From an uncultured Acidobacteriota bacterium (lineage in GTDB: Bacteria; Acidobacteriota; Vicinamibacteria; Vicinamibacterales; SCN-69-37): DNA of 64,000 nt. Location of the stretch: NCBI GenBank assembly GCA_963738485.1, contig CAVTWK010000005.1, positions 388,690 through 452,689 on the forward strand, written 5' to 3'. Below are positions 1 through 64,000 of this stretch, piece after piece. Below the pieces are notes generated by a model. The model saw nothing but the letters and a program-made list of their open reading frames with translations, was not told where the DNA came from and did no database searches. The translations under genes and the position numbers were made by a program. Position 1 is the first letter of the stretch, and each line of letters starts with the position of its first letter.

Positions 1-537
1 CGTCTGATAGCCCGACGGCTGCGGGTTGCTGTCGGGACCGCTCACGCCGGTGTGCGACGCGTTCAGCTCGCCGATCATTTCATTGGCCAGGTCGTAGACG
101 TCCTCGTTGGCGCCGACGTACTTGAGCAGGGGCTCGTACTTGGCCCGGATGGCGGCCCAGTCCTTGCCGTGCATCTTCTCGTCGTAGAAGCGGTACTTCA
201 TCACGCGCCACGACTCGTCGAGCACCTGGGCCCATTCCTCGCGTTCGTCCACGCGGACCGTGACCGCGACGGGGACCCGCGTGCGGCGCCGTTGTCCGGT
301 GAGTTCGAGTTGCCAGAGCTCGTTCGCCTCGGTGAAGAAGGCGCGCCGGCGATCGGTCGTCGGGGTCAGGCCCGCGAGCACGCCTGGGACCAGGCGCTGC
401 CGATCGCGGCCGTCGATACCCACAGAGAACAGCGCCGGGCCCTGATCGTCGCGCGATCGGAAGAACACCGTCCGCCCATCCTGCGAAAGAAAGTAGCTGA
501 GCACCGGCTGCGAGCCTGACGTGATGGCGACGGCGCG
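1..537 (-). CDS. tricorn-protease-like protein, C-terminal continuation (3'-partial, runs off window)
   Basis: The minus-strand frame is open from 537 to base 1 and is the same frame as the ORF ending at TGA 538-540. It translates RAVAITSGSQPVLSYFLSQDGRTVFFRSRDDQGPALFSVGIDG...WRVMKYRFYDEKMHGKDWAAIRAKYEPLLKYVG...ELNASHTGV, like the post-propeller core of tricorn/S41-type proteases. It is absent from the ORF track because it has no ATG and no stop within the window. Confidence 0.7.
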
Positions 538-2283
538 TCAATCGATGCCGTTGGTGTCCGGCACGGTCAGCGCGGCGGGCGGCTGGTTCTGGCCGCCGCG
601 TCCGCCGGCCGCCGGAGCGGCTCCGCCGCCAGCGGGATCGGCGCCCGGGCCCGCGCCGCCGCCTCGTCCGCCTGTGGCCCGCCGTTGACGCTCGCGGACG
701 AGTGGGTCCGTCGGATCCTCGGTCTGACGCGCCAGCGGCACCGCGAAGAGCTGCGTGACGCCGTCATTGCGATCGGACAGGAACAGCACGCGTGTCCCAT
801 CGGGCGCGACCATCCCCTGCGTTTCCGTCCAGGGGCTCGCGGTCACGTTGACCTCACGCTTCGTGGCGACCTCGAACAGGAACACGTCGGCATTCTGGTC
901 GGCGTCTCGCTTGGTGAAGACCAGCCACCTGCTGTCGGGTGACCAGCCGGTCACCGCATACCCACCGGCCTGGTTGAACCCGAGTTCGGTGGTCTCGCCG
1001 GTCTCGGCCACGGTCACGAACAGACGGTTGTTCCCGGTCCACGCGATCCGCGACGAATCCGGCGCCCAGCCGTCGATCGACTTGAAGGACGCGTGCGTCG
1101 TCAGCTTGCGTCGAGCACCCGTCTCGCGGTCGAAGAGCCAGATCTCCTCCTCTTTCGTCTCGTCGGATCGGTAGGTCAGCCACCGGCCGTTCGGGGAGAA
1201 CTCCTGGCCGCGCTGCCGCCAGGCGCTCGACGTCACCTGCCGCTTCTCGCCGACTTCGGGATCGGTCGGCACGAGGAAGATCTCGCCGTGGAAGTCCACG
1301 CCTGCGTAGTCGCCGTCCGGCGAGATCGCGAAGCCGTCCACGCGGTTCTGCGACGGCAGGAAGCTGACGAGGTTGGTGTTGGGATCGAACGCGAGGTCGA
1401 TCGTCACGCGCGTCGGTGTGCGCGAGCCGCTCTTGAGCGTCCAGATCTCGAACTCGTTCTCGTAGGCGATCGTGCTGCCATCCGGACTCATCGACGGAAA
1501 CTGCACGCCGTCGTCCTTGTGCGACGTGACCTGCTGCGGTTGCCCGCCCGTCGCGGCGATGCGGTAGATGTTGAAGATGCCAGACCGCTCCGACGAGAAG
1601 TAGATCTGCCCGTCATTCCCCCACATCGGGTAGACGTCCTGCGTGAAGGTCTTGTACTGCTTGAGGTCCGTGTCGGTCAGCCGCGTGATCCGCTTCGTCT
1701 TCAGGTCCTGCAGCCACACGTCATCGGACCGGTTGCCGCGATAGCCCTTGCGCCAGTAACTGCCGCCCATCCGGTTGAACACGAGGGCGGAGCCGTCCTG
1801 CTTCACCATGCCCTGCACGCCGCTGTCGATGTCGAGCGGCGTCGGCAGGCCGCCATCAATCGGCACAATCGCCAGTGGGCTGCGCCACGGGCTGATGCCG
1901 GACTGCGTGGTGATCAGGATGCCCTGGCCGTCGGGTGTCCAGTTGAGGACCGTGTCCGCGGCCGTCGAGAAGGTGAGCTGCTTCGGCTCGCCACCCGACG
2001 CGGGGATCAGGAAGACGTCGGTGTTCCCGAAGCGGTCGCTGGTGAACGCGACCCACCGCCCATCGGGCGACAGGCGCGGGAACGTGTCGCGCGCCACGTG
2101 CGCGGTCAGTCGCACGGGACTCGATCCGTTCTCGTTCGCGATCCAGATATCGCCGTGGTAGCTGAACACCAGCTTGCCCTGGCTGACGTGCGGGTAGCGG
2201 GCAAACTTGATGGGCTCGGCCGTAGCCGGAACGGCCGCCAGGGCGGCCAGAACGAGGGACAGCAGCAGGGCAGGGATGCGCAT
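538..2283 (-). CDS. periplasmic TolB/tricorn-type beta-propeller protein (N-terminal part of a tricorn protease homolog, ends at an in-frame TGA)
   Basis: ATG at 2283 gives the signal peptide MRIPALLLSLVLAALAAVPATA. Propeller-blade motifs repeat (SPDGRWVAFTSDRFGNTDVFLI, SPDGSTIAYE, SPNGRWLTYRSD, SPDSRWLVFTKRD). The upstream 95 codons of the ORF-track call look non-coding. Confidence 0.85.
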   Translation of the reverse strand: MRIPALLLSLVLAALAAVPATAEPIKFARYPHVSQGKLVFSYHGDIWIANENGSSPVRLTAHVARDTFPRLSPDGRWVAFTSDRFGNTDVFLIPASGGEPKQLTFSTAADTVLNWTPDGQGILITTQSGISPWRSPLAIVPIDGGLPTPLDIDSGVQGMVKQDGSALVFNRMGGSYWRKGYRGNRSDDVWLQDLKTKRITRLTDTDLKQYKTFTQDVYPMWGNDGQIYFSSERSGIFNIYRIAATGGQPQQVTSHKDDGVQFPSMSPDGSTIAYENEFEIWTLKSGSRTPTRVTIDLAFDPNTNLVSFLPSQNRVDGFAISPDGDYAGVDFHGEIFLVPTDPEVGEKRQVTSSAWRQRGQEFSPNGRWLTYRSDETKEEEIWLFDRETGARRKLTTHASFKSIDGWAPDSSRIAWTGNNRLFVTVAETGETTELGFNQAGGYAVTGWSPDSRWLVFTKRDADQNADVFLFEVATKREVNVTASPWTETQGMVAPDGTRVLFLSDRNDGVTQLFAVPLARQTEDPTDPLVRERQRRATGGRGGGAGPGADPAGGGAAPAAGGRGGQNQPPAALTVPDTNGID

Positions 2284-2371
2284 CGGGGCTCCTCGCGTCG
2301 GGGACGTGGCGCAGAGTGTAGCAGGAGGCCCGGTATACTGAAGTCCTCCCGTTCGTGCCATGGAGGACCGT

Positions 2372-2575
2372 ATGGCTATCGCCAAAGTGACCGAGATCAT
2401 CGCCTCGTCCGAGAAGAGTTTCGAAGACGCCGTCCAGCAGGGGATCGCGCGCGCCAGCAAGACGCTCAAGGGCATCAAGGGCGCCTGGGTGGACAACCAG
2501 AAGGTGATCGTCGACAAGGGCAAGATCGTCGAGTACCGCGTGAACCTGAAGATCACCTTCGTGCTCAAGGACTAG
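2372..2575 (+). CDS. dodecin-family flavin-binding protein
   Basis: The 67-aa product MAIAKVTEIIASSEKSFEDAVQQGIARASKTLKGIKGAWVDNQKVIVDKGKIVEYRVNLKITFVLKD fits the dodecin length and pattern. The alternative start at 2360 is also possible. Confidence 0.8.
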   Translation: MAIAKVTEIIASSEKSFEDAVQQGIARASKTLKGIKGAWVDNQKVIVDKGKIVEYRVNLKITFVLKD

Positions 2576-2588
2576 GACAACGCTGCCC

Positions 2589-3194
2589 GTGCGCCCGCGC
2601 GTGCTGATCCCGCTCGCCTGCCTCGTGCTCTTCGCGGCCGCTGATTCCTTCACGCGGTCCGCGAGGCGCGAGGCGGCTGCGCGTCGGGCGGCCTCTCCCG
2701 AGGCGGCCTCGGCGCGGTGGCTCGCGCAGCCGTACCCGCTCTCGGATTTTCCAGCCACCGATCTCGACGGGCGGGACTGGTCGCCATCCACCTGGCGAGG
2801 CAAGGTCGCGGTGGTCAACTTCTGGGCGACCTGGTGCGGGTCGTGCACGGTCGAGATGCCCGACCTTGTCGCGATCCAGCGCCGCCACGCCGACGACCTC
2901 GTGGTGCTCGGCATCGCCCAGGACGAGTCGCCTGTCGAGAACATCCGCCGGTTTGCCGCAGCCATGCGTGTCAACTACCCCGTCGTCCTGGGGCGATGGG
3001 AGATCGAGACCGCCTTCAGCGAGGTCCTCGTGCTGCCGACCACCTACCTGGTCGATCGCGCGGGTCGCGTGATGGTGCGGTATACGGGCCGGTTCGACGC
3101 GGAGGCTTTCGAACGGGACGTCGAGCGCCTCGTGGCTGACCGAGACGTGGCGGCCGCTGAGTTGCGCTCGTCCGGACTTCCTGCACCGCGCTGA
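2589..3194 (+). CDS. TlpA-family thiol:disulfide oxidoreductase (thioredoxin fold, secreted)
   Basis: Signal peptide MRPRVLIPLACLVLFAAA, plus a redoxin block VVNFWATWCGSCTVEMP with a CxxC active site. Confidence 0.85.
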   Translation: MRPRVLIPLACLVLFAAADSFTRSARREAAARRAASPEAASARWLAQPYPLSDFPATDLDGRDWSPSTWRGKVAVVNFWATWCGSCTVEMPDLVAIQRRHADDLVVLGIAQDESPVENIRRFAAAMRVNYPVVLGRWEIETAFSEVLVLPTTYLVDRAGRVMVRYTGRFDAEAFERDVERLVADRDVAAAELRSSGLPAPR

Positions 3195-3214
3195 ACGCTG
3201 CTCTACCGCCACAC

Positions 3215-6200
3215 GTGTTGGGGTCACCTGCCCTGACACAGGCGACGGTTATGCTACTAGCCGAGATGCGGTTCCTTGGCGAAGCGGTCGCCCTTTCCCC
3301 GTCTGACATCTCGAACTTTCTCTCCTGTCGCCATCGCGCCGGGTTGGACCTGGCAGTAGCGTCCAGACAGCTTGTGAGGCCGGTCTCCGATGACCCCTAT
3401 CTCGCGCTGTTGCGCAAGCGCGGGGACGATCACGAGCACGCTTACGTCGCATTCCTCCGCGCGCAGGGGAAGGGCGTGATTGACCTGAAGGACGTCGACG
3501 ATGCCGCGGAGCGAACGCGCCAGGCAATGCGAGGCGGCGCCGAGGTCGTCGTTCAGGCCCGCTTCGAGCAGGCAGGCCTGGCCGGCTTCGCGGACATTCT
3601 GCTGCGCGTCGATCGTCCCAGCGATCTTGGGACGTGGTCGTACGAGGTCCAGGACACGAAGCTCGCGAGAGACACGAAGGGCGGCACCGTCCTGCAGCTC
3701 TCGGCCTATTCGGCCCTCCTCGCGACGACTCAAGGTCTGGTGCCCGAACGATTTCAGGTCGTCACGCCCGGGATTGGCGAGGCGTTTGCCGTTCACGACT
3801 ATCGCGTCGAGCAATATGCCGCCTACTACCGCATGGTGCTGGCCGTTCTTCGCGCAGAGCTGGCGCGAGGGCAGGAGGCGATCCTCGCGGCGTACTACCC
3901 AGAACCTGTCGAGGCGTGCCCGCTGTGCGTGTGGGAAGGGCGCTGCGTCGGCATTCGCCGCAAGGACGACCACCTGTCGTTCGTCGCCGGCGCGGCACGC
4001 ACGCAGCGCGTAGAACTAGTCTCGCAAGGCTACGGCACCTTGGCCGTGGCCGCGGCCATGCCGGTCCCCGTGACCTTCACGCCCGCCCGCGGCGCTCGGC
4101 AGACCTACGACCGTCTCGGCCATCAGGCGCGCGTGCAGCACGTCCAACGCACTACCCGAACGCCTGTGGTTGAACGCCTGCCTGTGCAGCCGACCGAGGG
4201 GCTTGCCCGCCTGCCGCTGCCGTCGAGGGGTGACGTCTTCCTCGATCTCGAGGGCGCGCCATTCGCCCGCGACGACGGACGTGAGTTCTTGTTCGGCGTG
4301 TGGAGCAATGGAACCTATCGCGCGTGGTGGGCCATGGACGACATCGAAGAGCAGGCCGCCTTCGAGGCCGTGATCGATCTGATCATCGACGGCTGGGCCC
4401 GCGAGTCTGACATGCACGTCTACCACTTCAACCACTACGAGCCGACCGCCTTCAAGAAGTTGATGGGTCGGCATGTGACGCGCGGACCGGAGCTCGACCG
4501 CCTGCTTCGCGCGGACCGATTCGTCGACCTCTACCCGATCGTGCGTCAAGCCGTGCGCGCCGGCGTGGAGAGCTACTCGATTAAGCAACTCGAGCAGTAC
4601 ACGGGCTACGTCCGGCGCGTCTCGCTCGATCGCGTGCACCACGCGCTGTTCGCCGTCGAGCAGGCATTCGACGCGCGTGTCGCCGCGGCCCTTCCCGACG
4701 AGATCAAGAACCTGGTCCAGGGCTACAACGAGGACGACTGCCGATCGACGGAATCCTTGCGGGACTGGCTCGAGCGGCTGCGCGCCGAATGCGAGCGCGA
4801 GGGCATCCCGGTGCCCAGGCCCGGGGCCGCGCCCGAGGCGGCTGACAAACCGGTGCCCCCGGTCCAGCAACAGGCGCTCGCACAGCGCGGCCGACTGCTC
4901 GCGGCGGTCGAGCCCGGAGCCAGCGATCCGGGTCACCCGCAGCATGTCACGTGGCTGTTGGCCTACCTGATCGACTGGCACCGCCGTGAAGTCAATGCCG
5001 AGTGGTGGGAGTATTTCCGCCTGAAGGATCTGCCCGAAGACGAACTCCTCGATGAGCGGAAGGCCGTCTCTGGACTTCAGTTCGTCAGCCAGGTCCTTGC
5101 CGTAACCAACAAGAAAACCGGCAAGCCTACCGGTTCAGTGATTCATCGCTACGCCTATCCCGCGCAGGACTTGGAGCTCAAGGCCGACGCGACGTTGAAG
5201 CTCCAAAGTGACGAGACGTTCGGCACAGTCGATCGCCTCGATCGGGGGGCCCGGACGATCGACATCAAAAAGGGCCGGGCCATGGTCGATCGTCACCCGT
5301 CGTGTGCCTTTGCGTCAGAGGTCCGCTCCATCGACGAGTTGCAGACGTCGGTTATGCGCCTGGCAGAGCGGACGCTCGAAGGATCTGACGAGTGTGCGCT
5401 GGCGCTCCTTCGTCGCCAGGGGCCGCGGCTGCGTGCCGGCGCCTTCGCGCCCGCCGCGGGCGAGACCGCGCAGGAGTTCGCCATCCGGGTCGCTACGCAA
5501 TTGGACCGCACGACCCTGGCGATACAAGGCCCCCCGGGTGCCGGTAAGACCTTCGTGGGTGCCCAGATGATTCTCGCGCTCGTGAGGGCGGGGAAGAAGG
5601 TGGGCGTGGCGGCGACCAGCCATAAGGTCATTCGCAACCTGCTCGACGAGATCGTCACGCAGGCGGGCGCCACCAGACAGGTGGTCAGCGTTGGTGTCAA
5701 ACCGGGGGAGCCGAGCCCCGATGCTGGCGCGGTCCTCGAGTTCCACGACAACCAGACGCCCCTGGCCGCTATTGCGAGCGGTCAGATCGACGTGTTCGGT
5801 GCCACGAGGTTCTTCTGGGGACGCGAGCAATCCGCCGGTGCGGTTGACGTGCTGTTCATCGATGAGGCGGGGCAGGTGTCGCTTGCCGATGTCCTTGCCA
5901 TGGCAGCGGCAGCCGACAGCCTGGTGTTGCTCGGTGACCCGCAGCAGCTCGATCAACCACAGAAAGCCAGCCACCCCGACGGCGTCGGCGTCTCGGCACT
6001 GGAACACGTGTTGGGCGGTTTCGAGACCATGCCCCTGGACCGCGGCATCTTCCTGCCGACCACATGGCGCATGTCACCCACACTCACGGCCTTCACGTCG
6101 GAGGTGTTCTACGACCGCAAGCTCGTCGCCAAAGCGGGACTCGAGAGGCAGGCACTGCACGGGACCAGCCGGTTCGATGGGTCAAACTTGTGGGTGCTGC

Positions 6201-6673
6201 CCGTTGAACACGAGGGGAACCAGAGCGCCTCGATGGAAGAGGTCGAGGCGATCGGCGCCCTGGTCGATGAGTTGATCGCCGATGGCGCGCAGTGGATCGG
6301 GCCAGACGGCGTGGCCAGACCGCTGACCGGCTCCGACCTTCGCGTCGTGGCCCCGTTTAACGCGCAAGTCAACCGTCTCGCCGAGCGGCTGGCTGGCAAG
6401 CATGTGCCTGTCGGAACAGTTGACAAGTTCCAGGGGCAAACGGCCGCTGTCGTGATCTATTCGATGACGACGTCGCGGGCTGAGGACGCGCCGAGGGGCA
6501 TGGAGTTCCTGTACAGCTTGAACCGGTTGAACGTCGCGACGTCACGCGCGCGCTGCGCAGTGTTCCTTGTGGCGGCTCCGAGGCTCTTTGAACCGGCCTG
6601 CCACACGCCTCGGCAGATGCAGCTTGCCAGCGCGCTCTGCCGCTACCGCGAGCTGGCTACCGTCGTCCGTTGA
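3215..6673 (+). CDS. RecB-like (TM0106-type) nuclease fused to an SF1 DNA2/Upf1-like helicase
   Basis: The N-terminus is a PD-(D/E)xK-like region with a Cys cluster (CPLCVWEGRC) and an RNase-H-like block (VFLDLEGAPF...YHFNHYEPTAFKKL). The C-terminus carries helicase motifs GPPGAGKTF, VLFIDEAGQ and DKFQGQTAAVVIYS. The start may be the internal ATG near 3266. Confidence 0.85.
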   Translation: MLGSPALTQATVMLLAEMRFLGEAVALSPSDISNFLSCRHRAGLDLAVASRQLVRPVSDDPYLALLRKRGDDHEHAYVAFLRAQGKGVIDLKDVDDAAERTRQAMRGGAEVVVQARFEQAGLAGFADILLRVDRPSDLGTWSYEVQDTKLARDTKGGTVLQLSAYSALLATTQGLVPERFQVVTPGIGEAFAVHDYRVEQYAAYYRMVLAVLRAELARGQEAILAAYYPEPVEACPLCVWEGRCVGIRRKDDHLSFVAGAARTQRVELVSQGYGTLAVAAAMPVPVTFTPARGARQTYDRLGHQARVQHVQRTTRTPVVERLPVQPTEGLARLPLPSRGDVFLDLEGAPFARDDGREFLFGVWSNGTYRAWWAMDDIEEQAAFEAVIDLIIDGWARESDMHVYHFNHYEPTAFKKLMGRHVTRGPELDRLLRADRFVDLYPIVRQAVRAGVESYSIKQLEQYTGYVRRVSLDRVHHALFAVEQAFDARVAAALPDEIKNLVQGYNEDDCRSTESLRDWLERLRAECEREGIPVPRPGAAPEAADKPVPPVQQQALAQRGRLLAAVEPGASDPGHPQHVTWLLAYLIDWHRREVNAEWWEYFRLKDLPEDELLDERKAVSGLQFVSQVLAVTNKKTGKPTGSVIHRYAYPAQDLELKADATLKLQSDETFGTVDRLDRGARTIDIKKGRAMVDRHPSCAFASEVRSIDELQTSVMRLAERTLEGSDECALALLRRQGPRLRAGAFAPAAGETAQEFAIRVATQLDRTTLAIQGPPGAGKTFVGAQMILALVRAGKKVGVAATSHKVIRNLLDEIVTQAGATRQVVSVGVKPGEPSPDAGAVLEFHDNQTPLAAIASGQIDVFGATRFFWGREQSAGAVDVLFIDEAGQVSLADVLAMAAAADSLVLLGDPQQLDQPQKASHPDGVGVSALEHVLGGFETMPLDRGIFLPTTWRMSPTLTAFTSEVFYDRKLVAKAGLERQALHGTSRFDGSNLWVLPVEHEGNQSASMEEVEAIGALVDELIADGAQWIGPDGVARPLTGSDLRVVAPFNAQVNRLAERLAGKHVPVGTVDKFQGQTAAVVIYSMTTSRAEDAPRGMEFLYSLNRLNVATSRARCAVFLVAAPRLFEPACHTPRQMQLASALCRYRELATVVR

Positions 6674-6834
6674 ACGCGAGGTTCGACACCTGGCCGGTCG
6701 ACACATCGAACTCGGCGCCCCTCAGGCGTCTGCGCGGCCGCACGGGCGACAACGACCCAGCCGGCGATCAGCAGGAGTGTCAGCGAAGAGCGGCGAGGTG
6801 TCGGCATGTCAGGCCGTATCTATCCCGGAACTGC

Positions 6835-7569
6835 CTACCGGACCGGCTTCCGGAACCCCGCCTCGTCAACCGGCGCGTTGTGCTTCACCTCGGCGAACTG
6901 AATCACGGCCGTGAAAGTTGCGGTGAGCTGGCGGATGTTGAAGGCGCGCTTGACCCCGTCGACCACGCGATAGTCGGTGAAGTACGCATCGACTTCGGTC
7001 GGGCCCTGCGGGGTCGTGCGCGTTGTCACCTGGCGTAACAGGAGACCGGTCTCGGTGTCGAAATACATCCGCACGGGCGTGCCGTTGGGCGAGGTGGCCT
7101 CGAGGACGTCGGCGTCGCGAGTGGCGACCTTCTCCCGAGGCTTGAGGACGATGGACGGGTAGATGGTGGCGAGCCGCAGTTCGCGCGGGAAGACGGCGGC
7201 CACGCGCGCCTCGGCCAACTCGGGCCCGGCACGCTCGCGCAGGCCGGCCTGCGGGTTGTCCTCCCAGGCGGTCGTCCCGTCGAAGCCTTCGCGCGTGGTG
7301 CCGATACCGGCCAGCTCCACGATGCTGGCGTAGAGCGCCGGCGACTTCTGCGTGATCTGGATCGTGCCGGAGATGCCGAAATCGGCGATCTCAATCGTGC
7401 CGCGCCCAGTGGCTGAGGTCAGCTTCCCGAGGGCGTCGCGTCCGCCGACGGCCGCGATGTAGCGCTCGAGCACGGCCGTCGCCGTTCCCGGCGCCGGCGT
7501 TTGTGCTGAGAGCCCCAGATGCGCCACCACCGCCACGACCAGCGCCGCCCCCGCAAGACGTGTTCGCAT
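6835..7569 (-). CDS. secreted hypothetical protein (LolA/lipoprotein-sorting-like by pattern)
   Basis: Signal peptide MRTRLAGAALVVAVVAHLGLSAQ. The frame is intact and high in GC3. The functional label rests on general resemblance only. Confidence 0.6.
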   Translation of the reverse strand: MRTRLAGAALVVAVVAHLGLSAQTPAPGTATAVLERYIAAVGGRDALGKLTSATGRGTIEIADFGISGTIQITQKSPALYASIVELAGIGTTREGFDGTTAWEDNPQAGLRERAGPELAEARVAAVFPRELRLATIYPSIVLKPREKVATRDADVLEATSPNGTPVRMYFDTETGLLLRQVTTRTTPQGPTEVDAYFTDYRVVDGVKRAFNIRQLTATFTAVIQFAEVKHNAPVDEAGFRKPVR

Positions 7570-7577
7570 GACCCAAG

Positions 7578-7648
7578 TCTAGAATCACCTCGGAGGTAAT
7601 TGCTACCAAGGTTGTCATCGTCGGCCCGACCACCTCCGAGGTCCTAGA
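7578..7648. promoter_or_regulatory. inverted repeat in divergent intergenic region (possible operator or structured leader)
   Basis: TCTAGAATCACCTCGGAGGT ...34 nt... ACCTCCGAGGTCCTAGA. It shares the ACCTC(C/G)GAGGT 11-mer with 35378 and 37901/37967. Confidence 0.35.
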
Positions 7649-7656
7649 ATGGAGGG

Positions 7657-8297
7657 ATGTCGAAGGCACTGCTGCGGCTGTTCGTCATCCTTGTCGCCCT
7701 TGGCGGCTTCGCGTACCTGTTCCTGCGGTCCGCGACAGGGAAGCCGTGCGGAGCCCTACACGGTCACGCAGGCGGACCTCACGGGATGGAAGCTGGAGGC
7801 GGTGCCCGACGGCGACCGGCGTCGAGCCGGTGCTGACGCTGCGGCACTCGGGAGACTTCGTGCAGCGGTTCTTCCAGCAGATGTTCAAGCGTGCGATGGA
7901 GTCCCTGAGCGCGCCGCCGGCGACCGGACTGCCCCTGCTGCTCAGGAGCGAGTTCGATCAGGCGTTCGCGAGTCGGACCACCCTCGAGGCCCTGCTCGGG
8001 GTCGCGCGGGATGCGGGCCTCGGACAGGCCCGGATCGAGCCGCGATGCGTCGCGTATCGTCGCATCAGCGAGCCGGGCGCGACGCGCCAGCTCTACGTCG
8101 CGTCCTTCGACGTCCCGGGGTTCTCGCGATTCCGCCAGGCGCTCGCCGCGATGCTCGATGGCGCCTCAGGCACTGGCTACGACCCCGCCGCCCTGAGTCC
8201 CGTGGTGCTCGTCGCCACGACGCACCCCGAGCTGGCCCGCTGGCTGCCACTCCGGCTGGCCGACGAGGACTGCGTCGCGCCGCTGCAGGTCCAGTAG
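7657..8297 (+). pseudogene. membrane-anchored hypothetical protein, frameshifted as assembled
   Basis: ATG 7657 gives the TM anchor MSKALLRLFVILVALGGFAYLFL. Protein-like sequence continues in the next frame (AEPYTVTQADLTGWKLEAVPDGD), then in the next (VEPVLTLRHSGDFVQRFFQQMFKRAMESL... to the stop at 8297). It needs 1-nt corrections near 7746 and 7816. Confidence 0.6.
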
Positions 8298-8453
8298 GGT
8301 TAGACCGGGGGCTGACCCCATGGTCCGGCGACTTCAGCGTTTCTTCAGGCGGCGCTCACGACTCGACCCGCGGGCAGGTCCTACTGTGCACCGAGAGGTG
8401 CCCAATGTCCCTGATTCCCCGTCGTCTCACCCGTTCCGTTCGCCCCGTCTGTC

Positions 8454-8978
8454 TTGTCGCTGACCGGCCTCACGCTGCTCGCGTCCAGCCTCGCCGCACC
8501 GGCGGCGGCCCAGACTTCCGGGCCCGCGCCCATTCCGCCCCGCGTCACCCGGACCATCGACTTGTCCGGGCCGCGATTCGGGTTGACCATGCTCAGTCCC
8601 GGCAATGTCGAAGCGCTCAAAGAACGCGGATACGTCGTTCGCCCGCTGATCTCACAGTTCGGCTGGCAATTCGAGCGTCGGTTCTACACCAATGGTGACG
8701 GCGTCACCGTCCTCACCGAGTGGGTCCCACTCCTCTCTGGTCTCGAGCAGGGCGTGGCACTGCCGAGCCTGAACTGGATCGTCGGTATGCGGACGGCGAC
8801 CGGCACGGAGTTCGGCATCGGGCCCAACATCACGCCAATGGGAGTGGGGCTGGTCGTCGTTGGTGGCGTGACCGTCCGATCGGGGGCGATCAACGTGCCG
8901 CTGAACTTCGCCGTAGCCTCGTCGAAGTCCGGCGCGCGCGTGACGATCCTGACGGGCTTCAACCTGCGGCGACGTTGA
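8454..8978 (+). CDS. secreted/outer-membrane hypothetical protein
   Basis: A TTG start gives LSLTGLTLLASSLAAPAAAQ. An ATG at 8405 in the preceding frame (MSLIPRRLTRSVRPV) would supply a proper charged n-region if one base near 8450 is extra. The C-terminal half is rich in Gly/Val beta-strand-like sequence. Confidence 0.6.
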   Translation: MSLTGLTLLASSLAAPAAAQTSGPAPIPPRVTRTIDLSGPRFGLTMLSPGNVEALKERGYVVRPLISQFGWQFERRFYTNGDGVTVLTEWVPLLSGLEQGVALPSLNWIVGMRTATGTEFGIGPNITPMGVGLVVVGGVTVRSGAINVPLNFAVASSKSGARVTILTGFNLRRR

Positions 8979-9020
8979 CCCGCCTTCGCAGGGCTGCTCG
9001 CGCCCTGCTTCGGCGGGCAA

Positions 9021-9086
9021 GCCCGCCATGCCGGCGGTTCGGCCGGCTTCGGCGCAGAGGCCCGTCATGCCGGCGGTTCGGCCGGC
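9021..9086. repeat. 39-bp-spaced direct repeat (2 copies)
   Basis: gcccgccatgccggcggttcggccggc and gcccgtcatgccggcggttcggccggc. Confidence 0.7.
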
Positions 9087-9103
9087 GAAGGCGGGCACGC
9101 CCG

Positions 9104-9820
9104 TCAGGCCGGCCGGACGAGCATCTCCTCGACGATGACTCGGGCCGGGAGCGTGAGGCAGAAGAGGACACAGTCGGCGACGTCGTCTGGCTGCATCATC
9201 CGCTCGCGGGCCTCGGCTGAGGGTGGCTGCGGCCGTCGTTCCAGAAGGGGCGTATCGATGTCGCCGGGGAAGATGGCGCACGCGCGAATGCCGCGGCCGC
9301 GTTCCTCGGCGTTGATGCTCTGCGTCAGACCGGTCAGGCCGAACTTGCTCATCACGTAACCGGGACCGGACTTGGCCGAGGCGATCTTGCCGGCATCCGA
9401 GATGATGTTGACGATGGTACCCGCGCCGGCCGCGCGCATGTGCGGGAGGACGGCCTGGGCGCAGTAGTAGGCCCCGTGCAGGTTGGTGCCGATCATCGCG
9501 TGGTAGTCGTCGAGCGAGAGCACGTCGAGTGAACGGGCCGGGACGTTGGTGCCGGCCGCGTTGACGAGGGCGTCCACGCGGCCAAAGGCCGCGTGGACGT
9601 CCTCGGCGGCGCGCGCGACGGCGGCCGCGTCGGTGATGTCGCAGGGATATGCCCGCAGCTGGCCGGCCGGTCGGCCGGCCAGCGCAATCGTCTCCGCCAG
9701 TGCGTCGGCGCGTCGCCCGAAGAGGGCGACGCGCCAGCCGCGCTCGGCGAGTTTCAGGGCGACGGCGCGGCCGACGCCGCTGCCGGCGCCGGTGACGAGA
9801 GCAGTGTGGGACTCAGACAC
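9104..9820 (-). CDS. SDR-family oxidoreductase
   Basis: Rossmann motif TGAGSGVGRA, the NAAG motif, and catalytic YVMSK (YxxxK). Confidence 0.9.
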   Translation of the reverse strand: MSESHTALVTGAGSGVGRAVALKLAERGWRVALFGRRADALAETIALAGRPAGQLRAYPCDITDAAAVARAAEDVHAAFGRVDALVNAAGTNVPARSLDVLSLDDYHAMIGTNLHGAYYCAQAVLPHMRAAGAGTIVNIISDAGKIASAKSGPGYVMSKFGLTGLTQSINAEERGRGIRACAIFPGDIDTPLLERRPQPPSAEARERMMQPDDVADCVLFCLTLPARVIVEEMLVRPA

Positions 9821-9829
9821 GGGACGATG

Positions 9830-10175
9830 ATAAACGGGCTACGGGAAACAGCCTACGGGAGACGGGCTACGGCGGACGGACGACGGGAAACAGCCTACGG
9901 CCTACGGGAGACGGGCTACGTCAGACGGCCTACGGCCTACGGCAGACGGCCTACGGCCTACGGTAGACGGCAGCCCGCGCGACAGCAGACGGGCGACGAA
10001 GCAAGGTACACGCACAGGGGGCCGGCTCGTCGAGCCGGCCCCCTGTCGTTTCCGCTGTTCCGCTGTCGATGGCCGTAGCCTGTAGGCCGTGAGCCGTCGC
10101 CCGTGGCCCGTCTGCCGTAGGCCGTAGGCCGTCTGCCGTAGGCTGTAGCCCGTAGGCGGTCTGCCGTCTCCCGTC
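9830..10175. repeat. inverted pair of heptanucleotide arrays (ACGG-type then CCGT-type) around a GC hairpin
   Basis: 9833-9985 reads ctacggg aaacagc ctacggg agacggg ctacggc... 10066-10175 reads ccgtagc ctgtagg ccgtgag ccgtcgc ccgtggc ccgtctg... The central hairpin is CAGGGGGCCGGCTCG/CGAGCCGGCCCCCTG at 10015-10045. Confidence 0.9.
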
Positions 10176-13100
10176 CTACCGTCCCAGCCAGATGTCTTCG
10201 AGCACGTTGAACGTCTGTGTGCCCACTTCGCGGCCGGCGATCGCCAGTGAGACGCGATAGACGCCCACGCCGATCCCGCCTCCGCCGCCCCCACCGAAGC
10301 CGCCGCCTCCGCCGCCACGGCCGCCACCTCCGGCGCCCGCCGTGCACGACGTCGGCGTCGCCGGTGCGGCCGGTGTCGCCGCCGGCGCGGGCGCCGCAGC
10401 CTGGCCACGACCTCCGCCGGCGCCGCCGCCTGCGCGACCCCCGCCCCCGCCGCCCGCAGGGTCGCCGGCCAACGCCCACTGGAACCGGTTGAGACCGGCG
10501 TTGCCCGTGCCGACGCACGTGCGGACGGCCTGTCCGGTCGCTGTGTTCGTGATCGTCACCCGCACTTCACCAGGCGCCGCCGCCTTCAGGTAGTAGGCGA
10601 TCGCCGTGCCGCGCGGCGCGACTTCGCCTGACCACCACTTGTCACCCGGGATCTCGGTGACGTTGAGCCGGTCGGCCTTCCACAGCACGGCCTCGCGCGG
10701 CGCGAACAGGACGTTGTCCTTGGCTACGTTCTCCGCGGTCATCTGCTGCAGCGGGGAGATGTCGTCCAGAATCCACACGCCGCGCGAGTGCGTGCCGAGA
10801 ATCAGGTCGTTGTCGCGCGGATGCACGACCACCTCGTCGATGCGGCCCTGCGGCAGGTTCGGCATGAACGATTCCCACGTCTTGCCGTCGTCGAGCGAGA
10901 CGTAGAAACCGTACTCCGTCGGCGCGTAGAGCAGGTTGCGGTTCTTCGGGTCCTGCCTGATCGAGTTGACGTTGCCCTGCGGCAGGTTGCCGGAAACCGA
11001 CGTCCACGTCGTGCCGTAGTCGGTGGTCTTGAAGATGTACGGCTTGAAGTCGTTGTTCCGCTTGCCGTCGAGGGCGATGTACGCGGTGCCCGCGTCGTAC
11101 CAGGACGCCTCGAGGCCCGAGACGTAGGTCTCGTGGTTGACGCCGGGGATGTTCTTGCCGACCTCGGTGAACGTCAGCCCGTTGTCCTTGCTCACCTGGA
11201 TGTTGCCGTCGTCAGTGCCGGCCCAGACGATGCCCGGCAGGACGGGGGACTCGGCCACCTCGGTGATCGACCCGTACTCGTTGGCGACGTAGCCGTCGTG
11301 GCGCGAGAGGATGCAGGGCTTGCCCCGATTCTGCCCGCCGCCGCCACGTCCGCCGCCCCCGCAGGCAGGCAGCCCGTACGACTGTTCGAGAATCGTGCGC
11401 TGCGTGATGTCGATGCCCTTGCCGATGTTCTGCGACATCATCCAGGACTGTCCACGATCACGCGAGATGAACAGCTGACGCCCACCCACGATGACGGTGC
11501 TGGGATTGTGGGGCGACAGCCGAATCGGCGTGTTCCAGTTGAACTGCATGATGGCGTCGGCCGGCGGCGTGTTGATCACGTTGCCGCGCCCGCCGCCACC
11601 CTGTCCGCCGCCCCCACCGCCACCGCGCCCGGCGAGACTGGGCCGGATCGACTGCGTGACGCCGGTCGAGACGTCGTACCGGTTGATGTTGCCGTTCTGC
11701 GACTCGGTGTAGAACACGTTCGGGTTGGTCGGATCGACCTGCGTCTGGAATCCGTCGCCGCCGCCCACGCTGATCCAGTTCCACTGGTGGATGCCGCCCG
11801 TTCGCGTCGAACTCGGTCCGCACCACGACCCGTTGTCCTGCAGACCGGTGCAGACCCAGTAGGGCCGCCGCATGTCGTGCGAGACGTGGTAGGACAGCGC
11901 CACGCCCCACATGCGGATCGACTCCCACCGGAGGCCGCCGTCATAGGAGACGTCGATGCCGCCGTCGTTGCCGTACATCACGTGATTGCTGTTCTGCTGA
12001 CTGATCCAGATCGCGTGGTTGTCCACGTGGCCCTGCCCGACCAGTGTCGTGAACGTCTTGCCGCCGTCCACCGACTTGCGCGGGTTGACGCCACCGACGT
12101 AGACGACGTCGGCGTTGGTGGGATCGACCCGGATCTGGCTGTAGTACATCGGGCGCTGGTTCTCGTTGGACATGAACGTCCAGGTCTTGCCCTTGTCAAT
12201 CGACCGCCAGACGCCGCTCGACTGCGGATCGGGCGCCGCGGCGGCCGCGCCGCCAGCGCGGCCGCCCCCCGCCTGCCCGCCCGCCAAAGCACCACCCCCC
12301 GCTGCCGCTGGTGCGGCGGCGGGGGCATCGGGATCCGCCTGCACGGCCGCTGATTCCTTGTCGGGCGCCACTTCAATCTGCGCGTAGATCACGTTGGGGT
12401 TCGACCGCGAGATGTCCAGGCCGATGCGCCCCATGGTGCCGCGCGGCAGACCGGTGCCCGTGACCTTCTTCCAGGTCTTGCCGCCGTCGGTGCTCTGGTG
12501 GATCCCGCTGCCGGGACCTCCGCCGACGTAGCCCCACGCCGTGCGGCGATGCTCGTACATCGCGGCCCACAGGTTGTTCGGGTTCGACGGGTCAATGACC
12601 AGGTCGGTCGCGCCCGTGTCGGGCGTGACGAACAGCGTCTTGGTCCACGTCGTGCCGCCGTTGGTGGACATGAACACGCCGCGCTCGTCGTTCGGACCAT
12701 ACAGGTGGCCGTTGGCCGCGACCCAGACGATGTTCGGGTCCTTCGGGTGGACGACAATCCGCGAGATCGACTGCGTGTCCTTGAGGCCGATGTTGACGAA
12801 CGTGATGTCCTCGGCGTTGGCCGTCGAGGCGTTCGTGCTCTTCCAGACGCCGTTGCCGAAGGAACTCGACTGCCGGTTGTTGGGCTCACCCGTGCCGACG
12901 TAGAGGATGTTGGGGTCGGTCGGCGCGAGCGCCAGATCGCCGATCGAACTGGTGCCGTGGCTGTCGAAGATCGGGTCGTAGGTCGTGCCGTTGTTGACGG
13001 TCCGCCAGATGCCACTCACCGCGAACCCGACGAAGTAGGTGAATGGCGCCTTCTCGTTGACCGCGAAGTCGTCGATACGCCCGCCCTGTCCGGTGGGACC

Positions 13101-13283
13101 AATCTCCCGCCAACGGAATCCCTGGAGGTTGGGATTGGTCGGGGCGTTCAGCATCCGCGCGGCCGGCTGCGCGGCCGGTGCCTGGGTGCGGGCCATCAGC
13201 CCGGCGACGAACGGCGAGGCCAGCACGGCTGCCCCCGCGAGAAATGCCAATCTGCTTCGATGCCGCCTTCGATCCGTCCGCAT
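10176..13283 (-). CDS. VPS10/sortilin-like BNR (Asp-box) repeat beta-propeller protein with Gly-rich inserts
   Basis: 1035 aa with a signal peptide. Asp-box-like S.DGG.TW motifs repeat (STNGGTTWTK, STDGGKTWKK, SIDKGKTWTF, SVDGGKTFTT, SYDGGLRWES, SLDDGKTWES). The frame is intact. Confidence 0.85.
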   Translation of the reverse strand: MRTDRRRHRSRLAFLAGAAVLASPFVAGLMARTQAPAAQPAARMLNAPTNPNLQGFRWREIGPTGQGGRIDDFAVNEKAPFTYFVGFAVSGIWRTVNNGTTYDPIFDSHGTSSIGDLALAPTDPNILYVGTGEPNNRQSSSFGNGVWKSTNASTANAEDITFVNIGLKDTQSISRIVVHPKDPNIVWVAANGHLYGPNDERGVFMSTNGGTTWTKTLFVTPDTGATDLVIDPSNPNNLWAAMYEHRRTAWGYVGGGPGSGIHQSTDGGKTWKKVTGTGLPRGTMGRIGLDISRSNPNVIYAQIEVAPDKESAAVQADPDAPAAAPAAAGGGALAGGQAGGGRAGGAAAAAPDPQSSGVWRSIDKGKTWTFMSNENQRPMYYSQIRVDPTNADVVYVGGVNPRKSVDGGKTFTTLVGQGHVDNHAIWISQQNSNHVMYGNDGGIDVSYDGGLRWESIRMWGVALSYHVSHDMRRPYWVCTGLQDNGSWCGPSSTRTGGIHQWNWISVGGGDGFQTQVDPTNPNVFYTESQNGNINRYDVSTGVTQSIRPSLAGRGGGGGGGQGGGGRGNVINTPPADAIMQFNWNTPIRLSPHNPSTVIVGGRQLFISRDRGQSWMMSQNIGKGIDITQRTILEQSYGLPACGGGGRGGGGQNRGKPCILSRHDGYVANEYGSITEVAESPVLPGIVWAGTDDGNIQVSKDNGLTFTEVGKNIPGVNHETYVSGLEASWYDAGTAYIALDGKRNNDFKPYIFKTTDYGTTWTSVSGNLPQGNVNSIRQDPKNRNLLYAPTEYGFYVSLDDGKTWESFMPNLPQGRIDEVVVHPRDNDLILGTHSRGVWILDDISPLQQMTAENVAKDNVLFAPREAVLWKADRLNVTEIPGDKWWSGEVAPRGTAIAYYLKAAAPGEVRVTITNTATGQAVRTCVGTGNAGLNRFQWALAGDPAGGGGGGRAGGGAGGGRGQAAAPAPAATPAAPATPTSCTAGAGGGGRGGGGGGFGGGGGGGIGVGVYRVSLAIAGREVGTQTFNVLEDIWLGR

Positions 13284-13347
13284 ACACCTCTCCTTGACTC
13301 GGTCTTCCCGCTGAATTGGGGTGGGTGGCCGCTTAAGGGGCCCTCCG

Positions 13348-13374
13348 GGTGGGCTGATATTACATCAGCCCACC
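13348..13374. other. perfect 11-bp stem / 5-nt loop hairpin
   Basis: GGTGGGCTGAT attac ATCAGCCCACC, between the BNR-gene start and the heptamer arrays. Confidence 0.6.
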
Positions 13375-13583
13375 GGCTACGGCAGACAGACGACGGTCTA
13401 CGGGAGACGGTCTACGGCACGGGGCCGACAGCAGACAGGCGACGGCAGAACACGGGAGATGGCTGGCGACTGGCGGCCGCAGGCTGTTGCCGCTGTAGGC
13501 CGTGGGCTGTTGTCGCCCGTTTGCCGTCGCCCGTCCGCCGTAGCCTGTTGGCTGTTTGCTGTTGCCCGTTTGCCGTCTGCCGA
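13375..13583. repeat. inverted pair of heptanucleotide arrays
   Basis: 13375-13470 is ACGG-type (ctacggc agacaga cgacggt ctacggg agacggt ctacggc). 13490-13583 is CCGT-type (ccgctgt aggccgt gggctgt tgtcgcc cgtttgc cgtcgcc...). The pair abuts the M23 stop codon. Confidence 0.85.
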
Positions 13584-14956
13584 TTACTGTCCGCGCAGCT
13601 TCCGGATGATGCGGTCTTCGATCCAGTGCGAATCCCACCACTCGATGGGGTTGACCATCCGGCCGTTGACCAACATCGTGAAGTGGAGGTGGTCGCCGCC
13701 GGCCATGCCCGTCATGCCACTCCTCCCCAGTGTCTGGCCTTTCTCGACCATGTCTCCGACCTTCACCCCGATGCTCGAGAAGTGGGCGTAGAGCGATTGC
13801 ACGCCCATCCCGTGGTCCACGATCACGCAATTGCCGTAGATGCCGAGCTCTTCGGCCATGAGGACCTTACCTCGATTGGCCGCGACGACAGGCGTGTTGG
13901 CATAGGACGCGAGATCGAAGCCCAGATGGACCTGCTTGTCTACCTCCTTCCCCTGATAGAGGTAGGTGCGCTGGTCGGCGAACGCGGACTCGGCCGACGA
14001 GTTGGTGAACGGATGGAAGACGGCGCCCTGCCAGAGCATCTCGGGGGCCGTCTGCGTCGCGAAGGACGCGATCTTCGCCGCGTTCTTCTTCCGCAGGTCG
14101 CTGTTGATCGCGACGAACTGCTCGATGAGCGTGCCGGTGGGCTTGATCTCGGTGGTTCCCGCCAGAATCGCTGGCACCACGCGTTCGATCAGCTTGTCGG
14201 TGATCTCGATCCGGCTCTGCTTGAACGGCTTCGGGAAGGTGCGGTAGTCGAAGCTCGCGCGCGCGGTGTTGCCGGCCTCGTCCCGCGCGAACAGGTGCAT
14301 CGACGCCGTCGACGGGCTGGTCGTGCAGCAGCGCGAAGAAGGCCACGCGCAGCGTGGCATCGGACACGTCGATCCCGGGGACCGTGGCTCCGGCGACGGG
14401 GAATCCCGGGTACTCGACGTCACCGACGACCACCCCTGATTGCACATCCGCCGGCGAGACCCGGTAGACGACCATCTCGGCCCCGCCAAGGTTGACGTAG
14501 TGATGGGTGGAGTGCACCGACACCCGCGGGGGATCGAGCCGGACGACCACGTCGCGCGTCGTCGTTGACTCGATCTGGCGAAGCCCGTAAAGGACCGGTC
14601 GCGACGCGGTGACGATGAGGCGGCCGGGGCCGTTGGCCAGACCGGGGACCTGCTCGCGTCCCACGGGACGCGTCAGGGTGATGCGGTTGGGATGGGCCGG
14701 ATCGGTCAGTCCGGCCGTCGTCGCGCCTGCCAGGGAGAAGACCGGCGTGCGCGCTGCCGTTCTGCTCGAACGCAATGGTCAGTGCGGACACCGCGGCCCC
14801 AGGCGCCTCGACCCAGACTTCCACAGGGGTCGTGGTGCCGACGAAGCGTTCGGGTCTGGCCAGGGTGATCGCCGGAGGCGCCAGGAACCCGGCGCCGATG
14901 TACGTACCGAGGGCGGCGAGCAGGAGGACGACGAGCAGCACGACGAGCTTGCGCAT
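13584..14956 (-). pseudogene. M23-family metallopeptidase, frameshifted as assembled
   Basis: N-terminal anchor MRKLVVLLVVLLLAALGTYIGAG. C-terminal LytM motifs VIVDHGMGVQSLYAHFS and GMAGGDHLHFTMLVNG. Coding signal moves through three frames, with joins near 14760 and 14301. Confidence 0.8.
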
Positions 14957-15003
14957 CCAGTGATCATATCTTTGCTAGAGTGGGTCCCACACGAGGGCTC
15001 CCT

Positions 15004-16323
15004 ATGGTCTCGACGCCGGGTACGTCCAGGTTGTCTCCGAATACCAGCACCGTTCTGTCGATCATCATGGGCGGCGGGGCCGGCACGCGCCTGTTTCCGC
15101 TCACCAAGGAACGCGCCAAGCCCGCGGTGCCGCTCGCCGGCAAGTACCGGCTCGTGGACATCCCGATCTCCAACTGCATCAACTCGGATCTGCGGCGCAT
15201 CTACCTGCTGACCCAGTTCAACTCGGCGTCCCTGCACCGGCACATGGCGCAGTCCTACAAGTTCGACCATTTCACGAGCGGGTTCGTCGAAATTCTCGCG
15301 GCCGAACAGACGCACGGCGACACATCCTGGTACCAGGGCACGGCCGACGCCGTCCGCAAGAACCTCGTCCATTTCCTCGACCACGACTTCGAGTACGTGC
15401 TCATCCTGAGCGGCGACCAGCTCTACCGCATGGACTTCCGCGAGGTCATCGGCCAGCACGTCGCGAGCGGCGCCGAACTGACGGTCGCGACCATCCCGGT
15501 GATGCGCCGCGAGGCGTCGCAGCTCGGCATCATGCAGATCAATCGCGATCGGCGCATCACGCGCTTCGTCGAGAAACCCAAGGACGAAGCCTTGCAGGCC
15601 AGCCTCGCCCTGCCCGAGGACATGTACGCGCCGCTCGGACTGGCGCGCGACAGCGAGGACCGCCTGCTCGCCTCCATGGGCATCTACGTCTTCAACCGGG
15701 ACGTGCTGCTCAAGCTCCTCGACAACGATTTCACCGATTTCGGCAAGCACATCATCCCCGGGGCCATCGACACGCATCGCGTGTTCTCGTACGTCTTCCA
15801 CGGCTACTGGGAGGACATCGGGACCATCCGGGCCTTCTTCGAAGCCAACCTCGATGTGGCTTCGGACCTGCCGCGCTTCAACTTCTTCGACATGTCAGCG
15901 CCGATCTTCACCAGGCCGCGCTTGCTGCCGGCGTCGAAGATCAACGGCGCCCAGATCGACCACGGCGTGATCTCGGACGGCTGCATCCTGAGCCAGACCG
16001 TCATCCAGCAGTCGGTCGTCGGCATCCGCAGCGTGCTCTCGCCCGGGAGCAAGCTCTACCGGACCATCATGCTCGGCAGCGATTTCTACGAGTCAGAGTG
16101 GTCGATCGCCGAACACGAGGCCGTCGGCGCGCCACGGATCGGCATCGGCAGCAACACGCGGATCGAGAACGCCATCATCGACAAGAACGCCCGCATCGGC
16201 AACGACGTCGTCATCACGCCGAACGGCAAACCCGAGAACATGGACGCCGCGTCCTTCTACATCCGCGACGGCATCGTCATCATCCCGAAGAACGGCGTGG
16301 TCCCTCACGGGACGGTGATCTGA
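15004..16323 (+). CDS. glgC: glucose-1-phosphate adenylyltransferase
   Basis: IIMGGGAGTRLFPLTKERAKPAVPLAGKYRLVDIPISNCINS, followed by a left-handed beta-helix C-terminus. ATG at 15004. Confidence 0.9.
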   Translation: MVSTPGTSRLSPNTSTVLSIIMGGGAGTRLFPLTKERAKPAVPLAGKYRLVDIPISNCINSDLRRIYLLTQFNSASLHRHMAQSYKFDHFTSGFVEILAAEQTHGDTSWYQGTADAVRKNLVHFLDHDFEYVLILSGDQLYRMDFREVIGQHVASGAELTVATIPVMRREASQLGIMQINRDRRITRFVEKPKDEALQASLALPEDMYAPLGLARDSEDRLLASMGIYVFNRDVLLKLLDNDFTDFGKHIIPGAIDTHRVFSYVFHGYWEDIGTIRAFFEANLDVASDLPRFNFFDMSAPIFTRPRLLPASKINGAQIDHGVISDGCILSQTVIQQSVVGIRSVLSPGSKLYRTIMLGSDFYESEWSIAEHEAVGAPRIGIGSNTRIENAIIDKNARIGNDVVITPNGKPENMDAASFYIRDGIVIIPKNGVVPHGTVI

Positions 16324-16420
16324 CGACGGGCTACGGCAGACGGGCTACGGTAGACGGGAGACAGCCCACGGCCTACGGCCGACAGGCCCACGGCCCCCCG
16401 GCCACGATAACGGGGCGACG
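16324..16420. repeat. heptanucleotide array, ACGG-type, about 12 units
   Basis: gacgggc tacggca gacgggc tacggta gacggga gacagcc cacggcc tacggcc gacaggc ccacggc. It fills the gap between the convergent glgC and kinase stop codons. Confidence 0.8.
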
Positions 16421-16422
16421 GC

Positions 16423-17412
16423 TTAGCCCGGTGTGACGGATGGCAACGATAGCCGCGCCTGCGCGCCACCCAGCGGGCTCAGGCCGATCGTGATGGATCC
16501 GCCGTAGAGTTCGGCGAGGTCGCGGACGATGGCGAGGCCCAGGCCGGAGCCGGGATGGACCTGGTCGGCGCGGACGCCGCGTCCCAGGACCGCTTCGCGC
16601 AGCGCCGGTTCGATGCCGGGGCCATCGTCGTCCACCTCGATCAGGACCATCGCGCCAGCAGCAGCAGAGGACACCGTGACCTGGCTCCGCGCCCACTTGC
16701 AGCCGTTGTCCAGCAGGTTGCCCAGCATCTCCTCGAGGTCGGCGCGCTCGACCCGTACGACGAGTCCGCGATCGACGCTGACCTCGACCCGCAGTTGGCG
16801 CTCGGCATAGAGGCGACGCAGGGTCCGTGCGAGCCCCTCGGCGGCCGAGAGAACGTCGGCGCGCGCGTTGAGCGTGGCCCCGGAGGCGCCGGCGCGCGCC
16901 TGGGCCAGCTGGTAGGTGATCTGGCGCTCCATGCGCGACACCTGCTGCTGGATCGTCTCGGCCAGTGCGTGCTGGCCAGCCTCCGAGGCGCGACCAGCCT
17001 CCTGGGCCAGCACGGCCAGCGGGGTCTTCAACCCATGCGCCAGGTCGCCGGCGCGCGCCTGGGCTCGCGCCACGGCCGAGGCCTGATGTTCGAGCAGCGC
17101 GTTCAGGTCGTCGATGACAGGCTGCACTTCGAGCGGATAGGTGCCGTCCACGCGCGGCGCCTCTCCGGCCCGGACCGCCCGTAAACGACGGCGCAGTTCA
17201 TCGAAGGGCGAAAGGCTCCGACGCAACTGCGTGAACCCGACGACCATGAGAATGGCCGCCGTGAACCCGATGATCGTCCAGTGCACCTCCCAGGCCGCGT
17301 GTGGCGCGTGGTTGATGACGACCATGGCGATTAGAACGGCCAGCGACAGCAGGCCGATGGTCCAGAGCGCAGACCCGACGACGAGTCTCGAGCCCAGCGA
17401 TCGTTGGGCCAT
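16423..17412 (-). CDS. two-component sensor histidine kinase
   Basis: Two N-terminal TM helices, H-box DLAHGLKTPLAVL, and ATPase boxes LLDNGCKWA, DDGPGI and GSGLGLAIV. The start overlaps the regulator stop (TGATG). Confidence 0.9.
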   Translation of the reverse strand: MAQRSLGSRLVVGSALWTIGLLSLAVLIAMVVINHAPHAAWEVHWTIIGFTAAILMVVGFTQLRRSLSPFDELRRRLRAVRAGEAPRVDGTYPLEVQPVIDDLNALLEHQASAVARAQARAGDLAHGLKTPLAVLAQEAGRASEAGQHALAETIQQQVSRMERQITYQLAQARAGASGATLNARADVLSAAEGLARTLRRLYAERQLRVEVSVDRGLVVRVERADLEEMLGNLLDNGCKWARSQVTVSSAAAGAMVLIEVDDDGPGIEPALREAVLGRGVRADQVHPGSGLGLAIVRDLAELYGGSITIGLSPLGGAQARLSLPSVTPG

Positions 17413-18074
17413 CAGGGCATGCTCGTCATTCGATAGCCCAGGCCGCGCACGGTCTCGATCGTCTGGGCCCCGACCTTCCGGCGAAGGCGGGCGATGAAGA
17501 CTTCGACGGTGTTGGAGTCGCGGTCGGCGTCCTGCGCGTAGATGTGTTCGCCCAGCTCGGCCTGTGAGACGAGGCGATCACGGTGGTGCATGAGGTACGA
17601 CAGGACGCGAAACTCATGGCTGGTCAGTCGAATGGGCTTCCCCTCGACCGTCACCCGCGCCAGTCGGGCATCGAGCGCGACCGGTCCGCACTGGATCTCG
17701 GGTGTCAACGACCGGCTCGCCCGGCGGATCAGCGCGCGCAGCCTCGCGAGCACCTCTTCGATCTGAAACGGCTTCGCGAGGTAGTCGTCCGCTCCGCTGT
17801 CGATGCCCTGGACCTTCTCATGCCAGCTGCCACGTGCGGTCAGCACCAGCACCGGCGTGAAGCATCCCGCCTCGCGCCAGCGCCGGACGAGCGTCAGGCC
17901 GTCCACGCGCGGCAATCCCAGATCCAGGAGAATCGCGTCGTACGGGGTCGTGCCTCCCATGAAGTCCGCGCGGGCGCCGTCTGTGGCGACGTCCACGACA
18001 TAGCCCGCGGCGGTCAGCGCATCTTCGAGCTGACGCGCCAGCAACGGTTCGTCCTCGGCCACGAGTACCCGCAC
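17412..18074 (-). CDS. OmpR-family response regulator
   Basis: Receiver domain (MRVLVAEDE, ILLDLGLPRVDG, YLAKPF) plus a winged-helix C-terminus (EFRVLSYLMHH, VEVFIARLRRKV). Confidence 0.9.
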   Translation of the reverse strand: MRVLVAEDEPLLARQLEDALTAAGYVVDVATDGARADFMGGTTPYDAILLDLGLPRVDGLTLVRRWREAGCFTPVLVLTARGSWHEKVQGIDSGADDYLAKPFQIEEVLARLRALIRRASRSLTPEIQCGPVALDARLARVTVEGKPIRLTSHEFRVLSYLMHHRDRLVSQAELGEHIYAQDADRDSNTVEVFIARLRRKVGAQTIETVRGLGYRMTSMP

Positions 18075-18161
18075 GGGGTCCGTTATAGCCCAGTTCGCTG
18101 AATGACAGATGAACGGTGGCGTTCAGGGCCTGTTCAGCCTGTCGGCGCTAGAGTAACTCCC

Positions 18162-18299
18162 ATGCGCAAGCGATCGTCGTCCTGGGTGGTGTTCGCCGTG
18201 GTCATCCTCGTCCTGGCCATCGTCGGCCTGGGCCTCCACTTCATGGGAGCGGACCTGACGGGCTGGACCGCCGGCATGCGGGCGTTGCACGGTGGGTAG
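18162..18299 (+). CDS. small single-TM hypothetical protein (45 aa)
   Basis: MRKRSSSWVVFAVVILVLAIVGLGLHF... overlaps the start of the downstream permease. There is no homology argument. Confidence 0.35.
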   Translation: MRKRSSSWVVFAVVILVLAIVGLGLHFMGADLTGWTAGMRALHGG

Positions 18300-20721
18300 C
18301 CTCGCGCGCGACGTCCGCCACGCGTGGCGGGCCATCCTGCGCATGCCCGTGCTGGCCGCGGTCATCGTGGCGTCGCTCGGCGCCGGCATCGGCGTCAATA
18401 CCACCGTCTTCTCGTGGATCCAGGCGGTGGTGTTCAATCCGTTGCCGGGCGTCGCCGACAGTGGCCGCCTCAGCTTCATCGAGGCCGTCTCGGGCGGTGG
18501 ATATCCCAGCTCGTCGTGGCTCGAGTACCGTGACCTGGCGGCGCGTGTGCAGTCGTTCGAGTCACTGGGCGCGTCCCGCATGGCACCGCTGCAGGTGGGG
18601 GAGACGGGTCGGACCGAACGGGCCTACGCCCAGCTCGTGTCGGGCAACTTCTTCGACGTCCTCGGCATCCGGCCCGCCCTCGGGCGTCTGTTGACCGACG
18701 CCGATGCGGCGCAACCGGGGCAGGCGCCGGTCGCGGTGATCTCCTACGACTATTGGCAGGCGAATCTCGGCGGGACACCCGACGTGCTGACGCGGACGCT
18801 GCGCGCCAACGACGTCATGCTCACCGTGGTGGGCGTCGCCCCGCGCGAGTTCCAGGGCTCGGTGCTCGGCCTGAGCTTCGACATCTGGGTTCCAGCCACC
18901 CTCGCCCCGGCCCTGAACCGGGGATCGAGCGAACTCGACGACCGACGTCAGCGCGGGTACTCGGTCTTCGGGCGGCTCCGGCCCGGCGTGAGCGAAGCCC
19001 AGGTGCAGGCCGAGGTGTCGGCGGCGATGCGCGACCTGGCGGCGATGCATCCGGCCAGCAACACCGACGTGAACGCGGAGGTCCTGACGTTCTTCAACGC
19101 CCCGCGGGGGCCGCAGCGCTTCTTCGCGAGTGCCCTGTGGTTCCTCCAGGTGGTGATGCTGCTTCTGCTGTTCACCGTCTGCGGCAACACGGCGAACCTG
19201 GTGCTGGCGCGGGCCAGCGCGCGTCAGCGCGAAGTAGGGGTGCGTCTGGCCCTCGGAGCACGACCGTGGCGGATTGCGAGCCTCCTGGTGACCGAGCACG
19301 TTCTCCTGGCCACCGCAGGGACCGCGCTCGGCGTGCTCATCGCGATGTGGGGCACGACGGCGCTGCGGGCGGTCCCTGTGACGGGCGCGTTCCCCGTGAA
19401 GTTTCAGACGCAGATCGATCTGGTGACGTTGATGTTCGCGGGCGGGTTGGGCCTGCTGTCCGCCCTGGTCTTCGGTGTGCCGGCAGCGGCGTATCTGTCG
19501 GAGACGGATCCCATGGTGGCGCTCCGCGCGGGCTCGCGAGGCAGCGGTCGCAGCGGGCTGCGCAGCACGCTCATGGCGGTGCAGGTGGGACTCGCGGTCG
19601 TCGTCCTCATCGCGGCAGGGCTCTTCTATCGCGGCTTCGAGGACAGTCGTGTGATCGACCCAGGCTTTCAGACCGATGGCGTCCTGTTGGCCGCCTACGA
19701 TCTCTCGGGGCGCCTCACCGCCGGCGGTGTGGACCAGGGGCGCGCAGCGCGCGTCTTCGCCGACCGCCTGTTGACGGATCTGCGGGCGATCCCTGGCGTC
19801 GAGGCCGCCGCGATCGCCTCGGCGGTGCCGCTCGACATCCACGGTCTGCCCACGCGGCCCTTCCAGGTCGAGGGGCGCGCCAGGGCCGACGGACAACTCG
19901 AGCGCAGTTCGTCCAACATCGTGACGCCGGGGTACTTTGCGACGCTCGGTATTCGACTGCTGCAGGGCCAGGACTTCAGCAGCCTGGCCGATACCGGTCC
20001 GGCCCCGCAGGCGATCGTCAACGAGGCCTTCGCGCGCGAGTTCCTGCAGGGCGTCGAGCCCCTCGGTCACCGTCTCGATTCGCGTGGTCGCCAGTACACG
20101 ATCGTCGGGGTGGTGCAGACCAGCACCGCCAACGCGTTCGGCGAGGCGCCGACGCCCATGCTGTACCTCTCCTACCGCGACATCACGCCCGGCGCCGGCG
20201 AGATCCACGTGCGGACGTTCCCTGGGCGCGAGGAGGCGCTCGCAACCGCCGTGCGCGGGGTCATCCGAAATCTCGACCCCGAACTGCCGGTCTACAACGT
20301 GCGGACGATGGCCGAGCACATCGATCGCAACCTGGTCCTGCGCCGCATCCCGGCCCGGATGTTCGTCGTGCTGGGGCCGCTGCTGTTGCTGCTGGCGGCG
20401 ATCGGCATCTACGGCGTCGTCGCGTTCTCGGTCTCACAGCGCGCCAAGGAGATTGCCGTTCGGCTGGCGCTGGGCGCGACATCGCAGCGCGTCGTGCGCG
20501 GCATCGTGCGTGACAGCCTCCGGCCGATCTGGGTGGGAGCGATCACGGGCTGGGTGGTGGCGGTGTTCGTGGACATGCACCTCGTGCGCGGCGGTGTGCG
20601 CGACGTGCCCGTCCTGCTGGCCGTGCCGATGGTGCTCATGCTGGTGGCGACGGTGGCGTGCTGGATCCCTGCGCGCCGGGCCTCGTCCATGGCATCGGCG
20701 CGTGTGCTGCGACAGGACTGA
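18292..20721 (+). CDS. ADOP-family duplicated FtsX/MacB-type ABC permease
   Basis: 809 aa. The N-terminus LARDVRHAWRAILRMPVLAAVIVASLGAGIGVNTTVFS is followed by two MacB-periplasmic/FtsX modules. The frame is intact. Confidence 0.85.
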   Translation: MGSLARDVRHAWRAILRMPVLAAVIVASLGAGIGVNTTVFSWIQAVVFNPLPGVADSGRLSFIEAVSGGGYPSSSWLEYRDLAARVQSFESLGASRMAPLQVGETGRTERAYAQLVSGNFFDVLGIRPALGRLLTDADAAQPGQAPVAVISYDYWQANLGGTPDVLTRTLRANDVMLTVVGVAPREFQGSVLGLSFDIWVPATLAPALNRGSSELDDRRQRGYSVFGRLRPGVSEAQVQAEVSAAMRDLAAMHPASNTDVNAEVLTFFNAPRGPQRFFASALWFLQVVMLLLLFTVCGNTANLVLARASARQREVGVRLALGARPWRIASLLVTEHVLLATAGTALGVLIAMWGTTALRAVPVTGAFPVKFQTQIDLVTLMFAGGLGLLSALVFGVPAAAYLSETDPMVALRAGSRGSGRSGLRSTLMAVQVGLAVVVLIAAGLFYRGFEDSRVIDPGFQTDGVLLAAYDLSGRLTAGGVDQGRAARVFADRLLTDLRAIPGVEAAAIASAVPLDIHGLPTRPFQVEGRARADGQLERSSSNIVTPGYFATLGIRLLQGQDFSSLADTGPAPQAIVNEAFAREFLQGVEPLGHRLDSRGRQYTIVGVVQTSTANAFGEAPTPMLYLSYRDITPGAGEIHVRTFPGREEALATAVRGVIRNLDPELPVYNVRTMAEHIDRNLVLRRIPARMFVVLGPLLLLLAAIGIYGVVAFSVSQRAKEIAVRLALGATSQRVVRGIVRDSLRPIWVGAITGWVVAVFVDMHLVRGGVRDVPVLLAVPMVLMLVATVACWIPARRASSMASARVLRQD

Positions 20722-20868
20722 TGGTCACCGCAGAGGGGCAGGCCGCGTGCGCGGCAGGCATCGCGGGCATGACCGGCTTCGATCGACGGTCGCTCGCCGT
20801 GACGCGAACGGCTCCGCCTCGGCAGCCGCGTCTGTCTGACGTCGCCACGGAAGACGTTACACTGGCTG

Positions 20869-22002
20869 GTGCGAAACAGGAATCTGATCGACCATCCCGA
20901 CCAGCTGGCGGCAGCGGTCGTGCGCTGGCAGTCGGCGCCGTACGTCGCCCTCGACACCGAGTTCGTGCGCGAGACGACGTTTCGTTCCAGGCTTGGCCTC
21001 GTGCAGGTCGCCGTGGCGGACGAGGTGGCCTTCGTAGATGCCGTCCGGCTTCGCGACCTCTCGCCCCTCGCCCCCATCGTCAGCAGCCCCCGCACACGGA
21101 AGATCCTGCACGCCTGCTCGGAAGACCTGCCCGGGCTGCGCCGGGCCACCGGTGTGTCGCTCATGCCGCTTTTCGACACGCAGATCGCGGCCGCGTTCGC
21201 CGGACTTGGTCCGGCCCTGTCCTACGGTGCCTTGATCCTCGGGCTGTTCGGGGTGCAACTCGACAAAGGCGAGACGCGTACCGACTGGACGCGCCGACCG
21301 CTGTCACCCGAGCAGCTGCGCTACGCGGCCGACGACGTCGACTATCTGCCTGAGGCCGCGGCCGAACTGGAGCGCCGGCTGCTGGCGCTCGGTCGTCTCG
21401 ACTGGGCCCTCGAAGACTCAGCGACGCTGGCCGCAACCGATGCGGACGGTCCGGCCCCGGCTGACGCGTGGCGCAAGGTGAAGGGGCTGGATGGATGCCC
21501 GGCCGGCGTCCAGGCGGTCGCACGCGAGCTAGCGGCATGGCGGGAACGAGAGGCCGCGGGCCTCGACGTCGCCCGGCCCTTCCTGCTCCGGGACGAGACG
21601 CTGCTCGCCCTCGCGCGCCGCGAGGAGGTCTCGATGCACGAGGTGGTTCGACTCCCCGGTTACGACGAGCGACGGCACCGCGCTCATGCCGCGCGGTGGC
21701 CCGAGGCGCTGGCCGTCGCGCGCCTGGCCGTTGAAGCCAAGGGGACATCCCCGGTAGCGCCCGTGCCCTCCGCTGCGAGTGTCGAGCGACGCGTCGAAAT
21801 CGAACGGGCGATCACTGCGCTCGTGGCCCGCCGCGCCCGCGAGCTCTCGCTGGCGCCAGAACTCCTGTTGTCGCGCCGACAGCGAGATCGTGCGCTCGGC
21901 GCTTGGGACGAGCGCGGACTGCTTTCGGCCTCGATCGGCGGCTTCCGCGCCGCGCTGCTCGGCGCGGAACTCGACGCACTCGCGGAGGGGGCTGCGGGCT
22001 GA
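20869..22002 (+). CDS. rnd: ribonuclease D
   Basis: DEDD exonuclease motifs (VALDTEFVRE, HACSEDL, YAADDVDYL) and an HRDC-like C-terminal region. Confidence 0.85.
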   Translation: MRNRNLIDHPDQLAAAVVRWQSAPYVALDTEFVRETTFRSRLGLVQVAVADEVAFVDAVRLRDLSPLAPIVSSPRTRKILHACSEDLPGLRRATGVSLMPLFDTQIAAAFAGLGPALSYGALILGLFGVQLDKGETRTDWTRRPLSPEQLRYAADDVDYLPEAAAELERRLLALGRLDWALEDSATLAATDADGPAPADAWRKVKGLDGCPAGVQAVARELAAWREREAAGLDVARPFLLRDETLLALARREEVSMHEVVRLPGYDERRHRAHAARWPEALAVARLAVEAKGTSPVAPVPSAASVERRVEIERAITALVARRARELSLAPELLLSRRQRDRALGAWDERGLLSASIGGFRAALLGAELDALAEGAAG

Positions 22003-22119
22003 CCGGGTACGCGGCGCCCGGTAGGCGTGCACGTCAGTCAGACGTGTTTCCGGTTCTCGAACCGTGACCCCTCCGCGTCCGGTCAACCCCTGGTCGCTGA
22101 CGCTCACGCGTGATTCCGC

Positions 22120-22290
22120 ATCCTCGCGTCGAGCTTCGCCCCACGTCGGCTCCGCGGTGAGCCCAGCCCTACTTCCTCCGAGGCCTCCGTGGTGAGCCCC
22201 GTGTCTGGCTCTGCGTGCTCCGTGAGCTCCGCGGTGAGCCCGTGTTCTGCTCCGCTCGCTCCGTAATCCCCGCGGTGAACCCGAAGGGCT
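22120..22290. repeat. CTCCG(C/T)GGTGA(G/A)CCC repeats x4
   Basis: gctccgcggtgagccc, cctccgtggtgagcccc, gctccgcggtgagcccg and ccccgcggtgaaccc at about 35-40 bp spacing, between the convergent rnd and permease stops. Confidence 0.7.
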
Positions 22291-23738
22291 CAGTCGTGCC
22301 TGAGCGCCTGAATGGGATCGAGCTTGGCCGCGCGTGACGCCGGGTAGCTGCCGGCGACGAGGCTGATGAGCAGCGAGAAGCCGATGGCACCGGCAATCAG
22401 CCACCAGGGCATCGAGAAGAGCGTGGCCGCGGTGCCGCCCTGGCGCTCGATGTAGATGTTGGCACCGAGGTTGATGACCTGGCCGACCGCCCAGCCCAGG
22501 GCGATGCCGGCCGCGCCGCCGATCACGCCGATCGTGGACGCTTCCACGAGGAAGATCCCGCGGACGTCGCCGTCGCTGCCGCCGATCGCCTTCATGACGC
22601 CGATCTCGCGCGTGCGCTCCAGGATCGACATCACCATCGTGTTGACGATGCCGAGCGACGACACGGCCAGGGCGATCGACCCGACGAGACCCAGCACGAT
22701 GTCGAGGATGATGAACGCGCGCTTGGCGCCCTCGAGCGCGTCGTTCAGCGAGAACGCCTGATAGCCCATCGCCTTCACCTGGGCCTGCACGTCCTGCGTG
22801 AACTGCGAGCGCGTCACCTTGACCGTGACCGACGGATACCCGGCGCCGCGGTTCGGCATTGGCGGTCTGGTTCAGCATGGACGCCACCGAGTCGGCGTCG
22901 ATCGCGCGCGCCTGGGCCATGGGAATCATCACGCCGGCGACGAGCGTCTGCATGCCCATGCCCGGTGACGGGTCGCGTTCGACGACGCCGATGATGCGGC
23001 AGGTGATGGGCGTGCGCCTGACCTGGCCGGGCGCTCCGGGAACGGGCACGCTCGGCTGACCAGGGCGGGGCCGCGACGGATACGCATAGGTCAGTTCCTT
23101 GCCGATGAGCGCGGCGGTGTCGCCCTCGACCATGCGCGCCGCGAGGTCGAGGCTCAGGATGCAGACGCGGTCCGTCTCGTTCTCGAAGAACGTGCCGGCC
23201 GTCATCGTCTGAAAGGCGCCCTGGCCCCGCGTGGACAGGGGGACGCCGACGAGCGTGTTGAACTCCGTGCGGCCATCGAACGTCAGTTGGACGCCCATCC
23301 GGATATTCGGGAAGACGTCCTTCACCTGGGGGAGCGCCGCGATGCTGGCGAGCGCGGCGTCGTCGAGGGCCGGCAGGGGCGGGTCGGGCGTCGGGGGCGG
23401 CGCGGCCGGGTCGGTCGGCCCGCCCGCGGCCGGTGCCCGGTCCGGTTCCCGCGAACCGCGGTCGGGCCCTGGCCGAACGGCACCGGTCCGCGTCCACGTC
23501 CGCCACGGCCGAACATCTGCCCGCCGATGCCCGTGCGCGTCGAGGTCACCGTAATCACGTCGAACAGGCCAGCGTTGGTGAAGCGACCGACGAACTGCTC
23601 CTGCAGGCCGACGCCGAGTGAGACCATGCCCGAGAGGGATGCGATGCCGATCGAGACGCCGAGCGTCGTCAGCGCGGTCCGCAGTTTCGCCTGACCGAGG
23701 TTCCGCACAGCGAGCGAGACGGTGTCGCCGAGCTTCAT
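22290..23738 (-). pseudogene. MacB/FtsX-type ABC permease, frameshifted as assembled
   Basis: N-terminus [35 protein letters not shown]. The middle (PQVKDVFPNIRMGVQLTFDG...) lies in a second frame. The C-terminal FtsX domain (ILERTREIGVMKAIGGS...SYPASRAAKLDPIQALRHD) lies in a third. Joins are near 23467 and 22848. Confidence 0.8.
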
Positions 23739-24433
23739 GCGTGCGCCTCCGTGCCCGTCTCACTGATGATGCGTCCGTCCAGCATCGTGATCGTCCGGCG
23801 CGCGTAGGTGGCGGCGAGGTTCGCGTCGTGCGTGACCATGATGACGGTCTTGCCCTCGCGTTCGTTGAGTGTGGTCAGCAGCGCCATGATCTCGCGCGAC
23901 GTGCGGCTGTCGAGGTTGCCTGTCGGCTCGTCGGCGAGCAGCAGCTGCGGGTTGTTGGCGAGGGCGCGCGCGATGGCGACGCGCTGCTGCTCACCGCCGG
24001 AGAGCTCCTTCGGCCGATGCTTCTGCCGTCCGCCCAGGCCGACCGACGTCAGCAGGTCTTCGGCGCGCTTCGCGCGCTCGGCCTTCGGCATCTCGGCGAA
24101 GACCATCGACAAGGCCACGTTGTCGGTCGCGCTCATCGTCGAGATCAGGTTGAAGGACTGGAAGATGATGCCGACGGCGTGCCGGCGATACAGGCTCAGC
24201 GCCGCGCTGGGCAGCGTCGCGAGATCCTGCCCGGCGACTTCGAGCGAGCCCGACGTTGCCCGGTCGAGACCCGCGAGCAGATTGAGGAGCGTGGACTTGC
24301 CGGATCCGGATGTGCCGACCAGGGCGATGAACTCGCCCGGCTCGATCGTGAACGACACGCCGTCGAGGGCACGGACGGTCGTCTCGCCCATGCGGTAGTG
24401 CCGAGTCAGGTCGCGCGCGGCCAGATGCGGCAC
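23735..24433 (-). CDS. ABC transporter ATP-binding protein (MacB/LolD type)
   Basis: Walker [10 protein letters not shown], signature [15 protein letters not shown], Walker [14 protein letters not shown] 4-nt overlap with the permease start indicates an operon. Confidence 0.95.
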
Positions 24434-24435
24434 CG

Positions 24436-24526
24436 ACAGAGCATACAGCCTACGGGAGACGGTCTACTGCCTGCGGTAGACCGTCTACAGCCTACCGTAG
24501 CCGGTAGCCCGTTGACCGTCTCCCGT
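24436..24526. repeat. short heptamer-family segment with internal hairpin
   Basis: cagcctacgggagacggtctac tgcctgcg gtagaccgtctacagcctaccgtagccggtagcccgttgaccgtctcccgtc. The stem is GAGACGGTCTAC/GTAGACCGTCT. Confidence 0.7.
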
Positions 24527-24919
24527 CTAACGCACTCGTCTGTCCGACTCGACGAGGATCACCGCGCCGGTGATCGGCAGCTTGATCAGCGCGCCGAGCG
24601 GGCCGAGGTTCAATGCGTCGCGCACCGTGCCGACGACGCGCACGTCGGCGCCACGGCGCGGCACGCCGCGTTCGGAGACGACCCAGATCTGCGCCGGATC
24701 GATCGCCACCCGGTAGGCGCCGCGATTGCCGACCGAGTAGCTGTCCACGACGCGGCCGCTGATCTGAACGTCGCTGTTCCGGTAGCGATACGGATCGTCG
24801 AGGACATGCGAGATGCGCCGGCTGGCGCAAGCCGTCGCGCCCAGCGCCACGAGGAACGCCAACGTGGTGAGACCGACCGCACGCCTGAAGGGCGAGGAGG
24901 CAATCGAAGGGGCTGACAT
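24527..24919 (-). CDS. small lipoprotein, hypothetical
   Basis: ATG 24919 gives MSAPSIASSPFRRAVGLTTLAFLVALGATAC, which is lipobox-like. The rest is beta-rich sequence, possibly OB-fold-like. Confidence 0.6.
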   Translation of the reverse strand: MSAPSIASSPFRRAVGLTTLAFLVALGATACASRRISHVLDDPYRYRNSDVQISGRVVDSYSVGNRGAYRVAIDPAQIWVVSERGVPRRGADVRVVGTVRDALNLGPLGALIKLPITGAVILVESDRRVR

Positions 24920-25027
24920 GACCTTCGCTATTGCGGAAATCGTGCCAGCCTCATCGGCCATCTCCGGCGCGTTGTGCTGGCCCGCGCCACGTGACAACAC
25001 CCCTGGATTGCCTAACTTGTCCTCGCC

Positions 25028-25465
25028 CGGGGACGTCGTGGACTTCTGCGACGCTCCGGGACTGCGGCGTGATTGCCGGGGTCTCCAGCGTCCGTGCAGC
25101 CCGTCGGCACCTCAAGTCTCTTTCACTCCCGCACTTCGGCGTCAATGCCAGCACTTGAGCGACAGTTCCCGCACCTCTGCGCGAACTCCAGCACTTCAGG
25201 CGCGGTCCCGGCCTCCAGCGTCAGTTTCGGGACCTGAGCGTCAGCCTGCACCTCAGCGTCAGGTCCAGCACTTCTGCGTCAGGACCAGCACTTCAGCGCC
25301 GGCCCCGGACTAGGGCGTCAGCCTGCACTTCACCGTCAGGACCAGCACATCAGCCGCGGTCCCGGACTTCAGCGTCAGCCCTGCACTTCACGTGCTTGTC
25401 AGGCCAGCACTTCGCGCGGAGCGCGAAGCACTTCGAGCCCTTTTCACCCAGCACTTCCCGCGTCA
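25028..25465. repeat. array of about 21 units at about 20-bp spacing, core (C)CNG(C/G)AC(T/C)TC(A)GCGTCAG
   Basis: ACTTC-type cores fall at about 25042, 25061, 25109, 25133, 25153, 25173, 25193, 25211, 25232, 25250, 25270, 25290, 25309, 25327, 25347, 25366, 25385, 25409, 25430 and 25454. Confidence 0.8.
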
Positions 25466-25469
25466 GCGC

Positions 25470-28258
25470 CTATTGTGCCGGCCGATAGATCCGCACGTTC
25501 TGAATCTGCAACGGTCCGAGTCCTGCCGCCGCCGCCGTCAGCGTGATGCGCACGAACTTCGCGTTCGTCGGTGAGAACGAAGCCGTCGTGATCGTCGAGA
25601 CCGTGCCTTTCGAGCAGCGGCTGACTCCAGGTCTTGCCGTCCGTGGAGGTCTGCACCTGGAACTCGCGCAGGACCGACGGGCGCGGCGGGTGCCGCCGGT
25701 GGTGCCCCCGCGGCTGGTGCCCCCGCCGCCGGTGGCGCGCCACCACCACGCGCACCGCCCCCGCGACCGCCGCCCGGGGCGTTGAACTGCACCTCCGAGA
25801 TGCGCATCGCCTGCGGCAGTTCGACCTGCACCCACATGCCCGGCACCTGCGGCTCAGCCGACGTCCACCCGATGATCGTCAGCGCCCGGTCGGCCGCCGC
25901 CGTGTTGTGGCTGGCGGACGCCTTCCACGTCTGCTCGATCGGCAACAGCACCGGCAGTGCCGTCGCGATTTCCGGCGCCGTCCACGGCGTCTTGCGATTC
26001 ACGCTCGCGGCCCGCACACGCGCGACGTCCTCCGGGGTGACGAAGGACCCGGTGTTGCCGAAGTCGTTGCGCACGTAGGAGGCGATCGCCGCGACCCAGT
26101 CGTCCTTCTGCGCGCCCATCGGCACCATGACGTTGGTGAACGTCTTGTCGTCGAGCGGCCCGGTCAGGCCGTGCAGCAGCACCTTGATCACATAGTCGCG
26201 ATGGCCCTGCACGCGTGGCGAACCGGCGAGCGACGGACCCATCATCGTGCCCGGCGCCGCGCCGGCCATGGGCGCGCCTCGGCCATCATCGCCATGGCAC
26301 GAGAAGCAGACCTCGCGGTAAATCGTGCCGCCGCGCTGCAACTGGTCCTGCTCGGCAGGGTTGATGCCTGCCGCGCCGCGTCCGCGCGCGCCGGCCGCGA
26401 GCATCAGCTTGCCGATCTCCTGGATCCCGCGCGACTTGTTGGCCTCCATCGTCGCCTGGATGACGGCGGGCGCATCCGCGACCTTCAGCACGTTGATCGT
26501 GAGGATGCCCTGCAGCGCGACGTCCACGTCGCTGTCCTTCGTCGCCGCGCGATAATCGGCGTCGAACGAGCGGTCGCCCTGCTTGTACAGCGTCTCGCTG
26601 GCGCGGATCGCCTGGATGCGCATGCGTGGATTCGGGTCCTTCATGGACGCGCGGACCAGCGCGGCGTCGAGTGCGCCCAGGCCTTCGAGCGTCCACATCG
26701 CGTGGAACCTGGCGAGCAGATTGGTCGATGACGTCGCCATCGTCCGCAGCGCCGGGACGACGGACCTGTCCTGTCGCAAGACGAGCGTGCGCTGCGCGGT
26801 GTCTCGCCACCAGCCGTTGGCGTGGGTGAGGTGCTGCACGAGCTGCGTAGGCGTCTCGCTGTACATCCTCGGCTTCGTCATGTCGAGCGCGATGGCGGGG
26901 AGCGCGGGCTGTCCGGGAATCGGCCGGCTCGCCGCGGGGCCAACCGGGATGCCGGGGAACTCGGGCGTGCCGTCGAAGCGCAGTCGCCAGATGCGGCCGT
27001 GGTGAATGACTTTGTCGAGCTGGTACTGGAAGATCTTGTGGCGCAGATACGAGTTGGCGCGCGTCCACTCGCCTTCCTGGATGATGCCGCGATACATGTC
27101 CGCGATGTAGACGGTGCCATCGGGCGCCGTCTTGATGTTCACCGGCCGGAACAGCGGATCGGAGCTGAGGATGAACTCGGACTTCGGATACACGTTCTTG
27201 AGCTGGGTCAGCCCGTCGGTCTTCACGATGTCCGTGCGCCGGATCAGCCGACCGACCGGCTCGGTGTAGAGCAGGTCGCCGATCAGATCCTCGGGGACGC
27301 GGTGGCCACGCACCATGTCCTGACCGCCGGTCGCGGTTGCGTGATTGACCACGCCTGTCGGGACGCGCACGCGGCTCATGCCGCCCTGCATGTCGCCCAG
27401 GCCGACGATCGGCCAGACGATGTCGAACTCGGGTTCGTATTCGTCGGCGATGCGGTAGGCGCCGTACTGGATCGGCACCTGGAAGTTCAGCGGGCCGCGC
27501 TCGCAGCCCGCGCACGTGAACCACATCTTGCCGTCGTCGTCCTGCGTCAGGCCCCACTGGCCGCCGTTCGAGCCGGTGGCTTCGCGGATGATGCCGGTCG
27601 GCGTCCAGCGGAAGCGGAACGAGTTGTAGGTGCTGTAGATCCAGTTGTCGAGGCCCCAGACGAACCCGCTCTGTTCGTGCTCGAGGTTGCCGTCACGGCC
27701 GATGCCGACGCCGCTGTAGAAGATCTCGCGCTTGTCTGCCACGCCGTCGCCGTTGGTGTCCGTCAGCTTGATCACGTCGTCGGACGCGGTCTCGTTGGTC
27801 AGGATGGAGTTGGCGTCGAGCGGCAGCACCATCCGCGGCAGCACGAGCTTGTCGGCGAAGACGACCTTCTTGTCGAACGTGCCGTCGCCGTTGGTATCTT
27901 CCCAGCGGCTGATGCGGCTTTCCGGCGCGTGCTGGTTGGTGCCCTCGACGTCAGGCATGTAGGTGACGAACTCGCAGATGTACATGCGACCCAGGCCGTC
28001 GAACTCGATGACCGCGGGCGTATCGATGTCCGGGTCGGAGAGGACCAGCTCCATGCGGTAGCCCGGCGGGAGCAGGAACGTCTTCGCCTGCTCGGCAGCG
28101 GTCTTGGCCTTGATCGGATCCTTCGGGCCGAAGTCTGCGCGCGTGGACGGAATCAGCGGGTAGGGCTGCGACTGACCGAGCATCGAGATGCTCGCGACAC
28201 TGACCAGGCCAAGGGCCAGCATCCAGACACGGGGGCGCGACGAGGGGCTGAGGCGCAT
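25470..28258 (-). pseudogene. PVC-type membrane-bound-dehydrogenase-like heme-binding protein with C-terminal discoidin-like domain; 3' end frameshifted
   Basis: Signal/anchor MRLSPSSRPRVWMLALGLV. It has a dehydrogenase-like propeller region, HEAT-like repeats and the cytochrome c motif CFSCHGDDG. The last ~70 codons (SVLREFQVQTSTDGKTWSQPLLE, then GTVSTITTASFSPTNAKFVRITLTAAAAGLGPLQIQNVRIYRPAQ*) sit in two other frames, with joins near 25683 and 25609. Confidence 0.75.
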
Positions 28259-28330
28259 GACTGCACGTCTCCTAGAGGAATCCGATCGAACAGGATTCGA
28301 TATGGAACCGATTCCATCAAGTTCTAGCAC

Positions 28331-29030
28331 AACAGACGGCGGACAGCCTACGGTGGACGGCTCACGGACGACGGCTCACGGGCTACGGCGGACAGGCTAC
28401 CGCCGACGGCCTACGGGCCACGGCTCACAGGCTACGGCAGACAGACGACGGCTCACCAGCTACGGCCTACGGCAAACAGGCTACAGACGACGGACGACGG
28501 ACGACGGGGGACGGCAGACAGAACACGGCTCACCGGCTACGGACGACGGCCAACAGGCTACGGACGACCGCCTACGGCCTACGGCCCACAGATACGGACG
28601 ACGGACCACCGCAGACGGGCTACGGTGGACGATCGCGGCTCACTGGCTACTGCCTACGGCTCACGGGCTACCGCAAACAGGTTACAGACGACGGACGACG
28701 GGAGACCGCAGGCCGGCTCCGGTGGACAGCAAACGGCTCACGGGCGACGGCAGACGGACGACGGCTCACGGGCTACTGCCGACAGAACACGGCAGACAGG
28801 CTACGGACGACGACGGACGACGGGAGACAGCCTACGGCGGACGGCTCACGGGCTACTGCGGACAGCAGACGGCTCACGGGCTACTGCCTCACGGCAAACA
28901 GGCTTCGGACGACGGACGACGGACGAAGGACGACAGGCTACCGGGGACTACGGCAGACGGGCCACGGCGGACGGGCTACGGCCTACGGCACACAGGGTAC
29001 GGACGGGAGACAGACGACCTGCGGTTCACG
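28331..29030. repeat. heptanucleotide array, ACGGNNN orientation, about 100 units
   Basis: It parses in register as acggcgg acagcct acggtgg acggctc acggacg acggctc acgggct acggcgg... with only occasional 1-nt register slips. Confidence 0.9.
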
Positions 29031-29039
29031 GCATAGGTG

Positions 29040-29160
29040 TGGACCTGGACGTCAGCTCCGGGACTTGCGCGAGCGTAGCGAAGCTGCGGGACTTCAGCGT
29101 CAGTTCCGGGACTTCTGCGAAGCCTGAGAAGTGAGGCGAAGCCCCCGGGACTTCTGTCCC
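29040..29160. repeat. GGGACTTC-core repeat cluster (4 units)
   Basis: ctccgggacttgcgcgagc..., gctgcgggacttcagcgtcag, ttccgggacttctgcgaagcc, cccccgggacttctg. It lies directly beside the big heptamer array. Confidence 0.75.
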
Positions 29161-30954
29161 TACACATCCAGCCCGATCGATCGCATGAGCGCCACGGCGT
29201 TGCTCGTCTGCACGACGCCGGGACGAAGGCGGTAATCGAATGTCATCACTCCGTCGCTGAACTGGTCTTCGAGGTGCATGTTCGTCGCCTTCTCGCCGAG
29301 TTGATCTGCGATGGCGCCGAGCGCCAGATCGTGGGTGGTGACGATGCCGACCGCGGCCTTCGCAATGAGGCCGGTGAGGAGCGCGGCAGCACCCTGGCGG
29401 CGATCGTGGGAGTTGGTGCCCGAGAGGATCTCGTCGAGCAGGAACAGCGCGTGCCCATCGTGCGCGTCCACCAGATCGACGATGGCCTTGAGGCGTGTGA
29501 TCTCTGCGTAGAACCGCGACTTGCCATCCGTGAGCGAGTCGTTCACGCGGATGGACGCGCCGATGGCCAGCCGCGTGAGCGTGAACGAGGAGGCCCGCAC
29601 CGGCGCACCCATCTGGGCCAGCACGACATTCAGCCCGAGGGCGCGCATCAGCGTGCTCTTGCCAGACATGTTGGATCCACTCACGACGAGCAGCTGCGGA
29701 TCGGCGCCGCGACCGCCGAGGCTGACGTCATTGGCGACCGCCGACCGCGGCAGCAGGGGATGGGCCATGCCCAGCGCCGCCACGTGGGCGGGGCCGTCAA
29801 CGATCGTCGGATAGACGTGATCCGGATGCTCAGCCGCGAAGGCCCCGAGCGCGAGGAGGGCGTCGAACTCGCCGATGACGTCGAGCCAGCGGGGCACGTC
29901 GGTTGAGAGCCGCGTGCGCCAGGCGTCGATGGCCAGCGCCATCTGCGTGCCCCAGAAGACGATGGCCGCCGGGATGGCCACGATGATGTTGCTGCGCGAG
30001 GCGAGGAGCGCGCCCAACTGGTCGAGTCGTCCGATCTCAGCGGACGCGGGACGATGCGTACGCGCCAGCGCTTCCCGCAGCGCCTGCAGCCGCGGGCTCG
30101 TGAAGTGCTCGTGTTCGACGACGCGCAGCAGCGAGGCGAAGAGATCGAGGTCATGGGCTGCTTCGTCCACCGTGCCGATGATGACGGACACGCGCGGGCG
30201 CAGGAACAGCACCCAGGCGATCTGGATCACGAGCAGCACCGCGACCGATCGCGCGAACCAGACCGGCAGGTCGCCGTAGTACCAGGCCGCGAACGACCGT
30301 GGGGAGCACCACGGCCGACGCGAGCGCCATCGCGACGCGCGGCCACGGACGCGCCAGGATCGGCGGGGCCGCGGCCCAGGTGCGGAGCCGCGCCGCGTCG
30401 ATGCCGGCGCGCGGCAGGCCGTCGCCGGCCACCGCCATCGCTTCGCGCAAGTCGTGTCGCGCGGTGAGCTCGCGAACGGCCGCCTGCCGCTCCAGCAACT
30501 GGGCCGGGTCGGCCGGCGCAAGCAGCCAGCGTGTCAGCGTCTCCTGGCCCGCCTGCGTGCGCGTCGTCGCCAGCAGCTCAAACAGGCTGCCGCGGCCGAA
30601 GAGGTCGAGGTCCTCGGAGTAGAGATGCGCCTCGGGCCGGAAGCGCTCCCCGGGGTCCCCGTGGCCGATCCAGTCGTCGCCGATCCGGCGCAGGCCGCGC
30701 TCGTAATAGGTCGCGGCTGAACGCGCGCGGTCGCGCGCGGCGAGGACCCTGGCATGGTAGACCGCGATGACGATGAACGCCACGGCTGCGGCGAGGGCGA
30801 CCGGCAGGCCGCTCCAGCCTGAGATGAAGAGCGCGGCGCCCGCAAGGCCGACCAGCCCCAGGCGCAGGTACGCGACCTGGCCATGACGCCGATCCCGCTG
30901 GGCCGCCACCTGCCGAAGCTCGGCGAGCCGGGTTTGATATTGGCGCTCAATCAA
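29160..30954 (-). pseudogene. membrane-associated MutS-related protein (MutS domain V ATPase), frameshifted as assembled
   Basis: The C-terminus has Walker A SGSNMSGKSTLMRALG, Walker B LFLLDEILSGTN and TTHDL. The N-terminal half has TM helices (VAYLRLGLVGLAGAALFISGWSGLPVALAAAVAFIVIAVY). The join is near 30293. The start is either TTG 30954 or the upstream ATG 31068 inside a repeat element. Confidence 0.75.
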
Positions 30955-30955
30955 C

Positions 30956-30995
30956 GGGGTCGTACCTCGAGTATGGAAAACTCCATCGCCCTTCA
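30956..30995. repeat. half copy (single arm) of the GGGGTCGTACCTCGAG... palindromic element
   Basis: ggggtcgtacctcgagtatggaaaactcc matches the arm of the full elements at 31021 and 31125. It abuts the TTG 30954 start of the MutS-related gene. Confidence 0.7.
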
Positions 30996-31020
30996 CTCTG
31001 ACGCATTCGGCGAGTGTCCA

Positions 31021-31103
31021 GGGGGCGCACCTCGTCTGTGGAAAACTCCGGGGACCTCGATCACCCATGTCCCCGGAGTTTCCCACAGACGAGGTGCGAC
31101 CCC
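31021..31103. repeat. REP/MITE-like palindromic element, 35-nt arms, 13-nt loop
   Basis: GGGGGCGCACCTCGTCTGTGGAAAACTCCGGGGAC ctcgatcacccat GTCCCCGGAGTTTCCCACAGACGAGGTGCGACCCC, with two arm mismatches. Confidence 0.85.
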
Positions 31104-31124
31104 TTAGTCTGTGACAGTGTCTAG

Positions 31125-31207
31125 GGGGTCGTACCTCGAGTGTGGGAAACTCCGGGGACATGGCAGAACGAGGTCCCCGGAGTTTTCCACACTCGAGGTA
31201 CGACCCC
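31125..31207. repeat. REP/MITE-like palindromic element, 35-nt arms, 13-nt loop (opposite loop orientation)
   Basis: GGGGTCGTACCTCGAGTGTGGGAAACTCCGGGGAC atggcagaacgag GTCCCCGGAGTTTTCCACACTCGAGGTACGACCCC, with one G:T mismatch. Confidence 0.85.
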
Positions 31208-31927
31208 GTCGCCGCGATCTTCGATCTCGATGGCACCCTGACCGACAACATGCCCTGGCACGCACGCGCCTTCGAGGTCTTCATGCGCCGGCACGGGCTG
31301 CCTCCGCTGACGATGGAGCTACGGCGCCGGCTCGACGGCAAGCGCAACGACGAGATCATGCCGGTATTGTTCGGGCGCGATCTCACGGCCGACGAGCAGC
31401 GCGATCTCGCGCACGAAAAGGAGACGCTCTACCGCGAGACCGCCGCGGGCCAACTCGAGCCGATGCCCGGGTTGCTGGCGTTGCTCGACGCGCTCGAGGC
31501 CCGCGAGATCCCCGTCGCGGTCGCGACATCCGGCCCCCGTGAGAACGTCAGCTACTCCCTGCGCGAGATCGGTCTGGCCGATCGCATCACCGTCATCGTT
31601 CGTGGCGACGAGGTGCCGCACGGCAAGCCGGCACCGGACATCTATCTGCGCGCGGCTGAACTGCTCGGCGTCGATCCGGCGCGCTGCCTGGGCTTCGAGG
31701 ACGCCCCAGTCGGCGTCGAAGCCATCGTCCGCGCCGGTATGCGCTGCGTGGCCCTCACGACGTCCTTCGACGCGGCCGTCTTCTCTCAGGCGGCGGTGCC
31801 GCCGCACGTGATCTATCGCGACTTCGACGGTTATCTGGCGGCCGAAGGTGCGTGGCTACGGGCGCTCGCGGGCACGGCGCCCCTCACCAGCAGCGCGCGT
31901 CGCGCTTCCGAGAAGACGCTAGACTGA
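31160..31927 (+). CDS. HAD-superfamily hydrolase (beta-phosphoglucomutase-like)
   Basis: Motif I FDLDGTLTDN, motif II VATSG, and motifs III/IV GKPAPDIY...GFEDAPVGVEA. The only canonical in-frame start is ATG 31160, in the loop of a palindromic element. Confidence 0.85.
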   Translation: MAERGPRSFPHSRYDPVAAIFDLDGTLTDNMPWHARAFEVFMRRHGLPPLTMELRRRLDGKRNDEIMPVLFGRDLTADEQRDLAHEKETLYRETAAGQLEPMPGLLALLDALEAREIPVAVATSGPRENVSYSLREIGLADRITVIVRGDEVPHGKPAPDIYLRAAELLGVDPARCLGFEDAPVGVEAIVRAGMRCVALTTSFDAAVFSQAAVPPHVIYRDFDGYLAAEGAWLRALAGTAPLTSSARRASEKTLD

Positions 31928-31953
31928 TCGCACGCGATCCACCCGGAAGACAC

Positions 31954-32796
31954 ATGGCCCGACTGCGTCTGGTCCTTGCTGCTGCGGGAGCCATCTCGAT
32001 CTGCGTCGTCGCTGTATCAGTCTGCGCTGCGGAGCGTGCGCCTGCTCAATCAGGTCGCGGGCTGGCGACGCCGACCGTCACCGGAACCGTCGCCTATCGT
32101 GAGCGCATCGCGCTGCCCCCGAACGCCGTCGTCGAGGTCACACTCGAAGATGTGTCGCGCGCCGATGCGCCGGCCGAGGCCATCGGCCGAGCGCGCATAC
32201 CTTCACCTGGCCAGCTGCCTGTTGGCTTCGTGATTCCCTACCAGTCGGCGGACATCGTGGCGAGCCATCGATACGTCGTGCGCGGACGGATCACGGTCGA
32301 CGGGAAGTTGTTGTTCACGTCCGATCGGGTCACACCGGTGCTGGGACCGAACCCCACCTCCGGCGTCGCGCTGGTGCTCGTCCGCGTGCCGCCGCCCCCA
32401 CCGCCCCCTCCGCCCGCGCCGCCCCAGGCGCCGACACCGCCGGCCATGCCGCCCCCGCATGAGAACCGCGACTGGCGCGCCGTGCGTATCGGCGACCGCG
32501 TGCTCGGCCCGAAGGACACGCTCAATCCGGTCACGCTGATGCTGGACGCGGCCACGAGCCGCGCGAGCGGCGGGTCGGGATGCAACCGCTTCACGGGTCC
32601 GTATCAGACGCGGAACAACACCCTGACCTTCGGCGCGCTGGCCGGCACGCGGATCGCGTGCCCGTCGGGGATGGATGTGGAGTCCGCGTTTCTGAAGGCG
32701 CTCGAGGGCGTGCGCCGATGGCGCATCGTCGAGGGGCACCTGGAGTTGCTGACCCAGACGGGGACGCGCCTATTGGTCTTCGAGGCGGCGAAGTAG
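31954..32796 (+). CDS. YbaY-like lipoprotein domain + poly-Pro linker + META/HslJ domain protein
   Basis: Signal MARLRLVLAAAGAISICVVAVSVCAA. YbaY-like VTGTVAYRERIALPPNAVVEVTLEDVSRADAPA. Linker PPPPPPPPPAPPQAP. META block GGSGCNRFTGPYQT...GTRIACP. Confidence 0.75.
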   Translation: MARLRLVLAAAGAISICVVAVSVCAAERAPAQSGRGLATPTVTGTVAYRERIALPPNAVVEVTLEDVSRADAPAEAIGRARIPSPGQLPVGFVIPYQSADIVASHRYVVRGRITVDGKLLFTSDRVTPVLGPNPTSGVALVLVRVPPPPPPPPPAPPQAPTPPAMPPPHENRDWRAVRIGDRVLGPKDTLNPVTLMLDAATSRASGGSGCNRFTGPYQTRNNTLTFGALAGTRIACPSGMDVESAFLKALEGVRRWRIVEGHLELLTQTGTRLLVFEAAK

Positions 32797-32805
32797 GCGG
32801 GCGCG

Positions 32806-33804
32806 GTGGACAGGTATCCGCCCATGCCTGCCGGGTATCGCGCGCATGTCCTGACGCTGCTGGCCGCCGGTGCTGTCGCGTACGCCATCGGCATCCCTGC
32901 CGCGCAAGAGCCACCGCAGATTCAGCAGACCTTCCGAGCGGGCGTCGAACTCACCGTCGTCGAAGTCACCGTGCGCGGTCGCGAAGGTCGGCTCCTGACC
33001 GGCCTTGGTCGCAGTGATTTCCAGGTCAGCGAACGAGGGCGCACGCTCGAAGTGGAGCAGTTCTCGATCGATCGCCAGCCGGTCTCAGCCGTCCTCATGG
33101 TGCAGACCGCCGGCGAGCTTGATCTTCATCGCGATGTCGCGACCACGTTCGTGGACGCGCTGGGAGAGGGCGACCGACTCGCGATAGGCACCTACGGGCT
33201 CGAGGTCTCGGTCAGTCCGCACCTGACGGCGGACCGCACGATCCTGCGTCGAGTCCTGGCGGAGGAGCTCTGGCCGGGTTGGTGGCTGGACACCTTCCCG
33301 ACCGCTGTCGTTCGCAGTGTCGCAGCCCTGCCGGTCGCCGCGCGCCGTCGTGCCGTGATCGCGGTCGGCCTGACCTCACTTGCCGTCGCTCGCGACGGCT
33401 GGCTGCGACATGTGTCCGTCGGCGACGCGAGGCAGGCGGCGATCGACGCCGAGACGATGGTGTACGGCGTTGCCACTGGGGCGGGCTACGACCGGATACA
33501 GGGACGATTCGTGGACACCTGGGAGCCGAAATCGCCGGGTCCCGAGACGCGCTTCTTCACGGACGGCGTCATGCTCGATCTGGCCAAGGAGACCGGGGGC
33601 GGGTACGTCCGTTCCAAGGACCTGACGCCGGATCCGGCCTGGCCTCGGGTCGCGGCCGACGCGCTCGACGAAGTCCGGACACGCTATGTCGTCGGGTTCC
33701 GTCCCGCCGTGGCAGGTGATACGAAGGACGTGCGCATCCGAGTAGGAATTCCGGGCGCGTCGGCGTATGTCATCAGAACTCGCGCGAGCGGAGGCGGTCG
33801 GTGA
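32806..33804 (+). CDS. VWFA-related acidobacterial-type domain protein
   Basis: FRAGVELTVVEVTVRGREGRLLTGLGRSDFQVSERG is the typical N-terminal module of this family. It overlaps the next paralog by 4 nt. Confidence 0.75.
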   Translation: MDRYPPMPAGYRAHVLTLLAAGAVAYAIGIPAAQEPPQIQQTFRAGVELTVVEVTVRGREGRLLTGLGRSDFQVSERGRTLEVEQFSIDRQPVSAVLMVQTAGELDLHRDVATTFVDALGEGDRLAIGTYGLEVSVSPHLTADRTILRRVLAEELWPGWWLDTFPTAVVRSVAALPVAARRRAVIAVGLTSLAVARDGWLRHVSVGDARQAAIDAETMVYGVATGAGYDRIQGRFVDTWEPKSPGPETRFFTDGVMLDLAKETGGGYVRSKDLTPDPAWPRVAADALDEVRTRYVVGFRPAVAGDTKDVRIRVGIPGASAYVIRTRASGGGR

Positions 33805-34784
33805 GGGCGTTGGCGGTCGGCGCCGCGGCGCTCATGGTGCTGGGCTGGCAGCAGCCGCCGGGCCAGTCGTCGAACGACACCCGGACTGTTGAGATCATCG
33901 TCCACGACGACCAGATGCGTCCCGTGACGCAGTTGCGGTCAGACGACGTCACGCTCGCGGTGGATCGCGTACCGCGCGTCGTCGAGGCCATCACGCGCGC
34001 CGAAGACCCCCTGTCGATGGTCCTGCTCGTCGATATGTCACAGAGCATGACGTACGGAGCCGACCTTCCCGAGTCCCGAGGGTCCGATTGGTGGGGCACG
34101 GGCGTGCTAGCTCTCTTCGATGGCATCGAGGGCGCGTTGCCCAGACGCCTGCCGTCTGGAGACCGTGCACGCATCGGCCGGTTCGCTGGAGGCATGCTGG
34201 CTTTGAGCGAAAGACTGACCGCGGATCCCGACGAGCTGAAGCAGGCCGCCCGTCGCGTGCTGACGCTCTCCGACATCGATGTTGACGATCGCAAGGGACC
34301 CTCACCGACGATGGACGCGGTGGCTCGTACGGCGGCGACACTGGCGAACGAGCGGGGCCGGCGCGCGGTCCTGCTCTTCACGGATGGCGAGTCCTCAGGC
34401 AATCGTCGCAGCCTCGAGAACACCGCGCGCGAACTGGCTGCACTCGGGGTGCCTGTGCACGTGATGATGGAGGTCTTCGGCGGCACACAGGATCGGGGGG
34501 TATTCAATCGCAGCAGATTCCCGTCGGACTATCAGCCCGATCGGTTGATGCGTCCGCTTGCGGCGATGACCGGTGGGCTGCTGCTTCAGGACGATCGGCA
34601 GACTCGCACTTCCTGGGGCTTCACGACCCCGGCGCCGCCGTTCGAGCGGCTGTTCGCCGTCCTCCACAGCGCCTATCGCCTCAGCTTTTCTGCCGCCGGC
34701 GTCAGCGACGACGCGACGGTTGAAGTGACGTCGAAGAATCCGAAGCACCGCGTGCACGCCGCGCGGTGGCTCCGAGCGCGGTAA
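33801..34784 (+). CDS. VWFA-related acidobacterial-type domain protein (paralog)
   Basis: VEIIVHDDQMRPVTQLRSDDVTLAVD, then a VWA-like MIDAS region LLVDMSQSM and LLFTDGESSG. Confidence 0.75.
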   Translation: MRALAVGAAALMVLGWQQPPGQSSNDTRTVEIIVHDDQMRPVTQLRSDDVTLAVDRVPRVVEAITRAEDPLSMVLLVDMSQSMTYGADLPESRGSDWWGTGVLALFDGIEGALPRRLPSGDRARIGRFAGGMLALSERLTADPDELKQAARRVLTLSDIDVDDRKGPSPTMDAVARTAATLANERGRRAVLLFTDGESSGNRRSLENTARELAALGVPVHVMMEVFGGTQDRGVFNRSRFPSDYQPDRLMRPLAAMTGGLLLQDDRQTRTSWGFTTPAPPFERLFAVLHSAYRLSFSAAGVSDDATVEVTSKNPKHRVHAARWLRAR

Positions 34785-34807
34785 GGGCTGGAGCGCGACG
34801 CTCTGCG

Positions 34808-34993
34808 TCAGGGCTCTGGTACTCCAAGATCCCGACAGATCTTGCGCGCGAGGCTGTCGTTGATTTCGGCGTGGCGGGGCACGGTCGAGCTGCGACGGAG
34901 AGCGGGATTCACGTACACGGAATGTCGGGCCCCTTCGCGCCGCAGCAAACACTTGTGCTCCTCGAGGTGCCGCACAAGCGCCCGTCGCTTCAC
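34808..34993 (-). CDS. hicA: HicA-family mRNA-interferase toxin
   Basis: The 61-aa product MKRRALVRHLEEHKCLLRREGARHSVYVNP...VPRHAEINDSLARKICRDLGVPEP fits the HicA pattern. Local GC is lower than in the flanks. Confidence 0.85.
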   Translation of the reverse strand: MKRRALVRHLEEHKCLLRREGARHSVYVNPALRRSSTVPRHAEINDSLARKICRDLGVPEP

Positions 34994-35211
34994 GCGCCGA
35001 CCTTGATTGGCTCTCGAATGACCTCGCTGCCGCTGGAGGTTTCTTCAATCAGATCGCGATTAGCCTCCAGGAGCAGGGCGATGGCGTCCTGGAGGTTCTC
35101 TCGGGTCTCCTGGAGCGTCGCACCTTGCGTATTTGCCCCTGGCAGCTCCTCGACGAAGCCGATGTAGCCTTCCGGCACCTTCTGGAATACCGCCGTCAGT
35201 TCTAGGGCCAT
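34990..35211 (-). CDS. hicB: HicB-family antitoxin (UPF0150 fold only)
   Basis: MALELTAVFQKVPEGYIGFVEELPGANTQGATLQETRENLQDAIALLLEAN, with a 4-nt overlap with hicA. The ORF-track start at 35253 is less likely. Confidence 0.8.
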   Translation of the reverse strand: MALELTAVFQKVPEGYIGFVEELPGANTQGATLQETRENLQDAIALLLEANRDLIEETSSGSEVIREPIKVGA

Positions 35212-35301
35212 GCCACTATCATACGGTCCGATGTAACTGCCGAACGCGGTCACCTCGCCGTTGCCCTCGGCGTCAAGCGGGTCGCCCCCTGCGTCGATCT
35301 T

Positions 35302-35347
35302 GGGGTCAGACCGGGGTCAGACCATGGTCTGACCCCGGTCTGACCCC
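35302..35347. repeat. perfect 46-bp palindrome (2x GGGGTCAGACC, AT centre, 2x GGTCTGACCCC)
   Basis: ggggtcagaccggggtcagaccatggtctgaccccggtctgacccc, in the divergent hicB / ECF sigma intergenic region. Confidence 0.85.
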
Positions 35348-35417
35348 AGCCGGATGACAACCGCGGTTTCCCAATACCTCCGAGGTATTTGCCCGAGGGG
35401 TTACCATCGCCGCGACC

Positions 35418-36008
35418 ATGACCGACGCGGACGCGACCTGGGACTCGACGCTCACGCTGCTGACCCGGGCGCGGTCTGGCGACCAGGATGCCCTCAGCGA
35501 TCTCTTCGCCCGCTATCTCCCTCTCCTGCGGCGCTGGGCGCGCGGCCGTCTGCCCCGGTGGGCCCGCGATGTGACCGACACGCAGGACCTTGTGCAGATC
35601 ACCTTGCTCCAGACGTTTACGAAGATGGACGGCTTCGAGCATCGAGGCGAAGGGGCATTTCAGGCGTACCTGCGGCAGGCGCTGATGAATCGGATTCGCG
35701 ATGAACTGCGGCGCGCCGGCCGTCGGCCGGCCCCGGCGCCGCTCGACGAGGAGGCGGCCGATCCCGGCCTCTCGCCGCTCGAGGCCGCGATCGGCGCCGA
35801 GGCCGTCGAGCGCTACGACGCCGCGCTCGAACGGTTGACGGCCGCCGAGCGCGAGCTCATCGTCGCGCGCGTCGAGCTGGGGCTGACCTACGCCGAGGTG
35901 GCCGCGGCCACAGGCAAGCCGTCACCGAACGCCGCCCGCATGGCCGTCGTGCGCGCGCTCATGAGACTGGCGGAGGAGATTCGTGACCCAGGCACCCTGG
36001 CTGAATGA
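35418..36008 (+). CDS. ECF-type RNA polymerase sigma factor
   Basis: Region 2 (DTQDLVQITLLQTFTKMDGFEHRGEGAFQAYLRQALMNRIRDELRR) and region 4 (ERELIVARVELGLTYAEVAAATGKPSPNAARMAVVRAL). Confidence 0.9.
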   Translation: MTDADATWDSTLTLLTRARSGDQDALSDLFARYLPLLRRWARGRLPRWARDVTDTQDLVQITLLQTFTKMDGFEHRGEGAFQAYLRQALMNRIRDELRRAGRRPAPAPLDEEAADPGLSPLEAAIGAEAVERYDAALERLTAAERELIVARVELGLTYAEVAAATGKPSPNAARMAVVRALMRLAEEIRDPGTLAE

Positions 36009-37913
36009 CATCGCGGTCGCCCTCGCCGATGGACGGCCCATCGACTGGGCCTCCATCGACGCGCGTCCGCTCACCGAGAGCGAGCGCGGGATGGTCGCGC
36101 GCTTCCGCCTCATCGAGCGTGTCTTGCAGGCGCACATCGGGCCGGATGGGGAGCTGTCGGTCGATTTGCCCAGCGCCCTTGCGACCGCGGACCGCATCGC
36201 AGCCGTGGCCGGGTCGGACGAGGCGGTCGGTGCCACCTGGGGGCCCCTGACGATCCTGGAGCGCATCGGCCGAGGCACCTACGGCGATGTGTATCGCGCG
36301 CACGACCCGCGTCTCGACCGGGTGGTGGCGTTGAAGCTGCTCCGGCGTCGAGAGTCCGGCGGGGACGCGCGCGAATCGGCGGTGATCGAGGAAGGGCGGC
36401 TGCTCGCCCGCGTCCAGCATCCGAACGTCGTCACCGTCCACGGCGCGGAACGGATCGACGGGCGCGTCGGTCTGTGGATGGAGTTTCTCGAAGGCCACAC
36501 GCTCGCCGAGGAAGTGCGCCTGGGCGGACCGCGGTCGGCGCGCGCAATTGCCCGGATCGGCCGCGACCTGTGCAGCGCGCTCACGGCGGTGCACCAGGCT
36601 GGCCTGCTTCACCATGACGTGAAGGCACAGAACGTGATGCGGACGCAGGACGGACGCATCGTCCTGACCGACTTCGGCGCGGGTCACGATTCGCGTGGGA
36701 ACGGCCACGGCGCGGCACCGCAGCCGCTCACCGGCACACCCGCTTATCTGGCGCCCGAGGTCCTCGCGGGCCAGCCCGCGACGGCGCAGAGCGAGGTCTA
36801 CAGCGTCGGCGTGCTGCTGTACCACCTGGCGACCGGGACATTTCCCGTGCGTGGACGCAGCCTGCAGGAGTTTCGCGACGCGCATGCGAGTGGCGCCAAC
36901 GTCGAGTTGCTCGCGGCGCGCGCCGACATGCCGCCGGCGCTCGTCGCCGCGATCACGCGATGCCTGGCGCCGGCGCCGGCAGATCGGTTTCAGAACATGG
37001 ACGATCTCGCCGATGCGCTCGCTGCGGGGGTCGAGGTGCCGGCGGCGCACGGCGTCGCGGCGGCGGCGATCCTCGCACCGCGCCGCGCGCGATTCACCTG
37101 GCGCGCGGCGGGGATCGTGCTGGCGTCGGTTGGACTGGCCGGCGCCGCAGGCTGGGCGGCGTCCTACACGCAGCCCGAGATCTTCGAATCAAGGGCTTTG
37201 ATCTACGTCACGCCTCAGCAGGTGTCGCCGGTCTATGTCGGCGCAGAGGGGACGCTGAGGATCGCCGATCGTGTGAACAGCCATCCGCAACAGGATAATG
37301 AGCCGAACGAGATTGGAGATGTTGATCACGGAGCTCAAGCTGTACGAGCCCGAGATGAGCGGGCGGCTGATGGAGGACCGGGTTGAGCGAATGCGTGGCG
37401 AGGTGTCGATAGGGCCGCCCGAGCCGGATCCTGGAAAATCCGTCGACGAGCTCGTTGAGGTGCGCTACATCTCGTCGGATGCGCGCACGGCACAGAAGGT
37501 GACCGACCGTGTGGCCGATCTTGTGATCAACGAGAGCGCCCGCGATCGCGAGAATGCCACCGCGGGAACGGATCAGTTCCTGGAGGCGACCCTGGAGGAA
37601 CTGTCACGCCGCCTCTCAGAGTACGAACAGAAGCTGCGCGTGGCAGGTCGGGGGCGGTCTCCAGATCATGCTTCGAGACCACGAGGAACTGCAGGCGCGC
37701 TACAAGAAGATGTTCGATATGCGGGAGGAAGCGAGGACACGGGCCAATCTGGAACGACGCCAGCTCGGCTCGCAGTTCCGGCTGATCGATGCGGCGCGCC
37801 TGCCCACCACGCCGATCAGCCCGAACCGGCCGCTCTATGCCGGCGCCGGTGCGCTCGGCGGGCTGTTCCTCGGGCTGGGGATCGTCGCGGTGCGCCGACG
37901 ACCTCGGAGGTAA
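35983..37913 (+). pseudogene. Hanks-type Ser/Thr protein kinase fused via TM helix to a Wzz/PCP-like (chain-length-determinant-like) ectodomain; distal part frameshifted
   Basis: Kinase motifs GRGTYGDVYRA, VALK, HHDVKAQNVM, LTDFG and GTPAYLAPE. TM helix FTWRAAGIVLASVGLAGAAGWAA. In the same frame follows YTQPEIFESRALIYVTPQQVSPVYV. SRTRLEMLITELKLYEP... and the PCP C-terminal motif LERRQLGSQFRLIDAARLPTTPISPNRPLYAGAGALGGLFLGLGIVAV are recovered by frame changes near 37281 and 37650. Confidence 0.7.
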
Positions 37914-37985
37914 TTCCTACGAAAACTGTAAGGCCACGCCGCGGCCTTACAGTTTTCGTAGGAATTACCTCCGAGGTGGTTTTCA
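37901..37985 (+). terminator. perfect 35-bp-stem hairpin + GGTTTT between convergent stops (terminator-like; also a repeat-family member)
   Basis: ACCTCGGAGGTAATTCCTACGAAAACTGTAAGGCC acgccgc GGCCTTACAGTTTTCGTAGGAATTACCTCCGAGGT, then ggttttc. The TAA stop of the kinase-PCP gene (37911-37913) lies inside the left arm. Confidence 0.6.
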
Positions 37986-38693
37986 CACGCTCGCCAGCAG
38001 CTCGATCCACCCTTGCGGCAGACGCTCGAGCACGGCTGCTTCGATGATCTTGTCCGTGCCCGTGAGCACGAACAGGCCCATCAGCACGAGCGCCGCGCCG
38101 AACACGACTTTGCCCCGCGAGGCGGCCGCGAGCAGCCGGGGGCGCGCCGCCATCACTCGACGCGACGCATAGGCCGTCACTAACAGCGGCAGCGCCGATC
38201 CGACGCCGAAGGCGAACATCATCACGGCCGCGCGTCCGATCGTCGCGCTCGACGAGGCCAGGCCCACCGCGGCGCCGAGCGTCGGGCCGACGCACGGACT
38301 CCAGATCGCGCCGAGCATCGCGCCGACGCCGAACTGGCCCGCCAGCCCGCGTCCCGCGCCGGCGCTCGACCGTGCCGCCGCGGACGCCAGCGGCGAGAGC
38401 AGCGCCGACAGTCGATCCTGAAGTCGTGCGCTCAACATCACGACGCCCGCCAGCACGAGCATCAGCGCGGCAGCGCGACGAATCCACACATCCGTGAGGC
38501 CGATCGCCGGCCCGAGCGACGCGAGCGCGAGGCCGACGACCGTGAATGACACGACGAGTCCAGCCGCGAGTGCCAACGGCCCGTGCCGCCGGTCCGCCGC
38601 GGCGCTCCCGACGATGATCGGGAGCGCCGGGAGGACGCACGGCGAGAGCGCGGTCAGCAGCCCCGCGACGAAGCTGAGCCCGACCGCGATCAC
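37983..38693 (-). CDS. ccdA: cytochrome c biogenesis CcdA/DsbD-type thiol:disulfide transporter
   Basis: A multi-TM protein with the two conserved Cys motifs LSPCVLPALP and WSPCVGPTLG. Confidence 0.85.
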   Translation of the reverse strand: MIAVGLSFVAGLLTALSPCVLPALPIIVGSAAADRRHGPLALAAGLVVSFTVVGLALASLGPAIGLTDVWIRRAAALMLVLAGVVMLSARLQDRLSALLSPLASAAARSSAGAGRGLAGQFGVGAMLGAIWSPCVGPTLGAAVGLASSSATIGRAAVMMFAFGVGSALPLLVTAYASRRVMAARPRLLAAASRGKVVFGAALVLMGLFVLTGTDKIIEAAVLERLPQGWIELLASV

Positions 38694-38694
38694 G

Positions 38695-39168
38695 CTACTT
38701 CCCGCCCACCATCGGCATCGCGTGCGCGAACAGCTCGTTGATGGACGCGTCGTCGCTCATGTAGCTGAGGCGCGCCACCTCCTTCGTCCCCTTGTAGAGG
38801 ATGACCGTGGACTGTTTCGTGACGCTGAACGCCTTGCGCAGATCGACGTTCGAGTCGTAGTCCACCTTGAAGGCCACGATGTCCTTGTGACCGCCGTTGA
38901 GGTGCGCCATCAGCTTCGGCTCCTGCGCACGGCACACCGGACACCACGGCGCGTGAAAGAAGACGATCGTCGTCTTGCCCGCATCCATCGCGGCCTGATG
39001 GGCGGCCTTGGTGTAGGGCTTGAACTCGTTGGCCATCATCGGCGCAGCCATGGACGTCGCGGGCATCGCCGCGCCGCTCGACATCTGTCGGGCATCGAGT
39101 GCGGAAACCGCGGAAAACAGCGCGAGCGCGGCGATCGCCCCGGCGCAGGTGGTGATGGAAATCTTCAT
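38695..39168 (-). CDS. secreted thioredoxin-family protein
   Basis: Signal MKISITTCAGAIAALALFSAVSA and thioredoxin block IVFFHAPWCPVCRAQEP. It lies directly upstream of ccdA on the same strand. Confidence 0.85.
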   Translation of the reverse strand: MKISITTCAGAIAALALFSAVSALDARQMSSGAAMPATSMAAPMMANEFKPYTKAAHQAAMDAGKTTIVFFHAPWCPVCRAQEPKLMAHLNGGHKDIVAFKVDYDSNVDLRKAFSVTKQSTVILYKGTKEVARLSYMSDDASINELFAHAMPMVGGK

Positions 39169-39265
39169 GTCGTGAGGACCTCGGCGAGGAGTCGGACACC
39201 GCATGTGCCCGCTCATAGGGATTCGCGCGGTCCTACGGGTTCGAAGCCACCGGGGTTACAGGGGG

Positions 39266-39503
39266 CTCCCGTCTCCCGTCGCCATAAGGTCGCCCGTTGG
39301 CGGTTGCTCGTGTAGCCCGTCGCCCGTGGGCTGTGGTCTGACCCTGGTCGTCCGTCGCCCGTTTGCGGTACCCGGCAGCCCGTCGTCCGTCGTCCGTCGT
39401 CGGTCGTGCGTGGGCCGCAGGCCGTCTCCCGTGGGCCGTCTTCCGTAGCCCGTCTGCCGTCTCCCGTCTCCCGTCCGTAACCACCCTCCGTCACCGCCCG
39501 TAG
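39266..39503. repeat. heptanucleotide array, CCGT-type, about 34 units
   Basis: ctcccgt ctcccgt ... gcccgtc gtccgtc gtccgtc gtcggtc gtgcgtg ggccgca ggccgtc tcccgtg ggccgtc ttccgta gcccgtc tgccgtc tcccgtc tcccgtc. Confidence 0.85.
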
Positions 39504-39509
39504 TAGGGT

Positions 39510-40106
39510 GTGAACGCGCGCGCTGTGACGCCCGATCAGGAACACCAGTTTGCCGGTCTCATGCGGCTGGCTCAGGGCGGGGACCAGATCGCTTACGCCG
39601 ATCTGCTCTCCGCGCTGACGCCGCTGGCCCGGAGGTACGCGCGCGCGAAACTCGGCGACGTCCCGTGGGTGGACGATGTCGTCCAGGAGACGTTGATGTC
39701 CCTGCACCGCGCGCGGCACACCTGCGACACGACCCGCGCGTTCGCGCCATGGTTCTACGCCGTCGCCTCGAGTCGGCTGATCGACGCCGTCCGCCGCGAA
39801 CGCCGCATCGGATCGCGCGAGCAGGCGTCGGGCACGGCGGGGGAGTTGGCCGCCGCGACGCCTCCCCGTGCGGCTGCGTCAGCACGCGACGAGGTAGACG
39901 TCGAGGCCGTTCGGGCCGCGATGGCCGCGTTGCCCTCGCGGCAGCGCGAGATCATCGCGGGCATGAAGTTCCGGGACGAGTCGGTGCGCGAGGTCGCGTC
40001 GCGTCTTGGCATGAGCGAGTCGGCCGTGAAGGTCACGGCGCATCGGGGCTACCAGGCGCTGAAGCGCCTGCTGCATCGGCCCAGGGGGACGGGACGTGCG
40101 GACTGA
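39510..40106 (+). CDS. ECF-type RNA polymerase sigma factor (NrsF-partnered)
   Basis: Region 2 VDDVVQETLMSLHRARHTCDTTRAFAPWFYAVASSRLIDAVRRERR and region 4 QREIIAGMKFRDESVREVASRLGMSESAVKVTAHRGYQALK. GTG start. Confidence 0.85.
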   Translation: MNARAVTPDQEHQFAGLMRLAQGGDQIAYADLLSALTPLARRYARAKLGDVPWVDDVVQETLMSLHRARHTCDTTRAFAPWFYAVASSRLIDAVRRERRIGSREQASGTAGELAAATPPRAAASARDEVDVEAVRAAMAALPSRQREIIAGMKFRDESVREVASRLGMSESAVKVTAHRGYQALKRLLHRPRGTGRAD

Positions 40107-40753
40107 GGAACTGATCGGGGCCCTGGCCAGCCATGCGACGCCCGTGCGTGTCGTCGCGCCGTGGGGACGACGGCTGGCGGCCTGGTCACTGCTGGCGATC
40201 GGCCTCGCCGGCACGGCGCTTCTCGTCAAGGGCCCCCGGGCGGATTCTGGCGGCCGCCTCGTCCACTGCGCGCTGGCTCGTCGAACTGGTCGTCACGGCC
40301 GGCGTTGGGTTGGGCGCGGCGGGTGCGGCGCTGACGCTCGCCGTACCTGGCCGCGAGCGCGGCGCGGCGACCCGGTGGCTGCCCGTGGCCGCCCTCGCGC
40401 TCTGGACGGGAATCCTGCTCCAGGCCCTCTTCGCGGCCGGGGGGCCGTGGGCCCAGCTGACCGCCGAACCGGCGTATCTGGCGTGCCTGTTCAAGAGCGT
40501 GCTGGTCGGGGCCGTGCCGGCCATCGCAATGCTCGCGATGGTCCGGCAGGCGGCGCCGATTCGGCTGGGATGGACGGCTGGTCTAGGGGCCCTGGCCGCC
40601 TTTGGCATCGGCGCGGCGGCGGCGCAGGTGCTGTGCCCCATCGATCGGCCGGCCCATCTGATCCTCTGGCACCTCCTGCCCGTGGTGGGCCTGTCCGGGC
40701 TGGCCGCCCTGGGCGCCCGACGGCTCCTCGGTTGGAATCACCCCCGATCATGA
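40096..40753 (+). pseudogene. NrsF-family (DUF1109) membrane anti-sigma factor, frameshifted as assembled
   Basis: N-terminus MRTEELIGALASHATPVR, then six TM-like segments. The frame changes near 40246 (LLVKGPRAD | LAAASSTARWLVELVV...). It overlaps the sigma gene by 11 nt. Confidence 0.75.
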
Positions 40754-40792
40754 GAGAATAGAGGCCAACGCCCGTCTAGACCCCAGCAGTTC

Positions 40793-42433
40793 GTGGCCGA
40801 CCGTCGGCCGCTGCGGGAGACGAGCGATGCGCCCGACCGGCCTGGCGCAACGACCAAAACGACCGCGAGCTGCGCCCGTCGAACGCCAATCGACTCCGTC
40901 ACGGGCAGCCAGGCTCGCTCACTCAGAAAGGTTTCTGTGCCCGCCGACGACCGCCTCCGTATTGCCGTTTTCATTGATTTCGACAACATCGAAATTGGCG
41001 TCAAGAACACGATGAACACCTCCTTCGATGCCGGCCTCGTGCTCGAGGCCCTCAAGGAGCGTGGGGACGTCGTCTCGAAGACCGCCTACAGCGACTGGCA
41101 GCGAGCCGGCGGCTACAGCCGGGCGCTCACGCAGCACGCCATCAAGATGGTGCAGCGCAACCTGACGCCGGGGGGAGACAAGAACGGCGCGGACATCAAC
41201 CTCGCGCTCGACGCCCTGGAGATGGCCTTCACCCACCCCCACATCAACGCCTTCGTCATCGTGGGCGGCGACAGCGACTTCATCAGCCTCCTCGAGAAAC
41301 TCAAGCAGTACGACAAGAAGGTCTTCGTGGTCGGTGGGCGCCAGTTCACCAGCGCGATCATGCAGCGCAACTGCCACGAGTTCATCGCGTACGAGAACCT
41401 GGTCGGCGCCAGTCCGCGGCGCGACGCGGCCGGACCACGGCCCCGCATCGACCGGCTGCCCATCGAGCAGTCGATTCCGCTGGTCACGCGCGGCCTGAAG
41501 GTGCTGGCGGACCGCGAGGTCACGCCGCAGCTCGGCCTCCTCAAGTCCACGCTCATCCAGCTCGACTCCACGTTCTCCGAGCGGACCTACGGGGCCGGAT
41601 CGTTCCGCGACTTCGTCGAGAAGCTCGCCAAGTTCGGCGTCGTCTCCCTGCAGCAGGGCAAGGGGGGCTGGCTGGTGAGCGCCGTCGAGGGCGCGCCGTC
41701 GGTCATCACCGAGACACCGGGCCTCCCGGGCGACCTGTCTGAGAATGTCGGCCTGCCGCCCTTGAATGGCGACGGCGTGTCCGAGGGCTCGGTGCCCTCG
41801 CTGGTGGCGTCTCCGTCCTACGGGTCGCCTGTGGAACAGGCGCCGCCGCGCGCGCAACTGGGCACGACCGAAGACGGCGTTCGCGAGTTCGGTCGCCTGC
41901 TGGCCTCGACCGAGGTCCGGCGCTGGCCCATGTATCTGCGCAACGTCAAGCAGGTGCTGCGACAGGCGGACGCGACGTTCGACGAACGTGCGTACGGCTT
42001 CGGTCACCTCACCGATCTGCTTCGCGCCGCGCAGAAGGACGGCATCGTCCGCCTGGATCGCGACCGGCAGGGCGTCGTCCGCGTCTTCAAGGGCACCGCG
42101 TGGCCGGGTCCGCAGGGCCTCGTGACGCCCGGCGCGCCGGAGCTGGCCGATCGCCCGCTGCCGAGCGACATCGATCCGGACGACATCGGCAACGTCGCCG
42201 TGGCGATGCCCGCATCGGACATCGGCGTGCCGCTGATCGTTCCCGCGGCCATTCTGGATGAGCCGGAAGATGTGTCCCAGCAGCCGCACGAAGATCCGAC
42301 CGCCGTGCGCCTGGGCACCGTCGCGCCCAAGAAGCGCCGGACGCCGGCGCGTGTCCGCGAAGCGGCGGCCCCGGCGGCTCGCGAACCGCGCGCCCGCGCG
42401 CCTCGCGGCCGGGCGCCCCGCAAGCGCGGCTAG
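40793..42433 (+). CDS. NYN-domain (LabA-like) protein with OST-HTH/LOTUS-like repeats
   Basis: NYN core IAVFIDFDNIEIG...GADINLALDALEMAF...FVIVGGDSDFISLLEKLKQYDKKVFVVG. Two later blocks resemble OST-HTH (GAGSFRDFVEKLAKFGVVSL; YGFGHLTDLLRAAQKDGIVRL). The true start is probably GTG 40937, preceded by GAAAGG. Confidence 0.8.
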   Translation: MADRRPLRETSDAPDRPGATTKTTASCARRTPIDSVTGSQARSLRKVSVPADDRLRIAVFIDFDNIEIGVKNTMNTSFDAGLVLEALKERGDVVSKTAYSDWQRAGGYSRALTQHAIKMVQRNLTPGGDKNGADINLALDALEMAFTHPHINAFVIVGGDSDFISLLEKLKQYDKKVFVVGGRQFTSAIMQRNCHEFIAYENLVGASPRRDAAGPRPRIDRLPIEQSIPLVTRGLKVLADREVTPQLGLLKSTLIQLDSTFSERTYGAGSFRDFVEKLAKFGVVSLQQGKGGWLVSAVEGAPSVITETPGLPGDLSENVGLPPLNGDGVSEGSVPSLVASPSYGSPVEQAPPRAQLGTTEDGVREFGRLLASTEVRRWPMYLRNVKQVLRQADATFDERAYGFGHLTDLLRAAQKDGIVRLDRDRQGVVRVFKGTAWPGPQGLVTPGAPELADRPLPSDIDPDDIGNVAVAMPASDIGVPLIVPAAILDEPEDVSQQPHEDPTAVRLGTVAPKKRRTPARVREAAAPAAREPRARAPRGRAPRKRG

Positions 42434-42448
42434 CGGCTCGCGCGCGTC

Positions 42449-43810
42449 ATGATTGAGAGACACGCACGGGGGCCGGCGCCGGTTGGCGCCTTCCCCGTGC
42501 GTGTGGCACGCTCGCGCGTCGTCTCCGCCATTCTCGTCGCCGCCCTCGTCAGCCTCACATCCCGTCCGCACGCCCAGCGCACCACGATCGCGCCAGCCGA
42601 CCTGTCAGGCCAGTGGGAGACCGAGCACGTCTCGGCCCCTGTCTCGGCGTTGTTCGACCACGCCGCCCTGAAACAGATCATCGCTGCCCTGCCGTCCTCC
42701 GGGCCGATTCGTACGACCCAGGTCGGCTCGTCGCTCGAAGGACGCGAGATCTGGGACGTCACCTTCGGCACCGGCGCCACGACCGTGTTGATGTGGTCGC
42801 AGATGCACGGCGACGAGGCCACGGCGACCTCGACGCTCATCGACCTCTACGCCTGGATTGGGCGCCATGCGGCCGAGCCCGCTGTGCGCCAGCTCCTGGC
42901 TGCCCTCACCGTGCACACCGTGCCCATGCTCAATCCGGACGGCGCCGAACGCTGGCAGCGCCGCAACGCCCAGGGGCTCGATCTCAACCGCGACGCCCTG
43001 CTTCTGCAGGGCCCCGAGTCGCAGCTGCTGAAGGGGCTGCGCGATCGCCTGGAGCCGGCCGTCGGCTTCAACCTCCACAACCAGAACTGGCGCACCTCGG
43101 TCGGCGATCCACCGCAGGCCGCGGCGATCTCGCTGCTCTCGGTGGCCGGCGACGAGGCGCGGACGATGACGCCTGGCCGCGTCCTGACGAAGAAGCTGGG
43201 GGCGGTCATCCGCGACGCGCTCGAACCATGGGCGGCCGGGCGGATGGGCCGCTACGACGACAGCTTCGAGGTGCGCGCCTTCGGCGACAACCTCACGAAG
43301 TGGGGCACGCCCGTCCTGCTCATCGAGACAGGGCCCTGGCCGGCCGTCGATCCCGACCCGATGCTCGTGAAGCTCAACTTCATTGCGCTCGTCACGGCCC
43401 TGCAGGCGCTGGCCGACGGCGGGCCCGGCGGTGCGCTCGACCGCGCGGACCCGGCCCGCTACGACTCGCTGCCCGAGAACGACTCGCGCCTGCTGCACAC
43501 GATCATCCGGAACGTGACCATCATCACGCGCGAGGGCGCGGCGCCCTTTGTCGGCGACGTGGGCCTGATCGCGACGCGCCGCGTCCGGACCGACGACGGC
43601 GTGCGGCGGCTGGCGCAGTCGTTCGCGATCGATGACCTCGGCGACCTGCGCACGCTGGGTGCGCTCTTCGAGGTGGACGGCACCGGCCTCCGCCTTGCGC
43701 CTGCGGGCGCCACGCCGTTGCTGCCCAGCCAGCCCGCGGACCTGGTCCTGACGGGCCCCGACGGCACGGTGGTGCGCCGGTTCCAGGCCGAGACGGTCTC
43801 ACGGCCTTAG
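42449..43810 (+). CDS. M14-family zinc carboxypeptidase
   Basis: WSQMHGDEATAT (HxxE zinc motif), VPMLNPDGAERWQRRNAQGLDLNRD, and a signal-like N-terminus. Confidence 0.8.
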   Translation: MIERHARGPAPVGAFPVRVARSRVVSAILVAALVSLTSRPHAQRTTIAPADLSGQWETEHVSAPVSALFDHAALKQIIAALPSSGPIRTTQVGSSLEGREIWDVTFGTGATTVLMWSQMHGDEATATSTLIDLYAWIGRHAAEPAVRQLLAALTVHTVPMLNPDGAERWQRRNAQGLDLNRDALLLQGPESQLLKGLRDRLEPAVGFNLHNQNWRTSVGDPPQAAAISLLSVAGDEARTMTPGRVLTKKLGAVIRDALEPWAAGRMGRYDDSFEVRAFGDNLTKWGTPVLLIETGPWPAVDPDPMLVKLNFIALVTALQALADGGPGGALDRADPARYDSLPENDSRLLHTIIRNVTIITREGAAPFVGDVGLIATRRVRTDDGVRRLAQSFAIDDLGDLRTLGALFEVDGTGLRLAPAGATPLLPSQPADLVLTGPDGTVVRRFQAETVSRP

Positions 43811-44265
43811 CGCCCGGGACCTGGCCGAAAGCACCGGGACTTCGCGCGGAGCCGGGCGGGGCGAGGCGAAGCCTCCGGGACTTGAGCGAGCGAAGCGAGC
43901 AGCCGGAACCTGGGCGAAGCACCGGGACTTCGCGCGAAGCGAAGCGAAGCCTCCGGGACTTCAACGAGCGCAGCGAGCGCCCGGAACCTGGGCGAGAGGC
44001 ACCGGGACTTCCTGCGGAGCCGGGCGAGGTGAGGCGAAGCCTCCGGGACTTCAACGAGCGCAGCGAGCGCCCGGAACCTGGGCGAGAGGCACCGGGACTT
44101 CCGTGCGGAGCCGGGCGAGGTGAGGCGGAGCCTCCGGGACTTCAACGAGCGCAGCGAGCACCCGGGACCTGGGCGAGAGGCGCCGGGACTTCCGTGCGGA
44201 GCGGGTTGGCGAGGCGAAGCCTCCCCGACTTCCGCGGTGCGGGACCGGCTTTCCGGCCTCGGGTT
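43810..44265. repeat. tandem repeat, about 90-bp unit x about 5
   Basis: The unit is GCCCGGAACCTGGGCGAGAG GCACCGGGACTTCCTGCGGAGCCGGGCGAGGTGAGGCGAA GCCTCCGGGACTTCAACGAGCGCAGCGAGC. CCGGRACCTGG anchors fall at about 43813, 43903, 43980, 44070 and 44161. Confidence 0.85.
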
Positions 44266-44425
44266 GATTGCAGCCGGCCAATGGGATACGGTCAGCTGAA
44301 ATTGGCATGAACAGCATGCTCTTTGCAGGTTGAAGAGATCTGTCCACTGTCAGATGGCGTCCCCCCGGGCTGTGCCCGGGGCCGTCACGTACGGACGTCT
44401 GTCGTGGTCGTGTTGGAGGAACCGA

Positions 44426-47400
44426 ATGATCAATGTACGTCGTGTTCGAACCCTGCTCGTGGCGCTGTGCCTCGTCGGGGTGGCCCCGCTGTCGGCGGCG
44501 GCCCAGGTCACTACCGGTACCGTGCTCGGGTACCGTGCTCGATCAGCAGGGCGGCGCCATCCCCGGCGCGACTGTTGTGCTCATCAGCGAATCGCAGAAC
44601 ACCAAGTCCGCGCCCGTGGTGACCAGTGCCACCGGTGACTTCATCTTCCCGAACGTCCGACCCGACGTCTACGCCGTCGAGATCTCGATGTCGTCCTTCA
44701 AGACGCTTCGAACGGTCCGGTGTCTCGGTCAGCCCCGGCACCCGCGCCGCCCTTGGCAGCTTGACGCTCGCCGTCGGCGGCACGACCGAAGTGGTCGATG
44801 TGCGCGGCGAGGCGCCGCTGATCCAGTCCACGACCGGCGAGCGCTCGTTCACGGTCGCGACCGACGCGGTGGCGAACCTGCCCATCGCGAGTCGCAACTT
44901 CACCGAGTTCATCAACCTCGTGCCGGGCGTCATCGAGGGCAACCGGGCCGGCGATTCGGCCTCGACTGGCGGCGGCTCGAACAACTTCATGATGGACGGC
45001 GTCGGCACGATGGAACCGGGCAGCAACCGCCTGATGGTCGTCGCTCAACGTCGAGTCGATCGCGGAAGTGAAGGTGCTGACCTCGAGGCTACCAGGCCGA
45101 GTACGGCCGCTCGAGCGGTCTGCAGGTGACCGCGACCACCAAGAGCGGCACCAACCGCTTCCGCGGCTCGCTCTACGACGTCGAACGCAACTCGGACTGG
45201 AACGCGAACACGCAAGACCAACATCCTCAACGGCGATCCGAAGACGACGAGCAAGCAGCGCGACTGGGGCTTTTCGATCGGCGGACCGGTCGGCAAACCG
45301 GGTGGCAGCAACAAGCTGTTCTTCTTCTTCGCGCAGGAGTTTCAGCCGCGGGCAACCGGCAACAACGTCGTGCGCTACCGCATGCCGACCGCGCTCGAGC
45401 GCGCTGGTGACTTCTCGCAGACGACCGACAACAACGGCAACCCGTGGCCGTACATCCGCGACTACCGCGCGACCGGCACGTGCAGCGCCACGACCCAGAC
45501 GTCCTGCTTCGCGGACGGCGGCGTCCTCGGCCGGATTCCGGCGGATCGGCTCTACGAGACCGGGCTGAACATCCTGAAGCAATACCCGCTCCCGAACCTG
45601 ACGAACGTGCCAGCGGGACAGAATTACAACTTCCAACTGACGCGGCCCACCCAGCGCATCACGGCCTCGAAGCCAGTGCTCAAGCTCGACTACCAGGTGA
45701 ACCAGGCGCTGCGCACCTCGTTCAAGTACGCGTCCTGGTCCCAGCCGAAGGTGGCCGTCCTCGGATCGCTCCCGGGCTTCAACGACACCATCATGAACAG
45801 CCCGGTGGTGCCGCTCTGGTCCCTGTCGGTGAACTACAGCCTCACGCCGACGATGTTCCTCGAGGCCAACATCGGACACACCGAGCACGACCAGGCCGGC
45901 TGCGGTCTGAACGGTGACGGCGCCAGCTTCTGCACGGCCGGTTTCCCCGTCAACAGCGTGGCGAGCCGCGCCAACACCGGGCTGCTCAACCTGCCTTATC
46001 TCTTCCCGAACGCCAACATCATCGACCCGTGCGTACTATCAGTACAAGGCGCTCAACCAGGTGGAATCGGCGCCGTGGGACGGCACGCGCATGCTGTTGC
46101 CGCCCAACTTCGGCTTCGGCGGACGGGTCACCAACGCACCGCCCAACAACAGCTACCCGGGCTTTGCCGACCACTCATCGGTCAACGACTACGCGTTCAA
46201 CATCACGAAGCTGGCCGGCCGCCACACGCTCAAGTTCGGCTACTACCAGCAGCGCGCCATCAAGCAGCAGAACCAGGGCGCGCCGTTCGGCACGCTGAAC
46301 TTCAACAACGACGTCAACAACCCGCTCGACTCGCAGTTCCCGTACGCGAACGCCGCGCTCGGGATCTTCCAGTCGTTCGCGCAGTCGTCGAAGTTCATCG
46401 AAGGCACGTGGATCTACAACAACAACGAGTTCTACATCCAGGACAACTGGAGGGTCACCAGCCGACTGACGTTCGACTACGGCATGCGGTTCGTGCACCA
46501 GCAGCCGCAGTACGACACGACAGGGCAGTCGGCCAACTTCATCGCCGACCGTTGGACGCTCGGCGCCGCGCCGGTGCTCTACGTGCCGGGCTGCGTCGGC
46601 GGTGTCTATCCCTGCTCGGGCAGCAACCGTCAGGCGATGAATCCGGTCACCGGCCAGCTCCTCGGTCCGAACACGACGCTGGCGATGGGCGCGCTGGTGC
46701 CCGGATCGGGCAGCACCACCAATGGCCTGTTCCTCTCAGGACAGGGCATCTCGGAAGACCACGTTCGACTTCCCGGCCCTTGGTTATGCGCCCCGTTTCG
46801 GCGCGGCCTGGGACCTGACCGGCCGGCAGCGCTGGGTCATCCGCGGAGGCGGCGGCCTGTTCTTCGACCGTCCGAGCGGCAACTCGGTGTTCGCCCAGAT
46901 CCTCAACCCGCCGACGCTGCAGAACGTCACCGTCCGCTACGGTGAACTGCAGACGCTCGGCAGCGGTGGGCTCTCGACGACGACGCCCCCGTCGCTCAAC
47001 GTCTACGAGCCCGACGCGGCCCTGCCGTCGTCATTCCAGTGGAACGCCGGATCGCAGATGGCCCTGCCGTGGGGGATTGCGCTCGACGTCTCCTACGTCG
47101 GCCAGCGTGGCTACAACATCGTGCAGCCGGTCAACCTGAACGCGGTGGACTACGGCACCGCGTTCCTGCCGAAGTTCCAGGACCCCACGCTCACGCCCAG
47201 CACGACGCCGGGGGCGACGGCGGTCTCGCAGGACCTGATGCGGGCGATCCGCGGCTACAGCTCGATTACGCAGAACCAGGGCTACCTGACCCGCACGTCG
47301 CACACGCTCCAGGTGTCGTTCCAGCGTCGGCTGCGCAACGGCTTCTCGTTCGGGTTCAACGACGTGATCGGTCTCTACGACCGCCAGAACCTGGCGCCCC

Positions 47401-48129
47401 GCCTGCAGCACGACGCCGACGGGACCTTCTTCACGCGCGACGACCAGGACGAGGCCGAGAAGCTCCTGGGCAACAACAACCCGCGCGCCCACGTGATGAA
47501 GGCCAACTTCATCTGGGACCTCCCGGACCTGCGCAAGGAGGGTGGCGCGATGAAGGCGCTGGGACTGGTGATCAACGACTGGCAGCTCTCCGGCATCTGG
47601 ACGGGCGCGACCGGCTCCGCGTACACGGTGTCGGCGTCCTACCAGAACGGCGGCGGCAACGTGAACCTGACGGGGTCGCCCGACTACGGCGGCCGTGTCT
47701 ATGTGGTCGGTGACCCGGGAGAGGGGTGCAGCAGCGATCCGCTGCGGCAGTTCAACCAGCTCGCGTTCGAGGGGCCGATGGTCGGCAGCGTCGGGCTCGA
47801 GTCCGGGAACGGCTACCTGCGCGGGTGCTTCTCGAGCGTGCTCGACATGTCGATTCAGCGGAACATCCGCCTCGGTGGCGGACGGAACATCCAGCTGCGC
47901 GTGGACATGTTCAACGCGCCGAATCAGGCGCGGATCACCGGCCGGAACACGGCGCGTCAGCTTCCCGAATCCCAACACGAACCGGACCACGCCGCAGAAC
48001 CTGCCGTACGACCTGACCACGGGCGACGTGGTGGTCGCGCGGTCGCTGCCGCGCGGCGCCGGCTTCGGCGTGGCGAATGCGTACCAGAATCCGCGCTCCA
48101 TCCAGATGCAGGTGCGCTTCTCGTTCTGA
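44426..48129 (+). pseudogene. Oar-like TonB-dependent receptor (CarboxypepD_reg + plug + barrel), 8 frame disruptions as assembled
   Basis: RBS GGAGGA plus ATG 44426. Signal MINVRRVRTLLVALCLVGVAPLSAAAQ. N-terminal domain GAIPGATVVLISESQNTKSAPVVTSATGDFIFPNVRPDVY. The C-terminus ...NPRSIQMQVRFSF* is the typical TonB-dependent receptor ending. Coding signal hops frames at 44516-44541, and near 44709, 45041, 45087, 45213, 46030, 46754 and 47951. Confidence 0.8.
44516..44541 (+). repeat. perfect 13-bp tandem duplication inside the TonB receptor gene
   Basis: ggtaccgtgctcg ggtaccgtgctcg. Removing one copy restores ...QVTTGTVLDQQGGAIPGATVV... Confidence 0.9.
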
Positions 48130-48190
48130 GTCTGGGGTCAGGTCTTGAATTGACGGTTGGGGTCAGGTCTTGGCCCCGAACGTGACGTCG

Positions 48191-48230
48191 GAAGAGCGGG
48201 TGGGCATGTCCCACCCGCTCTTCTTCTTTG
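48191..48230 (+). terminator. rho-independent terminator after the TonB receptor gene
   Basis: GAAGAGCGGGTGGG catgt CCCACCCGCTCTTC followed by TTCTTTG. Confidence 0.7.
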
Positions 48231-48290
48231 TGGGCGTTCTTTGCAGGCGCTGTGTATGCCCTAGACTCGTCGCGCGCGTGGGGCATCCGC

Positions 48291-49375
48291 TCAGCGCCCG
48301 CCGGAGAGCGCCTCGCGCATCTTCTCGGTGTCCACCCCGCCGAACCCGTCCACGCCCTTGAAGCTCCACGGCCAGGCGCCGACGTATCCGCCTTCGTCGG
48401 CGAACACCAGATAGTCCGTCATCGACCACGGGGGCGGCCGTGCCTCGGGCGGATGCTGCGCGTCACCATTGGCCGGGAACTCCCCAATCACGACTGGCTT
48501 CGACACGCCCAGAGCCGAAGCCCGGTGCCCGATCAGCGTGCGGTCGCGCCGCGGATGGCGCACGTCCACATAGAGATGGAGCTGGATGAAGTCGAGGTCG
48601 TAGGCCGGGTCGTCCCATTCATCGGCATACCGCACGCGTGCGCCGCCCACGGTGACTAGACTGCGCGTCGAGGCACGTGCGCCGGTCGGCGACGTGACGC
48701 ACGAATCGACGAAGGCTCGCCCGCGAGAACGGCGCCGGCACGTGACCGCCGAGCCACCCGGGCCGTCGCCATCGGCGAAGCGCCAGCCCGTGAGTCACCC
48801 AGTCGGGTTCGTTCATGACGTCGAAGGAGTGGATCGCCGCGCCCAGATCCGACCTCGCCCCGCCGACGCCATAGCGCGCGAAGAACGGGTCGAGCAGGCG
48901 GGTGCCGATCTCGATCGAGGCCGGTGTCGCCGACGAGCAGGTGCGGTGCCGTGCGAAAGAGGCGCCGGCCCTCCGCGTCGCGCTCCTCGCGATGCACCAT
49001 CCAGGAGAAGTCGAACAGCACGAGGCAGAGCCGGAGGCCATGGTCTCGCGCGGCAGCGAGGGCGGCGTCCATGTCGTCGAAGAAGTGCGCGGCCAGCCCG
49101 CGGATGGTGCCGTCCAATCCCCAGTCGATGCCACCCCGTCCATCGGTGAAGACGAACCACCGCACGATGCGCGCGCCGGCGGCCGCCATGGCGGCGAAGT
49201 CCTGCCGCACCACGTCGAGATGCGCGGTCACCCCAGAGTGGCTCTGCCAGATGTTGGCGCCGAAATCGCAGCCGTAGTTGGGCTTGCCGTGGAAGACCGT
49301 CCACGGGTAGTTCACGCCAGGCAGGGGAGTATCCGGGTCGGTCACAAGGGGTGGTCCCGGCCGGGCATACGACAT
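48291..49375 (-). pseudogene. TIM-barrel glycoside hydrolase (GH5/cellulase-like), frameshifted as assembled
   Basis: GVNYPWTVFHGKPNYGCDFG...RIVRWFVFTDGRGG, the acid/base-like motif DVMNEPDW, and C-terminus PVVIGEFPANGD...GAWPWSFKG. Joins are near 48927 and 48684. Confidence 0.55.
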
Positions 49376-49525
49376 TTTCGTCGATCCCCGGCGCTGCTGT
49401 CAGCCGGCTGATGCATCGACGTGGCGCGAAGGGGCCATGCCTGTGACGAATGCATGGCGGGCGAGGGCGGAGAGCCCCCACAACGCGGGTCATTTCGGAT
49501 ATCGTTGTGCCAGAAACGTCGAGCC

Positions 49526-50877
49526 GTGACGCATCCGCCCTCCACCGATCACCTCATCCGGGACGTCGTGACTTCCGCCGATCAACGGCGCCGGTCTCGC
49601 GAGGCCGTGCGTCTGGTCGCCCGGCTCGCGCCGTTCGCGGCCGGGCTCGCGCTCGTGGTGGCCCTCGTCGCGCGGCTGGCCGGCTGGCGGCCCGCCGTCG
49701 CGCTGCTCGTGCTCGGCGTCTCCGGCGTGGCGCTCCTGACGGTCATCCTGATCGCCCGGCGCGCCCGTGCGGCCACCGATGCCATGGCGCGGCGCGTCGA
49801 TGCCGACGCGGGGCTCGCCGGTGAACTGCACAGCGCGCACTGGTTCGAAGCGCGTGAAGGGGCCACGGCAGACGCGTGGACCGCCTACCACCTCGGGGAG
49901 GCGACCAGGCGCGCCGAGGCCGTCGCCTGGGATCGCCTCTATCCACCTGTCGCGGCGCAACGCGCGTGGGTCACGAGCGGGGCGCTGGCTGCGGCCGTGA
50001 TTGCCGTCTCGATCGTTCTGCCCGGTCGTTCTGCCCGGGCCGTGACGCCGACCGACCAGTTGGCCGCGACCGTCCAGGCGGTGCTGCCCACGCTCTCGCC
50101 TGAGATGCAGCGCCAGCTCATGGCCCTGATGGGCGATCTCCAGAGCGGCAAGCTCACACCGGAGGAACTCGCGGCGGCCCTCGAGGGGATGAAGAAGCTC
50201 GACCCGCTCGACCCGGCGCTCCAGAAGGCGCTCGCCGAGCTGGCCAAGGCGGCCAAGGAAGCCCCGAAGGACCAGGCGAGAAACGCGCTGGATCCAAAGG
50301 ACCTCAAGAAGGATCTGAAGAAGGACGCGCCGAAGGACGATGGCAGCGCGGAAGATTCGCGGTGGGCCGAGGAAGAGCAGGCGTCGAAGTCCGCCAACGC
50401 GGCGGCGAACAAGTCCGACGCCCAGGAGAAGAGCGGCGACGGCCAGGAGAAGTCCAAGGACGCGGGCGATGAAGCCGCGTCGGCCTCGACGTCGATGTCG
50501 ATGCAGATGGTCCGCGAGTCGGCCAGCCAGGCCGATGCCAGCCAGGCCATGATGATGGACGGCGGCGGTGGGGCCAGCGGCGACAGCACGCCGGGCGCCG
50601 GCGGCAATACCGGCGACAAGCCGAACCAGGCGCTGGCAGCGCTGCTGGCGCAGGCGCTGAAGAAGGAAACCGTCGAGGCGGCCGCGGACAACGCGGGCGA
50701 GAACATCGACAAGGAAGACATTCGCCGCAAGACCGAGGCGGGCCGGTCGGCCATGGGCTACAGCAAGGCCGCCGCCGCCGCGTTCGACAAGAGCCGCGCC
50801 GCGGCCCCACCCGCGGTGCCCGAAGCCCGTCGCCCGCTCGTGCAGAGCTACTTTGTCAGGAAGCCCGGAGACCGTCA

Positions 50878-50881
<4 letters not shown>
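49526..50881 (+). CDS. membrane protein with Lys/Asp/Ala-rich low-complexity C-terminal half (first gene of MoxR cluster)
   Basis: There are two clear TM helices (FAAGLALVVALVARLAGW, VALLVLGVSGVALLTVILIA) and a third hydrophobic stretch (GALAAAVIAVSIVLPG). These are followed by KDLKKDLKKDAPKDD...-type sequence. Its stop overlaps the MoxR start (TTGA). The start is uncertain (GTG 49526 or ORF-track 49421). Confidence 0.6.
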
Positions 50882-51873
<992 letters not shown>

Positions 51874-51877
51874 CAAC

Positions 51878-52744
51878 GTGCGTTTCGAGGACGACTTTCT
51901 CAAGAAGCTCGAGTATCTGCACGTCGTCTCGCGTCGTGCATTCGCCGGGCAGAACCGCGCCGATCGGATGGCGCGCAAGCGCGGCCGCGGCCTGGAGTTC
52001 GCCGACCATCGGCAGTATTCGGCCGGTGACGACTTCCGCCACATCGACTGGAAGGCCTACAAGCGGCTGAATCGCCTGCTGCTGCGGCTGTTCGACGAGG
52101 AACAGGATCTCCCGATCTATCTCTTCATCGACGCGAGCCAGTCGATGGCTCAGCCCGAGAAGTTCGACCAGGCCCGGCGCATCGCGGCGGCGCTCTGCTA
52201 CATCGGCCTCGCCCACCTCGACCGCGTCACGATCCTGCCGTTCGGCAGCGCCATCGGCGACGAGACCGTGGCGGGTCGCGGCAAGGGCCGCATCTTCCGG
52301 GTCTTCGACATGTTCGAGCGGCTGCAGGCGCGCGGCCAGACGGACCTGAAGGGTACGTTCACCAAGTTCGCGTCGCGAACCCGACAGCAGGGCGTGGCCG
52401 TCGTCATCTCCGACTTCCTCGACCCCGCAGGCTTCGAGCCCGGCCTGAAGCTGCTGGCCTCGATGGGCCACGACGTCTTCGTCGTCCATATTGCCTCGCA
52501 GGCCGACCGTGATCCCGGCGCGCTCGGCGAGGTCCGGTTCGTGGACGCCGAGACGGGCGAGATGCGCGACATCGACGTCACGGCCACATTGGCCGACGCC
52601 TACCGCAGCGCGTGGCTCGCGCACGCCGAGGAGCTGCAGGCGTTCTGCGGCCGGTACAACCTCGGTTTCATCCGCGCCGATGCGGAGGCCCCCTTCGACG
52701 AGATCATCCTGAAGACGTTCCGCCAGGGGCGGTTCCTCGCATGA
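51878..52744 (+). CDS. DUF58 domain protein
   Basis: FADHRQYSAGDDFRHIDWKAYKRLNRLLLRLFDEEQD and LFIDASQSM. Confidence 0.85.
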   Translation: MRFEDDFLKKLEYLHVVSRRAFAGQNRADRMARKRGRGLEFADHRQYSAGDDFRHIDWKAYKRLNRLLLRLFDEEQDLPIYLFIDASQSMAQPEKFDQARRIAAALCYIGLAHLDRVTILPFGSAIGDETVAGRGKGRIFRVFDMFERLQARGQTDLKGTFTKFASRTRQQGVAVVISDFLDPAGFEPGLKLLASMGHDVFVVHIASQADRDPGALGEVRFVDAETGEMRDIDVTATLADAYRSAWLAHAEELQAFCGRYNLGFIRADAEAPFDEIILKTFRQGRFLA

Positions 52745-54495
52745 GCTTTGGGGCGATGGCCGCATGGCAGGCGTGGCTGCTGATCGCGACGGCCGCGGGC
52801 GTGGCCACATGGCTGTTCTACGTCAAGGTGCGACCGCCGAAGATCGCCGTCCCGTCGCTGCTGCTCTGGCGGCGTGTGCTCGACCAGTCGCGGACGCTGA
52901 CCTGGTGGGAGCGTGTGCGCCGCGCCGTGTCGCTTGCCCTCACCATGCTCGTCGCCGTGGCGCTGGCCCTCGCCGTGACGCGTCCGGCCCCGCGCGTCTC
53001 GGCCTCCGCGCGCGGACGGCTGCTGCTCGTGCTGGACTCCTCGTGGTCGATGGGCGCGCGCATGGCCAACGGCCGCACGCGCTGGCAGACGGCCGTCGCC
53101 CAGGCCCGCGCGATGGCGCAGTCGGCCGGTGAAGACGTGGCCCTCGCCACCACGGCCGACGGCCTGGTGGAGGGCCCGACCTCGGACATCGCCCTGGTCG
53201 AGACGGCACTCGAGCGGCTGTCGCCCTCGGGGGGCGATGGGGCCGCCTGGCCGCGCATCGGCGAGGCCGGCGCCGTCCACTTCTTCACCGACGGCGCGAT
53301 CGCCCGCGCGATCGATCCGGCCGTCGTCGTCCATTCCGTGCACCAGCCGGCCGGCAATGTCGCGATCACGGCCTTCAACGTGCGGGCCGCGACGTCGGCG
53401 GCCGGGAAGGCCGAGGCCTACCTCGAGTTCGCGAACTACGCCGTCGGATCGCAAGACGCCAGGTTCACCCTCACGCGGGGGACGGCCGTCGTGCTCGATC
53501 AGCCGGTGACGCTCGCGCCGGGCGAGACAATTCGCCAAGTGGTCCCGCTCGACCTGGCCGGCGATCCGCGATTGCGCGTGCGGATCAGCGCGCCCGAGAA
53601 CGCGCTCGAGGCCGACGACGAGGCCGTCGCCTGGGTCGCGGCCTCGGAGGTTCTGCGCGTCGCGGTCGTGAGTGCTGATCCAGGCGCCCTGGCGACGCTG
53701 CTGCAGCGCGAGCCCGGCGTGCGCGCGACCGTCGTGCCGCCGGGCGGCTATCAGCCCGGCAACGAGGACGTCGTGATCTTCGACCGCACCGTGCCGGATG
53801 CGGCCCCTGGCAAGCCCGCGCTGTTCATCGCGCCGCCGTCGTCGGCCTGGCTGGCGGAGCTGACCGGCGAAGAGCGCACACCGCGCTGGACGACGGCCGT
53901 GGGCCACCCGACGCTCGCGGGCGTCGATCCCCTCAGCGTGGATATTCGCCGCGCGCGGGTCTACCGAGGGGCTCTCACAGCGGTGGCGTCCACCGAAGGC
54001 GGCACCACGCTCGTGGCGGTGGCCGATCGGCCGGACGCCCGGCTCGTGCTGTTGAGTTTCGCGCTCGGCGAGTCGAACCTGCCGATGTCGCCGGTCTTCC
54101 CGGTGCTCATCGGCAACACGCTGGAGTGGTTGGCCAGGCCCGCGCTCGCGTCAACCGGCCGCCCGGGACCCGTCGAGGTGCCGGCGAGCACTCGTCGCGT
54201 GATCGGTCCCGACGGCGCCAACGTCGAGATCATGCGCGCGGGCGAGCGAGCCGTCGTCACGTTGCGCAGTCCAGGCCTCTACCGGGTCGAGGCCGCTGGT
54301 TCGCACAGCGTGGTGGGCGTCAATGTCGGCGCGCCGGACATCTCGAATCTGCAGAAGTCCTCGCTCACCACCGCCTCCGGCATCAGCTTCGCGGGGCAGG
54401 TGACGGGTCGCCCCTGGTGGTGGTACGCCGTGGTCATCGCGTTCGTTCTCGCGGCCATCGAGTTCGCCACCTGGCAACGCCGGATCACGGTCTGA
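52741..54495 (+). CDS. BatA-like protein (N-terminal double-TM aerotolerance-regulator-type segment + VWA-like domain)
   Basis: ATG 52741 overlaps the DUF58 stop (ATGA). AWQAWLLIATAAGVATWLFYVKVRPPKIAVPSLLLW is followed by LLLVLDSSWSM and a C-terminal TM helix. The upstream extension in the ORF track (52612) is spurious. Confidence 0.75.
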   Translation: MSFGAMAAWQAWLLIATAAGVATWLFYVKVRPPKIAVPSLLLWRRVLDQSRTLTWWERVRRAVSLALTMLVAVALALAVTRPAPRVSASARGRLLLVLDSSWSMGARMANGRTRWQTAVAQARAMAQSAGEDVALATTADGLVEGPTSDIALVETALERLSPSGGDGAAWPRIGEAGAVHFFTDGAIARAIDPAVVVHSVHQPAGNVAITAFNVRAATSAAGKAEAYLEFANYAVGSQDARFTLTRGTAVVLDQPVTLAPGETIRQVVPLDLAGDPRLRVRISAPENALEADDEAVAWVAASEVLRVAVVSADPGALATLLQREPGVRATVVPPGGYQPGNEDVVIFDRTVPDAAPGKPALFIAPPSSAWLAELTGEERTPRWTTAVGHPTLAGVDPLSVDIRRARVYRGALTAVASTEGGTTLVAVADRPDARLVLLSFALGESNLPMSPVFPVLIGNTLEWLARPALASTGRPGPVEVPASTRRVIGPDGANVEIMRAGERAVVTLRSPGLYRVEAAGSHSVVGVNVGAPDISNLQKSSLTTASGISFAGQVTGRPWWWYAVVIAFVLAAIEFATWQRRITV

Positions 54496-54496
54496 C

Positions 54497-57088
54497 ATGA
54501 CGATATCGCTCACGGCCCCCGGTGCTCTCTGGCTGCTCGCCGTGATTCCCCTGGTGTGGCTGGCGCGCGCGTATGGCCGCACGAACTTCAACCCGCGACA
54601 GCAGGTGCTCCAGGCCGTCGTCCGGTCGCTGCTGCTCGCGACCCTGGCCATCGCGCTGGCCCGGCCGGTGATCTCGTGGGGATCGTCGCGTCTGTCAGTG
54701 GTCTATCTGGTGGACGTTTCGCACAGCGTGGCCAGCGCCGCCATCACGGGCGCGGCCTCGCGGATCGACGACTTGACGGCCTCGGTGCGACCCGACCATT
54801 CGCGCGTACTGGTGTTCGGCGCCGAGGCCACGGCCGTGGAGAACACCGCGGCGCTGCGCGCCCTGGCGGATCCGGCCACGGCGGCTGATCCGGCCCGGTC
54901 GCCGGTCCCCCGAGAGGGCTCGGACCTCGAGCGTGCGCTGGCCGGCGCCCGCGCGGAGCTTCGGCCCGGTCACCTGCAGCGCATCGTCCTGTTCAGCGAC
55001 GGCCGCGAGACGTCGGGCGACGTGAAGCGCGCGGTGACGCAGCTGGCCGCCGACGGCATCCCCGTCTTCGTCGAACCGATGACGGTGCGTGACCTGGGAG
55101 ATACCTGGGTGGACTCGGTGCAGTTGCCCGCACGCGTCTCGGCCGGCGGTTTCACCGTGGCCAACGTCGTCATTGGCAGTCAGCGAGAGGCGTCGGCCCT
55201 CGTCGAAGTCCGCGATGGCACGCGCGTGCTCGGGACCAAGCAGGCCGTGGTCCTGGCTGGGGCCACCACCGTGCCGGTCGAACTGGCGTTCGATGCGGCC
55301 GGAGCACGCGCCATCGAGGCGACGGTCACCGTGAGCGGCGATCCGCTGGCGACCAACAACACGCTCTCGCGCGAAGTGATCGTGCGGCCCAGTGCAAGGG
55401 TGCTCTACGTGGAGGGCTCGCCTGGAAGCGCGCGCTATCTGCAGGGGGCGCTCACGCAGTCCGGGTTCGACGTCACGGTCGATACGCCAGCGCGCTTGCC
55501 GACGACGCTCGAGCAACTCGATCCGTTTGACGTGGTGATCCTGAGCGACGTCGCGCGCGCCTCGATTTCCCAGGCCGCGATGGTGGCCCTGGCCTCGTGG
55601 GTGGAGGAAGAGGGCGGAGGCCTGCTGGTGGCCGGCGGTGATTCGGTGTTTGGCGAAGGCGCGCCGGGGGATCCGGCCGGGTATCGCAACACCGAACTCG
55701 AACGGCTGACGCCGGTGACGTTTGAGCGCAAGGACCAGCCAGAGGTGGCGCTCATCATCGTGTTCGACAAGTCCTGGAGCATGGCCGGCCAGGTGATGGA
55801 ACTCTGCAAGGCGGCCGCGCAGGCGGCGATTGACGTGCTCGAGGACGAGCATTCATTGGGGGTCGTCACCTTCAATGATGGGCTCACCTGGGACATCACC
55901 CTTCGGAACGTCGGGAAGAATCGCGAGGCGATCCGGAAGACCGTGGCTGCGATCGAGCCGAGCGGCCACACGCTGATCTACCCAGCGGTCGAACAGGCGT
56001 ATCTCGCCCTGAAGGACGCCAAGGCGAGAGCCAAGCACGTCATCCTCATGTCCGACGGCCGCTCCTATCCCGACGACTACGAGACGCTCCTCAAGAAGAT
56101 GGTGGCGGCCAAGATCACGGTGTCGTCGATCTCGGTCGGGCCGGCGGCGGACGCCGAGTTGCTGGGCAACATCGCCAAGTGGGGCAAGGGCCGCGCCTAC
56201 GTCGTGATGGACGCGAAGGAGGTCGCGCAGGTCTTCGTGAAGGAAGCGAAGAACGCGACGACCCCGTCGTTCGACGAGGGCAAGACGATCAAGCCGCTGC
56301 TCAAGGTCAGGGGCTTCTTCGAGGGTGTGGATTTCTCGCGCATGCCCGGCCTGCGCGGACGGACCGCGACCGTGGTCAAGGACAACGCGGTCGAGCTGAT
56401 GGCGACCGAGGAGGGCGATCCGCTGCTGGCCTTCTGGCCCATCGGACTGGGCCGCACCGCGGTCTTCGCCTCCGACGTCAAGGATCGATGGGCCGCGGAC
56501 TGGCTCAAGTGGCGCGGCTACGGACCGTTTTTCTCGGCGCTCATCCGCGCCCTCGAACGGCAGCGACCGCCCACACGCGCGATTGACGTGTCGGTCGGCC
56601 CGTCGCGAGCTGGCGCCCAGTCGGTGGTCGTCGGGCTCGAGGCGCGCGACGGCAAGGGCCAGTATCTGAACCTCCTGAAGCCCGTGCTCGAAGTGCGGTC
56701 GGGCGACGCGGCGCCGGTCACGGTGACCGCTCGCCAGGTCGCCCCGGGTCGATACGAGGCCTCGGTCATTGCCGACGCGAGCCGGTCCCTGGCCGTAACG
56801 CTGGCTGGCGCGACCGGCGCCGACGCGGCGGCGACGTCGCGACTCGTCTTGCCGGACCCCTTCGTCGAGTACCGCTTCCGCGACACCGACGCGACGATGC
56901 TGGCGTCGATTGCGGAATCGAGCGGCGGCAAGATCGCGCCCACGGCTGAGGACGTGCGACGCGAGACGGGCGGTCAGCAGACCGCGCGCCGCGCGCTCTG
57001 GCCGTGGCTGGTCGCCGCCGGGTTCGCGCTGTGGCTCGTCGATGTCCTCCTGCGCCGGGTCCGCGTCTTCGAAGTCGCGTCGGCGTAG
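54497..57088 (+). CDS. large VWA-domain membrane protein (Bat-cluster type)
   Basis: N-terminus LTAPGALWLLAVIPLVWLA, two VWA blocks (VVYLVDVSHSV; LIIVFDKSWSM...ILMSDGRS) and a C-terminal TM helix LWPWLVAAGFALWLV. Confidence 0.8.
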   Translation: MTISLTAPGALWLLAVIPLVWLARAYGRTNFNPRQQVLQAVVRSLLLATLAIALARPVISWGSSRLSVVYLVDVSHSVASAAITGAASRIDDLTASVRPDHSRVLVFGAEATAVENTAALRALADPATAADPARSPVPREGSDLERALAGARAELRPGHLQRIVLFSDGRETSGDVKRAVTQLAADGIPVFVEPMTVRDLGDTWVDSVQLPARVSAGGFTVANVVIGSQREASALVEVRDGTRVLGTKQAVVLAGATTVPVELAFDAAGARAIEATVTVSGDPLATNNTLSREVIVRPSARVLYVEGSPGSARYLQGALTQSGFDVTVDTPARLPTTLEQLDPFDVVILSDVARASISQAAMVALASWVEEEGGGLLVAGGDSVFGEGAPGDPAGYRNTELERLTPVTFERKDQPEVALIIVFDKSWSMAGQVMELCKAAAQAAIDVLEDEHSLGVVTFNDGLTWDITLRNVGKNREAIRKTVAAIEPSGHTLIYPAVEQAYLALKDAKARAKHVILMSDGRSYPDDYETLLKKMVAAKITVSSISVGPAADAELLGNIAKWGKGRAYVVMDAKEVAQVFVKEAKNATTPSFDEGKTIKPLLKVRGFFEGVDFSRMPGLRGRTATVVKDNAVELMATEEGDPLLAFWPIGLGRTAVFASDVKDRWAADWLKWRGYGPFFSALIRALERQRPPTRAIDVSVGPSRAGAQSVVVGLEARDGKGQYLNLLKPVLEVRSGDAAPVTVTARQVAPGRYEASVIADASRSLAVTLAGATGADAAATSRLVLPDPFVEYRFRDTDATMLASIAESSGGKIAPTAEDVRRETGGQQTARRALWPWLVAAGFALWLVDVLLRRVRVFEVASA

Positions 57089-57100
57089 GGGGCCGCGCCG

Positions 57101-58072
57101 CTACTTCGGCCAGATCCAGCGCAGGATGTCGGGCAGGAGCGATCCGCCGTGCGCATCCGAGTGCGCGCCGTCACCCCATTCGTGCTTGACCTCGTAGCGT
57201 GGCCCGGTCGATTTGGCGCTGTCCGCCGTGCGGTTCGCGAAATTGAGGGCCGACAGCATCTGCTGGTTCGCGAGGAACCAGTTGCCCTGGTTGTTGTCCA
57301 GATCCCCCGACCCGTCCTGCAGGAAGATCTTGATCGGCTTGATCGGGTTCTTGCGAATCAGCGTCGGGTAGAGATCACCGCCGGGAATCATCGGTTGCCC
57401 GTCGCGCGCCGGACGGTAGCCGATCGACGTGTAGCTGCCGATCATGCTGATGACGTTCTTGAACTGATCGGGCCGATGCCACGCGACCGTGAACGCGCAA
57501 ATGGCGCCGCTGCTCGTGCCGCCGATGGCGCGGCGCGCCGGGTCCGAGGTGAGGGTGTACTTCTTGCCGACTTCCGGCAGCATCTCCTCGATCAGGAAGC
57601 GGGCGTAGGCGTCGCTGAGTGAGTCGTACTCCTGCGCCCGGTTGTTCGGGTTCCCCGTGCCGAGGTTGTCCGGATACACCTCGGCCCGATGGCCCGGCGT
57701 GATGAAGATGCCGATGGTGACCGGGATGTCGCCCTTGTGGATCAGGTTCTCGAGCACCTGGGGCACCTGCAGCACGCCCGTCGGATTGGTCGCCCGTTGT
57801 CCATCCTGGAAGACCAGCACGTTGGCGGGCACGCCCGCCTTGTACTGCGCCGGAACGTAGATCCAGTAGCGGCGCACCGTGCCGGCGATCACCTGGCTCT
57901 TGAACTCGAACGGCCCCTCGAGCGTGCCCTTCGGGACGCCGGGTTGCGGCCGCGAGTCGGGCCCGAGCGGATAGTCACCCGGCTTGCGGTCGGCCGCCTG
58001 TTGTGCTGCCGCCGCGACCGGCAGCAACAGGGCGAGGAACATGGCGATGAGGGGGTCAGATCTCTTTTCCAC
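57101..58072 (-). CDS. secreted esterase (putative-esterase / enterochelin-esterase-like alpha/beta hydrolase)
   Basis: Nucleophile region AIGGTSSGAICAFTVAWHRPDQF plus a signal peptide. The GTG 58072 start lies inside a repeat element. An internal ATG at 58042 is the alternative. Confidence 0.75.
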   Translation of the reverse strand: MEKRSDPLIAMFLALLLPVAAAAQQAADRKPGDYPLGPDSRPQPGVPKGTLEGPFEFKSQVIAGTVRRYWIYVPAQYKAGVPANVLVFQDGQRATNPTGVLQVPQVLENLIHKGDIPVTIGIFITPGHRAEVYPDNLGTGNPNNRAQEYDSLSDAYARFLIEEMLPEVGKKYTLTSDPARRAIGGTSSGAICAFTVAWHRPDQFKNVISMIGSYTSIGYRPARDGQPMIPGGDLYPTLIRKNPIKPIKIFLQDGSGDLDNNQGNWFLANQQMLSALNFANRTADSAKSTGPRYEVKHEWGDGAHSDAHGGSLLPDILRWIWPK

Positions 58073-58110
58073 AGTTTTGGGTTCTCCGGTGACAGATCTC
58101 CGAACGTGAC
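58051..58110. repeat. GGGGGTCAGATCTCTTTTCCACAG... element
   Basis: gggggtcagatctcttttccacagttttgggttctccggtgacagatctccgaacgtgac. A near copy lies inverted at 60998-61054. Confidence 0.75.
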
Positions 58111-58114
58111 AGCC

Positions 58115-58876
58115 TCAGCCGATGTGCGCCCCACGGCGCACCCGGGCGGGAGAGAAACGCGGCAGCGGCGCGAGCAGGCCCCGGCCGGCGAATCCGGTCA
58201 TCCGATCCAGCTTCGCGAAGAAGTCAGTACGCAGGACCGGCAGCGCCCGTAGCGCCCACAGGACCTCGAAGTGGGTCCACGCCGCGTCGCGGGCCGCGCC
58301 GACCTTCCACATTGCGAGCCGGTCGTCGATCTCCCCGGCCTGCTGGTCGAGGTGGACAAGCGCGTCGTTCACGAGCAGCTCGGCCTTGGCCGTTTCTTCG
58401 ACGCGCGCGAGCACGTCGTTGACGGCGACATAGGCCGCGTGCCGCGCGTCGCCGCGTCGCGGGGCGCCGCCGAGGCCGGCGTACGTCCGGCTGAGCGCCT
58501 CGGGGAGATCGCGGTTGATGTGCGCATTCATGCCGGCAAGGGCGAACTGCAGACGCGCGAGCGGCTGTCGCCGGCATTCGAAGAGCGGCCGCCAGGCCGG
58601 CGGGGCCAGCCTGGGCGTCCGATCGCCGGCCGCGGCCGCGTCGAAATACAGGTTGGCGAACTCCACGTCGAGGCGCGCCAGAAAGTCATCGTCGCCGGAG
58701 GGCGCGGTGCCCGCGACGGCCAGTTCGGCCGCCACCGCCGCCGTGACCCGCAGATAGAGGCGGTTGAACCATTTCACGCCGTCATCGTCGGGCAGGGCCG
58801 CGTCGATCGCGTGCATCAGGGCGAGCACCTCCGCCACCGACCGCGCCGGCCGCCCCGTCAGCACCGATTCGAGCAT
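58115..58876 (-). CDS. DUF5995-like hypothetical protein
   Basis: WFNRLYLRVT, LDVEFANLYFDA and the GMNAHINRDL motif pattern I associate with DUF5995. The frame is intact. Confidence 0.55.
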   Translation of the reverse strand: MLESVLTGRPARSVAEVLALMHAIDAALPDDDGVKWFNRLYLRVTAAVAAELAVAGTAPSGDDDFLARLDVEFANLYFDAAAAGDRTPRLAPPAWRPLFECRRQPLARLQFALAGMNAHINRDLPEALSRTYAGLGGAPRRGDARHAAYVAVNDVLARVEETAKAELLVNDALVHLDQQAGEIDDRLAMWKVGAARDAAWTHFEVLWALRALPVLRTDFFAKLDRMTGFAGRGLLAPLPRFSPARVRRGAHIG

Positions 58877-58924
58877 GCGGCAGTATAGGGCTGAGCGACC
58901 CGATCCGCGGCTAGAATGCCCCCG

Positions 58925-59752
58925 ATGTCCCGCAAGACCTGGGCTGTCGTCCTGGCTGTCCTCGCGAGCGTGCCCACGGCCGTCTTGCCCGCGCAGACGC
59001 CGCAGACACCGCAGACACCTCCGACGTTCCGTACCGAACGACGCCGCGCGTCGTCGAGGTGCGTGTGCTGGACGAACGCGGCCGACCCATCACAGGATTG
59101 CAGCAGGGCGACTTCACGATCACTGAGGGCGGCAAGCCTCAGCAGATACGCCAGTTCGCGCCCATCGACCGCACCGCGGCAGCTGCCGAGAGTGTCCGCC
59201 CCGGCGTTGTTGTCGGCCGGGACGCGACCGCCGGATGGGGCCGGCTCGTCACGACGCACCTTCCTGATCGTGCTGGGCCGGGGCAACCTCCAGGCCCCGT
59301 CGAAGGGCATCGACGGCATGATCCGGCTGGTTCGCCGGTTGCTGCCCCAGGACCTGGTGGCGGTGCAGGCCTGGAACCGCGCGACGCCGTTCACGACCAA
59401 CCACGCCCAGATCGTGGCGATGCTCGAGCGGTATCGCTCGGACCATCTTCATATCGAGTCGCTGCTGGCGCAGCACTTCAGCGGCCTGGCCGCCATCTAC
59501 GGCGGCCGAGACCTCCCCGAATGGGTTCACAGGGAGATTGACGCCGTGCTGAGCGGACCCGAAGGGCTTCACACCCGGACGGCCGTCCCGGCGCCAGTCT
59601 CGAGCGACGCGACGGACGCGCGATTTCGCCGCGGCCTCGATGCGCTGCAGCCGGCTTCCAGCCTCGATCCGTTCCAGGCACTCGAGGCGGCGCGCATCGG
59701 CATGTCGCTCGACGAGGTGTCCACGTTCAGCCCGCCGATCGTTCGGGGCTGA
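58925..59752 (+). pseudogene. VWFA-related acidobacterial-type domain protein (third paralog), frameshifted as assembled
   Basis: Signal MSRKTWAVVLAVLASVPTAVLPAQ. VEVRVLDERGRPITGLQQGDFTITEGGKPQQIRQF lies in another frame. The first frame resumes at RRTFLIVLGRGNLQAPSKG. Joins are near 59037 and 59251. Confidence 0.7.
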
Positions 59753-60150
59753 TACAAGGCCTCGACATAGATGTTGACGTCCTCGCGGCTCGCAAACCGG
59801 GCAGCCTCGACGTAGGCGGACACGCAACTGTGTCCGAGGCGGATCGCGTCGCCGGGCAGGACGGAGCAGGCCACGCGGTTGGCATCGGCGGCGAACAGGC
59901 TCGCGCGGGAGATGTGCACGACTGACACCGCCGACAGCACCAGGAAGAGCGCGATGAGCCACGTGCGGCCTTCGCCGATGACGGGCGACAGTGCCTGCGC
60001 GACGAGCCGGTTGAGCCCTGCCGACGTCGCGGCGGCCAGAACAGCTCCGAGCGCGACGGCGGCCGAAAAGGGCAGTCCGCCCGAGAACGCCGCGACGGCC
60101 ATGACCGGCGTGAGCCACGCGGTCACGACGTAGAAGACGGCTCGAGGCAT
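59569..60150 (-). CDS. hypothetical membrane protein (3' end uncertain)
   Basis: MPRAVFYVVTAWLTPVMAVAAFSGGLPFSAAVALGAVLAAATSAGL...WLIALFLVLSAVSVV has three TM helices. Sequence below about 59755 looks non-coding and overlaps the convergent VWFA gene. Confidence 0.5.
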   Translation of the reverse strand: MPRAVFYVVTAWLTPVMAVAAFSGGLPFSAAVALGAVLAAATSAGLNRLVAQALSPVIGEGRTWLIALFLVLSAVSVVHISRASLFAADANRVACSVLPGDAIRLGHSCVSAYVEAARFASREDVNIYVEALYQPRTIGGLNVDTSSSDMPMRAASSAWNGSRLEAGCSASRPRRNRASVASLETGAGTAVRV

Positions 60151-60180
60151 CCGCGCAGTATAGTCACCCTGCGTTCAGCC

Positions 60181-60985
60181 ATGTCACTCGTGCGCGACCG
60201 ATCCACCCTGGTTGAACTGCTGCGTCATCGCCTGACGACCCAGGGCTTCCCCCGGCTGCAGATGCTCGGATTGCTGGCGACCGCCGGCGGCGGCGCGTTC
60301 CTGATCTCGGTGCTCGGCAAGCGCGCAGGGCATCGACCACCTTGGCCTCCGATACAGCCTCGCGACATTGGCTGGGTATGCGACCTTCCTTGCGCTGCTT
60401 CGCCTGTGGATCAGCTGGCAGCGCGGCCGACGGGAGCAGGAGGCTGACCTCGATCTCACGTCAGCCTTCGATGCAAGTGACCTTCTGGTTTCGGGCGATG
60501 CGCCCGACGCGGCGCCGTCCGTCTTCGGATCCGGGCGAAGCGGGGGAGCCGGCGCCACTGGCGAGTGGGGCCGCCCTGGACCGGCGCAGCACGCCCGCAC
60601 CGCGGTCGAGGCGCAGGTCCGGAGCACGGCCGGAGACGTCCGCGGCGGCGCGAGTGACGCGGCATCGCTGGACCTCGGTGACCTCTGGCCCGTGGTCGTC
60701 GCCGCGCTGTGCGCCACCGGCGGGCTGGTGATCATCGGCTACACGGTCTACATGGCGCCCATTCTCCTGGCCGAGGTCGCCCTCGATGCCGCAGTCGTGA
60801 CGACGCTCTACCGGCGACTCCGGAGGGAGGACGCTGGCACATGGGTGGGCGCCGCGCTGCGGCGCACGTGGGGCGCGGCGTTGGCGATCACGATCCTGAT
60901 GGGAATAGCGGGGACGGCCTTGCAGATCGTGGCGCCGGACGCCAAGTCGCTCGGCGAGGTAGTCAGTCACTTGCGAAGCCGATAG
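60181..60985 (+). pseudogene. hypothetical membrane protein, frameshifted as assembled
   Basis: MSLVRDRSTLVELLRHRLTTQGFPRLQMLGLLATAGGGAFLISVLG, then after a frame change near 60320, GIDHLGLRYSLATLAGYATFLALLRLWISW... with two more TM helices. Confidence 0.55.
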
Positions 60986-60997
60986 TCGGGCAGTTCC

Positions 60998-61054
60998 CAG
61001 AGGGAGATCTGGCACCGAAGCGGCTAAATCTGTGGAAAAGAGATCTCGACCCCC
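60998..61054. repeat. inverted copy of the GGGGGTC(G)AGATCTCTTTTCCACAG... element
   Basis: The reverse complement reads gggggtcgagatctcttttccacagatttagccgcttcggtgccagatctccc. Confidence 0.75.
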
Positions 61055-61738
61055 TACACGCTTGGCCGTGCGGAACACGGCGCGCAGCATGGGCGGTGTC
61101 AGGCGGCCGGTGTGGGTGTTCTGGCGGCTGGGGTGGTAGGAGCTGACGATCGTCGGGCCGCCGGCGATGCGGACGACGCCGTCGTGCTCGAACAGCGGTC
61201 GGCGTTTCGGTTTCAGCCCGCGCGCGGCGAGCAGCCGCAGGCACGAGTCGAACGCGATGCGTCCGAGTGCCACGAGCACACGTGCGTTCGGCAGCGCGTC
61301 CAACTCGCTTGCCATGTGCGCGCGGCACGTGGCGATCTCGCCGGGGGTCGGCTTGTTGTCGGGCGGCGCGCACCGCACGGCGGCCATGATCCACGTGTCG
61401 ATGAGCACCAGACCGTCGTCGGAAGCCCGTGACGTCGGCTGGTTGGCCAGCCCGTTGGCATGCAGGGCCGCCATCAGGAAGTCGCCCGACCCACCCACGC
61501 CGTCGCCCGTGAAGTTGCGCCCCGTGCGGTTGGCCCCATGCGCGGCCGGCGCGAGGCCGACGAGGACGATGCGGGCCGCCGGGTCGCCGAAGCCCGCCAC
61601 GGGGCGTCCCCAGTAGGTGTCCTGGCGATACGCGGCGCGCTTCTCGCGGGCCACGCGGCGACAGTAGTCACGCAGGCGCGGACACCGCTCGCAGGTGATG
61701 ATGTCGCGCCGGACGTCGTCGAGAGTGGCGATGGCCAA
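61054..61738 (-). CDS. family-5 (UdgB-type) uracil-DNA glycosylase
   Basis: Fe-S Cys motif CERCPRL..C, motif GLAPAAHGANRTGRNFTGD, and HPSRQNTHTGRLT. The conserved sequence ends at ...AVFRTAKR. As assembled, the ORF reads on to 60461 because TAG 61056-61054 is one nt out of frame. Confidence 0.8.
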
Positions 61739-61758
61739 GCAGGCGTCCGACGGTCGCG

Positions 61759-62685
61759 CTACCTGCTGCGGTCGTAGCTGTCAGCTTGTTCGTGCGCGTG
61801 GTAGGAGGACCGGACGAGCGGGCCCGACTCGACGTGGCCGAAGCCCAGGTCGAGACTGATGCGCTTGAGTTCGGCGAACTCCTCAGGCGTGTAGTACCGC
61901 GACATCGGCAGGTGCGCGACCGAGGGTCGCAGGTACTGCCCGATGGTGAGGATCTGGCAGTCCACCTGGCGGAGATCGCGCAGCACCTCGACGAGTTCCT
62001 CGAACGTCTCTCCGAGCCCGACCATCAAGCCCGTCTTGGTCGGGATCTCAGGGGCGTAGCGCCGCGCGCGGTCGAGCAGTTCCAGGCAGCGCGCGTAGCG
62101 GCCGCCGGGTCGCGCCTGCCGGTAGAGCCGCGGCACGGTCTCGGTATTGTGATTGAGCACATCCGGACGGGCGTCGAGCACCGCGTGCAGCGCGGCTTCG
62201 TGGCCCTGGAAATCCGGAATCAGGACTTCGACGCGGCACGCCGGCCGGCGGCTCTTGATGGCGCGGATGGTCTCGGCGAACACGCCCGCACCAAAGTCCT
62301 GCAGATCGTCCCGATCCACGGACGTGACGACCACGTACGCCAGTTCCATGGTCTCAACGGCCCGGGCCAGCTTGGCGGGCTCATCGAGGTCGAGCGCCTT
62401 CGGCGCCCCGTGCGTGACATTGCAGTAGCCGCAGGCGCGCGTGCAGACGTCGCCCATGATCATGAACGTCGCCGTGCCATGGTGCCAGCATTCGCCGATG
62501 TTCGGGCAGTGCGCTTCCTCACAGACCGTGTGCAGGTTCAGCTCACGCATCAGGCCGCGCAGATGCAGGTAGCCGGCCGAGCCGGGCGCCCGCACCTTGA
62601 GCCATTCCGGCTTGGGATCGCGCGAGAGCGCGTGGTCCTTCACGCGACGGCCACGGTGGAACTGCAGGGGCGCAACGACGGACAT
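61759..62685 (-). CDS. lipA: lipoyl synthase
   Basis: CEEAHCPNIGEC auxiliary cluster motif plus the radical-SAM motif CTRACGYC. ATG at 62685. Confidence 0.95.
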   Translation of the reverse strand: MSVVAPLQFHRGRRVKDHALSRDPKPEWLKVRAPGSAGYLHLRGLMRELNLHTVCEEAHCPNIGECWHHGTATFMIMGDVCTRACGYCNVTHGAPKALDLDEPAKLARAVETMELAYVVVTSVDRDDLQDFGAGVFAETIRAIKSRRPACRVEVLIPDFQGHEAALHAVLDARPDVLNHNTETVPRLYRQARPGGRYARCLELLDRARRYAPEIPTKTGLMVGLGETFEELVEVLRDLRQVDCQILTIGQYLRPSVAHLPMSRYYTPEEFAELKRISLDLGFGHVESGPLVRSSYHAHEQADSYDRSR

Positions 62686-62703
62686 GAACGTTACTATTAT
62701 CCC

Positions 62704-63411
62704 ATGTCCGCGCTGTCGTTCACCTGGCTGGGGCACTCGGCGTTCCTCATCACCCTGCCCACCGGGCAGCGGATGCTGACGGACCCCTGGCTCAGCAGTC
62801 CCACCTGTCCGCCGGCGTGGGCGAAGCCTGAGGCGCTCGCGCCCATCGATCTGATCCTGGTCTCACACGGCCACAGCGACCATGCCTCGGACGTGCCCCG
62901 GATTGCGCGCGCCACCGGAGCGCCGGTCGTCTGCCTCTTCGAACTCGGGCAGTTGTTCGCCGAGAAGGGGCTCCAGGACGTGCGCGACATGGGCAAGGGC
63001 GGCACACAGGAGATCGCCGGCATCCGGATCACCATGACCGATGCCGTGCACTCGGGGTCCACCGTCGAGGACGGCCGCATCGTCTACCTCGGGGGCGCCG
63101 CCGGGTATGTGATTCGCGCGCCGGGCACACCGACGATCTACTTCGCGGGCGACACCGCGCTCTTCGGCGACATGAAGGTCATCGGCGAGATCTACCGGCC
63201 CGAGATCGCGTTCCTGCCGATCGGCGATCACTACACGATGGGACCCGACACGGCGGCCATCGCGGCGCGCTGGCTCGGCGTGCGGCAGGTCGTGCCCATG
63301 CACTGGGGGACGTTCCCGGTGCTGCGCGGGACGCCAGCCGCGTTGCGCGAACACCTGACCGGATCGGGGATCGAGGTCCTGGACCTCGCGCCCGGAGACA
63401 CGACCGTCTGA
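62704..63411 (+). CDS. UPF0173-type metal-dependent hydrolase (metallo-beta-lactamase fold)
   Basis: MSALSFTWLGHSAFLI, the HGHSDH motif, and PMHWGTFP. Confidence 0.85.
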   Translation: MSALSFTWLGHSAFLITLPTGQRMLTDPWLSSPTCPPAWAKPEALAPIDLILVSHGHSDHASDVPRIARATGAPVVCLFELGQLFAEKGLQDVRDMGKGGTQEIAGIRITMTDAVHSGSTVEDGRIVYLGGAAGYVIRAPGTPTIYFAGDTALFGDMKVIGEIYRPEIAFLPIGDHYTMGPDTAAIAARWLGVRQVVPMHWGTFPVLRGTPAALREHLTGSGIEVLDLAPGDTTV

Positions 63412-64000
63412 TGCCCATGCCGACACCTCCCGTTCGCTCGACCGACCCGCTGCTCGCGTGGCGTGCCGAGTTCCCGATTCTCGACACCTGCACCTATCTG
63501 GTCAGTCACTCGCTCGGCGCGATGCCGCGGCGCGCACGGACCTACCTCGAGCAGTTCGCCAATGAGTGGGACGGTCGGGGCGTCCGCGCGTGGCACGAGG
63601 GTTGGTGGGAGATCGGCCGGGAGACCGGCAACCTGCTGGCGCCGCTTCTGGGTGTGGCCCCAGACACGATCACGATGCATCAGAACGCCACCGTGGCCCA
63701 GGCGATCATCGCGTCCTGCTTCACGTTCGACGGACCGCGGCGGCGTGTGGTCATGCAGGATCTGGACTTTCCAACGAACCACTATCTGTTCGAGGCGTGG
63801 CGGCGCTACGGCGCCGACGTCGTGCTGGTGCCCTCGGACAACCTGATGCAGGCCCCGATCGATCGGCTGGTCGAGGCCATCGACGAACGCACCGTGCTCG
63901 TCCCGTTGTCGCTCGTCCTGTTCCGCAGCGCCTGCCTGCAGGACGTCGCGCCGGTCGTCGCGCGCGCGCACGAGGTAGGGGCGCGCGTGATTCTCGATGT
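63411..64000 (+). CDS. kynureninase-like class-V PLP-dependent enzyme (5' part, runs off window)
   Basis: ATG 63411 overlaps the preceding stop (TGATG). The frame is open to the window end and translates MPMPTPPVRSTDPLLAWRAEFPILDTCTYLVSHSLGAMPRRARTYLEQFANEWDGRGVRAWHEGWW... It is absent from the ORF track because there is no stop in the window. Confidence 0.55.
   Translation, partial: MPMPTPPVRSTDPLLAWRAEFPILDTCTYLVSHSLGAMPRRARTYLEQFANEWDGRGVRAWHEGWWEIGRETGNLLAPLLGVAPDTITMHQNATVAQAIIASCFTFDGPRRRVVMQDLDFPTNHYLFEAWRRYGADVVLVPSDNLMQAPIDRLVEAIDERTVLVPLSLVLFRSACLQDVAPVVARAHEVGARVILD

Follow-up and report, generated by a model that had tools for sequence, protein, structure and literature searches.

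The spacer between the BNR and SDR genes

The window, by which we mean the whole 64-kb stretch of DNA that was analysed, contains at 9821-10175 an intergenic spacer running from the stop codon of a BNR-repeat protein gene to the start codon of a short-chain dehydrogenase (SDR) gene, both on the minus strand. The spacer holds an array of NNNACGG heptamers, a perfect hairpin and an array of CCGTNNN heptamers, and together with its flanking genes it is made up of the following parts.

9104..9820, minus strand: downstream gene, adh_short SDR (short-chain dehydrogenase) with a GTG start, Pfam match from residue 6
9831..9985, plus strand: left array of NNNACGG heptamers, 20 units in one register over 9831-9970, then degenerate
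10014-10029 / 10031-10046, no strand assigned: central perfect inverted repeat, ACAGGGGGCCGGCTCG / CGAGCCGGCCCCCTGT, 16-nt arms around a 1-nt centre, 100% complementary
10050..10066, plus strand: short direct repeat, TTCCGCTG x2, between the hairpin and the right array
10066..10178, minus strand: right array, CCGTNNN on the plus strand and NNNACGG on the minus strand, 15 in-register units over 10073-10177
10176..13283, minus strand: upstream gene, Sortilin-Vps10/BNR repeat protein (Pfam)

The genes were called with a simple GC3 heuristic that misses genes and calls open reading frames through arrays; counts of spacers by type across loci that depend on it are left aside here. In outline, this anatomy agrees with the preliminary description of the locus: array, hairpin and array do fill the spacer from the BNR stop to the SDR start, Pfam returns the flanking genes that had been named, and the two arrays are opposed in orientation and built from the same unit types. 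The details needed revision. The left array had been given as about 22 units of NNACGGN at 9833-9985; heptamers of this type are real, and 20 of them stand in register from 9831 to 9970 (exact ACGG core in 17 of the 20, ACAG in two and ACGT in one), followed by decay up to about 9998. TRF finds periods of 7, 14 and 21 in this array, and 11 nt separate its 5' end from the SDR start codon. The CCGTNNN units of the right array are equally real, the number in register being 15 (10073-10177) rather than about 16 (10066-10175); the CCGT core is exact in 12 of the 15 units, and the array takes in the TAG stop codon (10176-10178) of the BNR gene. The hairpin, described with 15-nt arms at 10015-10045, is indeed perfect, with arms of 16 nt at 10014-10046.

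The central hairpin is GC-rich, has a predicted energy of about -39 kcal/mol and lies 130 nt past the BNR stop. The central segment occurs as a single copy in the 64-kb window and gave no blastn match among plasmids. A consensus terminator scan called no hairpin with a T-run at 10014-10046, the tail on the sense (minus) strand, GCGUGUACCUUGCUUCG, being devoid of a U-run, and a consensus promoter scan made no call at the hairpin. Against Rfam, nothing in the whole window reached the gathering threshold, and the region 9700-10300 gave chance-level matches only (E = 0.28-0.38, far under the gathering scores). No direct repeats or target-site duplications border the element. At its SDR side (9821-9835, minus strand), a TATCAT stands 6 nt 5' of the GTG, where a recognisable Shine-Dalgarno sequence is missing; the SDR mRNA may be leaderless, with its -35 region placed within the array, where the consensus scan made no call.

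The 345-bp imperfect palindrome is genuine. When folded against dinucleotide-shuffled controls, the check that the preliminary description had proposed, the spacer (9821-10175) is far more stable than its shuffles as minus-strand RNA (-233.6 kcal/mol, z = -12.1), as plus-strand RNA (-244.8 kcal/mol, z = -13.6) and as DNA (-137.4 kcal/mol, z = -12.0), and none of the shuffled sequences equalled the real fold energy in any of the three foldings. With z scores of -12 to -13.6, the very long, mismatched stem with the GC hairpin as its cap is thus predicted much as it had been proposed. The specificity of the stem did not hold up. Many different registers give a complementarity of 71-85% between the arms, and permuting the order of units in one arm left the pairing practically unchanged, both over whole units (86 matches observed vs 84.4 +/- 2.3; p = 0.29) and over the variable triplets only (p = 0.57), so that the test of the focal arms for mirrored order was negative and gave no sign of a stem evolved pair by pair. 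Because permuted unit orders pair equally well, the stem is a register-free outcome of two facing arrays of the same family, and with the unit order unmirrored between the arms it can pair in many registers; the complementarity is generic (p = 0.3-0.57) rather than that of a specific stem.

The two arms are nevertheless hardly strangers to each other. Both carry a 21-nt higher-order repeat, CAGACGG-CCTACGG-CCTACGG, that is specific to this locus and absent from the other arrays, and 21% of their 14-mers are common to both, as against at most 9% when the right arm is compared with each of the other arrays and zero between the arms of the other two inward pairs of the window. The common repeat and 14-mers hint that the arms are of common descent or were copied from arm to arm, which would count against fully independent arrays.

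Two further parts of the earlier proposal stand only in a narrower form. Of the long stem suggested for extruded DNA, only the perfect central repeat would make a realistic cruciform, judging from what is generally known of cruciform extrusion, since the arrays are about 75% complementary and at least 87 nt apart. The stem suggested for a transcript is predicted to zip; on the transcribed minus strand, however, the 3' arm lies downstream of the hairpin, and therefore, if the hairpin terminates transcription, the anatomy would allow the long RNA stem in read-through transcripts only.

A family of heptamer arrays in the window

The palindrome is not the dedicated single structure that the preliminary description implied. 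It belongs to a family of 7-base tandem repeats in the intergenic gaps of a soil acidobacterium, a family that is presumably genome-wide in this organism; a TRF search combined with a phase-chain scan placed it in at least six intergenic regions of the 64-kb window, namely three inward-pointing pairs and three single arrays, the latter half of a single orientation and unfolded. Besides the focal pair, the arrays are the following, each with the z score of its fold.

13370..13583, no strand assigned: second inward pair, ACGG at about 13376-13417 and CCGT at about 13490-13582; z = -4.5
16320..16400, plus strand: single ACGG array that begins with the glgC stop codon, TGA (16323); z = +0.5, unstructured
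24440..24529, no strand assigned: third inward pair, filling a 93-bp spacer between two minus-strand genes; z = -4.8
28333..29010, plus strand: single ACGG array of about 700 bp (about 100 units); z = +0.8, unstructured
39260..39482, minus strand: single array with CCGT on the plus strand; z = +1.9, unstructured

As the paired arrays fold and the single arrays do not, hairpin formation belongs to the paired arrangement and not to the family in general. The 147 units yield the consensus S-M-K-A-C-G-G, the first three positions being variable and the A-C-(G)-G nearly invariant (frequencies of 0.98 for A at position 4, 1.00 for C at 5, 0.78 for G at 6 and 0.99 for G at 7); the commonest units are CCTACGG, GCTACGG, ACGACGG and CAGACGG. 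Such arrays are not expected by chance: the longest in-phase chains of ACGG and CCGT count 24 and 12 units, as against three in 200 first-order Markov simulations of the window, and the 13 in-phase chains of at least four units compare with none in the same simulations.

The arrays are placed closely against genes. They begin 0-3 nt after the stop codons of four genes, those of the BNR protein, glgC, an M23 peptidase and the gene ending at 24527; the stop of the last, TAG, forms the first three nucleotides of a TAGACGG unit, and the pair at 13370..13583 begins 1-3 nt from the M23 peptidase stop (13584). Two of the single arrays lie elsewhere, the longest one (28333..29010) immediately 5' of the start region of a DUF7133/cytochrome c gene and that at 39260..39482 in the divergent spacer between a thioredoxin gene (minus strand) and an ECF sigma factor gene (plus strand). 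Wherever an array end abuts a gene, at a stop or a start, it is the 5' end of the ACGG strand (nine of nine ends checked), and it follows that all three pairs of the window point inward. At the focal locus the array appears to have overwritten the 3' end of the BNR gene (10176-10190), as the protein ends in WLGR*, departing from the WLNEK* of nine of ten Vicinamibacterales orthologues (WLGER* in the closest relative), and its last codons, GGA CGG TAG, read as array units. The ACGG strand is without stop codons; hence a spurious 282-aa open reading frame runs through the long array (28188-29036, plus strand), one that annotation pipelines could call as a repeat protein.

Some other repeats of the window may be recorded here. 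An 11-bp hairpin, GGTGGGCTGAT attac ATCAGCCCACC, lies at 13341-13369 between the CCGT array of the second pair and the BNR start with its Shine-Dalgarno sequence, outside its array pair and not central to it. A second intergenic repeat family, always on the plus strand, is built around CCGGGACTTC at 29040-29160, 43811-44250 and 25127-25390 (23 matches at up to one mismatch vs 6.9 expected); to it belongs a 91-nt unit, present in 3.2 copies at 93% identity immediately past the stop codon of the gene that ends at 43810. Further intergenic tandem repeats occur at 9007-9113 (39 nt x2.7, in the convergent spacer that follows the SDR gene), at 22185-22283 (41 nt x2.4) and at 35304-35347 (GGTCAGACCCC x4).

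An inverted-repeat organisation at many sites could recall a mobile element, either a MITE with the arrays as its terminal inverted repeats or a RAYT-mobilised element of the REP/BIME type, and the commonest unit (CCGTAGG) even holds a GTAG tetranucleotide. We rejected this reading as scarcely credible. The central segment is unique in the window, the arrays are heterogeneous, with a length and unit order that differ at each site, there are no target-site duplications, the units are non-palindromic, and no Y1 transposase (RAYT) was matched by Pfam among the 18 window proteins scanned, which are part of the window's proteins. Nor do we give much weight to G-quadruplex formation, as proposed for the GGGAATC heptamers of Xanthomonas and the GGGGAYT heptamers of Nostoc. 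While the period, the spacer location, the proximity to stop codons and the convergent pairs all match that type, the unit here has GG only, the focal arms are nearly balanced in G and C, and the motif (G3+ N1-7)x3 G3+ is absent from every array-bearing spacer of the window, which makes this explanation very improbable.

The orthologous spacer in related genomes

In a species-level genome collection, the best matches of the BNR protein, at up to 75% identity, lie in metagenome-assembled genomes of Vicinamibacterales (Acidobacteriota), and for this reason we assign the window to that order. ACGG heptamer arrays were found at none of 37 related loci. In the related pair L038/L039 (78% identity), about six ACGG-type units follow the same stop codon directly; an inverted arm is missing there, and a Uma2 gene is inserted alongside. 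In more distant Vicinamibacterales the spacer after the BNR gene is convergent, being shared with an MBL-fold hydrolase gene, and contains a palindrome in every case; typically, this is a terminator-like palindrome between inverted arrays of differing, species-specific units of 7-10 nt.

L011 spacer: (GGGGTTCC)x12.6, hairpin and T-run, (GGAACCCC)x11.8; the arrays abut both stop codons
L009 spacer: 9-mer arrays flanking the orthologous hairpin and T-run; the arrays abut both stop codons
L003 spacer: (GGCAGAA)n / (TTCTGCC)n
L010 spacer: (AGGGCAA)n / (TTGCCCT)n
L001, L005, L007 and L008 spacers: similar arrangements
L004 spacer: a plain hairpin and T-run, nothing more

The hairpins and T-runs of L009 and L011 are orthologous, and the arrays around them consist of 9-mers and 8-mers. 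Adjacent spacers of the same Vicinamibacterales genomes carry other, unrelated units of 7-10 nt. Under one strict TRF criterion, about 14 inverted array pairs were found in about 234 kb of Vicinamibacterales/Acidobacteriota loci, as against two in the remaining, lower-identity loci, which come from Gemmatimonadota, Bacteroidota and other groups. Inverted pairs with the G-rich arm first occur in Kapaibacterium (L017, 1063-1226) and Haliscomenobacter (L029, 6615-6743), so the layout reaches beyond Acidobacteriota and is merely much commoner there in this sample. Units with a GGTTCC/GGAACC core (GGGGTTCC, TGGGGTTCCT, GGTTCCGG, CGGGTTCGA) recur in four Vicinamibacterales genomes (L001, L009, L011 and L033); some unit families therefore cross species, and the ACGG family does not.

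NNNACGG units are also met in viral sequences, at least six of them in each of 97 viral contigs, most of which hold homogeneous single-unit repeats unlike the element of the window. One contig alone resembles it, L089 (IMG/VR UViG 3300037421_000001, GC 0.67), a putative viral or prophage contig with a window-like layout at 4954-5175: a stop codon is followed by an array of ACGG/ACAG heptamers, a centre and a CCGT array, after which comes the next gene, with its Shine-Dalgarno sequence and ATG.

The variety of units bears on a role at the level of DNA, in which the heptads would bind a nucleoid-associated or ribbon-helix-helix-type protein, or a cruciform would organise supercoiling or replication. 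The omega repressor of pSM19035, which binds heptad iterons, provides an analogue. A near-invariant 4-bp A-C-G-G core at a strict 7-bp spacing with three variable positions is what such binding might look like, arrays occur also in spacers that contain promoters, and cruciform extrusion would be possible for the perfect central repeat. Against this, related genomes use units of 7, 8, 9 and 10 nt, several of them unrelated and in neighbouring spacers, a variety of unit and period that fits poorly to one DNA-binding protein, and the polarity of the arrays relative to gene ends suggests a strand-specific process, one of RNA or of single-stranded DNA. We thus regard a DNA-level role as distinctly unlikely.

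The polarity is rather strict also within pairs. In 22 of 23 pairs, not all of them independent as some share genome and unit family, the excess of G over C is greater in the 5' arm than in the 3' arm; by purine content, 14 of the 23 are purine-first, two pyrimidine-first and seven neutral. In the focal arms, G and C are almost balanced. The sole pair reversed on both measures lies at 10047-10145 of L060 (an IMG/VR viral contig, GC 0.49), where a pyrimidine-rich CCGTTRT array precedes a TAACGGT array between divergent gene starts. The polarity of the pairs, purine- or G-rich 5' and pyrimidine- or C-rich 3', matches the A-tract and U-tract of a bidirectional terminator.

Another view of the locus is that the whole 345-bp palindrome evolved under selection, with the arrays extending the stem of the terminator for very efficient bidirectional termination and protection of 3' ends. 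Several points are in its favour: the extreme predicted stability, the sequence of array, hairpin and inverted array kept at the orthologous spacer in about nine Vicinamibacterales species with the units differing each time, the G-rich arm coming first in all pairs but one, C-rich units with T-runs of their own in several relatives (e.g. GCCCTTT and CTGCCTT), and the locus-specific higher-order repeat shared by the focal arms. Others stand against it. The unit order is unmirrored; long, partnerless single arrays of the same family exist, one of them in a divergent spacer; the closest relative, L038, is without the second arm and has about six units, pointing to rapid loss; and the 3' arm lies beyond the putative point of termination. 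On this evidence, selection of the palindrome as a whole is unlikely.

Tandem arrays around a probable terminator

The account that we prefer, with a probability of roughly 0.6 overall and with its functional part the weakest, is that heptamer arrays generated by slippage, each anchored at a gene boundary, flank a terminator. The single-copy GC hairpin most likely separates the BNR and SDR genes as a terminator or insulator; termination at a hairpin without a U-run is plausible for a high-GC bacterium. The arrays, to go by comparison of the related sequences, represent a fast-evolving, lineage-specific family of tandem repeats, and in the relatives such pairs are shown to enclose what would be genuine terminators. 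Rapid turnover of the arrays is indicated by L038, which is 78% identical and has only its few units, and by the other 7-10-nt units of the distant Vicinamibacterales.

Under this account, the arrays would have arisen and grown by replication slippage, to which the over-abundance of heptamer repeats in bacterial genomes is usually ascribed (cited in PMC4692102 and in PMC4679880). The deletion bias of bacteria would strip away unconstrained spacer, which would explain why the arrays lie flush with coding sequence, and only the inward-pointing, terminator-like polarity would be tolerated or favoured. The stem of 110-150 nt would then be mostly a by-product of two arrays of the same family facing each other and not something selected pair by pair. 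Any effect would be on RNA that reads through the central hairpin: the arms could zip up in many registers into a long imperfect duplex, and this might act as a back-up block to read-through, as a substrate for a double-strand-specific RNase or, in the manner of REP/BIME action in E. coli, as a protector of the 3' end of the upstream RNA. Slippage alone fails to explain why one unit family dominates all the spacers of the window or why the G-rich arm is nearly always 5'.

Much of this has been seen before in other bacteria, where intergenic heptamer repeats have been noted since 1990, beginning with the cyanobacterial STRR; those of Xanthomonas were characterised in 2015. Xanthomonas genomes have about 185 arrays of GGGAATC (GGGNATC) heptamers each, with 70-75 convergent inverted pairs (Rehm et al. 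2015, PLoS One, PMC4692102); the mean distance of the arrays from the ORF on their 5' side is 28 nt, overlap with its stop codon is frequent, and array length varies between species, with a preference for four units (PMC4692102). The likeness to our window is close and covers every positional and organisational feature of the Xanthomonas type: dispersed heptamers in tandem, conserved in the core and variable at other positions, a strong intergenic bias, a location nearest to the ORF on the 5' side (28 nt on average there, 0-3 nt here), convergent inverted pairs with stem-loop potential (three inward pairs here) and array lengths that differ between related species. The family fails only the mechanistic feature proposed for that type, the G-quadruplex. 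Unlike those of Xanthomonas, the present repeats belong to the Acidobacteriota (Vicinamibacterales), have an SMKACGG unit without a G-quadruplex motif, form arrays of up to about 100 units (about 700 bp) instead of preferring four, and in the focal pair flank a strong GC hairpin, while the related genomes swap units and periods (7-10 nt) at the orthologous spacer.

Other known systems are more distant. The cyanobacterial STRR and the TAACTGA repeats of Beggiatoaceae are likewise abundant, lineage-specific intergenic tandem heptamers (PMC4679880). The Beggiatoaceae repeats stand mainly just 5' of start codons in 2-6 copies, a single inverted set being reported (PMC4679880), and Nostoc has few paired repeats (PMC4692102); unlike the arrays of the window, these systems have no association with terminator hairpins. 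REP elements are extragenic, located in 3' UTRs and between convergent genes, and form RNA hairpins by which read-through is limited and the mRNA 5' of them is stabilised, one such element of E. coli acting as terminator and stabiliser at once (bioRxiv 10.64898/2026.03.23.713779). By analogy, the focal element is likely to work in a REP/BIME-like way. It is not a member of that family, however: REP/BIME are imperfect palindromes of 20-40 nt in alternating orientation, linked to RAYT, whereas the window has non-palindromic 7-mers in long direct arrays. With an intrinsic bidirectional terminator the element has in common the GC-rich hairpin 3' of a stop codon, and the orthologous spacers of L004, L009 and L011 have the canonical hairpin and T-run; it differs in that the window hairpin is without a U-run on the sense strand and that the arrays add more than 100 nt on each side, beyond any described stem.

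Among open-access papers and preprints, none was found that describes repeats of this kind in Vicinamibacteria or elsewhere in the Acidobacteriota, and in the literature on inverted tandem repeats around terminators, of the same scope, the layout was not found described. Within those sources, two arrays pointing inward around a terminator-like hairpin is a layout previously described only in Xanthomonas. What is new, then, is the inward-array layout in a second, unrelated phylum, the behaviour of one orthologous spacer, where units are replaced between species and the layout is kept (flush arrays around a terminator-like centre, with the G-rich arm 5'), and the indication that the final codons of a gene can be lost to an array. 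The G-quadruplex, the sole concrete proposal for heptamer repeats, cannot apply to the window family. On the practical side, such arrays break short-read assemblies and generate spurious stop-free ORFs.

The single palindrome is explained by the above, and the part worth pursuing is the clade-wide pattern, with its kept architecture, replaced units and fixed polarity. The question of heptamer repeats becomes testable with it, as one of polarity and architecture and not of a particular motif. A more far-reaching reading, tentative and in our estimate still on the unlikely side, is that these are zipper-like terminators or insulators of Vicinamibacterales, and perhaps of Xanthomonas and others, in which the architecture is conserved, the sequence is free and the G-rich arm is always 5'. 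Selection on RNA or a directional process of repeat building would re-create the layout with new 7-10-nt units in each species, possibly as polymerase stalls at the hairpin and the G-rich nascent strand expands on both sides. If this reading is true, the focal element, far from being repeat debris, would be a module with a function and the capacity to evolve.

Follow-up and report, generated by a model that had tools for sequence, protein, structure and literature searches.

Facing heptamer arrays between the M23 metallopeptidase and BNR genes of a Vicinamibacterales-like acidobacterium: intergenic simple sequence repeats and a candidate terminator or insulator

Introduction

Intergenic heptameric repeats have been known since 1990, from cyanobacteria. 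Heptamers are the commonest long simple sequence repeats (long SSRs, LSSRs) in many free-living bacteria according to Mrazek et al. (2007), as that survey is related in PMC4679880 and PMC4692102, and polymerase slippage has been proposed for them. In Xanthomonas, GGGAATC heptamers are dispersed and intergenic, with related units, GGGGA(C/T)T, in Nostoc (Rehm et al. 2015, PMC4692102). Each Xanthomonas genome contains 70-75 convergent inverted pairs capable of forming stem-loops; the G-rich strand starts less than 50 bp away from the stop codon in the coding strand, and single arrays are anchored at gene ends in like manner. These repeats are transcribed, vary between species and are under-represented between divergent genes; they have no link to mobile elements, and no function has been assigned to them (Rehm et al. 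2015, PMC4692102). For the TAACTGA direct repeats of Beggiatoaceae, cyanobacteria and Bacteroidetes, binding of a post-transcriptional regulator and translational regulation have been proposed (MacGregor 2015, PMC4679880). A limited literature search returned no mention of Acidobacteriota in connection with such repeats, nor of the unit NNACGGN described here.

We analysed a pair of facing heptamer arrays at positions 13375-13583 of the window, by which we mean the whole 64-kb stretch of DNA under study, from a soil acidobacterium. An initial annotation of the window had read this pair as a structured element, preceded by a perfect hairpin unrelated to it.

Results

The M23-BNR spacer

The array pair lies in the spacer between two minus-strand genes, M23 (upstream) and BNR (downstream). 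In the order in which the minus strand is read, the features are:

13584-14956, minus strand: M23 metallopeptidase gene (Pfam PF01551, E 2.8e-29), stop codon TAA at 13586-13584
~13485-13583, minus strand: right arm of ~11-14 degenerate units, which in plus-strand reading are heptamers of the CCGT/CTGT type, rich in T and poor in A
13447-13484: degenerate central part, which provides the loop region for the long hairpin and lacks a perfect core hairpin
13375-13446, with degenerate units to ~13470, plus strand: left arm, ~10 ACGG/ACAG-type heptamers (CTACGGC, AGACGGT and similar), A-rich and T-poor
13348-13358/13364-13374: perfect hairpin with an 11-bp stem and a 5-nt loop, GGTGGGCTGAT/attac/ATCAGCCCACC
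13284-13347, minus strand: conserved BNR promoter-proximal or leader sequence, CCGGAGGGCC...GGCCACCCACCCCAATTCAGCG...GAGTCAAGGAGAGGTGT, nearly invariant in the contigs with the closest M23 proteins (L159, L161 and L162)
13293-13288, minus strand: Shine-Dalgarno sequence GGAGAG, before the BNR ATG
10176-13283, minus strand: BNR/Asp-box gene of the sortilin-Vps10 type (Pfam PF15902 and PF02012), 1035 aa, ATG at 13283-13281

The arrangement previously described is evident in the sequence itself, in the phasing of the cores and in the output of TRF, with ACGG-type units running to ~13470 and facing CCGT-type units from ~13485 onwards. Nine AC[GA]G cores stand in phase at a spacing of 7 nt over 13379-13445, eight C[CT]GT cores lie over 13531-13590, and TRF gives rows of period 7/14 at 13512-13582. 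The units are degenerate, with matches of 67-86% in the pair. The AT skew is +0.55 over 13375-13470, and the base counts of the right arm are A3 C32 G33 T31. On the coding (minus) strand, the right arm reads as ACGG-type units placed directly after the M23 stop: plus-strand 13584-13586 is 'tta', the minus-strand TAA, and the array stops at 13583, exactly where the annotation had it end. This stop codon is conserved in L159, L161 and L162, and the M23 C-terminus, ...IRKLRGQ*, is common to these contigs and the window. The M23 reading frame is broken twice relative to its orthologs of ~455 aa, the tblastn match of P0002 being split over frames -1, -2 and -3 (14956-14753, 14775-14308 and 14375-13587, respectively). 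The M23 gene of the window may be a pseudogene, or the assembly may contain indel errors.

The repeat family in the window

The repeat unit is NNACGGN (CTACGGC, AGACGGC, CGACGGG and similar), in which only the 4-nt core is constant. Nine arrays are located in six intergenic regions of the window (G+C content 68%), and none lies inside any gene called within these 64 kb, a statement that concerns the window and not the whole genome. The pattern 5x(ACGG N3) occurs 19 times, against 0.00 times in 100 shuffles; chance is therefore excluded. Apart from the pair at 13375-13583, the window contains:

9839-10176: sister pair, left arm 9839-9971 (19 units), right arm 10072-10176 (15 units), the latter ending at the BNR stop codon TAG (10178-10176)
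10014-10046: central perfect hairpin of this sister pair, with a 15-bp stem
16325-16400, plus strand: single ACGG-type array, starting 1 nt past the glgC stop, between convergent genes
24445-24470/24475-24526: short convergent sister pair, flanked by two genes of the minus strand and extending up to the stop codon at 24527
28336-29002, plus strand: single ACGG-type array of 667 nt, in one orientation with several phase shifts, between the start of a DUF7133/cytochrome c gene and the stop of a MutS-domain gene
39262-39475, minus strand: CCGT-type array (in plus-strand reading), filling a divergent intergenic region

Three pairs are thus convergent and none is divergent, so the inverted-pair layout is indeed recurrent and non-random in the window. 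The similarity that had been pointed out between the 13375-13583 pair and the region 9830-10175 is real, and it extends to 24436-24526. The perfect hairpin is central within the 9839-10176 pair, but lies outside the left arm in the 13375-13583 pair.

In every array of the window, the 5' end of the ACGG strand is 0-92 nt away from a gene end. In the long arrays, the AT skew ranges from +0.44 to +0.58 for the ACGG type and from -0.45 to -0.82 for the CCGT type; in the short arms 24445-24470 (26 nt) and 24475-24526 (52 nt) it is +0.2 and -0.16, respectively. The strand asymmetry of the family is one of A versus T, the GC skew being about zero (-0.15 to +0.20 across arms).

By these properties, the 13375-13583 pair belongs to the known class of intergenic heptameric long SSRs, of Xanthomonas, cyanobacteria and others. 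It consists of head-to-tail 7-nt copies beyond chance (TRF period 7/14/21), from a family that, within the window, is dispersed and biased to non-coding DNA, and an array is missing at the same locus in relatives (see below). The three convergent pairs have arms that start, at 13583, 10176 and 24526, only 0-1 nt from stop codons, as does the single array at 16325.

Other assignments were considered. Twelve G-quadruplex motifs were found in the window by regular expression (at least four tracts of three or more G, loops of 1-7 nt), none of them overlapping an array, which rules out G-quadruplex repeats as in Xanthomonas, there being no canonical motif in any array. A Rho-loading (rut) insulator, C-rich and G-poor, was suggested by the CCGT strand and is ruled out by the near equality of C and G in all arms. 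A consensus scan of 9700-13700 for canonical intrinsic terminators gave no minus-strand site in the M23-BNR spacer, which holds only a plus-strand site of 6 bp, at 13540-13555.

Folding of the pairs and comparison of their arms

The folding and shuffling check put forward with the annotation gave, for the three pairs, the following minimum free energies (MFE) and z-scores against dinucleotide shuffles:

13340-13590, plus strand: MFE -150.3 kcal/mol, z -8.1
13340-13590, minus (coding) strand: MFE -126.8 kcal/mol, z -5.8
9825-10180, both strands: MFE -237 and -245 kcal/mol, z -14.5
24436-24530, minus and plus strands: MFE -50.6 and -45 kcal/mol, z about -4.9

All three pairs are thus much more stable than their dinucleotide shuffles (z -5 to -15). 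Because such shuffles are an unsuitable null for repeat arrays, three further controls were run, namely unit permutation, flipping of an arm and alignment at the unit level. Permuting the order of the heptamers within the arms left the energy unchanged (z -0.5 and -0.4 for the 13375 pair, +0.55 and +0.66 for the 9839 pair); flipping one arm to the direct orientation led to a loss of 35-90 kcal/mol. When the left arm was aligned to the reverse complement of the right arm by unit-level Smith-Waterman, no mirror correspondence was found relative to unit-order shuffles (p 0.37 and 1.0), and arm-to-arm alignment was no better than alignment against arrays of other loci. A search of Rfam returned no matches at gathering scores.

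As the energy is indifferent to unit order (z -0.5 to +0.7), the left and right halves do not co-vary, contrary to what had been envisaged, and the pair is not a specific structured RNA. The arms pair only through the presence of one repeat family in opposite orientations. The proposal of a structured element, as opposed to random microsatellite growth, can thus be retained for the recurrent, non-random architecture but not for a specific or conserved structured RNA, given the null permutation and mirror tests, the Rfam result and the relatives without arrays. The plus strand of the 13375-13583 pair folds better than the minus strand (-150.3 versus -126.8 kcal/mol), but the other two pairs have no consistent G·U asymmetry, so no functional strand can be deduced.

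The perfect hairpin and the BNR promoter region

The perfect hairpin at 13348-13374 is present as annotated, and alignment with relatives agrees with its proposed location in the promoter or leader region of BNR. Its MFE as RNA is -23.6 kcal/mol for the minus strand and -22.3 kcal/mol for the plus strand (z about -5). In minus-strand reading, the loop together with the 3' arm is GTAATATCAGCCCACC, which contains a -10-like TAATAT and aligns with the conserved BNR upstream sequence of relatives; in alignment A1, the loop and promoter-proximal arm (GTAAT-ATCAGCCCACC) are inside the conserved block. The 5' arm, GGTGGGCTGAT, is specific to the window and stands where the relatives have CGTTCGGTAG/GCGTTCAGTAG. 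The description of the hairpin as "unrelated" to its surroundings therefore needs amendment, since its loop and promoter-proximal arm are conserved BNR upstream sequence. No such hairpin occurs in L159, L161 or L162 (folding z +0.3 to -1.0). The window is rich in perfect hairpins whose stems have 11 bp or more, with ~11 seen and fewer than one expected under a first-order Markov model; the hairpin arm is not a dispersed motif, having 20 matches at up to two mismatches, versus 19.9 expected. Judging from the alignment, the perfect hairpin is a separate, recent feature, in which a new left arm would have become complementary to pre-existing promoter sequence.

By eye, a G[GA]TAG[TGA]AT box can be recognised 40-70 nt before the BNR ATG in all more distant relatives, with GGTAGTAATAT as its equivalent in the L159 group and GATGTAATAT in the window. 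This box, GATGTAATAT/TAATAT, is the putative -10 region of the BNR promoter, also assigned by eye. Read as a -10 region, it places the hairpin over the promoter and not in the mature BNR leader. An operator reading of the perfect hairpin is unlikely because the left half-site is missing from all three close relatives, L159, L161 and L162.

Syntenic relatives and the age of the arrays

A search with the BNR protein yielded 37 loci, the best with 57-75% identity, in metagenome-assembled genomes of Vicinamibacterales/Acidobacteriota; ACGG arrays were present in none of the 37. The closest M23 proteins, 81-89% identical, are encoded on L159, L161 and L162. The M23-BNR synteny is kept in all three, and their spacers, of 125-142 nt, contain neither the arrays nor the hairpin. 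Over the ~95 nt that immediately precede the BNR ATG, the sequence hardly varies, reading GTAATATCAGCsCACCCGGAGGGCC...GGCCACCCACCCCAATTCAGCG...GAGTCAAGGAGAGGTGTATG; between the stop codon and this block, the window has ~165 extra nt, the arrays (alignment A1). The extra nucleotides have their edges in poorly alignable sequence, and no target-site duplication can be made out there. From the lack of both arrays and hairpin in L159, L161 and L162 it follows that both are young, a recent gain of the lineage of the window. Short GC hairpin-like sequences can be discerned by eye after the M23 stop in L159 and L162, and at the junction the relatives show strings resembling CGTCGTC/CTACGTCG, which could have been the seed of the arrays. 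Exact-protein look-ups with the BNR and SDR proteins returned no match.

Inverted arrays of other units

TRF revealed that relatives also carry inverted pairs of arrays of 7-9 nt, with unrelated units. After the stop codon of the BNR ortholog, the following were found:

L003: AAGGCAG / CTTCTGC inverted arrays
L010: AGGGCAA / CCTTTGC inverted arrays
L005: CAAAGGGG-type inverted arrays
L007: ACGTGAAG-type inverted arrays
L008: GGCACTG-type inverted arrays
L001: a short GGTTCCG hairpin
L011: the 8-mer GGGGTTCC x13 facing GGAACCCC x11
L009: the 9-mer CGGGTTCGA facing GAACCCGTC
L004 and L033: plain hairpins

The inverted architecture first recognised in the window thus recurs at the same gene end in more distant Vicinamibacterales, built from different units: 7-8-mers in L003, L005, L007, L008 and L010, an 8-mer in L011 and a 9-mer in L009. 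Nested within the L009 arrays is a hairpin that resembles a canonical terminator, having a 15-bp stem and a T-rich tail, TTCCGTTTCG, and the whole array region folds as one long stem; L011 has, by eye, a homologous core of this site, with the tail TTTCTTTTTG. In L005, an inverted 8-mer pair lies between the upstream stop codon and the -10-like box of BNR, which is the layout of the 13375-13583 pair. One pair in L001 is in a divergent promoter region. Two or three different units coexist on single contigs in L001, L011, L038, L044, L065 and L069.

Over 238 kb of protein-selected loci, non-triplet arrays of periods 7, 8 and 9 number 17, 18 and 17, respectively, compared with only one or two each for periods 4, 5 and 10. 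A metagenome scan for 5x(ACGG N3) found 120 stretches, on very diverse contigs of 38-75% G+C, and none of the 120 is related to the window. In a rough census of 163 loci, comprising these contigs and other loci, we counted 47 inverted pairs, a pair being defined as arrays of 6-9 nt with consensus units that are reverse complements within one mismatch. The lengths of the two arms are correlated across the 47 pairs (Spearman 0.52, p 1.6e-4). In 33 pairs the G-rich arm is the first (left) one and in 6 the second (p 1.4e-5), or 26:5 when one pair per contig is counted, and this bias is identical whichever strand is read. Only four direct neighbours were found against the 47 inverted pairs, a contrast that is biased by the merging of direct neighbours in TRF. 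By gene context, pairs came out as convergent in at least 9 cases, co-directional in at most 12 and divergent in 3, versus a baseline of 49/131/51, which, with noisy gene calls, is no more than suggestive; single arrays outside the window gave 19:22 for anchoring at gene ends, with the same noise. Both the gene-context and the anchoring census used a home-made GC3 gene caller, with which small genes are missed and partners go undetected.

Discussion

A candidate terminator or insulator

Taken together, the data lead us to regard the 13375-13583 pair, a lineage-specific pair of SSR arrays, with some reserve as a probable hairpin-type terminator or insulator between M23 and the BNR promoter. Presumably through replication slippage, the arrays would have grown in the stretch from the M23 stop codon to the conserved BNR promoter or leader, facing each other with the A/purine-rich arm first on either strand. 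As the arrays face each other, any RNA transcribed across the spacer is able to form a long, imperfect and register-tolerant hairpin. Such a hairpin may terminate or insulate transcripts leaving M23 before they reach the BNR promoter; it might also protect 3' ends or serve as an RNase III site. In relatives, plain hairpins at the same or orthologous places would do the same job. Hybrids of pyrimidine-rich RNA with purine-rich DNA are the weakest class, and the purine-first polarity would present RNA polymerase with a weak hybrid of this kind as the stem closes.

Several observations count against a terminator. On the minus (coding) strand, the structure has no U-tract behind it. The arrays at 16325-16400, 28336-29002 and 39262-39475 are in one orientation and cannot form hairpins, which makes the NNACGGN repeats independent of any hairpin role. 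Unit permutation shows no selection for a particular pairing register, the close relatives lack arrays and one pair of L001 is in a divergent promoter region. The broken frame of M23 in the window also weighs against it.

The main rival to the terminator or insulator is neutral slippage with a polarity rule: arrays are selfish or neutral products of slippage that non-coding DNA tolerates, the convergent layout and the orientation bias come from a mutational or anchoring rule by which arrays extend from gene ends outwards with a set strand polarity, and the potential to form hairpins has no function. We consider this possible, if on balance doubtful. It accommodates the lack of covariation at the unit level, the three closest relatives without arrays, the one-orientation arrays of up to 667 nt and the free turnover of unit and period (7-9) between lineages, and it agrees with the anchoring of single arrays at gene ends, with no function assigned, in Xanthomonas (Rehm et al. 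2015, PMC4692102). In addition, the 5' end of the ACGG strand abuts a gene end in every array of the window, a rule that alone would yield convergent pairs; on single arrays outside the window, however, the noisy gene calls lend it no support (19:22). Neutrality is also at odds with the recurrence of one architecture at the 3' end of one gene in lineages with no unit in common, with the nesting of the L009 arrays around a canonical terminator and with the correlated arm lengths, and pure slippage does not give a strand-symmetric orientation bias of 33:6.

A broader proposal can be formulated, which we put forward as speculative and rather unlikely: convergent pairs of 7-9-nt arrays could be a widespread, hitherto unrecognised, self-renewing, bidirectional terminator or insulator of soil bacteria. 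Slippage would keep rebuilding a long stem around, or instead of, an ordinary hairpin, and the weak hybrid could substitute for the U-tract, often missing in these genomes. A self-renewing terminator would explain the conserved architecture at the BNR 3' end despite the turnover of unit and period, as well as the correlation of arm lengths and the 33:6 bias.

Binding of a protein is improbable. The ACGG core at 7-nt spacing would then be a reiterated site for a multimeric DNA- or RNA-binding or nucleoid-associated protein, in the manner of TRAP or HutP, with pairs loading the protein on both strands. HutP-type sites have a spacing of 7 nt. The conservation of a 4-nt core with three free positions in ~150 units at seven loci of the window is compatible with such a site, and the dominance of one unit family in the window is what a trans-acting reader would favour; regulator binding has also been proposed for the TAACTGA heptamers (MacGregor 2015, PMC4679880). 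Against this, the units of relatives are unrelated, with two or three on one contig, which would require numerous readers evolving in concert; at 10-90 units, the arrays are much larger than the multimeric binding sites known; arrays are found at starts, at stops and between convergent genes alike; and no candidate protein emerged.

The last reading, a conserved structured non-coding RNA or else a MITE or REP/BIME-type mobile element, is largely refuted and scarcely credible. In its favour, the fold is predicted to be highly stable, copies of the family are scattered over the window and the CTAC/GTAG tetranucleotides within units recall REP heads. Against it, there is no Rfam match at gathering scores, no covariation and no conservation in relatives, the unit is a non-palindromic 7-mer, the arms have unequal copy numbers at every locus, arrays of the family also occur singly and alignment A1, poorly alignable at the edges, shows no evident target-site duplication.

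Implications

The locus adds Vicinamibacterales-like Acidobacteriota to the hosts of heptamer repeats. The function of intergenic heptamers and the reason for their 7-nt period are a long-standing question, for which the terminator now provides a testable hypothesis. If it is true, array pairs could be used as terminator marks when transcription units are annotated in soil bacteria of high G+C content; if not, the locus offers a clear illustration of rapid, neutral SSR turnover. In both cases, it ought not to be listed as a structured RNA in genome scans.

Comparison with known repeat systems

REP/BIMEs of enterobacteria consist of alternating inverted copies and protect 3' ends. Like them, and like bidirectional intrinsic terminators, the arrays are found after stop codons, between convergent or co-directional genes, with hairpin potential on both strands. 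Unlike bidirectional intrinsic terminators, the pair has no U-tract on the coding strand, and its stem is made of tandem 7-mers that can pair in many registers; unlike REP/BIMEs, the unit at 13375-13583 is a non-palindromic 7-mer and not an imperfect palindrome of 20-40 nt.

With the TAACTGA repeats, the arrays share the intergenic location, direct heptamer repeats with one unit per genome and a position relative to genes that depends on orientation. TAACTGA repeats differ in having 2-6 copies, nearly always directly upstream of start codons and in one orientation, with only one indirect repeat among 170 sets (MacGregor 2015, PMC4679880).

The closest similarity is to the Xanthomonas repeats, with which the family has in common tandem 7-nt units of one family, an intergenic location, convergent pairs and variation at the same locus between relatives. 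It differs from them in its unit, NNACGGN, with a 4-nt core and GG in place of GGG; in the lack of overlap with canonical G-quadruplexes and an asymmetry of A versus T with a GC skew of about zero; in its longer arrays, of up to ~95 units; and in its host, a Vicinamibacterales-like acidobacterium. The intergenic location and lineage-specific unit also match the LSSRs of 5-11 nt (Mrazek et al. 2007) and the STRR heptamers of cyanobacteria. In what these LSSR and STRR surveys describe, as far as they are represented in the sources consulted, there are no paired inverted arrays flanking terminators and no turnover of unit or period at orthologous sites. Set beside these systems, the loci compared here present paired arrays that occupy terminator positions and in some cases enclose a canonical terminator, their polarity being fixed and their arm lengths matched.

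Gene order and a conserved upstream sequence at the BNR locus

Two genes of the window define the locus:

10176-13283, minus strand, BNR/sortilin-type gene (BNR)
13584-14956, minus strand, metallopeptidase gene (M23)

Over the approximately 95 nt that precede the BNR start codon, the sequence is near-invariant in four lineages, represented by positions 13284-13347 of the window and by L159, L161 and L162, three contigs of relatives that have the M23-BNR synteny but lack heptamer arrays in the M23-BNR spacer. As the flanking M23 proteins of the same four lineages are only 81-89% identical, this conservation suggests a functional promoter or 5' leader, within which a GGGCC...GGCC stem may be present.

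On the other side, nearly all close relatives (L001, L003-L005, L007-L011 and L033) have BNR followed by a convergent gene and then one more gene, provisionally labelled, without a domain search, as MBL-fold hydrolase and lipA-like. In the window, the counterparts of these two genes are located at 61771-63386, 50 kb from BNR, and an SDR gene comes next after BNR; the BNR locus has thus undergone rearrangement. The spacer between the MBL-fold hydrolase and lipA-like genes contains heptamer arrays in L001 and L011, but in the window it measures only some 20 nt.

Reading frame of the M23 gene

When the M23 gene is compared with its 456-residue orthologue P0002, the match is split over three reading frames; the breaks fall near 14753-14775 and 14308-14375. 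Either the gene is a pseudogene or the assembly contains indel errors; in the latter case, apparent phase shifts in the heptamer arrays would be affected as well.

Palindromes and a recurrent motif

Long perfect palindromes in the window include:

37901-37977, perfect inverted repeat of 35 bp with a 7-nt loop
35301-35348, perfect palindrome of 22 bp, built of 11-mer GGTCAGACCCC units (2+2)

The second lies immediately upstream of an open reading frame with its start near 35358 or 35418 and adjoins one copy of an ACCTCsGAGGT motif.

The outer 15 nt of the 37901-37977 repeat are ACCTCGGAGGTAATT, a sequence seen again as the short palindrome AATnACCTCsGAGGTnATT at 7583-7601 and 35372-35390, both intergenic. 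The same 15 nt form the ends of another long palindrome, upstream of M23 in L162 (1240-1306). In all, six matches were found versus 0.02 expected, and the motif could be operator-like, or could mark the termini of a small palindromic element that is mobile.

Repeat arrays in the window and in relatives

Two further repeat features were recorded:

28336-29002, array of ACGG-type heptamers (NNACGGN), 667 nt, about 95 units in a single orientation, with several phase shifts
43944-44232, 29077-29123 and 25127-25390, second repeat family with a common CCGGGACTTC-like motif

The heptamer array lies between a DUF7133/cytochrome c gene, whose start faces it, and a MutS-domain gene, whose stop does, and takes up most of that spacer. 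No hairpin can form from it, and the idea that convergent arrays act as terminators does not account for it. The second family takes three forms: a 91-nt tandem repeat (3.2 copies, 93% identical), a 20-mer array (13.6 copies) and a short copy, which adjoins the large heptamer array.

In L160, a further relative whose M23 is 77% identical, the spacer after M23 (11430-11520) contains, as judged by eye, a small hairpin and then a long palindrome, each arm of which spans about 40 nt (GGGGGGAGATTTGCACAGGAGGGGGACGGGTCT...); this is a different route to a long hairpin in the same place. After the stop codon of the BNR orthologue in L001, L009 and L011, the repeated units GGTTCCG (7 nt), GGGGTTCC (8 nt) and CGGGTTCGA (9 nt) have a GGTTC core in common; these arrays therefore look homologous, but their period has switched between related species.

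Follow-up and report, generated by a model that had tools for sequence, protein, structure and literature searches.

The closest known kinds of repeat to the one described below are the BOX elements of pneumococci and the minisatellite-MITE BrickBuilt. BOX elements of Streptococcus pneumoniae, which have the plan boxA-(boxB)n-boxC, are small, dispersed intergenic elements with a tandem array of short modules (PMC3049150). BrickBuilt, from Porphyromonas gingivalis, is a spacer-less tandem repeat of a 23 nt unit with many intergenic copies per genome; its single direct array is flanked by a leader and a tail subunit whose ends are small inverted repeats, and promoter activity has been demonstrated for it (PMC4596501). 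The REP unit is an imperfect palindrome with a stem of 5-13 bp and a terminal unpaired GTAG or CGTC tag (PMC3733652). How does an array of 20-bp units between two acidobacterial genes compare with these?

In the 64-kb stretch of DNA that was analyzed (the window), positions 25036-25466 are a tandem array of 21 head-to-tail units (a core-anchored count), all on the + strand, antisense to the two genes on either side. Their consensus is CCnG[C/G]ACTTCaGCGTCAG, also written tCCaG[C/G]ACTTCaGCGTCAGg, and the unit cores start at 25040, 25059, 25080, 25107, 25131, 25151, 25171, 25191, 25210, 25230, 25248, 25268, 25288, 25307, 25325, 25345, 25364, 25383, 25407, 25428 and 25451. The first-pass annotation had described about 21 consecutive units of roughly 20 bp, and both number and length hold. 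Tandem Repeats Finder (TRF), applied independently, returns a period of 20 with 13.6 copies at 25127-25390. The unit spacing given in the first pass, 18-24 nt, is right in being about 20, but the true range is slightly wider, at 18-27 (18 twice, 19 five times, 20 seven times, 21 twice, 23 once, 24 twice and 27 once; the mode is 20). TRF also finds two higher-order periods, one of 57 bp with 81% matches and one of 77 bp with 73%. The 57-bp period corresponds to three units, and in the best-preserved central block (25187-25391, + strand, placed by TRF periods, per-unit mismatch counts and PWM scores) it consists of three unit subtypes: ccaGCACTTC..., cccGGACTTCagcgtcag and cctGCACTTCa(g/c)cgtcagg. 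The best units are central (25206-25379); those at either end have at least three mismatches or indels, and cores have decayed at the edges and in c-type units (GGCCTCC and GGACTAG, for example). A homogenised centre with degenerate edges is what is expected of unequal-exchange dynamics.

The motif is significant against shuffled sequence. With up to three mismatches allowed, the pattern GSACTTCNGCGTCAG has 42 matches, compared with 22.9 +/- 4.7 in shuffles, and none of 100 shuffles reaches 42. Matches with two mismatches or fewer number 12, of which 11 lie in 25131-25378 and one at 29089. PWM matches above 14 bits, sought on both strands of the whole 64 kb, fall only inside 25036-25379 or 29085-29124 and always on the + strand. 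Within the array the information content is 1-2 bits in the core and the flanking CC and GCG, and 0.1-0.5 in the linkers. The array thus has the head-to-tail unit of 10-100 bp, beyond chance, that defines a minisatellite or VNTR. A CRISPR array was rejected because the units are contiguous, their 4-6 nt 'linkers' belonging to the repeat subtypes.

Chance similarity, an assembly artefact or disguised coding sequence can be regarded as effectively refuted. It is true that the region, in DNA with 68% G+C, accommodates ORFs of 60-166 aa, and that repeat copy numbers can be misjudged if the assembly comes from a metagenome. The motif statistics, however, are far beyond those of shuffles, the same family occurs in independent assemblies, and no reading frame could be maintained over a period of about 20 bp that is irregular and not divisible by 3. 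Since the units differ among themselves, neither is the array a collapsed or inflated perfect repeat.

The spacer that holds the array is 550 bp long and lies between two minus-strand genes, running from a stop codon at 25470-25472 to an ATG at 24917-24919. The earlier statement that the array fills most of it proved accurate (431 bp, or 78%). The upstream gene (25470-28330, - strand) encodes a DUF7133 / HEAT / cytochrome c protein with a discoidin-like C-terminus, and its stop codon is 3 bp from the last array unit. The downstream gene (24527-24919, - strand) encodes a 130-aa lipoprotein with no Pfam family and is the first in a lipoprotein / ABC ATPase / FtsX permease cluster. Outside the array, as context, is a sigma-54-like -24/-12 element, cTGGCACGATTTCCGCAAT (24930-24948, - strand), that ends 10 nt before the lipoprotein ATG. 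Further upstream is a promoter-region block, GAGGACAAGTTAGGCAATCC (25005-25024, - strand), which resembles GAGGACAGACAGGGCAACC of three orthologous loci (L001, L050 and L052); from this block to the start of the array is about 12 bp. The array is therefore placed exactly between the stop codon of the upstream gene and the promoter block conserved ahead of the downstream one. A scan of 24300-25900 found no terminator and no sigma-70-like promoter in the spacer. An intrinsic terminator (G+C-rich hairpin plus U tract) was rejected on the basis of this empty scan and of the lack of a stable local hairpin in the array.

Seven loci orthologous to that of the lipoprotein gene were compared, four with 67-77% amino acid identity (L001, L050, L051, L052) and three with about 50% (L010-L012), so the comparison of array presence and absence spans these distances. 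None of the seven spacers, which are about 30-210 bp long, contains array units. In a five-way alignment of the window with L001, L050, L051 and L052, the promoter positions TGGCA.GATT..CGCAA.AG are invariant, and the array ends just outside the block conserved upstream of the promoter. An enhancer (UAS) array serving the sigma-54-like promoter was rejected on these grounds: the promoter is invariant in five taxa, and units lie upstream of it in none of the relatives. Positional conservation in relatives, the lack of which the first-pass annotation had named as a refutation, is absent at this locus, and this counts against an array of binding sites. What it had offered as the other possibility, a decayed minisatellite, is borne out by the head-to-tail order, the three-unit higher-order period, the homogenised centre and decayed edges, and the absence from all seven orthologous loci.

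Neither strand of the array has any notable self-structure. Its two halves fold with z = -0.2 and +1.1, and RNAs of the whole spacer with z = -1.5 (+ strand) and -3.6 (- strand); the unit is neither palindromic nor self-complementary, and there are no short inverted repeats within units. Rfam 15, which includes acidobacterial motifs, gave no match at gathering score in the window and none at E <= 1 within 24400-29300. A phage origin was also rejected, the viral-contig scan having given a single chance match, inside a coding region. REP/BIME/REPIN elements, which RAYT transposases mobilise, resemble the family to which the array belongs in being high-copy, extragenic and located after genes, and in forming long hairpins as inverted dimers (PMC3733652, PMC3116915, PMC2817692). 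The CGTC of REP also occurs inside the unit here (GCGTCAG). Identity with REP or REPIN was nevertheless rejected because the units are not palindromic, lack a GTAG tag and are arranged as direct tandem arrays; no RAYT (IS200/IS605-like) gene was seen in the 64-kb window or the short loci. The earlier remark that this is not a REP hairpin thus applies to the present locus, which is non-palindromic and without a fold, but not to its relatives, which are commonly hairpin-forming foldbacks.

Two other clusters of the unit occur in the window, where the first pass had noticed the core at 29040-29160 and throughout 43810-44265. The second cluster (29041-29156, + strand) has five units, two of them strong (29085 and 29105), and adjoins the stop codon of a MutS-domain gene (29160) and a 650-bp heptamer array (28336-28990). 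The third (43811-44233, + strand) is of a related subfamily, with GCGARGC linkers between successive cores of the type CCGGGACTTC or CCGGAACCTG, and starts directly 3' of the stop codon of an M14 peptidase gene. Much of it (43944-44232) is a 91-bp higher-order repeat present 3.2 times with 93% identity, which points to recent block duplication. All three window clusters abut stop codons. The first two clusters run antisense to transcription and the third runs sense; among relatives both orientations occur.

Beyond the window, the array belongs to a dispersed intergenic repeat family of Vicinamibacterales-type Acidobacteriota. Acidobacteriota/Vicinamibacterales MAGs (L007, L009) carry its unit, mostly with GTACTTC cores, as do at least 20 metagenome contigs from soil, out of 37. 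The window unit logo CCnG[C/G]ACTTCaGCGtCag matches that of the relatives, CccGTACTTCaGCGtcAG. The relatives were retrieved with a core-containing pattern, so that core conservation among them is partly ascertainment. Their commonest form is a foldback of about 150-250 bp in which two arrays of 3-5 units are inverted; one-direction arrays of 3-8 units with higher-order periods of their own are found at four loci (L040, L031, L047 and L013). The elements sit in spacers; most begin 5-35 bp 3' of a stop codon, and the genes on either side are often convergent. Many diverged copies are present per genome, and copies from different loci, be they on one contig or on separate ones, have 83-89% identity over about 185 bp. 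With three clusters in 64 kb and similar copies on contigs, the family is dispersed, and lacks coding capacity, as MITEs do. The foldback relatives also have inverted arms, whereas the window array, which runs in one direction and has no inverted partner, lacks the terminal inverted repeats of MITEs. As with minisatellites, presence and copy number vary: seven orthologous loci lack the array, and unit numbers differ among the elements next to ssb (see below). The repeat family is apparently undescribed in soil Acidobacteria. A literature search of limited coverage on repeats of Vicinamibacteria or Acidobacteria found no account of it, which does not prove novelty, and a search with the motif string matched only primer sequences.

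We consider it most probable that the array is fast-evolving, satellite-like or miniature-mobile-element-like non-coding DNA and not a conserved array of regulatory sites, and that it is an unusually long, one-armed expansion of the 'A unit' (CC-GNACTTC-nGCGTCAG) of a dispersed MITE/BOX-like intergenic family; to this reading as a whole we give a probability of about 55%. Like BOX elements, members of the family vary in module copy number, are predicted to form stem-loops and encode no transposase (PMC3049150). They differ from BOX in module length (20 bp, boxB being about 45 bp), in sequence and in phylum; in addition, their tandem modules form both inverted arms and there are no boxA/boxC-like terminal modules. 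Elements in relatives have a conserved centre and no distinct termini. The window array departs further in being one-armed and much longer (21 units), and what flanks it is a stop codon and a conserved promoter block, not terminal modules of the BOX or BrickBuilt kind. With BrickBuilt the family shares a tandem unit of about 20 nt, multiple intergenic copies and a limited host range (PMC4596501). In this case the differences are that the arrays are either two and inverted or single and bare, and that the sequences are unrelated. Mycobacterial MIRUs have units of 46-101 bp and lie within operons, all oriented alike, with start and stop codons that overlap. MIRU-VNTR loci resemble the present family in their minisatellite-like direct arrays, many intergenic sites and variable copy number, but we know of no foldback forms among them. 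Foldback (FB) transposons, which are eukaryotic, kilobase-scale and in some cases equipped with coding inserts, likewise have long inverted arms built of short tandem subrepeats; we saw no sign of homology or of a shared mechanism. Integron attC sites were rejected, since no R'/R'' core sites were seen by eye, and the elements often lie between convergent genes and not in one-directional cassette arrays.

The foldback relatives are long and extremely stable hairpins, with z = -11 to -24, and there are 11 compensatory pairs among 64, indicating that for some of the family pairing is important or at any rate preserved. Might the window array then work as RNA, in the 3' UTR of the upstream gene or the leader of the downstream operon? 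That arrays begin right after stop codons suggests that they are probably co-transcribed, and such an RNA could be a protein sponge (CsrB/RsmZ-like), a processing or stability signal, or a partner for trans pairing with complementary arrays. We nonetheless think a role of this kind, in any of these modes, improbable. The window array has neither a partner arm nor a significant fold, and no promoter-like or terminator-like signal accompanies it. No Rfam family corresponds to it, the foldback relatives giving only sub-threshold matches to generic miRNA hairpins. Orientation relative to transcription differs among the clusters, and compensatory changes in near-perfect palindromes may come from copying, without selection. 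The sense RNA is moreover rich in G (165 G, 117 C), making a Rho-utilisation site unlikely.

The core is kept whatever the linker subtype (A, B or GCGAAG) and from taxon to taxon. Its being better kept than the linkers implies some constraint, which could come from a mobilising enzyme, a host protein or base pairing. In a 'heterodimer' subfamily the two arms are complementary in their cores only: the B arm has a period of 23-24 bp and the A arm one of 19-20 bp, and they share only the core, inverted. Arms of this type look more like oriented recognition sites than a simple palindrome. There is also some persistence of position. An element 3' of ssb is found at the same gene end in three organisms (L009, L027, L034), being only 75% identical and differing in unit number where the ssb coding sequences are 97% identical, a sign of rapid turnover inside the element, and an element at the end of a DUF4175 gene is shared by L007, L023 and L031. 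Such persistence would fit a function such as that of a 3'-end element.

It is accordingly possible, if rather doubtful, that the array is a set of DNA sites for a sequence-specific protein, with the core CC-GNACTTC(-nGCGTCAG) as the putative site. Such a protein, loaded after stop codons, might tentatively be assigned a role as a roadblock, an insulator or an organiser of the nucleoid, and at this locus it could conceivably part the upstream gene from the sigma-54-type promoter. Besides the far better conservation of cores than of linkers across subtypes and taxa, the differently built heterodimer arms that share only inverted cores, and the persistence downstream of ssb and the DUF4175 gene, this reading can draw on the spacing of about 20 bp and on the way arrays abut stop codons, in three of three window clusters and most relatives. 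It is at odds, however, with the absence of the array from every orthologous locus of the downstream gene, with an orientation relative to transcription that is not fixed, and with the decay of cores at the array edges and in c-type units. Nor is the spacing constant (18-27 bp here, and 19-20 versus 23-24 bp in the two arm types), which would make the sites spiral around the helix and not occupy one helical face. Nothing in the window or the loci ties the arrays to a particular gene or candidate protein, and no par or rep genes flank any cluster. Iteron-like and centromere-like arrays also consist of many short oriented repeats (7-43 bp) in direct or inverted blocks and could load protein cooperatively; parC, sopC and the omega-protein heptad arrays adjoin partition or replication genes at one site of a replicon. 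The arrays here are instead dispersed at many chromosomal gene ends, with variable spacing and no partner gene found. In a more specific and equally tentative form of the protein-binding proposal, the 7-nt core (GNACTTC, usually after CC) would be the putative site of a novel Vicinamibacterales protein; the arrays, direct or in two head-to-head blocks with linkers that may differ altogether, would be a new class of bacterial cis-element on which this protein is loaded at gene ends. They might then serve, again doubtfully, as roadblock terminators or insulators, or belong to a domesticated transposase system comparable to REP-RAYT. Were the core indeed read by such a protein, the 21-site array would be its largest loading platform known and would insulate the sigma-54-type promoter from the upstream gene.

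The same features of the core could also be those of transposon ends. The ends of Tn7, Mu and CACTA elements have subterminal transposase sites that are direct repeats within an end, the two ends being inverted. The family could be a relic or derivative of a non-autonomous transposon with several such sites at its ends, the core being read by the transposase, a proposal that we rate as possible only at rather long odds; in the window, and with the same reservation, one end would have been amplified in tandem. Dispersed copies of about 185 bp with 83-89% identity fit this, as do the near-constant order of cores (GAAGTAC...GTACTTC in at least 15 elements, the reverse in one), B arms (23-24 bp) and A arms (20 bp) that have the core alone in common, and single genes flanked by elements in both orientations (L025). 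On the other hand, no transposase or recombinase gene adjoins the units or is flanked by them at any locus examined. The genes enclosed by element pairs encode a secreted protein, a small Cys-rich protein, an AAA ATPase and a Big_2 protein, and are ordinary, the Cys-rich protein having been judged without a Pfam run. Target-site duplications were not recognisable at the hairpin boundaries of seven elements, and the available loci include no empty-site/filled-site pair with exact junctions. Given this lack of a transposase, of target-site duplications and of an empty-site pair, mobility of the family is something that we only infer. The long one-direction array is, besides, not itself an inverted-repeat element.

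If, as we prefer, the array is a satellite-like expansion of one arm of the family's elements, its history might run as follows. Mobilisation, or else ectopic recombination with another copy, would have seeded a short array in the spacer, and this array would then have grown through replication slippage or unequal recombination, in blocks of three units. Its centre may still be undergoing homogenisation as its edges decay. At this locus it would have no sequence-specific host function beyond some 430 bp of added spacer, separating the end of the upstream gene from the sigma-54-like promoter region.

Vicinamibacteria rank among the most abundant bacteria in soil and have barely been studied genetically; we know of no genetic tools for the phylum. 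Short-unit arrays cause breaks in short-read assemblies and swell the intergenic DNA, and as hypervariable loci they can serve as typing markers. A core read by a protein or a mobilising enzyme would give entry to the biology of gene ends or to a new mobilisation system. If the family is only satellite DNA, it would still be a clear bacterial case of foldback and higher-order-repeat dynamics, a topic usually raised in connection with eukaryotic satellites.

Some smaller points concern the window as a whole. The core that the first-pass annotation had placed at 8323 is a single degenerate unit, GCGACTTCAGCG (at about 8328), which falls below the PWM threshold and has no evidential value. The reading frame of the gene upstream of the array apparently shifts near 25650-25700. 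The largest spacers of the window (at 9.8-10.2, 13.5, 24.9-25.5, 28.3-29.2, 39.4 and 43.8-44.3 kb) all hold short-unit tandem arrays, which are of the 20-mer family and the heptamer family.

The first-pass annotation described 25028-25465 as some 21 consecutive units of roughly 20 bp, and core anchoring bore this out exactly. The array (25036-25466) consists of 21 consecutive units, all on the plus strand, with 7-nt cores of GNACTTC type starting from 25040 to 25451 at a spacing of 18-27 bp (mode 20); it is the longest among the unit arrays seen. Tandem Repeats Finder reported a period of 20 bp x 13.6 copies at 25127-25390, and higher-order periods of 57 bp (81% matches) and 77 bp (73%). The unit logo is CC-n-G-[C/G]-A-C-T-T-C-a-G-C-G-t-C-a-g, in which the core carries 1-2 bits, the flanking CC and GCG about 0.8-1.3 and the linkers 0.1-0.5; the central units are best and both edges are degenerate. 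In this window of 68% G+C, the 15-nt pattern GSACTTCNGCGTCAG occurs 42 times with up to three mismatches (22.9 +/- 4.7 in shuffles) and 12 times with up to two, 11 of these in the array and one at 29089. When the 64 kb were scanned on both strands with a PWM, all matches above 14 bits fell within 25036-25379 or 29085-29124. The ~20-bp period with irregular spacing rules out a coding sequence; the possible ORF across the array gives a low-complexity translation.

The array covers 431 of the 550 bases of a spacer between two minus-strand genes and its units are antisense to both; sense RNA of the array would contain GAAGTGC and be G-rich. Downstream, a minus-strand gene (24527-24919) codes for a lipoprotein of 130 aa that has no Pfam family; genes for an ABC ATPase and for an FtsX permease come after it. 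The upstream gene (DUF7133 / HEAT / cytochrome c protein, minus strand) terminates at 25470-25472, its stop codon lying 3 bp away from the last unit. Its discoidin-like C-terminus (ending in FVRITLTAAAAGLGPLQIQNVRIYRPAQ, also KFVRITLTAAAAGLGPLQIQNVRIYRPAQ, then stop) is in another frame and runs to 25470, and the 930-aa ORF terminates at 25538 in an Arg/Ser-rich tail, so that the ORF is apparently frameshifted near 25650-25700. The apparent frame change (region 25538-25835) lies near a G+C-rich repeat coding for Gly, Pro and Ala (25682-25776), and is explained by a sequencing error or by a genuine frameshift.

Does the array carry a recognizable signal? An Rfam search of the array region gave no match, whether at gathering score or at E <= 1, and a scan of the locus found no terminator-like or sigma-70-like site. 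The fold of the whole spacer is unremarkable (z = -3.6 on the minus strand, -1.5 on the plus strand), and z is -0.2 and +1.1 for the array's halves. The units are not palindromic and have no terminal GTAG or CGTC tag, and so fail the definition of REP/REPIN elements (PMC3733652).

Besides the lipoprotein itself, a collection of 5.8 billion proteins contains 15 homologues of it. Contigs were read for seven of these, four with 67-77% amino acid identity to the window protein (L001, L050, L051, L052) and three with about 50% (L010, L011, L012). The array was found at none of the seven loci, whose spacers are ~30-210 bp long and whose upstream genes are not the same. By the first-pass annotation's own measure, this lack of positional conservation refutes a conserved array of sites, although these relatives are not close. 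In a five-way alignment of the window with L001, L050, L051 and L052, TGGCA[C/T]GATT..CGCAA[T/G]AG is invariant and ends 8-12 nt ahead of the lipoprotein start codon (window 24930-24948, minus strand; L001 ~853-872, L052 ~383-402, L050 ~94-113, L051 ~411-430). By its sequence, this element resembles a sigma-54 -24/-12 promoter that leaves hardly any leader. A second block, GAGGACA..A.GGCAA.C (GAGGACAAGTTAGGCAATCC in the window versus GAGGACAGACAGGGCAACC in L001, L050 and L052), is shared by the window and three relatives ~60 nt further upstream. The array starts ~12 bp past this block, indicating that it was added to the stretch that separates the upstream stop codon from the still intact promoter region.

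Two further clusters lie in the window. Cluster 2 (29041-29156) has five units, lies against the stop of a MutS-domain gene and runs on into a 650-bp array of heptamers. Cluster 3 (43811-44233), which begins directly past an M14 peptidase gene's stop codon, represents a related subfamily in which GCGARGC linkers separate one CCGGGACTTC or CCGGAACCTG core from the next (GCGAAG-type linkers are also found in relatives L015 and L047); the cluster is built as 3.2 copies of a 91-bp higher-order repeat with 93% identity, and its fold is not notable (z = +0.6). The array and both clusters each adjoin the stop codon of a gene transcribed into them, the array and cluster 2 being antisense to the incoming transcription and cluster 3 sense. 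This inconsistent orientation argues against a cooperative array on one helix face, as does the variable spacing, 18-27 bp here and 19-20 versus 23-24 bp between arm types of the family.

A two-unit pattern, scanned against one genome per species, matched seven places, two of them with clear arrays, both in Acidobacteriota MAGs (L007, uncultured Acidobacteriota; L009, Vicinamibacterales). A slightly looser pattern retrieved 37 metagenome contigs, mostly from soil or rhizosphere and of 63-71% G+C, at least 20 of which carry unit arrays; a scan of viral contigs gave a chance match only. The unit logo in relatives is CccGTACTTCaGCGtcAG, the window genome having C or G at core position 2. Since the query contained the core, its invariance among retrieved loci partly reflects ascertainment; neither the additional units nor the second arm type had been prescribed by the query. 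The commonest architecture is three to five GAAGTAC+linker units, a short centre and three to five linker+GTACTTC units, and this order is seen in at least 15 cases and the reverse in one. In a 'homodimer' subfamily the arms are complementary over their full length and folds are extreme (-0.6 to -0.85 kcal/mol per nt, z = -11 to -24); the consensus has 64 pairs, 11 with compensatory double changes (e.g. TGAC/GTCA versus TATC/GATA linkers). In a 'heterodimer' subfamily a B-arm (GAAGTACGGnGGAnAAGAACCnn, period 23-24 bp) stands opposite an A-arm (GTACTTCnGCGTCAGTTCC, period 20 bp), the arms are complementary only in the 7-10 nt cores, and folds are modest (z = -2 to -7). Unidirectional arrays of three to eight units also occur (L040, L031, L047, L013, L045), some with higher-order periods of 40-60 bp. 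Family copies at separate loci are 83-89% identical across ~185 bp. As placed by a crude GC3-based gene caller, the elements are intergenic; they typically start 5-35 bp past a stop codon, and convergent genes often flank them. Where two elements enclose genes, these are ordinary ones with no transposase among them, and no target-site duplications are recognisable.

In the literature searched, there was no description of this 20-bp unit family. The pneumococcal BOX element contains a variable-number tandem boxB array inside a dispersed stem-loop-forming element (PMC3049150), and BrickBuilt of P. gingivalis is a 23-nt minisatellite in a MITE, with ~19 copies per genome, always intergenic (PMC4596501). 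Unlike these, the present family is without distinct terminal modules and its inverted arms are themselves tandem arrays.

Some positions persist while internal structure turns over quickly, as two cases indicate. A heterodimer (B-arm/A-arm) element lies directly downstream of ssb (C-terminus ...DDDIPF) in three different organisms (L009 5790-6130, L027 1830-2066, L034 11925-12144). Between L027 and L034 the ssb coding sequences are 97% identical and the elements only 75%, with different unit numbers and centres; between L027 and L009 the figures are 81% and 78%. Likewise, in three organisms the 3' end of one and the same DUF4175 gene carries an element (L007 3480-3740, L023 1250-1470, L031 1700-1870), that of L031 having another arm arrangement and, in addition, a canonical hairpin rich in G+C (ctcgggcgagcggc...gccgctcgcccgag).

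Satellite-type dynamics are indicated by the make-up of the array, with units in direct tandem, a higher-order period of three units, a homogeneous middle and degenerate ends, and by a sister array that was duplicated recently. The absence of the array at orthologous loci and its lack of fold or signal agree with this. We accordingly favour, with a probability of roughly 0.55, the reading that the array is satellite-type DNA, representing a single arm (the A unit) of a foldback family that is dispersed and MITE/BOX-like. A short array would have been seeded in a tolerant gene-end spacer and enlarged by replication slippage or unequal recombination. This leaves unexplained why the core is far better conserved than the rest, across linker subtypes and taxa, and why heterodimer elements keep only their cores complementary and inverted. 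Both features could be explained were the core the site of a putative host DNA-binding protein, which we consider unlikely, or were it read by a putative mobilising enzyme with several subterminal sites, a doubtful proposal too, but one compatible with the favoured reading as an account of origin. RNA or DNA pairing could also explain them, and is quite improbable for this locus.

Tandem arrays are present in all of the window's largest spacers. A 650-bp array of ~90 nnnACGG heptamers (28336-28990; CTACGGC, GACGACG, CTCACGG, AGACGGC and others) together with cluster 2 fills the entire spacer between the MutS-domain and DUF7133 genes; it recalls the STRR heptamer repeats of cyanobacteria, although the genome here has 68% G+C. 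Heptamers of the same family form a foldback at 9839-10167 (RNA fold z-score -14.6), with ~19 heptads (CTACGGC/AGACGGC), next a perfect G+C-rich hairpin (~10017-10047, cagggggccggctcgtcgagccggccccctg) and last the complementary heptads (GGCCGTA). Short heptamer-based arrays lie in both orientations in other spacers (13512-13582, 16325-16403, 24444-24505, 39380-39475), one of them (3 x 21 bp) within the 93-bp gap between the lipoprotein and ABC ATPase genes. Unrelated tandem repeats are found at 9007-9113, 22185-22283 and 35304-35347 (39 bp x 2.7, 41 bp x 2.4 and GGTCAGACCCC x 4). The relatives' spacers likewise hold other short-unit families (L009 4913-5168, L006 1017-1080, L021 3404-3446, L045 2263-2381), among them the heptamers AATCTGC / AGATTCC (in opposite orientation), AATCCTC and TCAGTCG and a distinct 20-mer, TCGTGTGGGTCCGTGGCCCA, so that short-unit intergenic arrays are apparently a general trait of the clade.

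Follow-up and report, generated by a model that had tools for sequence, protein, structure and literature searches.

A long, degenerate heptanucleotide array in an intergenic gap of an uncultured Acidobacteriota bacterium

The window, that is, the whole 64-kb stretch of DNA from a soil acidobacterium that we analysed, encodes proteins whose closest homologues are found in MAGs of Vicinamibacterales/Acidobacteriota. Two of its genes, both on the - strand, are separated by an intergenic gap of 901 nt (28259-29159), which contains a long array of tandem heptanucleotides, hereafter the focal array. The region is organized as follows:

25538..28258, - strand, downstream gene, encoding a PVC-type haem-binding DUF7133/cytochrome c protein (Pfam DUF7133, 3e-80; Cytochrom_C)
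28291..28328, - strand, conserved promoter-proximal block GCTAGAA-N9-GAATCGGTTCCATATCGAA-CCTG, aligned with L207, a syntenic relative, and in part with L086
28329..29034, + strand, focal heptanucleotide array, supported by lag-7 autocorrelation, unit parse with position matrix, block duplications and unique 25-mers
29035..29159, - strand, spacer between the focal array and the stop codon of the MutS-like gene, with four copies of the dispersed repeat GAAGTCCCGG (TRF row 29077-29123)
29163..30521, - strand, upstream gene, encoding the C-terminal part of a MutS-domain-V protein (Pfam MutS_V, 3.5e-22)

The earlier note on this DNA had described a gap of 700 bp filled by heptamers. The size of the array is close to this figure, as it takes up 706 nt, but the gap itself is longer. 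Its left 70 nt, which separate the focal array from the start codon of the DUF7133/cytochrome c gene, consist of the conserved block and the 5′ leader. The block may serve as a promoter or operator; the focal array begins 7 nt further upstream. At its right end, the gap has 125 nt that carry the repeat GAAGTCCCGG, which is different from the heptamer and matched 23 times in a pattern search against 7.5 expected, with clusters at 29035-29159, 43834-44192 and 25056-25370. Scans of positions 28100-29300 predicted neither a sigma-70 promoter nor an intrinsic terminator, and no Rfam family was detected in the whole window at gathering thresholds. Among the 30 window proteins scanned, there were no mobile-element, RT, RHH or cold-shock proteins. 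The DUF7133/cytochrome c gene, for which an identical 906-aa protein is known (P0001), is frame-broken at its 3′ end, the true end being located near 25473 (tblastn of P0002, three frames). The stop codon of the MutS-like gene lies at 29160-29162, and its N-terminal part is encoded in another frame (30154-31386). Since frame breaks occur in both flanking genes, indel errors in the assembly are possible, and some of the 1-nt register slips in the focal array may likewise be sequencing errors rather than biology.

A dynamic-programming parse of positions 28325-29040 divides the focal array into 102 units, 94 of which are exactly 7 nt long, the other eight measuring 4, 4, 4, 6, 6, 6, 8 and 10 nt. 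The first canonical unit begins at 28336, and the register is perfect across units 1-37. The earlier note had claimed about 100 tandem ACGGNNN-type heptamers, kept in register over dozens of units with occasional slips, and both statements are upheld by this parse. The autocorrelation against shuffled controls that it had proposed also gave a clear signal: base identity at lag 7 is 0.573, compared with 0.295 in 500 first-order Markov shuffles (z = 14), and remains high at lag 14 (0.570, z = 13.5) and lag 21 (0.539, z = 12.6). Over the same region, TRF called periods of 7, 14, 21, 28, 35 and 49. In the window, a pattern of six successive ACGGNNN units has 11 matches, distributed over four loci, and one of four units has 30 matches at six loci; neither pattern was matched in shuffled versions of the window.

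The unit consensus is AC(G/A)G-NNN on the + strand and NNN-C(C/T)GT on the - strand, the latter being the sense strand for both flanking genes. In the 94 seven-nt units, position 1 is A in 89, position 2 is C in 93 and position 4 is G in 91, so that these three positions are 95-99% fixed; position 3 is mostly G (63), followed by A (19), C (8) and T (4). This agrees with the ACGG core and its variants recognized in the earlier note. By contrast, positions 5-7 are almost free (0.26-0.31 bit each). The six triplets most frequently found there, GCT (18), ACG (16), CTC (11), CAG (9), CCT (9) and CGG (5), are exactly those that had been listed before. T had rightly been described as rare and confined to the variable positions: there are 56 in 700 bases, and 47 of the 52 that belong to seven-nt units are located at positions 5-7. 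C and G are present in similar numbers on the same strand (229 vs 247). The array is a mosaic of ~30 unit types with only AC-G in common.

The claim that the focal array is non-coding, and that both overlying ORFs are artefacts, is borne out. GC content at the three codon positions is nearly flat (0.71/0.65/0.69, compared with 0.65/0.50/0.88 in the flanking genes), the period-3 power is 0.2 instead of 14.2 in these genes, and the translated array had no match at E<=1e-3 among 5.8 billion protein clusters. A coding reading was rejected on these results. All three + frames are free of stops, whereas each - frame contains 13; the + frames are open because the motif places AC, CA or GG after every T.

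The focal array is the largest member of a family. The same unit vocabulary, AC(G/A)G-NNN, was found at six loci and in nine arms within the 64 kb, and arrays of this family cover ~3% of the window. The five sibling loci, in which the core profile is A 91%, C 98% and G 96%, are:

9834..10175, both orientations, locus A, paired arms forming an inverted repeat of 114 nt, 75% complementary
13372..13583, both orientations, locus B, paired arms (ACGG arm 13372-13448, CCGT arm 13480-13583) between two - strand genes
16326..16402, + strand, locus C, lone ACGG-type array 3 nt after a glgC-like stop, in the gap between convergent genes
24444..24526, both orientations, locus D, short pair of inverted ACGG/CCGT arms taking up a 93-nt gap
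39262..39482, - strand, locus F, lone array with CCGT on the + strand, flanked by a divergent thioredoxin-like gene and an ECF sigma gene

Locus A consists of an ACGG arm (9834-9980), a perfect 16-bp hairpin (10014-10046) and a CCGT arm (10062-10175), and occupies the whole interval between two genes, from the stop codon of the one at 10176 to the start of the one at 9820. Its predicted RNA fold reaches -233.6 kcal/mol (z=-12 vs shuffles), and loci B and D also fold better than shuffles (z=-4.45 and z=-4.79, respectively). At locus D, the stop codon TAG (24527-24529) lies at the edge of the array, within the first 7-nt slot of the unit parse (GCTGTAG). All three paired loci start 0-3 nt from stop codons and form long, very stable hairpins, and the sibling arrays as a whole mostly adjoin stop codons and not promoters. 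The paired arrays probably act like REP elements or non-canonical terminators. An origin of these pairs as MITEs or transposons was rejected: inspection by eye of the centres of loci A and B revealed no conserved non-array core, termini or target duplications, and no transposase was found among the window proteins scanned.

Comparison at orthologous loci, which the earlier note had advised, was informative. In L207, which is syntenic, the DUF7133 protein shares 85% identity and the MutS-like protein 74% (74% and 65% with the two halves of the L207 orthologue), but the stop-to-ATG gap is only 106 nt long; it contains the same promoter-proximal block and no array. In relatives at 79-83%, the gap measures 94-156 nt, and the 10-21 kb examined contained no array of the ACGG type. 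The difference between 106 bp in L207 and 901 bp here argues that the focal array is a lineage-specific expansion between the MutS-like stop and the conserved promoter-proximal block. The ACGG array family is nevertheless common to L207 and the present genome: an ACGG-type array directly follows the stop of the L207 gene, and the contig ends ~70 nt past this stop, at most ~10 nt from the end of the array.

Period 7 is special in these genomes. With multiples of 3 left aside, lag 7 gave 7 arrays for the window (29 bp/kb), 18 for a set of Acidobacteriota loci totalling 360 kb and 41 for a set of loci, mostly from Bacteroidota, totalling 1.19 Mb; over these three sets, each of the lags 4, 5, 8, 10 and 11 gave 1-14 arrays. 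ACGG-type arrays were also present on at least 120 metagenome contigs with a GC content of 0.40-0.78, and those on the independent contigs L104 and L175 reach 500-700 nt. Among the 120 metagenome matches listed, only L149 has four unit types in common with the focal array, and most others use 1-3 unit types. Degenerate heptamer arrays built on other motifs are frequent in Acidobacteriota, Bacteroidota and metagenomes, including further heptamers composed of a core and a spacer (CAGT+NNN in the Aquiflexum contigs L018 and L039, and a GTCTT core in L043). The median distance from a metagenome array to the upstream stop is ~26 nt, and gaps between convergent genes are over-represented: the 42 arrays with callable flanks lie between 16 convergent, 24 co-directional and 2 divergent gene pairs. 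The sense strand of the co-directional cases carries ACGG in 11 and CCGT in 13, without sense/antisense bias. We also considered a polarity rule, with ACGG after stops, CCGT before starts and the ACGG arm first in pairs. This rule fits the window and fails in the metagenome contigs, where eight pairs are ACGG-first and five are CCGT-first.

Several known repeat systems resemble these arrays. The short tandemly repeated repetitive (STRR) sequences of cyanobacteria, with units such as CCCCAGT, TTGGTCA and CAACAGT, are dispersed intergenic tandem heptamers with several unit types per genome, as observed here. The earlier note had drawn this comparison, which is apt as an analogy. The focal array belongs to another phylum, its motif is unrelated and its GC content is much higher; neither the unit sequence AC(G/A)GNNN nor the host is that of an STRR. 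The REP/BIME elements of enterobacteria and pseudomonads are dispersed, imperfect, stable palindromes just after stops and are in this respect similar to loci A, B and D. REP units are palindromes of 20-40 nt with a conserved GTAG end that are mobilized by RAYT transposases. The stems found here are made of 7-nt repeats, only loci A, B and D have the REP-type hairpin, and the focal array itself is no palindrome; no RAYT (IS200-like Y1) transposase was present among the 30 window proteins scanned.

The arrays also resemble the long heptanucleotide SSRs of prokaryotes, as far as the work of Mrazek, Guo and Shah (2007) is summarized in PMC4679880 and PMC4692102. In both cases, 7-nt units are arranged head to tail in intergenic regions, one unit family is found at many loci, period 7 is over-represented, and presence or length varies among relatives. 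The SSRs in these summaries are near-perfect exact copies, however, whereas the 102 units of the focal array belong to ~30 types with at most three identical units in a row. The longest heptamer arrays reported in PMC4679880 and PMC4692102 have 26 and 43 copies. The GGGAATC/GGGGA(T/C)T repeats of Xanthomonas and Nostoc (PMC4692102) share with the ACGG arrays their fixed and variable positions, their presence on both strands, their occasional arrangement as inverted pairs between convergent genes and their variation in length among close relatives. They differ by their G3-4 tracts, which form G-quadruplexes in vitro; the focal array lacks a G3+ tract in each unit, its G runs being mostly G2 and its score below the G4Hunter threshold. 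The TAACTGA repeats of Beggiatoaceae, cyanobacteria and Bacteroidetes are intergenic heptamers reaching up to 43 copies in some genomes, and related genomes have shorter repeat-free gaps at the same loci (PMC4679880), as L207 does here. These are mostly 2-6 exact copies located a few nt upstream of starts in a fixed orientation, unlike the ACGG arrays, which are long, degenerate, mostly beside stop codons and without orientation rule. Finally, the heptads bound by the omega (RHH) protein of pSM19035 are contiguous 7-bp units, direct and inverted, near promoters (PMC9499535), an arrangement also found here. Operators and centromeres of this type, like the TTTTGAT heptads of the cholera toxin ctxAB promoter, which are bound by ToxT/H-NS, have 3-10 heptads and a known binding protein. 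The ACGG arrays stand apart from both by the 102 units of the focal array, their chromosome-wide distribution and the lack of a known protein; no RHH protein is encoded by the window genes scanned.

The novelty suggested in the earlier note was overstated. Our literature search found no paper linking Acidobacteria with heptanucleotide repeats, and a survey of STRs published in Genome Biology in 2025 mentions neither heptamers nor Acidobacteriota, but intergenic heptamer arrays had already been described in many bacteria (PMC4679880, PMC4692102). The focal array is a long, lineage-specific example of these known repeats.

The internal structure of the focal array documents how it grew. Six-unit blocks match another block at 0.795, compared with 0.749+-0.006 when the order of units is shuffled (z = 7.8), and 21 blocks match at 0.85 or more where 1.2 are expected. 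The order of units is thus non-random, and the array has grown partly via duplication of multi-unit blocks. It is also old, because similarity among block copies is only 80-91%, no sequence longer than 23 nt is repeated exactly within it (all 25-mers being unique) and the longest run of identical units is three. The AC-G core is more conserved than neutral decay explains. Among 1600 simulations of neutral duplication and deletion with uniform mutation, none yielded three fixed and three free positions, and the standard deviation of the major-allele frequency (0.230) exceeds the simulated maximum (0.222). As the AC-G profile recurs independently at five other loci and the simulations fail to produce it, something constrains AC-G.

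We favour, with about an even chance of being right, the view that the focal array is a non-coding degenerate heptanucleotide satellite that has grown by duplication of units and blocks, is tolerated in the spacer and may have kept its core by core-dependent slippage. The array would have been created by slipped-strand mispairing or unequal exchange of 7-nt units; slippage has been proposed to explain why heptamer repeats are generally in excess in bacteria (Mrazek et al. 2007, as presented in PMC4679880 and PMC4692102). It would persist since spacer DNA downstream of genes tolerates it, and the placement of the metagenome arrays relative to genes, without strand bias, fits tolerated insertions. 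If a unit has to end in an intact ACGG/CCGT in order to realign and be recopied, a fixed 4-nt core would result, and its upkeep would be a case of molecular drive with no benefit to the cell. The focal array might then be a single arm that has overgrown. Apart from keeping the promoter ~830 bp away from the upstream gene, it would have no sequence-specific function. The failure of all neutral simulations speaks against a satellite, core-dependent slippage being the candidate non-functional account of the observed profile. The presence of one vocabulary at six loci also speaks against it, as this needs a dispersal mechanism or motif-specific seeding. Moreover, slippage should be rare today, as no more than three identical units follow one another, and a drive that maintains the core may consequently be too weak.

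Alternatively, the core could be kept by a protein. A lineage-specific factor that reads the ACGG/CCGT core once per 7 bp of duplex DNA might polymerize along the array, so that the focal array would be an operator, insulator or decoy of very large size, immediately upstream of the DUF7133 promoter. The fixed 4-nt core with its free 3-nt spacer, found beyond neutral expectation at six loci, argues for such a platform, as does the end of the array 7 nt from the conserved promoter-proximal block. The occurrence of both orientations and of inverted pairs, with no transcription-strand bias in the 24 co-directional cases, is expected of a duplex reader, and contiguous direct and inverted 7-bp heptads that bind one dimer each provide a precedent (PMC9499535). 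We nevertheless regard this alternative as unlikely, because 102 heptads are more than 10 times any known operator or centromere of such type, a coverage of ~3% of the window is too high for specific sites, the sibling arrays mostly lie against stop codons instead of promoters, the window proteins scanned include no candidate for the binding protein and the syntenic relative does without the array. A role at the level of RNA or single strands appears similarly doubtful. Paired-arm hairpins would here terminate transcription or protect 3′ ends, while lone arms would be bound by a cold-shock-domain-type protein with a 7-nt footprint, or would pair in trans with transcripts carrying a complementary array. 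The three paired loci indeed fold far better than shuffles (z = -12, -4.5, -4.8) at 0-3 nt from stops, and the metagenome arrays share the proximity to upstream stops and the preference for convergent genes. In addition, CspB was reported to bind as one protein per heptamer (reviewed in PMC4679880), and heptamer repeats are reported to affect expression in Nostoc (bioRxiv 10.1101/2022.06.06.494920). The pairing with CCGT-type arrays anticipated in the earlier note does exist in cis at 9834-10175, 13372-13583 and 24444-24526, but the focal array has no complementary partner arm within its own gap and no structure above shuffled background on either strand (z = +1.08 for RNA, -0.79 for DNA). The sense/antisense ratio of 11 to 13 is unexpected for a single-strand reader, and no intrinsic terminator, promoter or Rfam family was predicted.

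The remaining explanations are much less probable. The earlier note had raised the idea of two-tetrad G-quadruplexes, which might regulate transcription or replication on the G-rich strand. GG is present in most units, 41 overlapping G2+N1-7 x4 patterns can be drawn, and the G-rich heptamer repeats of Xanthomonas and Nostoc form such structures in vitro (PMC4692102). In the focal array, 70 G runs are of length 2, 57 of length 1 and 14 of length 3, and no four-run G3+ motif is present, so that only two-tetrad patterns are possible; the G4Hunter score averages 0.30 and peaks at 1.12 in the best 25-nt window, below the usual threshold of 1.2, and the near-equality of C and G on the same strand favours the duplex. 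The idea is not supported here and is highly improbable. It is just as hard to believe that the array is a collapsed, expanded or chimeric product of assembly. The frame breaks in the flanking genes do suggest indel errors, and several short-read metagenome contigs match the pattern at, or a few bases from, their end, so that such arrays can disturb assembly; yet the unique 25-mers and short internal repeats leave nothing to collapse or expand, five further loci in the window use the same vocabulary, and arrays of 500-700 nt exist on independent contigs. Equally little credence can be given to a live contingency locus, in which gain or loss of units would alter promoter spacing and switch the downstream gene (phase variation). 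The array does lie immediately upstream of the promoter-proximal block, and SSRs so placed cause phase variation in other bacteria (PMC12721329). However, phase-variable loci have a perfect tract within an ORF or between promoter elements, whereas this tract is degenerate and located upstream of the conserved block, not inside it. Low slippage rates are expected from its short perfect runs and exact repeats, and the divergence of its block copies indicates no recent change.

Bacterial heptamer repeats have raised questions about their function and origin ever since the first reports from cyanobacteria. Our analysis extends the phenomenon to Acidobacteriota, with ~3% of 64 kb in arrays of up to ~100 units, and the orthologous empty site dates the focal array as a lineage-specific gain. 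Such arrays yield long spurious ORFs and can break short-read assemblies, and annotation pipelines for soil metagenomes should mask them. The three fixed and three free positions turn the question ‘why seven?’ into a choice between core-dependent slippage and a period-7 reader. It is tempting, although improbable in our estimation, to view A1-C2-G4 at strict 7-nt spacing as a recognition code, with a lineage-specific factor that reads each heptad and coats the arrays. This factor could be a duplex binder (one dimer per heptad), a single-strand binder with a 7-nt footprint or an enzyme that writes the units. If this were true, the arrays would be functional nucleoprotein tracts (insulators, 3′-end protectors or decoys) instead of junk, and the recurrence of a tetranucleotide core with a trinucleotide spacer in unrelated arrays (L018, L039, L043) would point to a general bacterial period-7 reader.

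The focal array is a tandem repeat of period 7 that occupies 706 nt of the + strand (28329-29034). Its base identity reaches 0.57, 0.57, 0.54, 0.53 and 0.52 at lags 7, 14, 21, 28 and 35, respectively, against 0.295 in first-order Markov shuffles (z = 14 to 11); lags 2, 5, 9 and 12 are depleted in the autocorrelation, and TRF returned overlapping rows with periods of 7, 14, 21, 28, 35 and 49. A dynamic-programming parse resolved 102 units, 94 of them exactly 7 nt long, with units 1-37 free of slips. Among these 94 units, position 1 is A in 89, position 2 is C in 93 and position 4 is G in 91, position 3 is divided between G (63), A (19), C (8) and T (4), and information content is 0.26-0.31 bit at each of positions 5-7. 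The most frequent units are ACGGACG (11), ACGGCTC (10), ACGGGCT (7), ACAGGCT (7) and ACGGCAG (5). Runs of six ACGGNNN units were counted 11 times in the window, and runs of four 30 times; shuffles yielded neither. The description of a degenerate heptamer in the earlier note, including its list of variable triplets, agrees with this parse, and the period-7 signal stands clear of shuffled controls (z = 14 at lag 7).

All three + frames are open over the array and each - frame contains 13 stops; this asymmetry follows from the motif, in which T nearly always precedes AC, CA or GG. Codon-position GC is flat in both ORFs (0.68/0.64/0.67 in 28188-29036 and 0.67/0.68/0.65 in 28625-29134), as against 0.65/0.50/0.88 and 0.69/0.54/0.87 in the flanking genes, period-3 power is 0.2 where an equally long gene segment gives 14.2, and a search of 5.8 billion protein clusters with the translated array had no match at E<=1e-3. 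A coding function is thus unlikely and was rejected; the two ORFs are artefacts, as had been proposed. By contrast, the suggestion that the array forms two-tetrad G-quadruplexes found no support: such structures are unlikely given a G4Hunter mean of 0.30, a maximum of 1.12 and the absence of any four-run G3+ motif. No self-structure was found in the - strand RNA fold of the entire 901-nt spacer (z = +1.08) or in the + strand of the array folded as DNA (z = -0.79), and scans for sigma-70-like promoters, intrinsic terminators and Rfam families detected nothing.

The array lies between two genes of the - strand and borders a conserved block:

25538-28258, - strand: downstream neighbour (identical to P0001 in the database), a 'PVC-type haem-binding' protein with DUF7133 (Pfam, 3e-80) and cytochrome c domains
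ending at 29160, - strand: upstream neighbour, a MutS-domain-V protein (Pfam)
28291-28328, - strand: conserved block GCTAGAA-N9-GAATCGGTTCCATATCGAA with core GGAATCGGTTCCA, also at 1898-1935 of L207 and about 9880-9895 of L086 (database contigs)

On the sense strand, the MutS-like stop is followed by 125 nt with four GAAGTCCCGG repeats, the 706-nt array (read as NNNCCGT), 7 nt, the GCTAGAA-N9-GAATCGGTTCCATATCGAA-CCTG block, about 30 nt and the ATG. The block is common to DUF7133 orthologues whose upstream DNA is otherwise unrelated, and is a candidate promoter or operator. By their names, the closest homologues assign the source organism to Vicinamibacterales (Acidobacteriota).

The MutS-like gene (29163-31386, -) is split over two frames (30154-31386 and 29163-30521), and the last ~100 codons of the DUF7133 gene (25473-25781, -) span frames -1, -2 and -3, the called protein lacking the C-terminal F5/8 type C domain present in homologues. 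Either indel sequencing errors or pseudogenes would explain these breaks; the assembly probably carries indel errors, and some of the eight irregular units of the array may be errors as well. That the array itself is an assembly artefact is nevertheless unlikely. Its 25-mers are all unique, its longest exact internal repeat measures 23 nt and its longest perfect run comprises three units, which argues against collapse or expansion and implies that present-day slippage should be rare; a phase-variable locus is also unlikely.

Other repeats occur in the window. A second dispersed intergenic repeat is built around GAAGTCCCGG (29058-29154, 43834-44232 and 25056-25390; 23 pattern matches in the window versus 7.5 expected). 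Four of its copies are those that separate the array from the MutS-like stop codon; 3.2 copies of a 91-nt unit, 93% identical, lie at 43944-44232, and a related array of 20-nt period follows the DUF7133 gene on its downstream side. Two 83-nt palindromes in tandem (31021-31103 and 31125-31207, 80% alike, with a half copy at 30951-30984) have 35-nt arms of 94-97% complementarity and a 13-nt loop and look REP- or MITE-like. They overlap the 5' part of ORF 30154-31386 (the MutS-like N-terminal region), and account for repeated peptide strings in several ORF translations. TRF also reported repeats at 9007-9113 (39 nt x2.7), 22185-22283 (41 nt x2.4) and 35304-35347 (11 nt x4, GGTCAGACCCC).

The contig encoding P0002, the closest homologue of the DUF7133 protein (L207; 85% identity), is syntenic with the window at the focal locus, its MutS-like protein being 74% identical across the C-terminal 380 residues. 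There, the MutS-like gene is followed by 106 nt and the DUF7133 gene, and this gap contains the GCTAGAA...GAATCGGTTCCATATCGAA block and no array. By comparison with this array-free gap, ~830 bp, of which the array makes up 706, were therefore gained specifically in the lineage of the window genome, exactly between the end of the MutS-like gene and the conserved promoter-proximal block. DUF7133 homologues of 79-83% identity lie next to other genes and are preceded by gaps of 94-156 nt. The syntenic relative owns the heptamer family too: directly 3' of its DUF7133 stop lies an ACGG-type array (ACGGGCG ACGGGGG GCCGGCG ACGGGCG ATCGGCT ...), the contig terminating ~70 nt past that stop and at most ~10 nt from the array end.

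A lag-7 scan of the window identified six loci, with these scan coordinates:

9811-10208, locus A: ACGG arm, perfect 16-bp hairpin and CCGT arm (fold -233.6 kcal/mol, z = -12)
13353-13622, locus B: inverted pair (fold z = -4.5)
16290-16425, locus C: lone array beginning 3 nt past a stop codon
24424-24544, locus D: inverted pair (fold z = -4.8)
28319-29035, locus E: the focal array, a lone array with no structure
39249-39508, locus F: lone array in a gap between divergent genes

Together, the arrays account for 3% of the window (~1.9 kb). The 108 seven-nt units at the five other loci repeat the focal profile (A 91%, C 98%, G/A/C 72/15/10%, G 96%, three free positions). In the paired loci (A, B and D), the CCGT arm directly borders the upstream gene's stop codon, and these pairs probably serve, like REP elements, as hairpins where genes end. 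Four gene stops lie within or 0-3 nt from a heptamer array (10176-10178, 24527-24529, 16321-16323 and 13584-13586). At 10176-10178, ACGG immediately precedes the stop TAG, yielding an ACGGTAG unit, and at locus D the stop TAG at the array edge falls in the first 7-nt slot of the parse, which suggests that growth of the arrays has reached coding regions at their 3' ends or even entered them slightly. The GC-rich hairpin at the centre of locus A (10014-10046; ACAGGGGGCCGGCTCG a CGAGCCGGCCCCCTGT), with no U-tract after it, is possibly a non-canonical terminator around which both arms grew.

The order of units in the focal array is not random. Six-unit blocks share a mean identity of 0.795 with another block, versus 0.749+-0.006 when unit order is shuffled (z = 7.8), 21 blocks reach 0.85 where 1.2 are expected, and offsets of 49, 77, 201, 313, 390 and 422 nt recur. 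Such a pattern is characteristic of duplications of several units at once, none of them recent since block identity peaks at 0.91. Copying and mutation blind to position should erode the seven positions of the unit equally. In our simulations, blocks were duplicated and deleted under uniform mutation at one of four rates; one rate matches the observed neighbour identity. None of 1600 simulations yielded three positions at >=94% alongside three others at <=55%, and the observed spread of major-allele frequency (0.230) exceeds the simulated maximum (0.222). Nine of 12 array segments of 77 nt from the window surpass the 95% null for this spread, as do eight of 40 from other genomes, including those of L018 (CAGT+NNN) and L043 (GTCTT core). 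AC-G at 7-nt spacing is therefore constrained, with two candidate explanations: a copying process that requires the core, or a factor that reads it every seven positions.

We give an even chance to the former: an old satellite, generated long ago by duplication of single units and blocks, would have persisted because spacer DNA tolerates it. Core-dependent copying could operate, for example, if a primer terminus ending in ACGG realigned on the next CCGT; re-amplification would then be restricted to intact units and the core maintained. Proteins that read a period of 7 have precedents. The omega (RHH) protein of pSM19035 binds parS with one dimer per heptad, in direct or inverted orientation (PMC9499535), and CspB binds single strands with one protein per heptamer (reviewed in PMC4679880). 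We nonetheless consider a duplex-binding reader of the AC-G core improbable here, and a single-strand or RNA-level reader equally so; these two are the main rivals of the preferred explanation.

Heptamer arrays are widespread in the comparison loci (360 kb from Acidobacteriota and 1.19 Mb mostly from Bacteroidota, selected as encoding a homologue of a neighbouring gene). They contain 18 and 41 lag-7 arrays, respectively, versus 2-14 each for lags 4, 5, 8, 10 and 11, so that lag 7 stands out among non-multiples of three. Their motifs are wholly different (GGCTTGA, AGCCCCG, CTACCGA, CAACTCC, TTCAGTG, GAAGTTC and others), and they frequently form inverted pairs. The window has about four-fold the array density of its relatives (29 versus 7 bp per kb). 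Examples with unrelated motifs are L018 8037-8113, L039 2212-2288, L043 12705-12781, L086 15444-15544 and 17194-17298, and L011 11173-11283. A fixed core of 4-5 nt plus free spacer recurs in Aquiflexum (CAGT+NNN) and in a Cyclobacteriaceae contig (GTCTT core, which resembles the heptamer that Bacillus CspB reportedly prefers), and the inverted-pair geometry in a Vicinamibacterales-like contig (CAACTCC/GGAGTTG). In metagenomes, at least 120 contigs, spanning GC values of 0.40-0.78, matched the pattern of six ACGGNNN units. Among the matches listed, arrays mostly comprise one to three unit types, some extend over 500-700 nt and several lie at or near contig ends; inverted pairs outside the window are ACGG-first in eight cases and CCGT-first in five. 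Among the same matches, the 42 arrays with callable flanks occupy 16 convergent, 24 co-directional and 2 divergent gaps, the median distance to the upstream stop is ~26 nt and there is no strand preference (11 versus 13 sense/antisense). Arrays thus favour gene 3' flanks and avoid promoter-only gaps, like REP elements and other tolerated intergenic passengers.

According to Mrazek et al. (2007), as relayed in PMC4679880 and PMC4692102, heptanucleotides outnumber every other class of long simple-sequence repeats in the majority of prokaryotic genomes, and ~7 nt have been proposed to interact with the polymerase, favouring slippage. Named families include the cyanobacterial STRR and GGGAATC/GGGGA(T/C)T of Xanthomonas and Nostoc; the latter forms G4, occurs in inverted pairs and differs in length between close relatives (PMC4692102). 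The TAACTGA family of Beggiatoaceae, cyanobacteria and Bacteroidetes reaches 43 copies and has empty sites in related genomes (PMC4679880). The literature still assigns no known function to heptamer repeats and offers weak evidence that they affect expression in cis (bioRxiv 10.1101/2022.06.06.494920). Our literature search found no paper naming both Acidobacteria and heptanucleotide repeats. Since its units are not near-exact copies, the focal array does not qualify as a simple-sequence repeat in the strict sense. The parallel drawn earlier with STRR is right as to the intergenic heptamer kind, although motif and host both differ. The array belongs to the intergenic heptanucleotide tandem repeats, a known kind that it extends to a new phylum, Acidobacteriota. 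With 102 units it is unusually long; it is also old and degenerate and has an orthologous empty site. The sole feature that a specialist might not expect is its non-neutral pattern of three fixed and three free positions.
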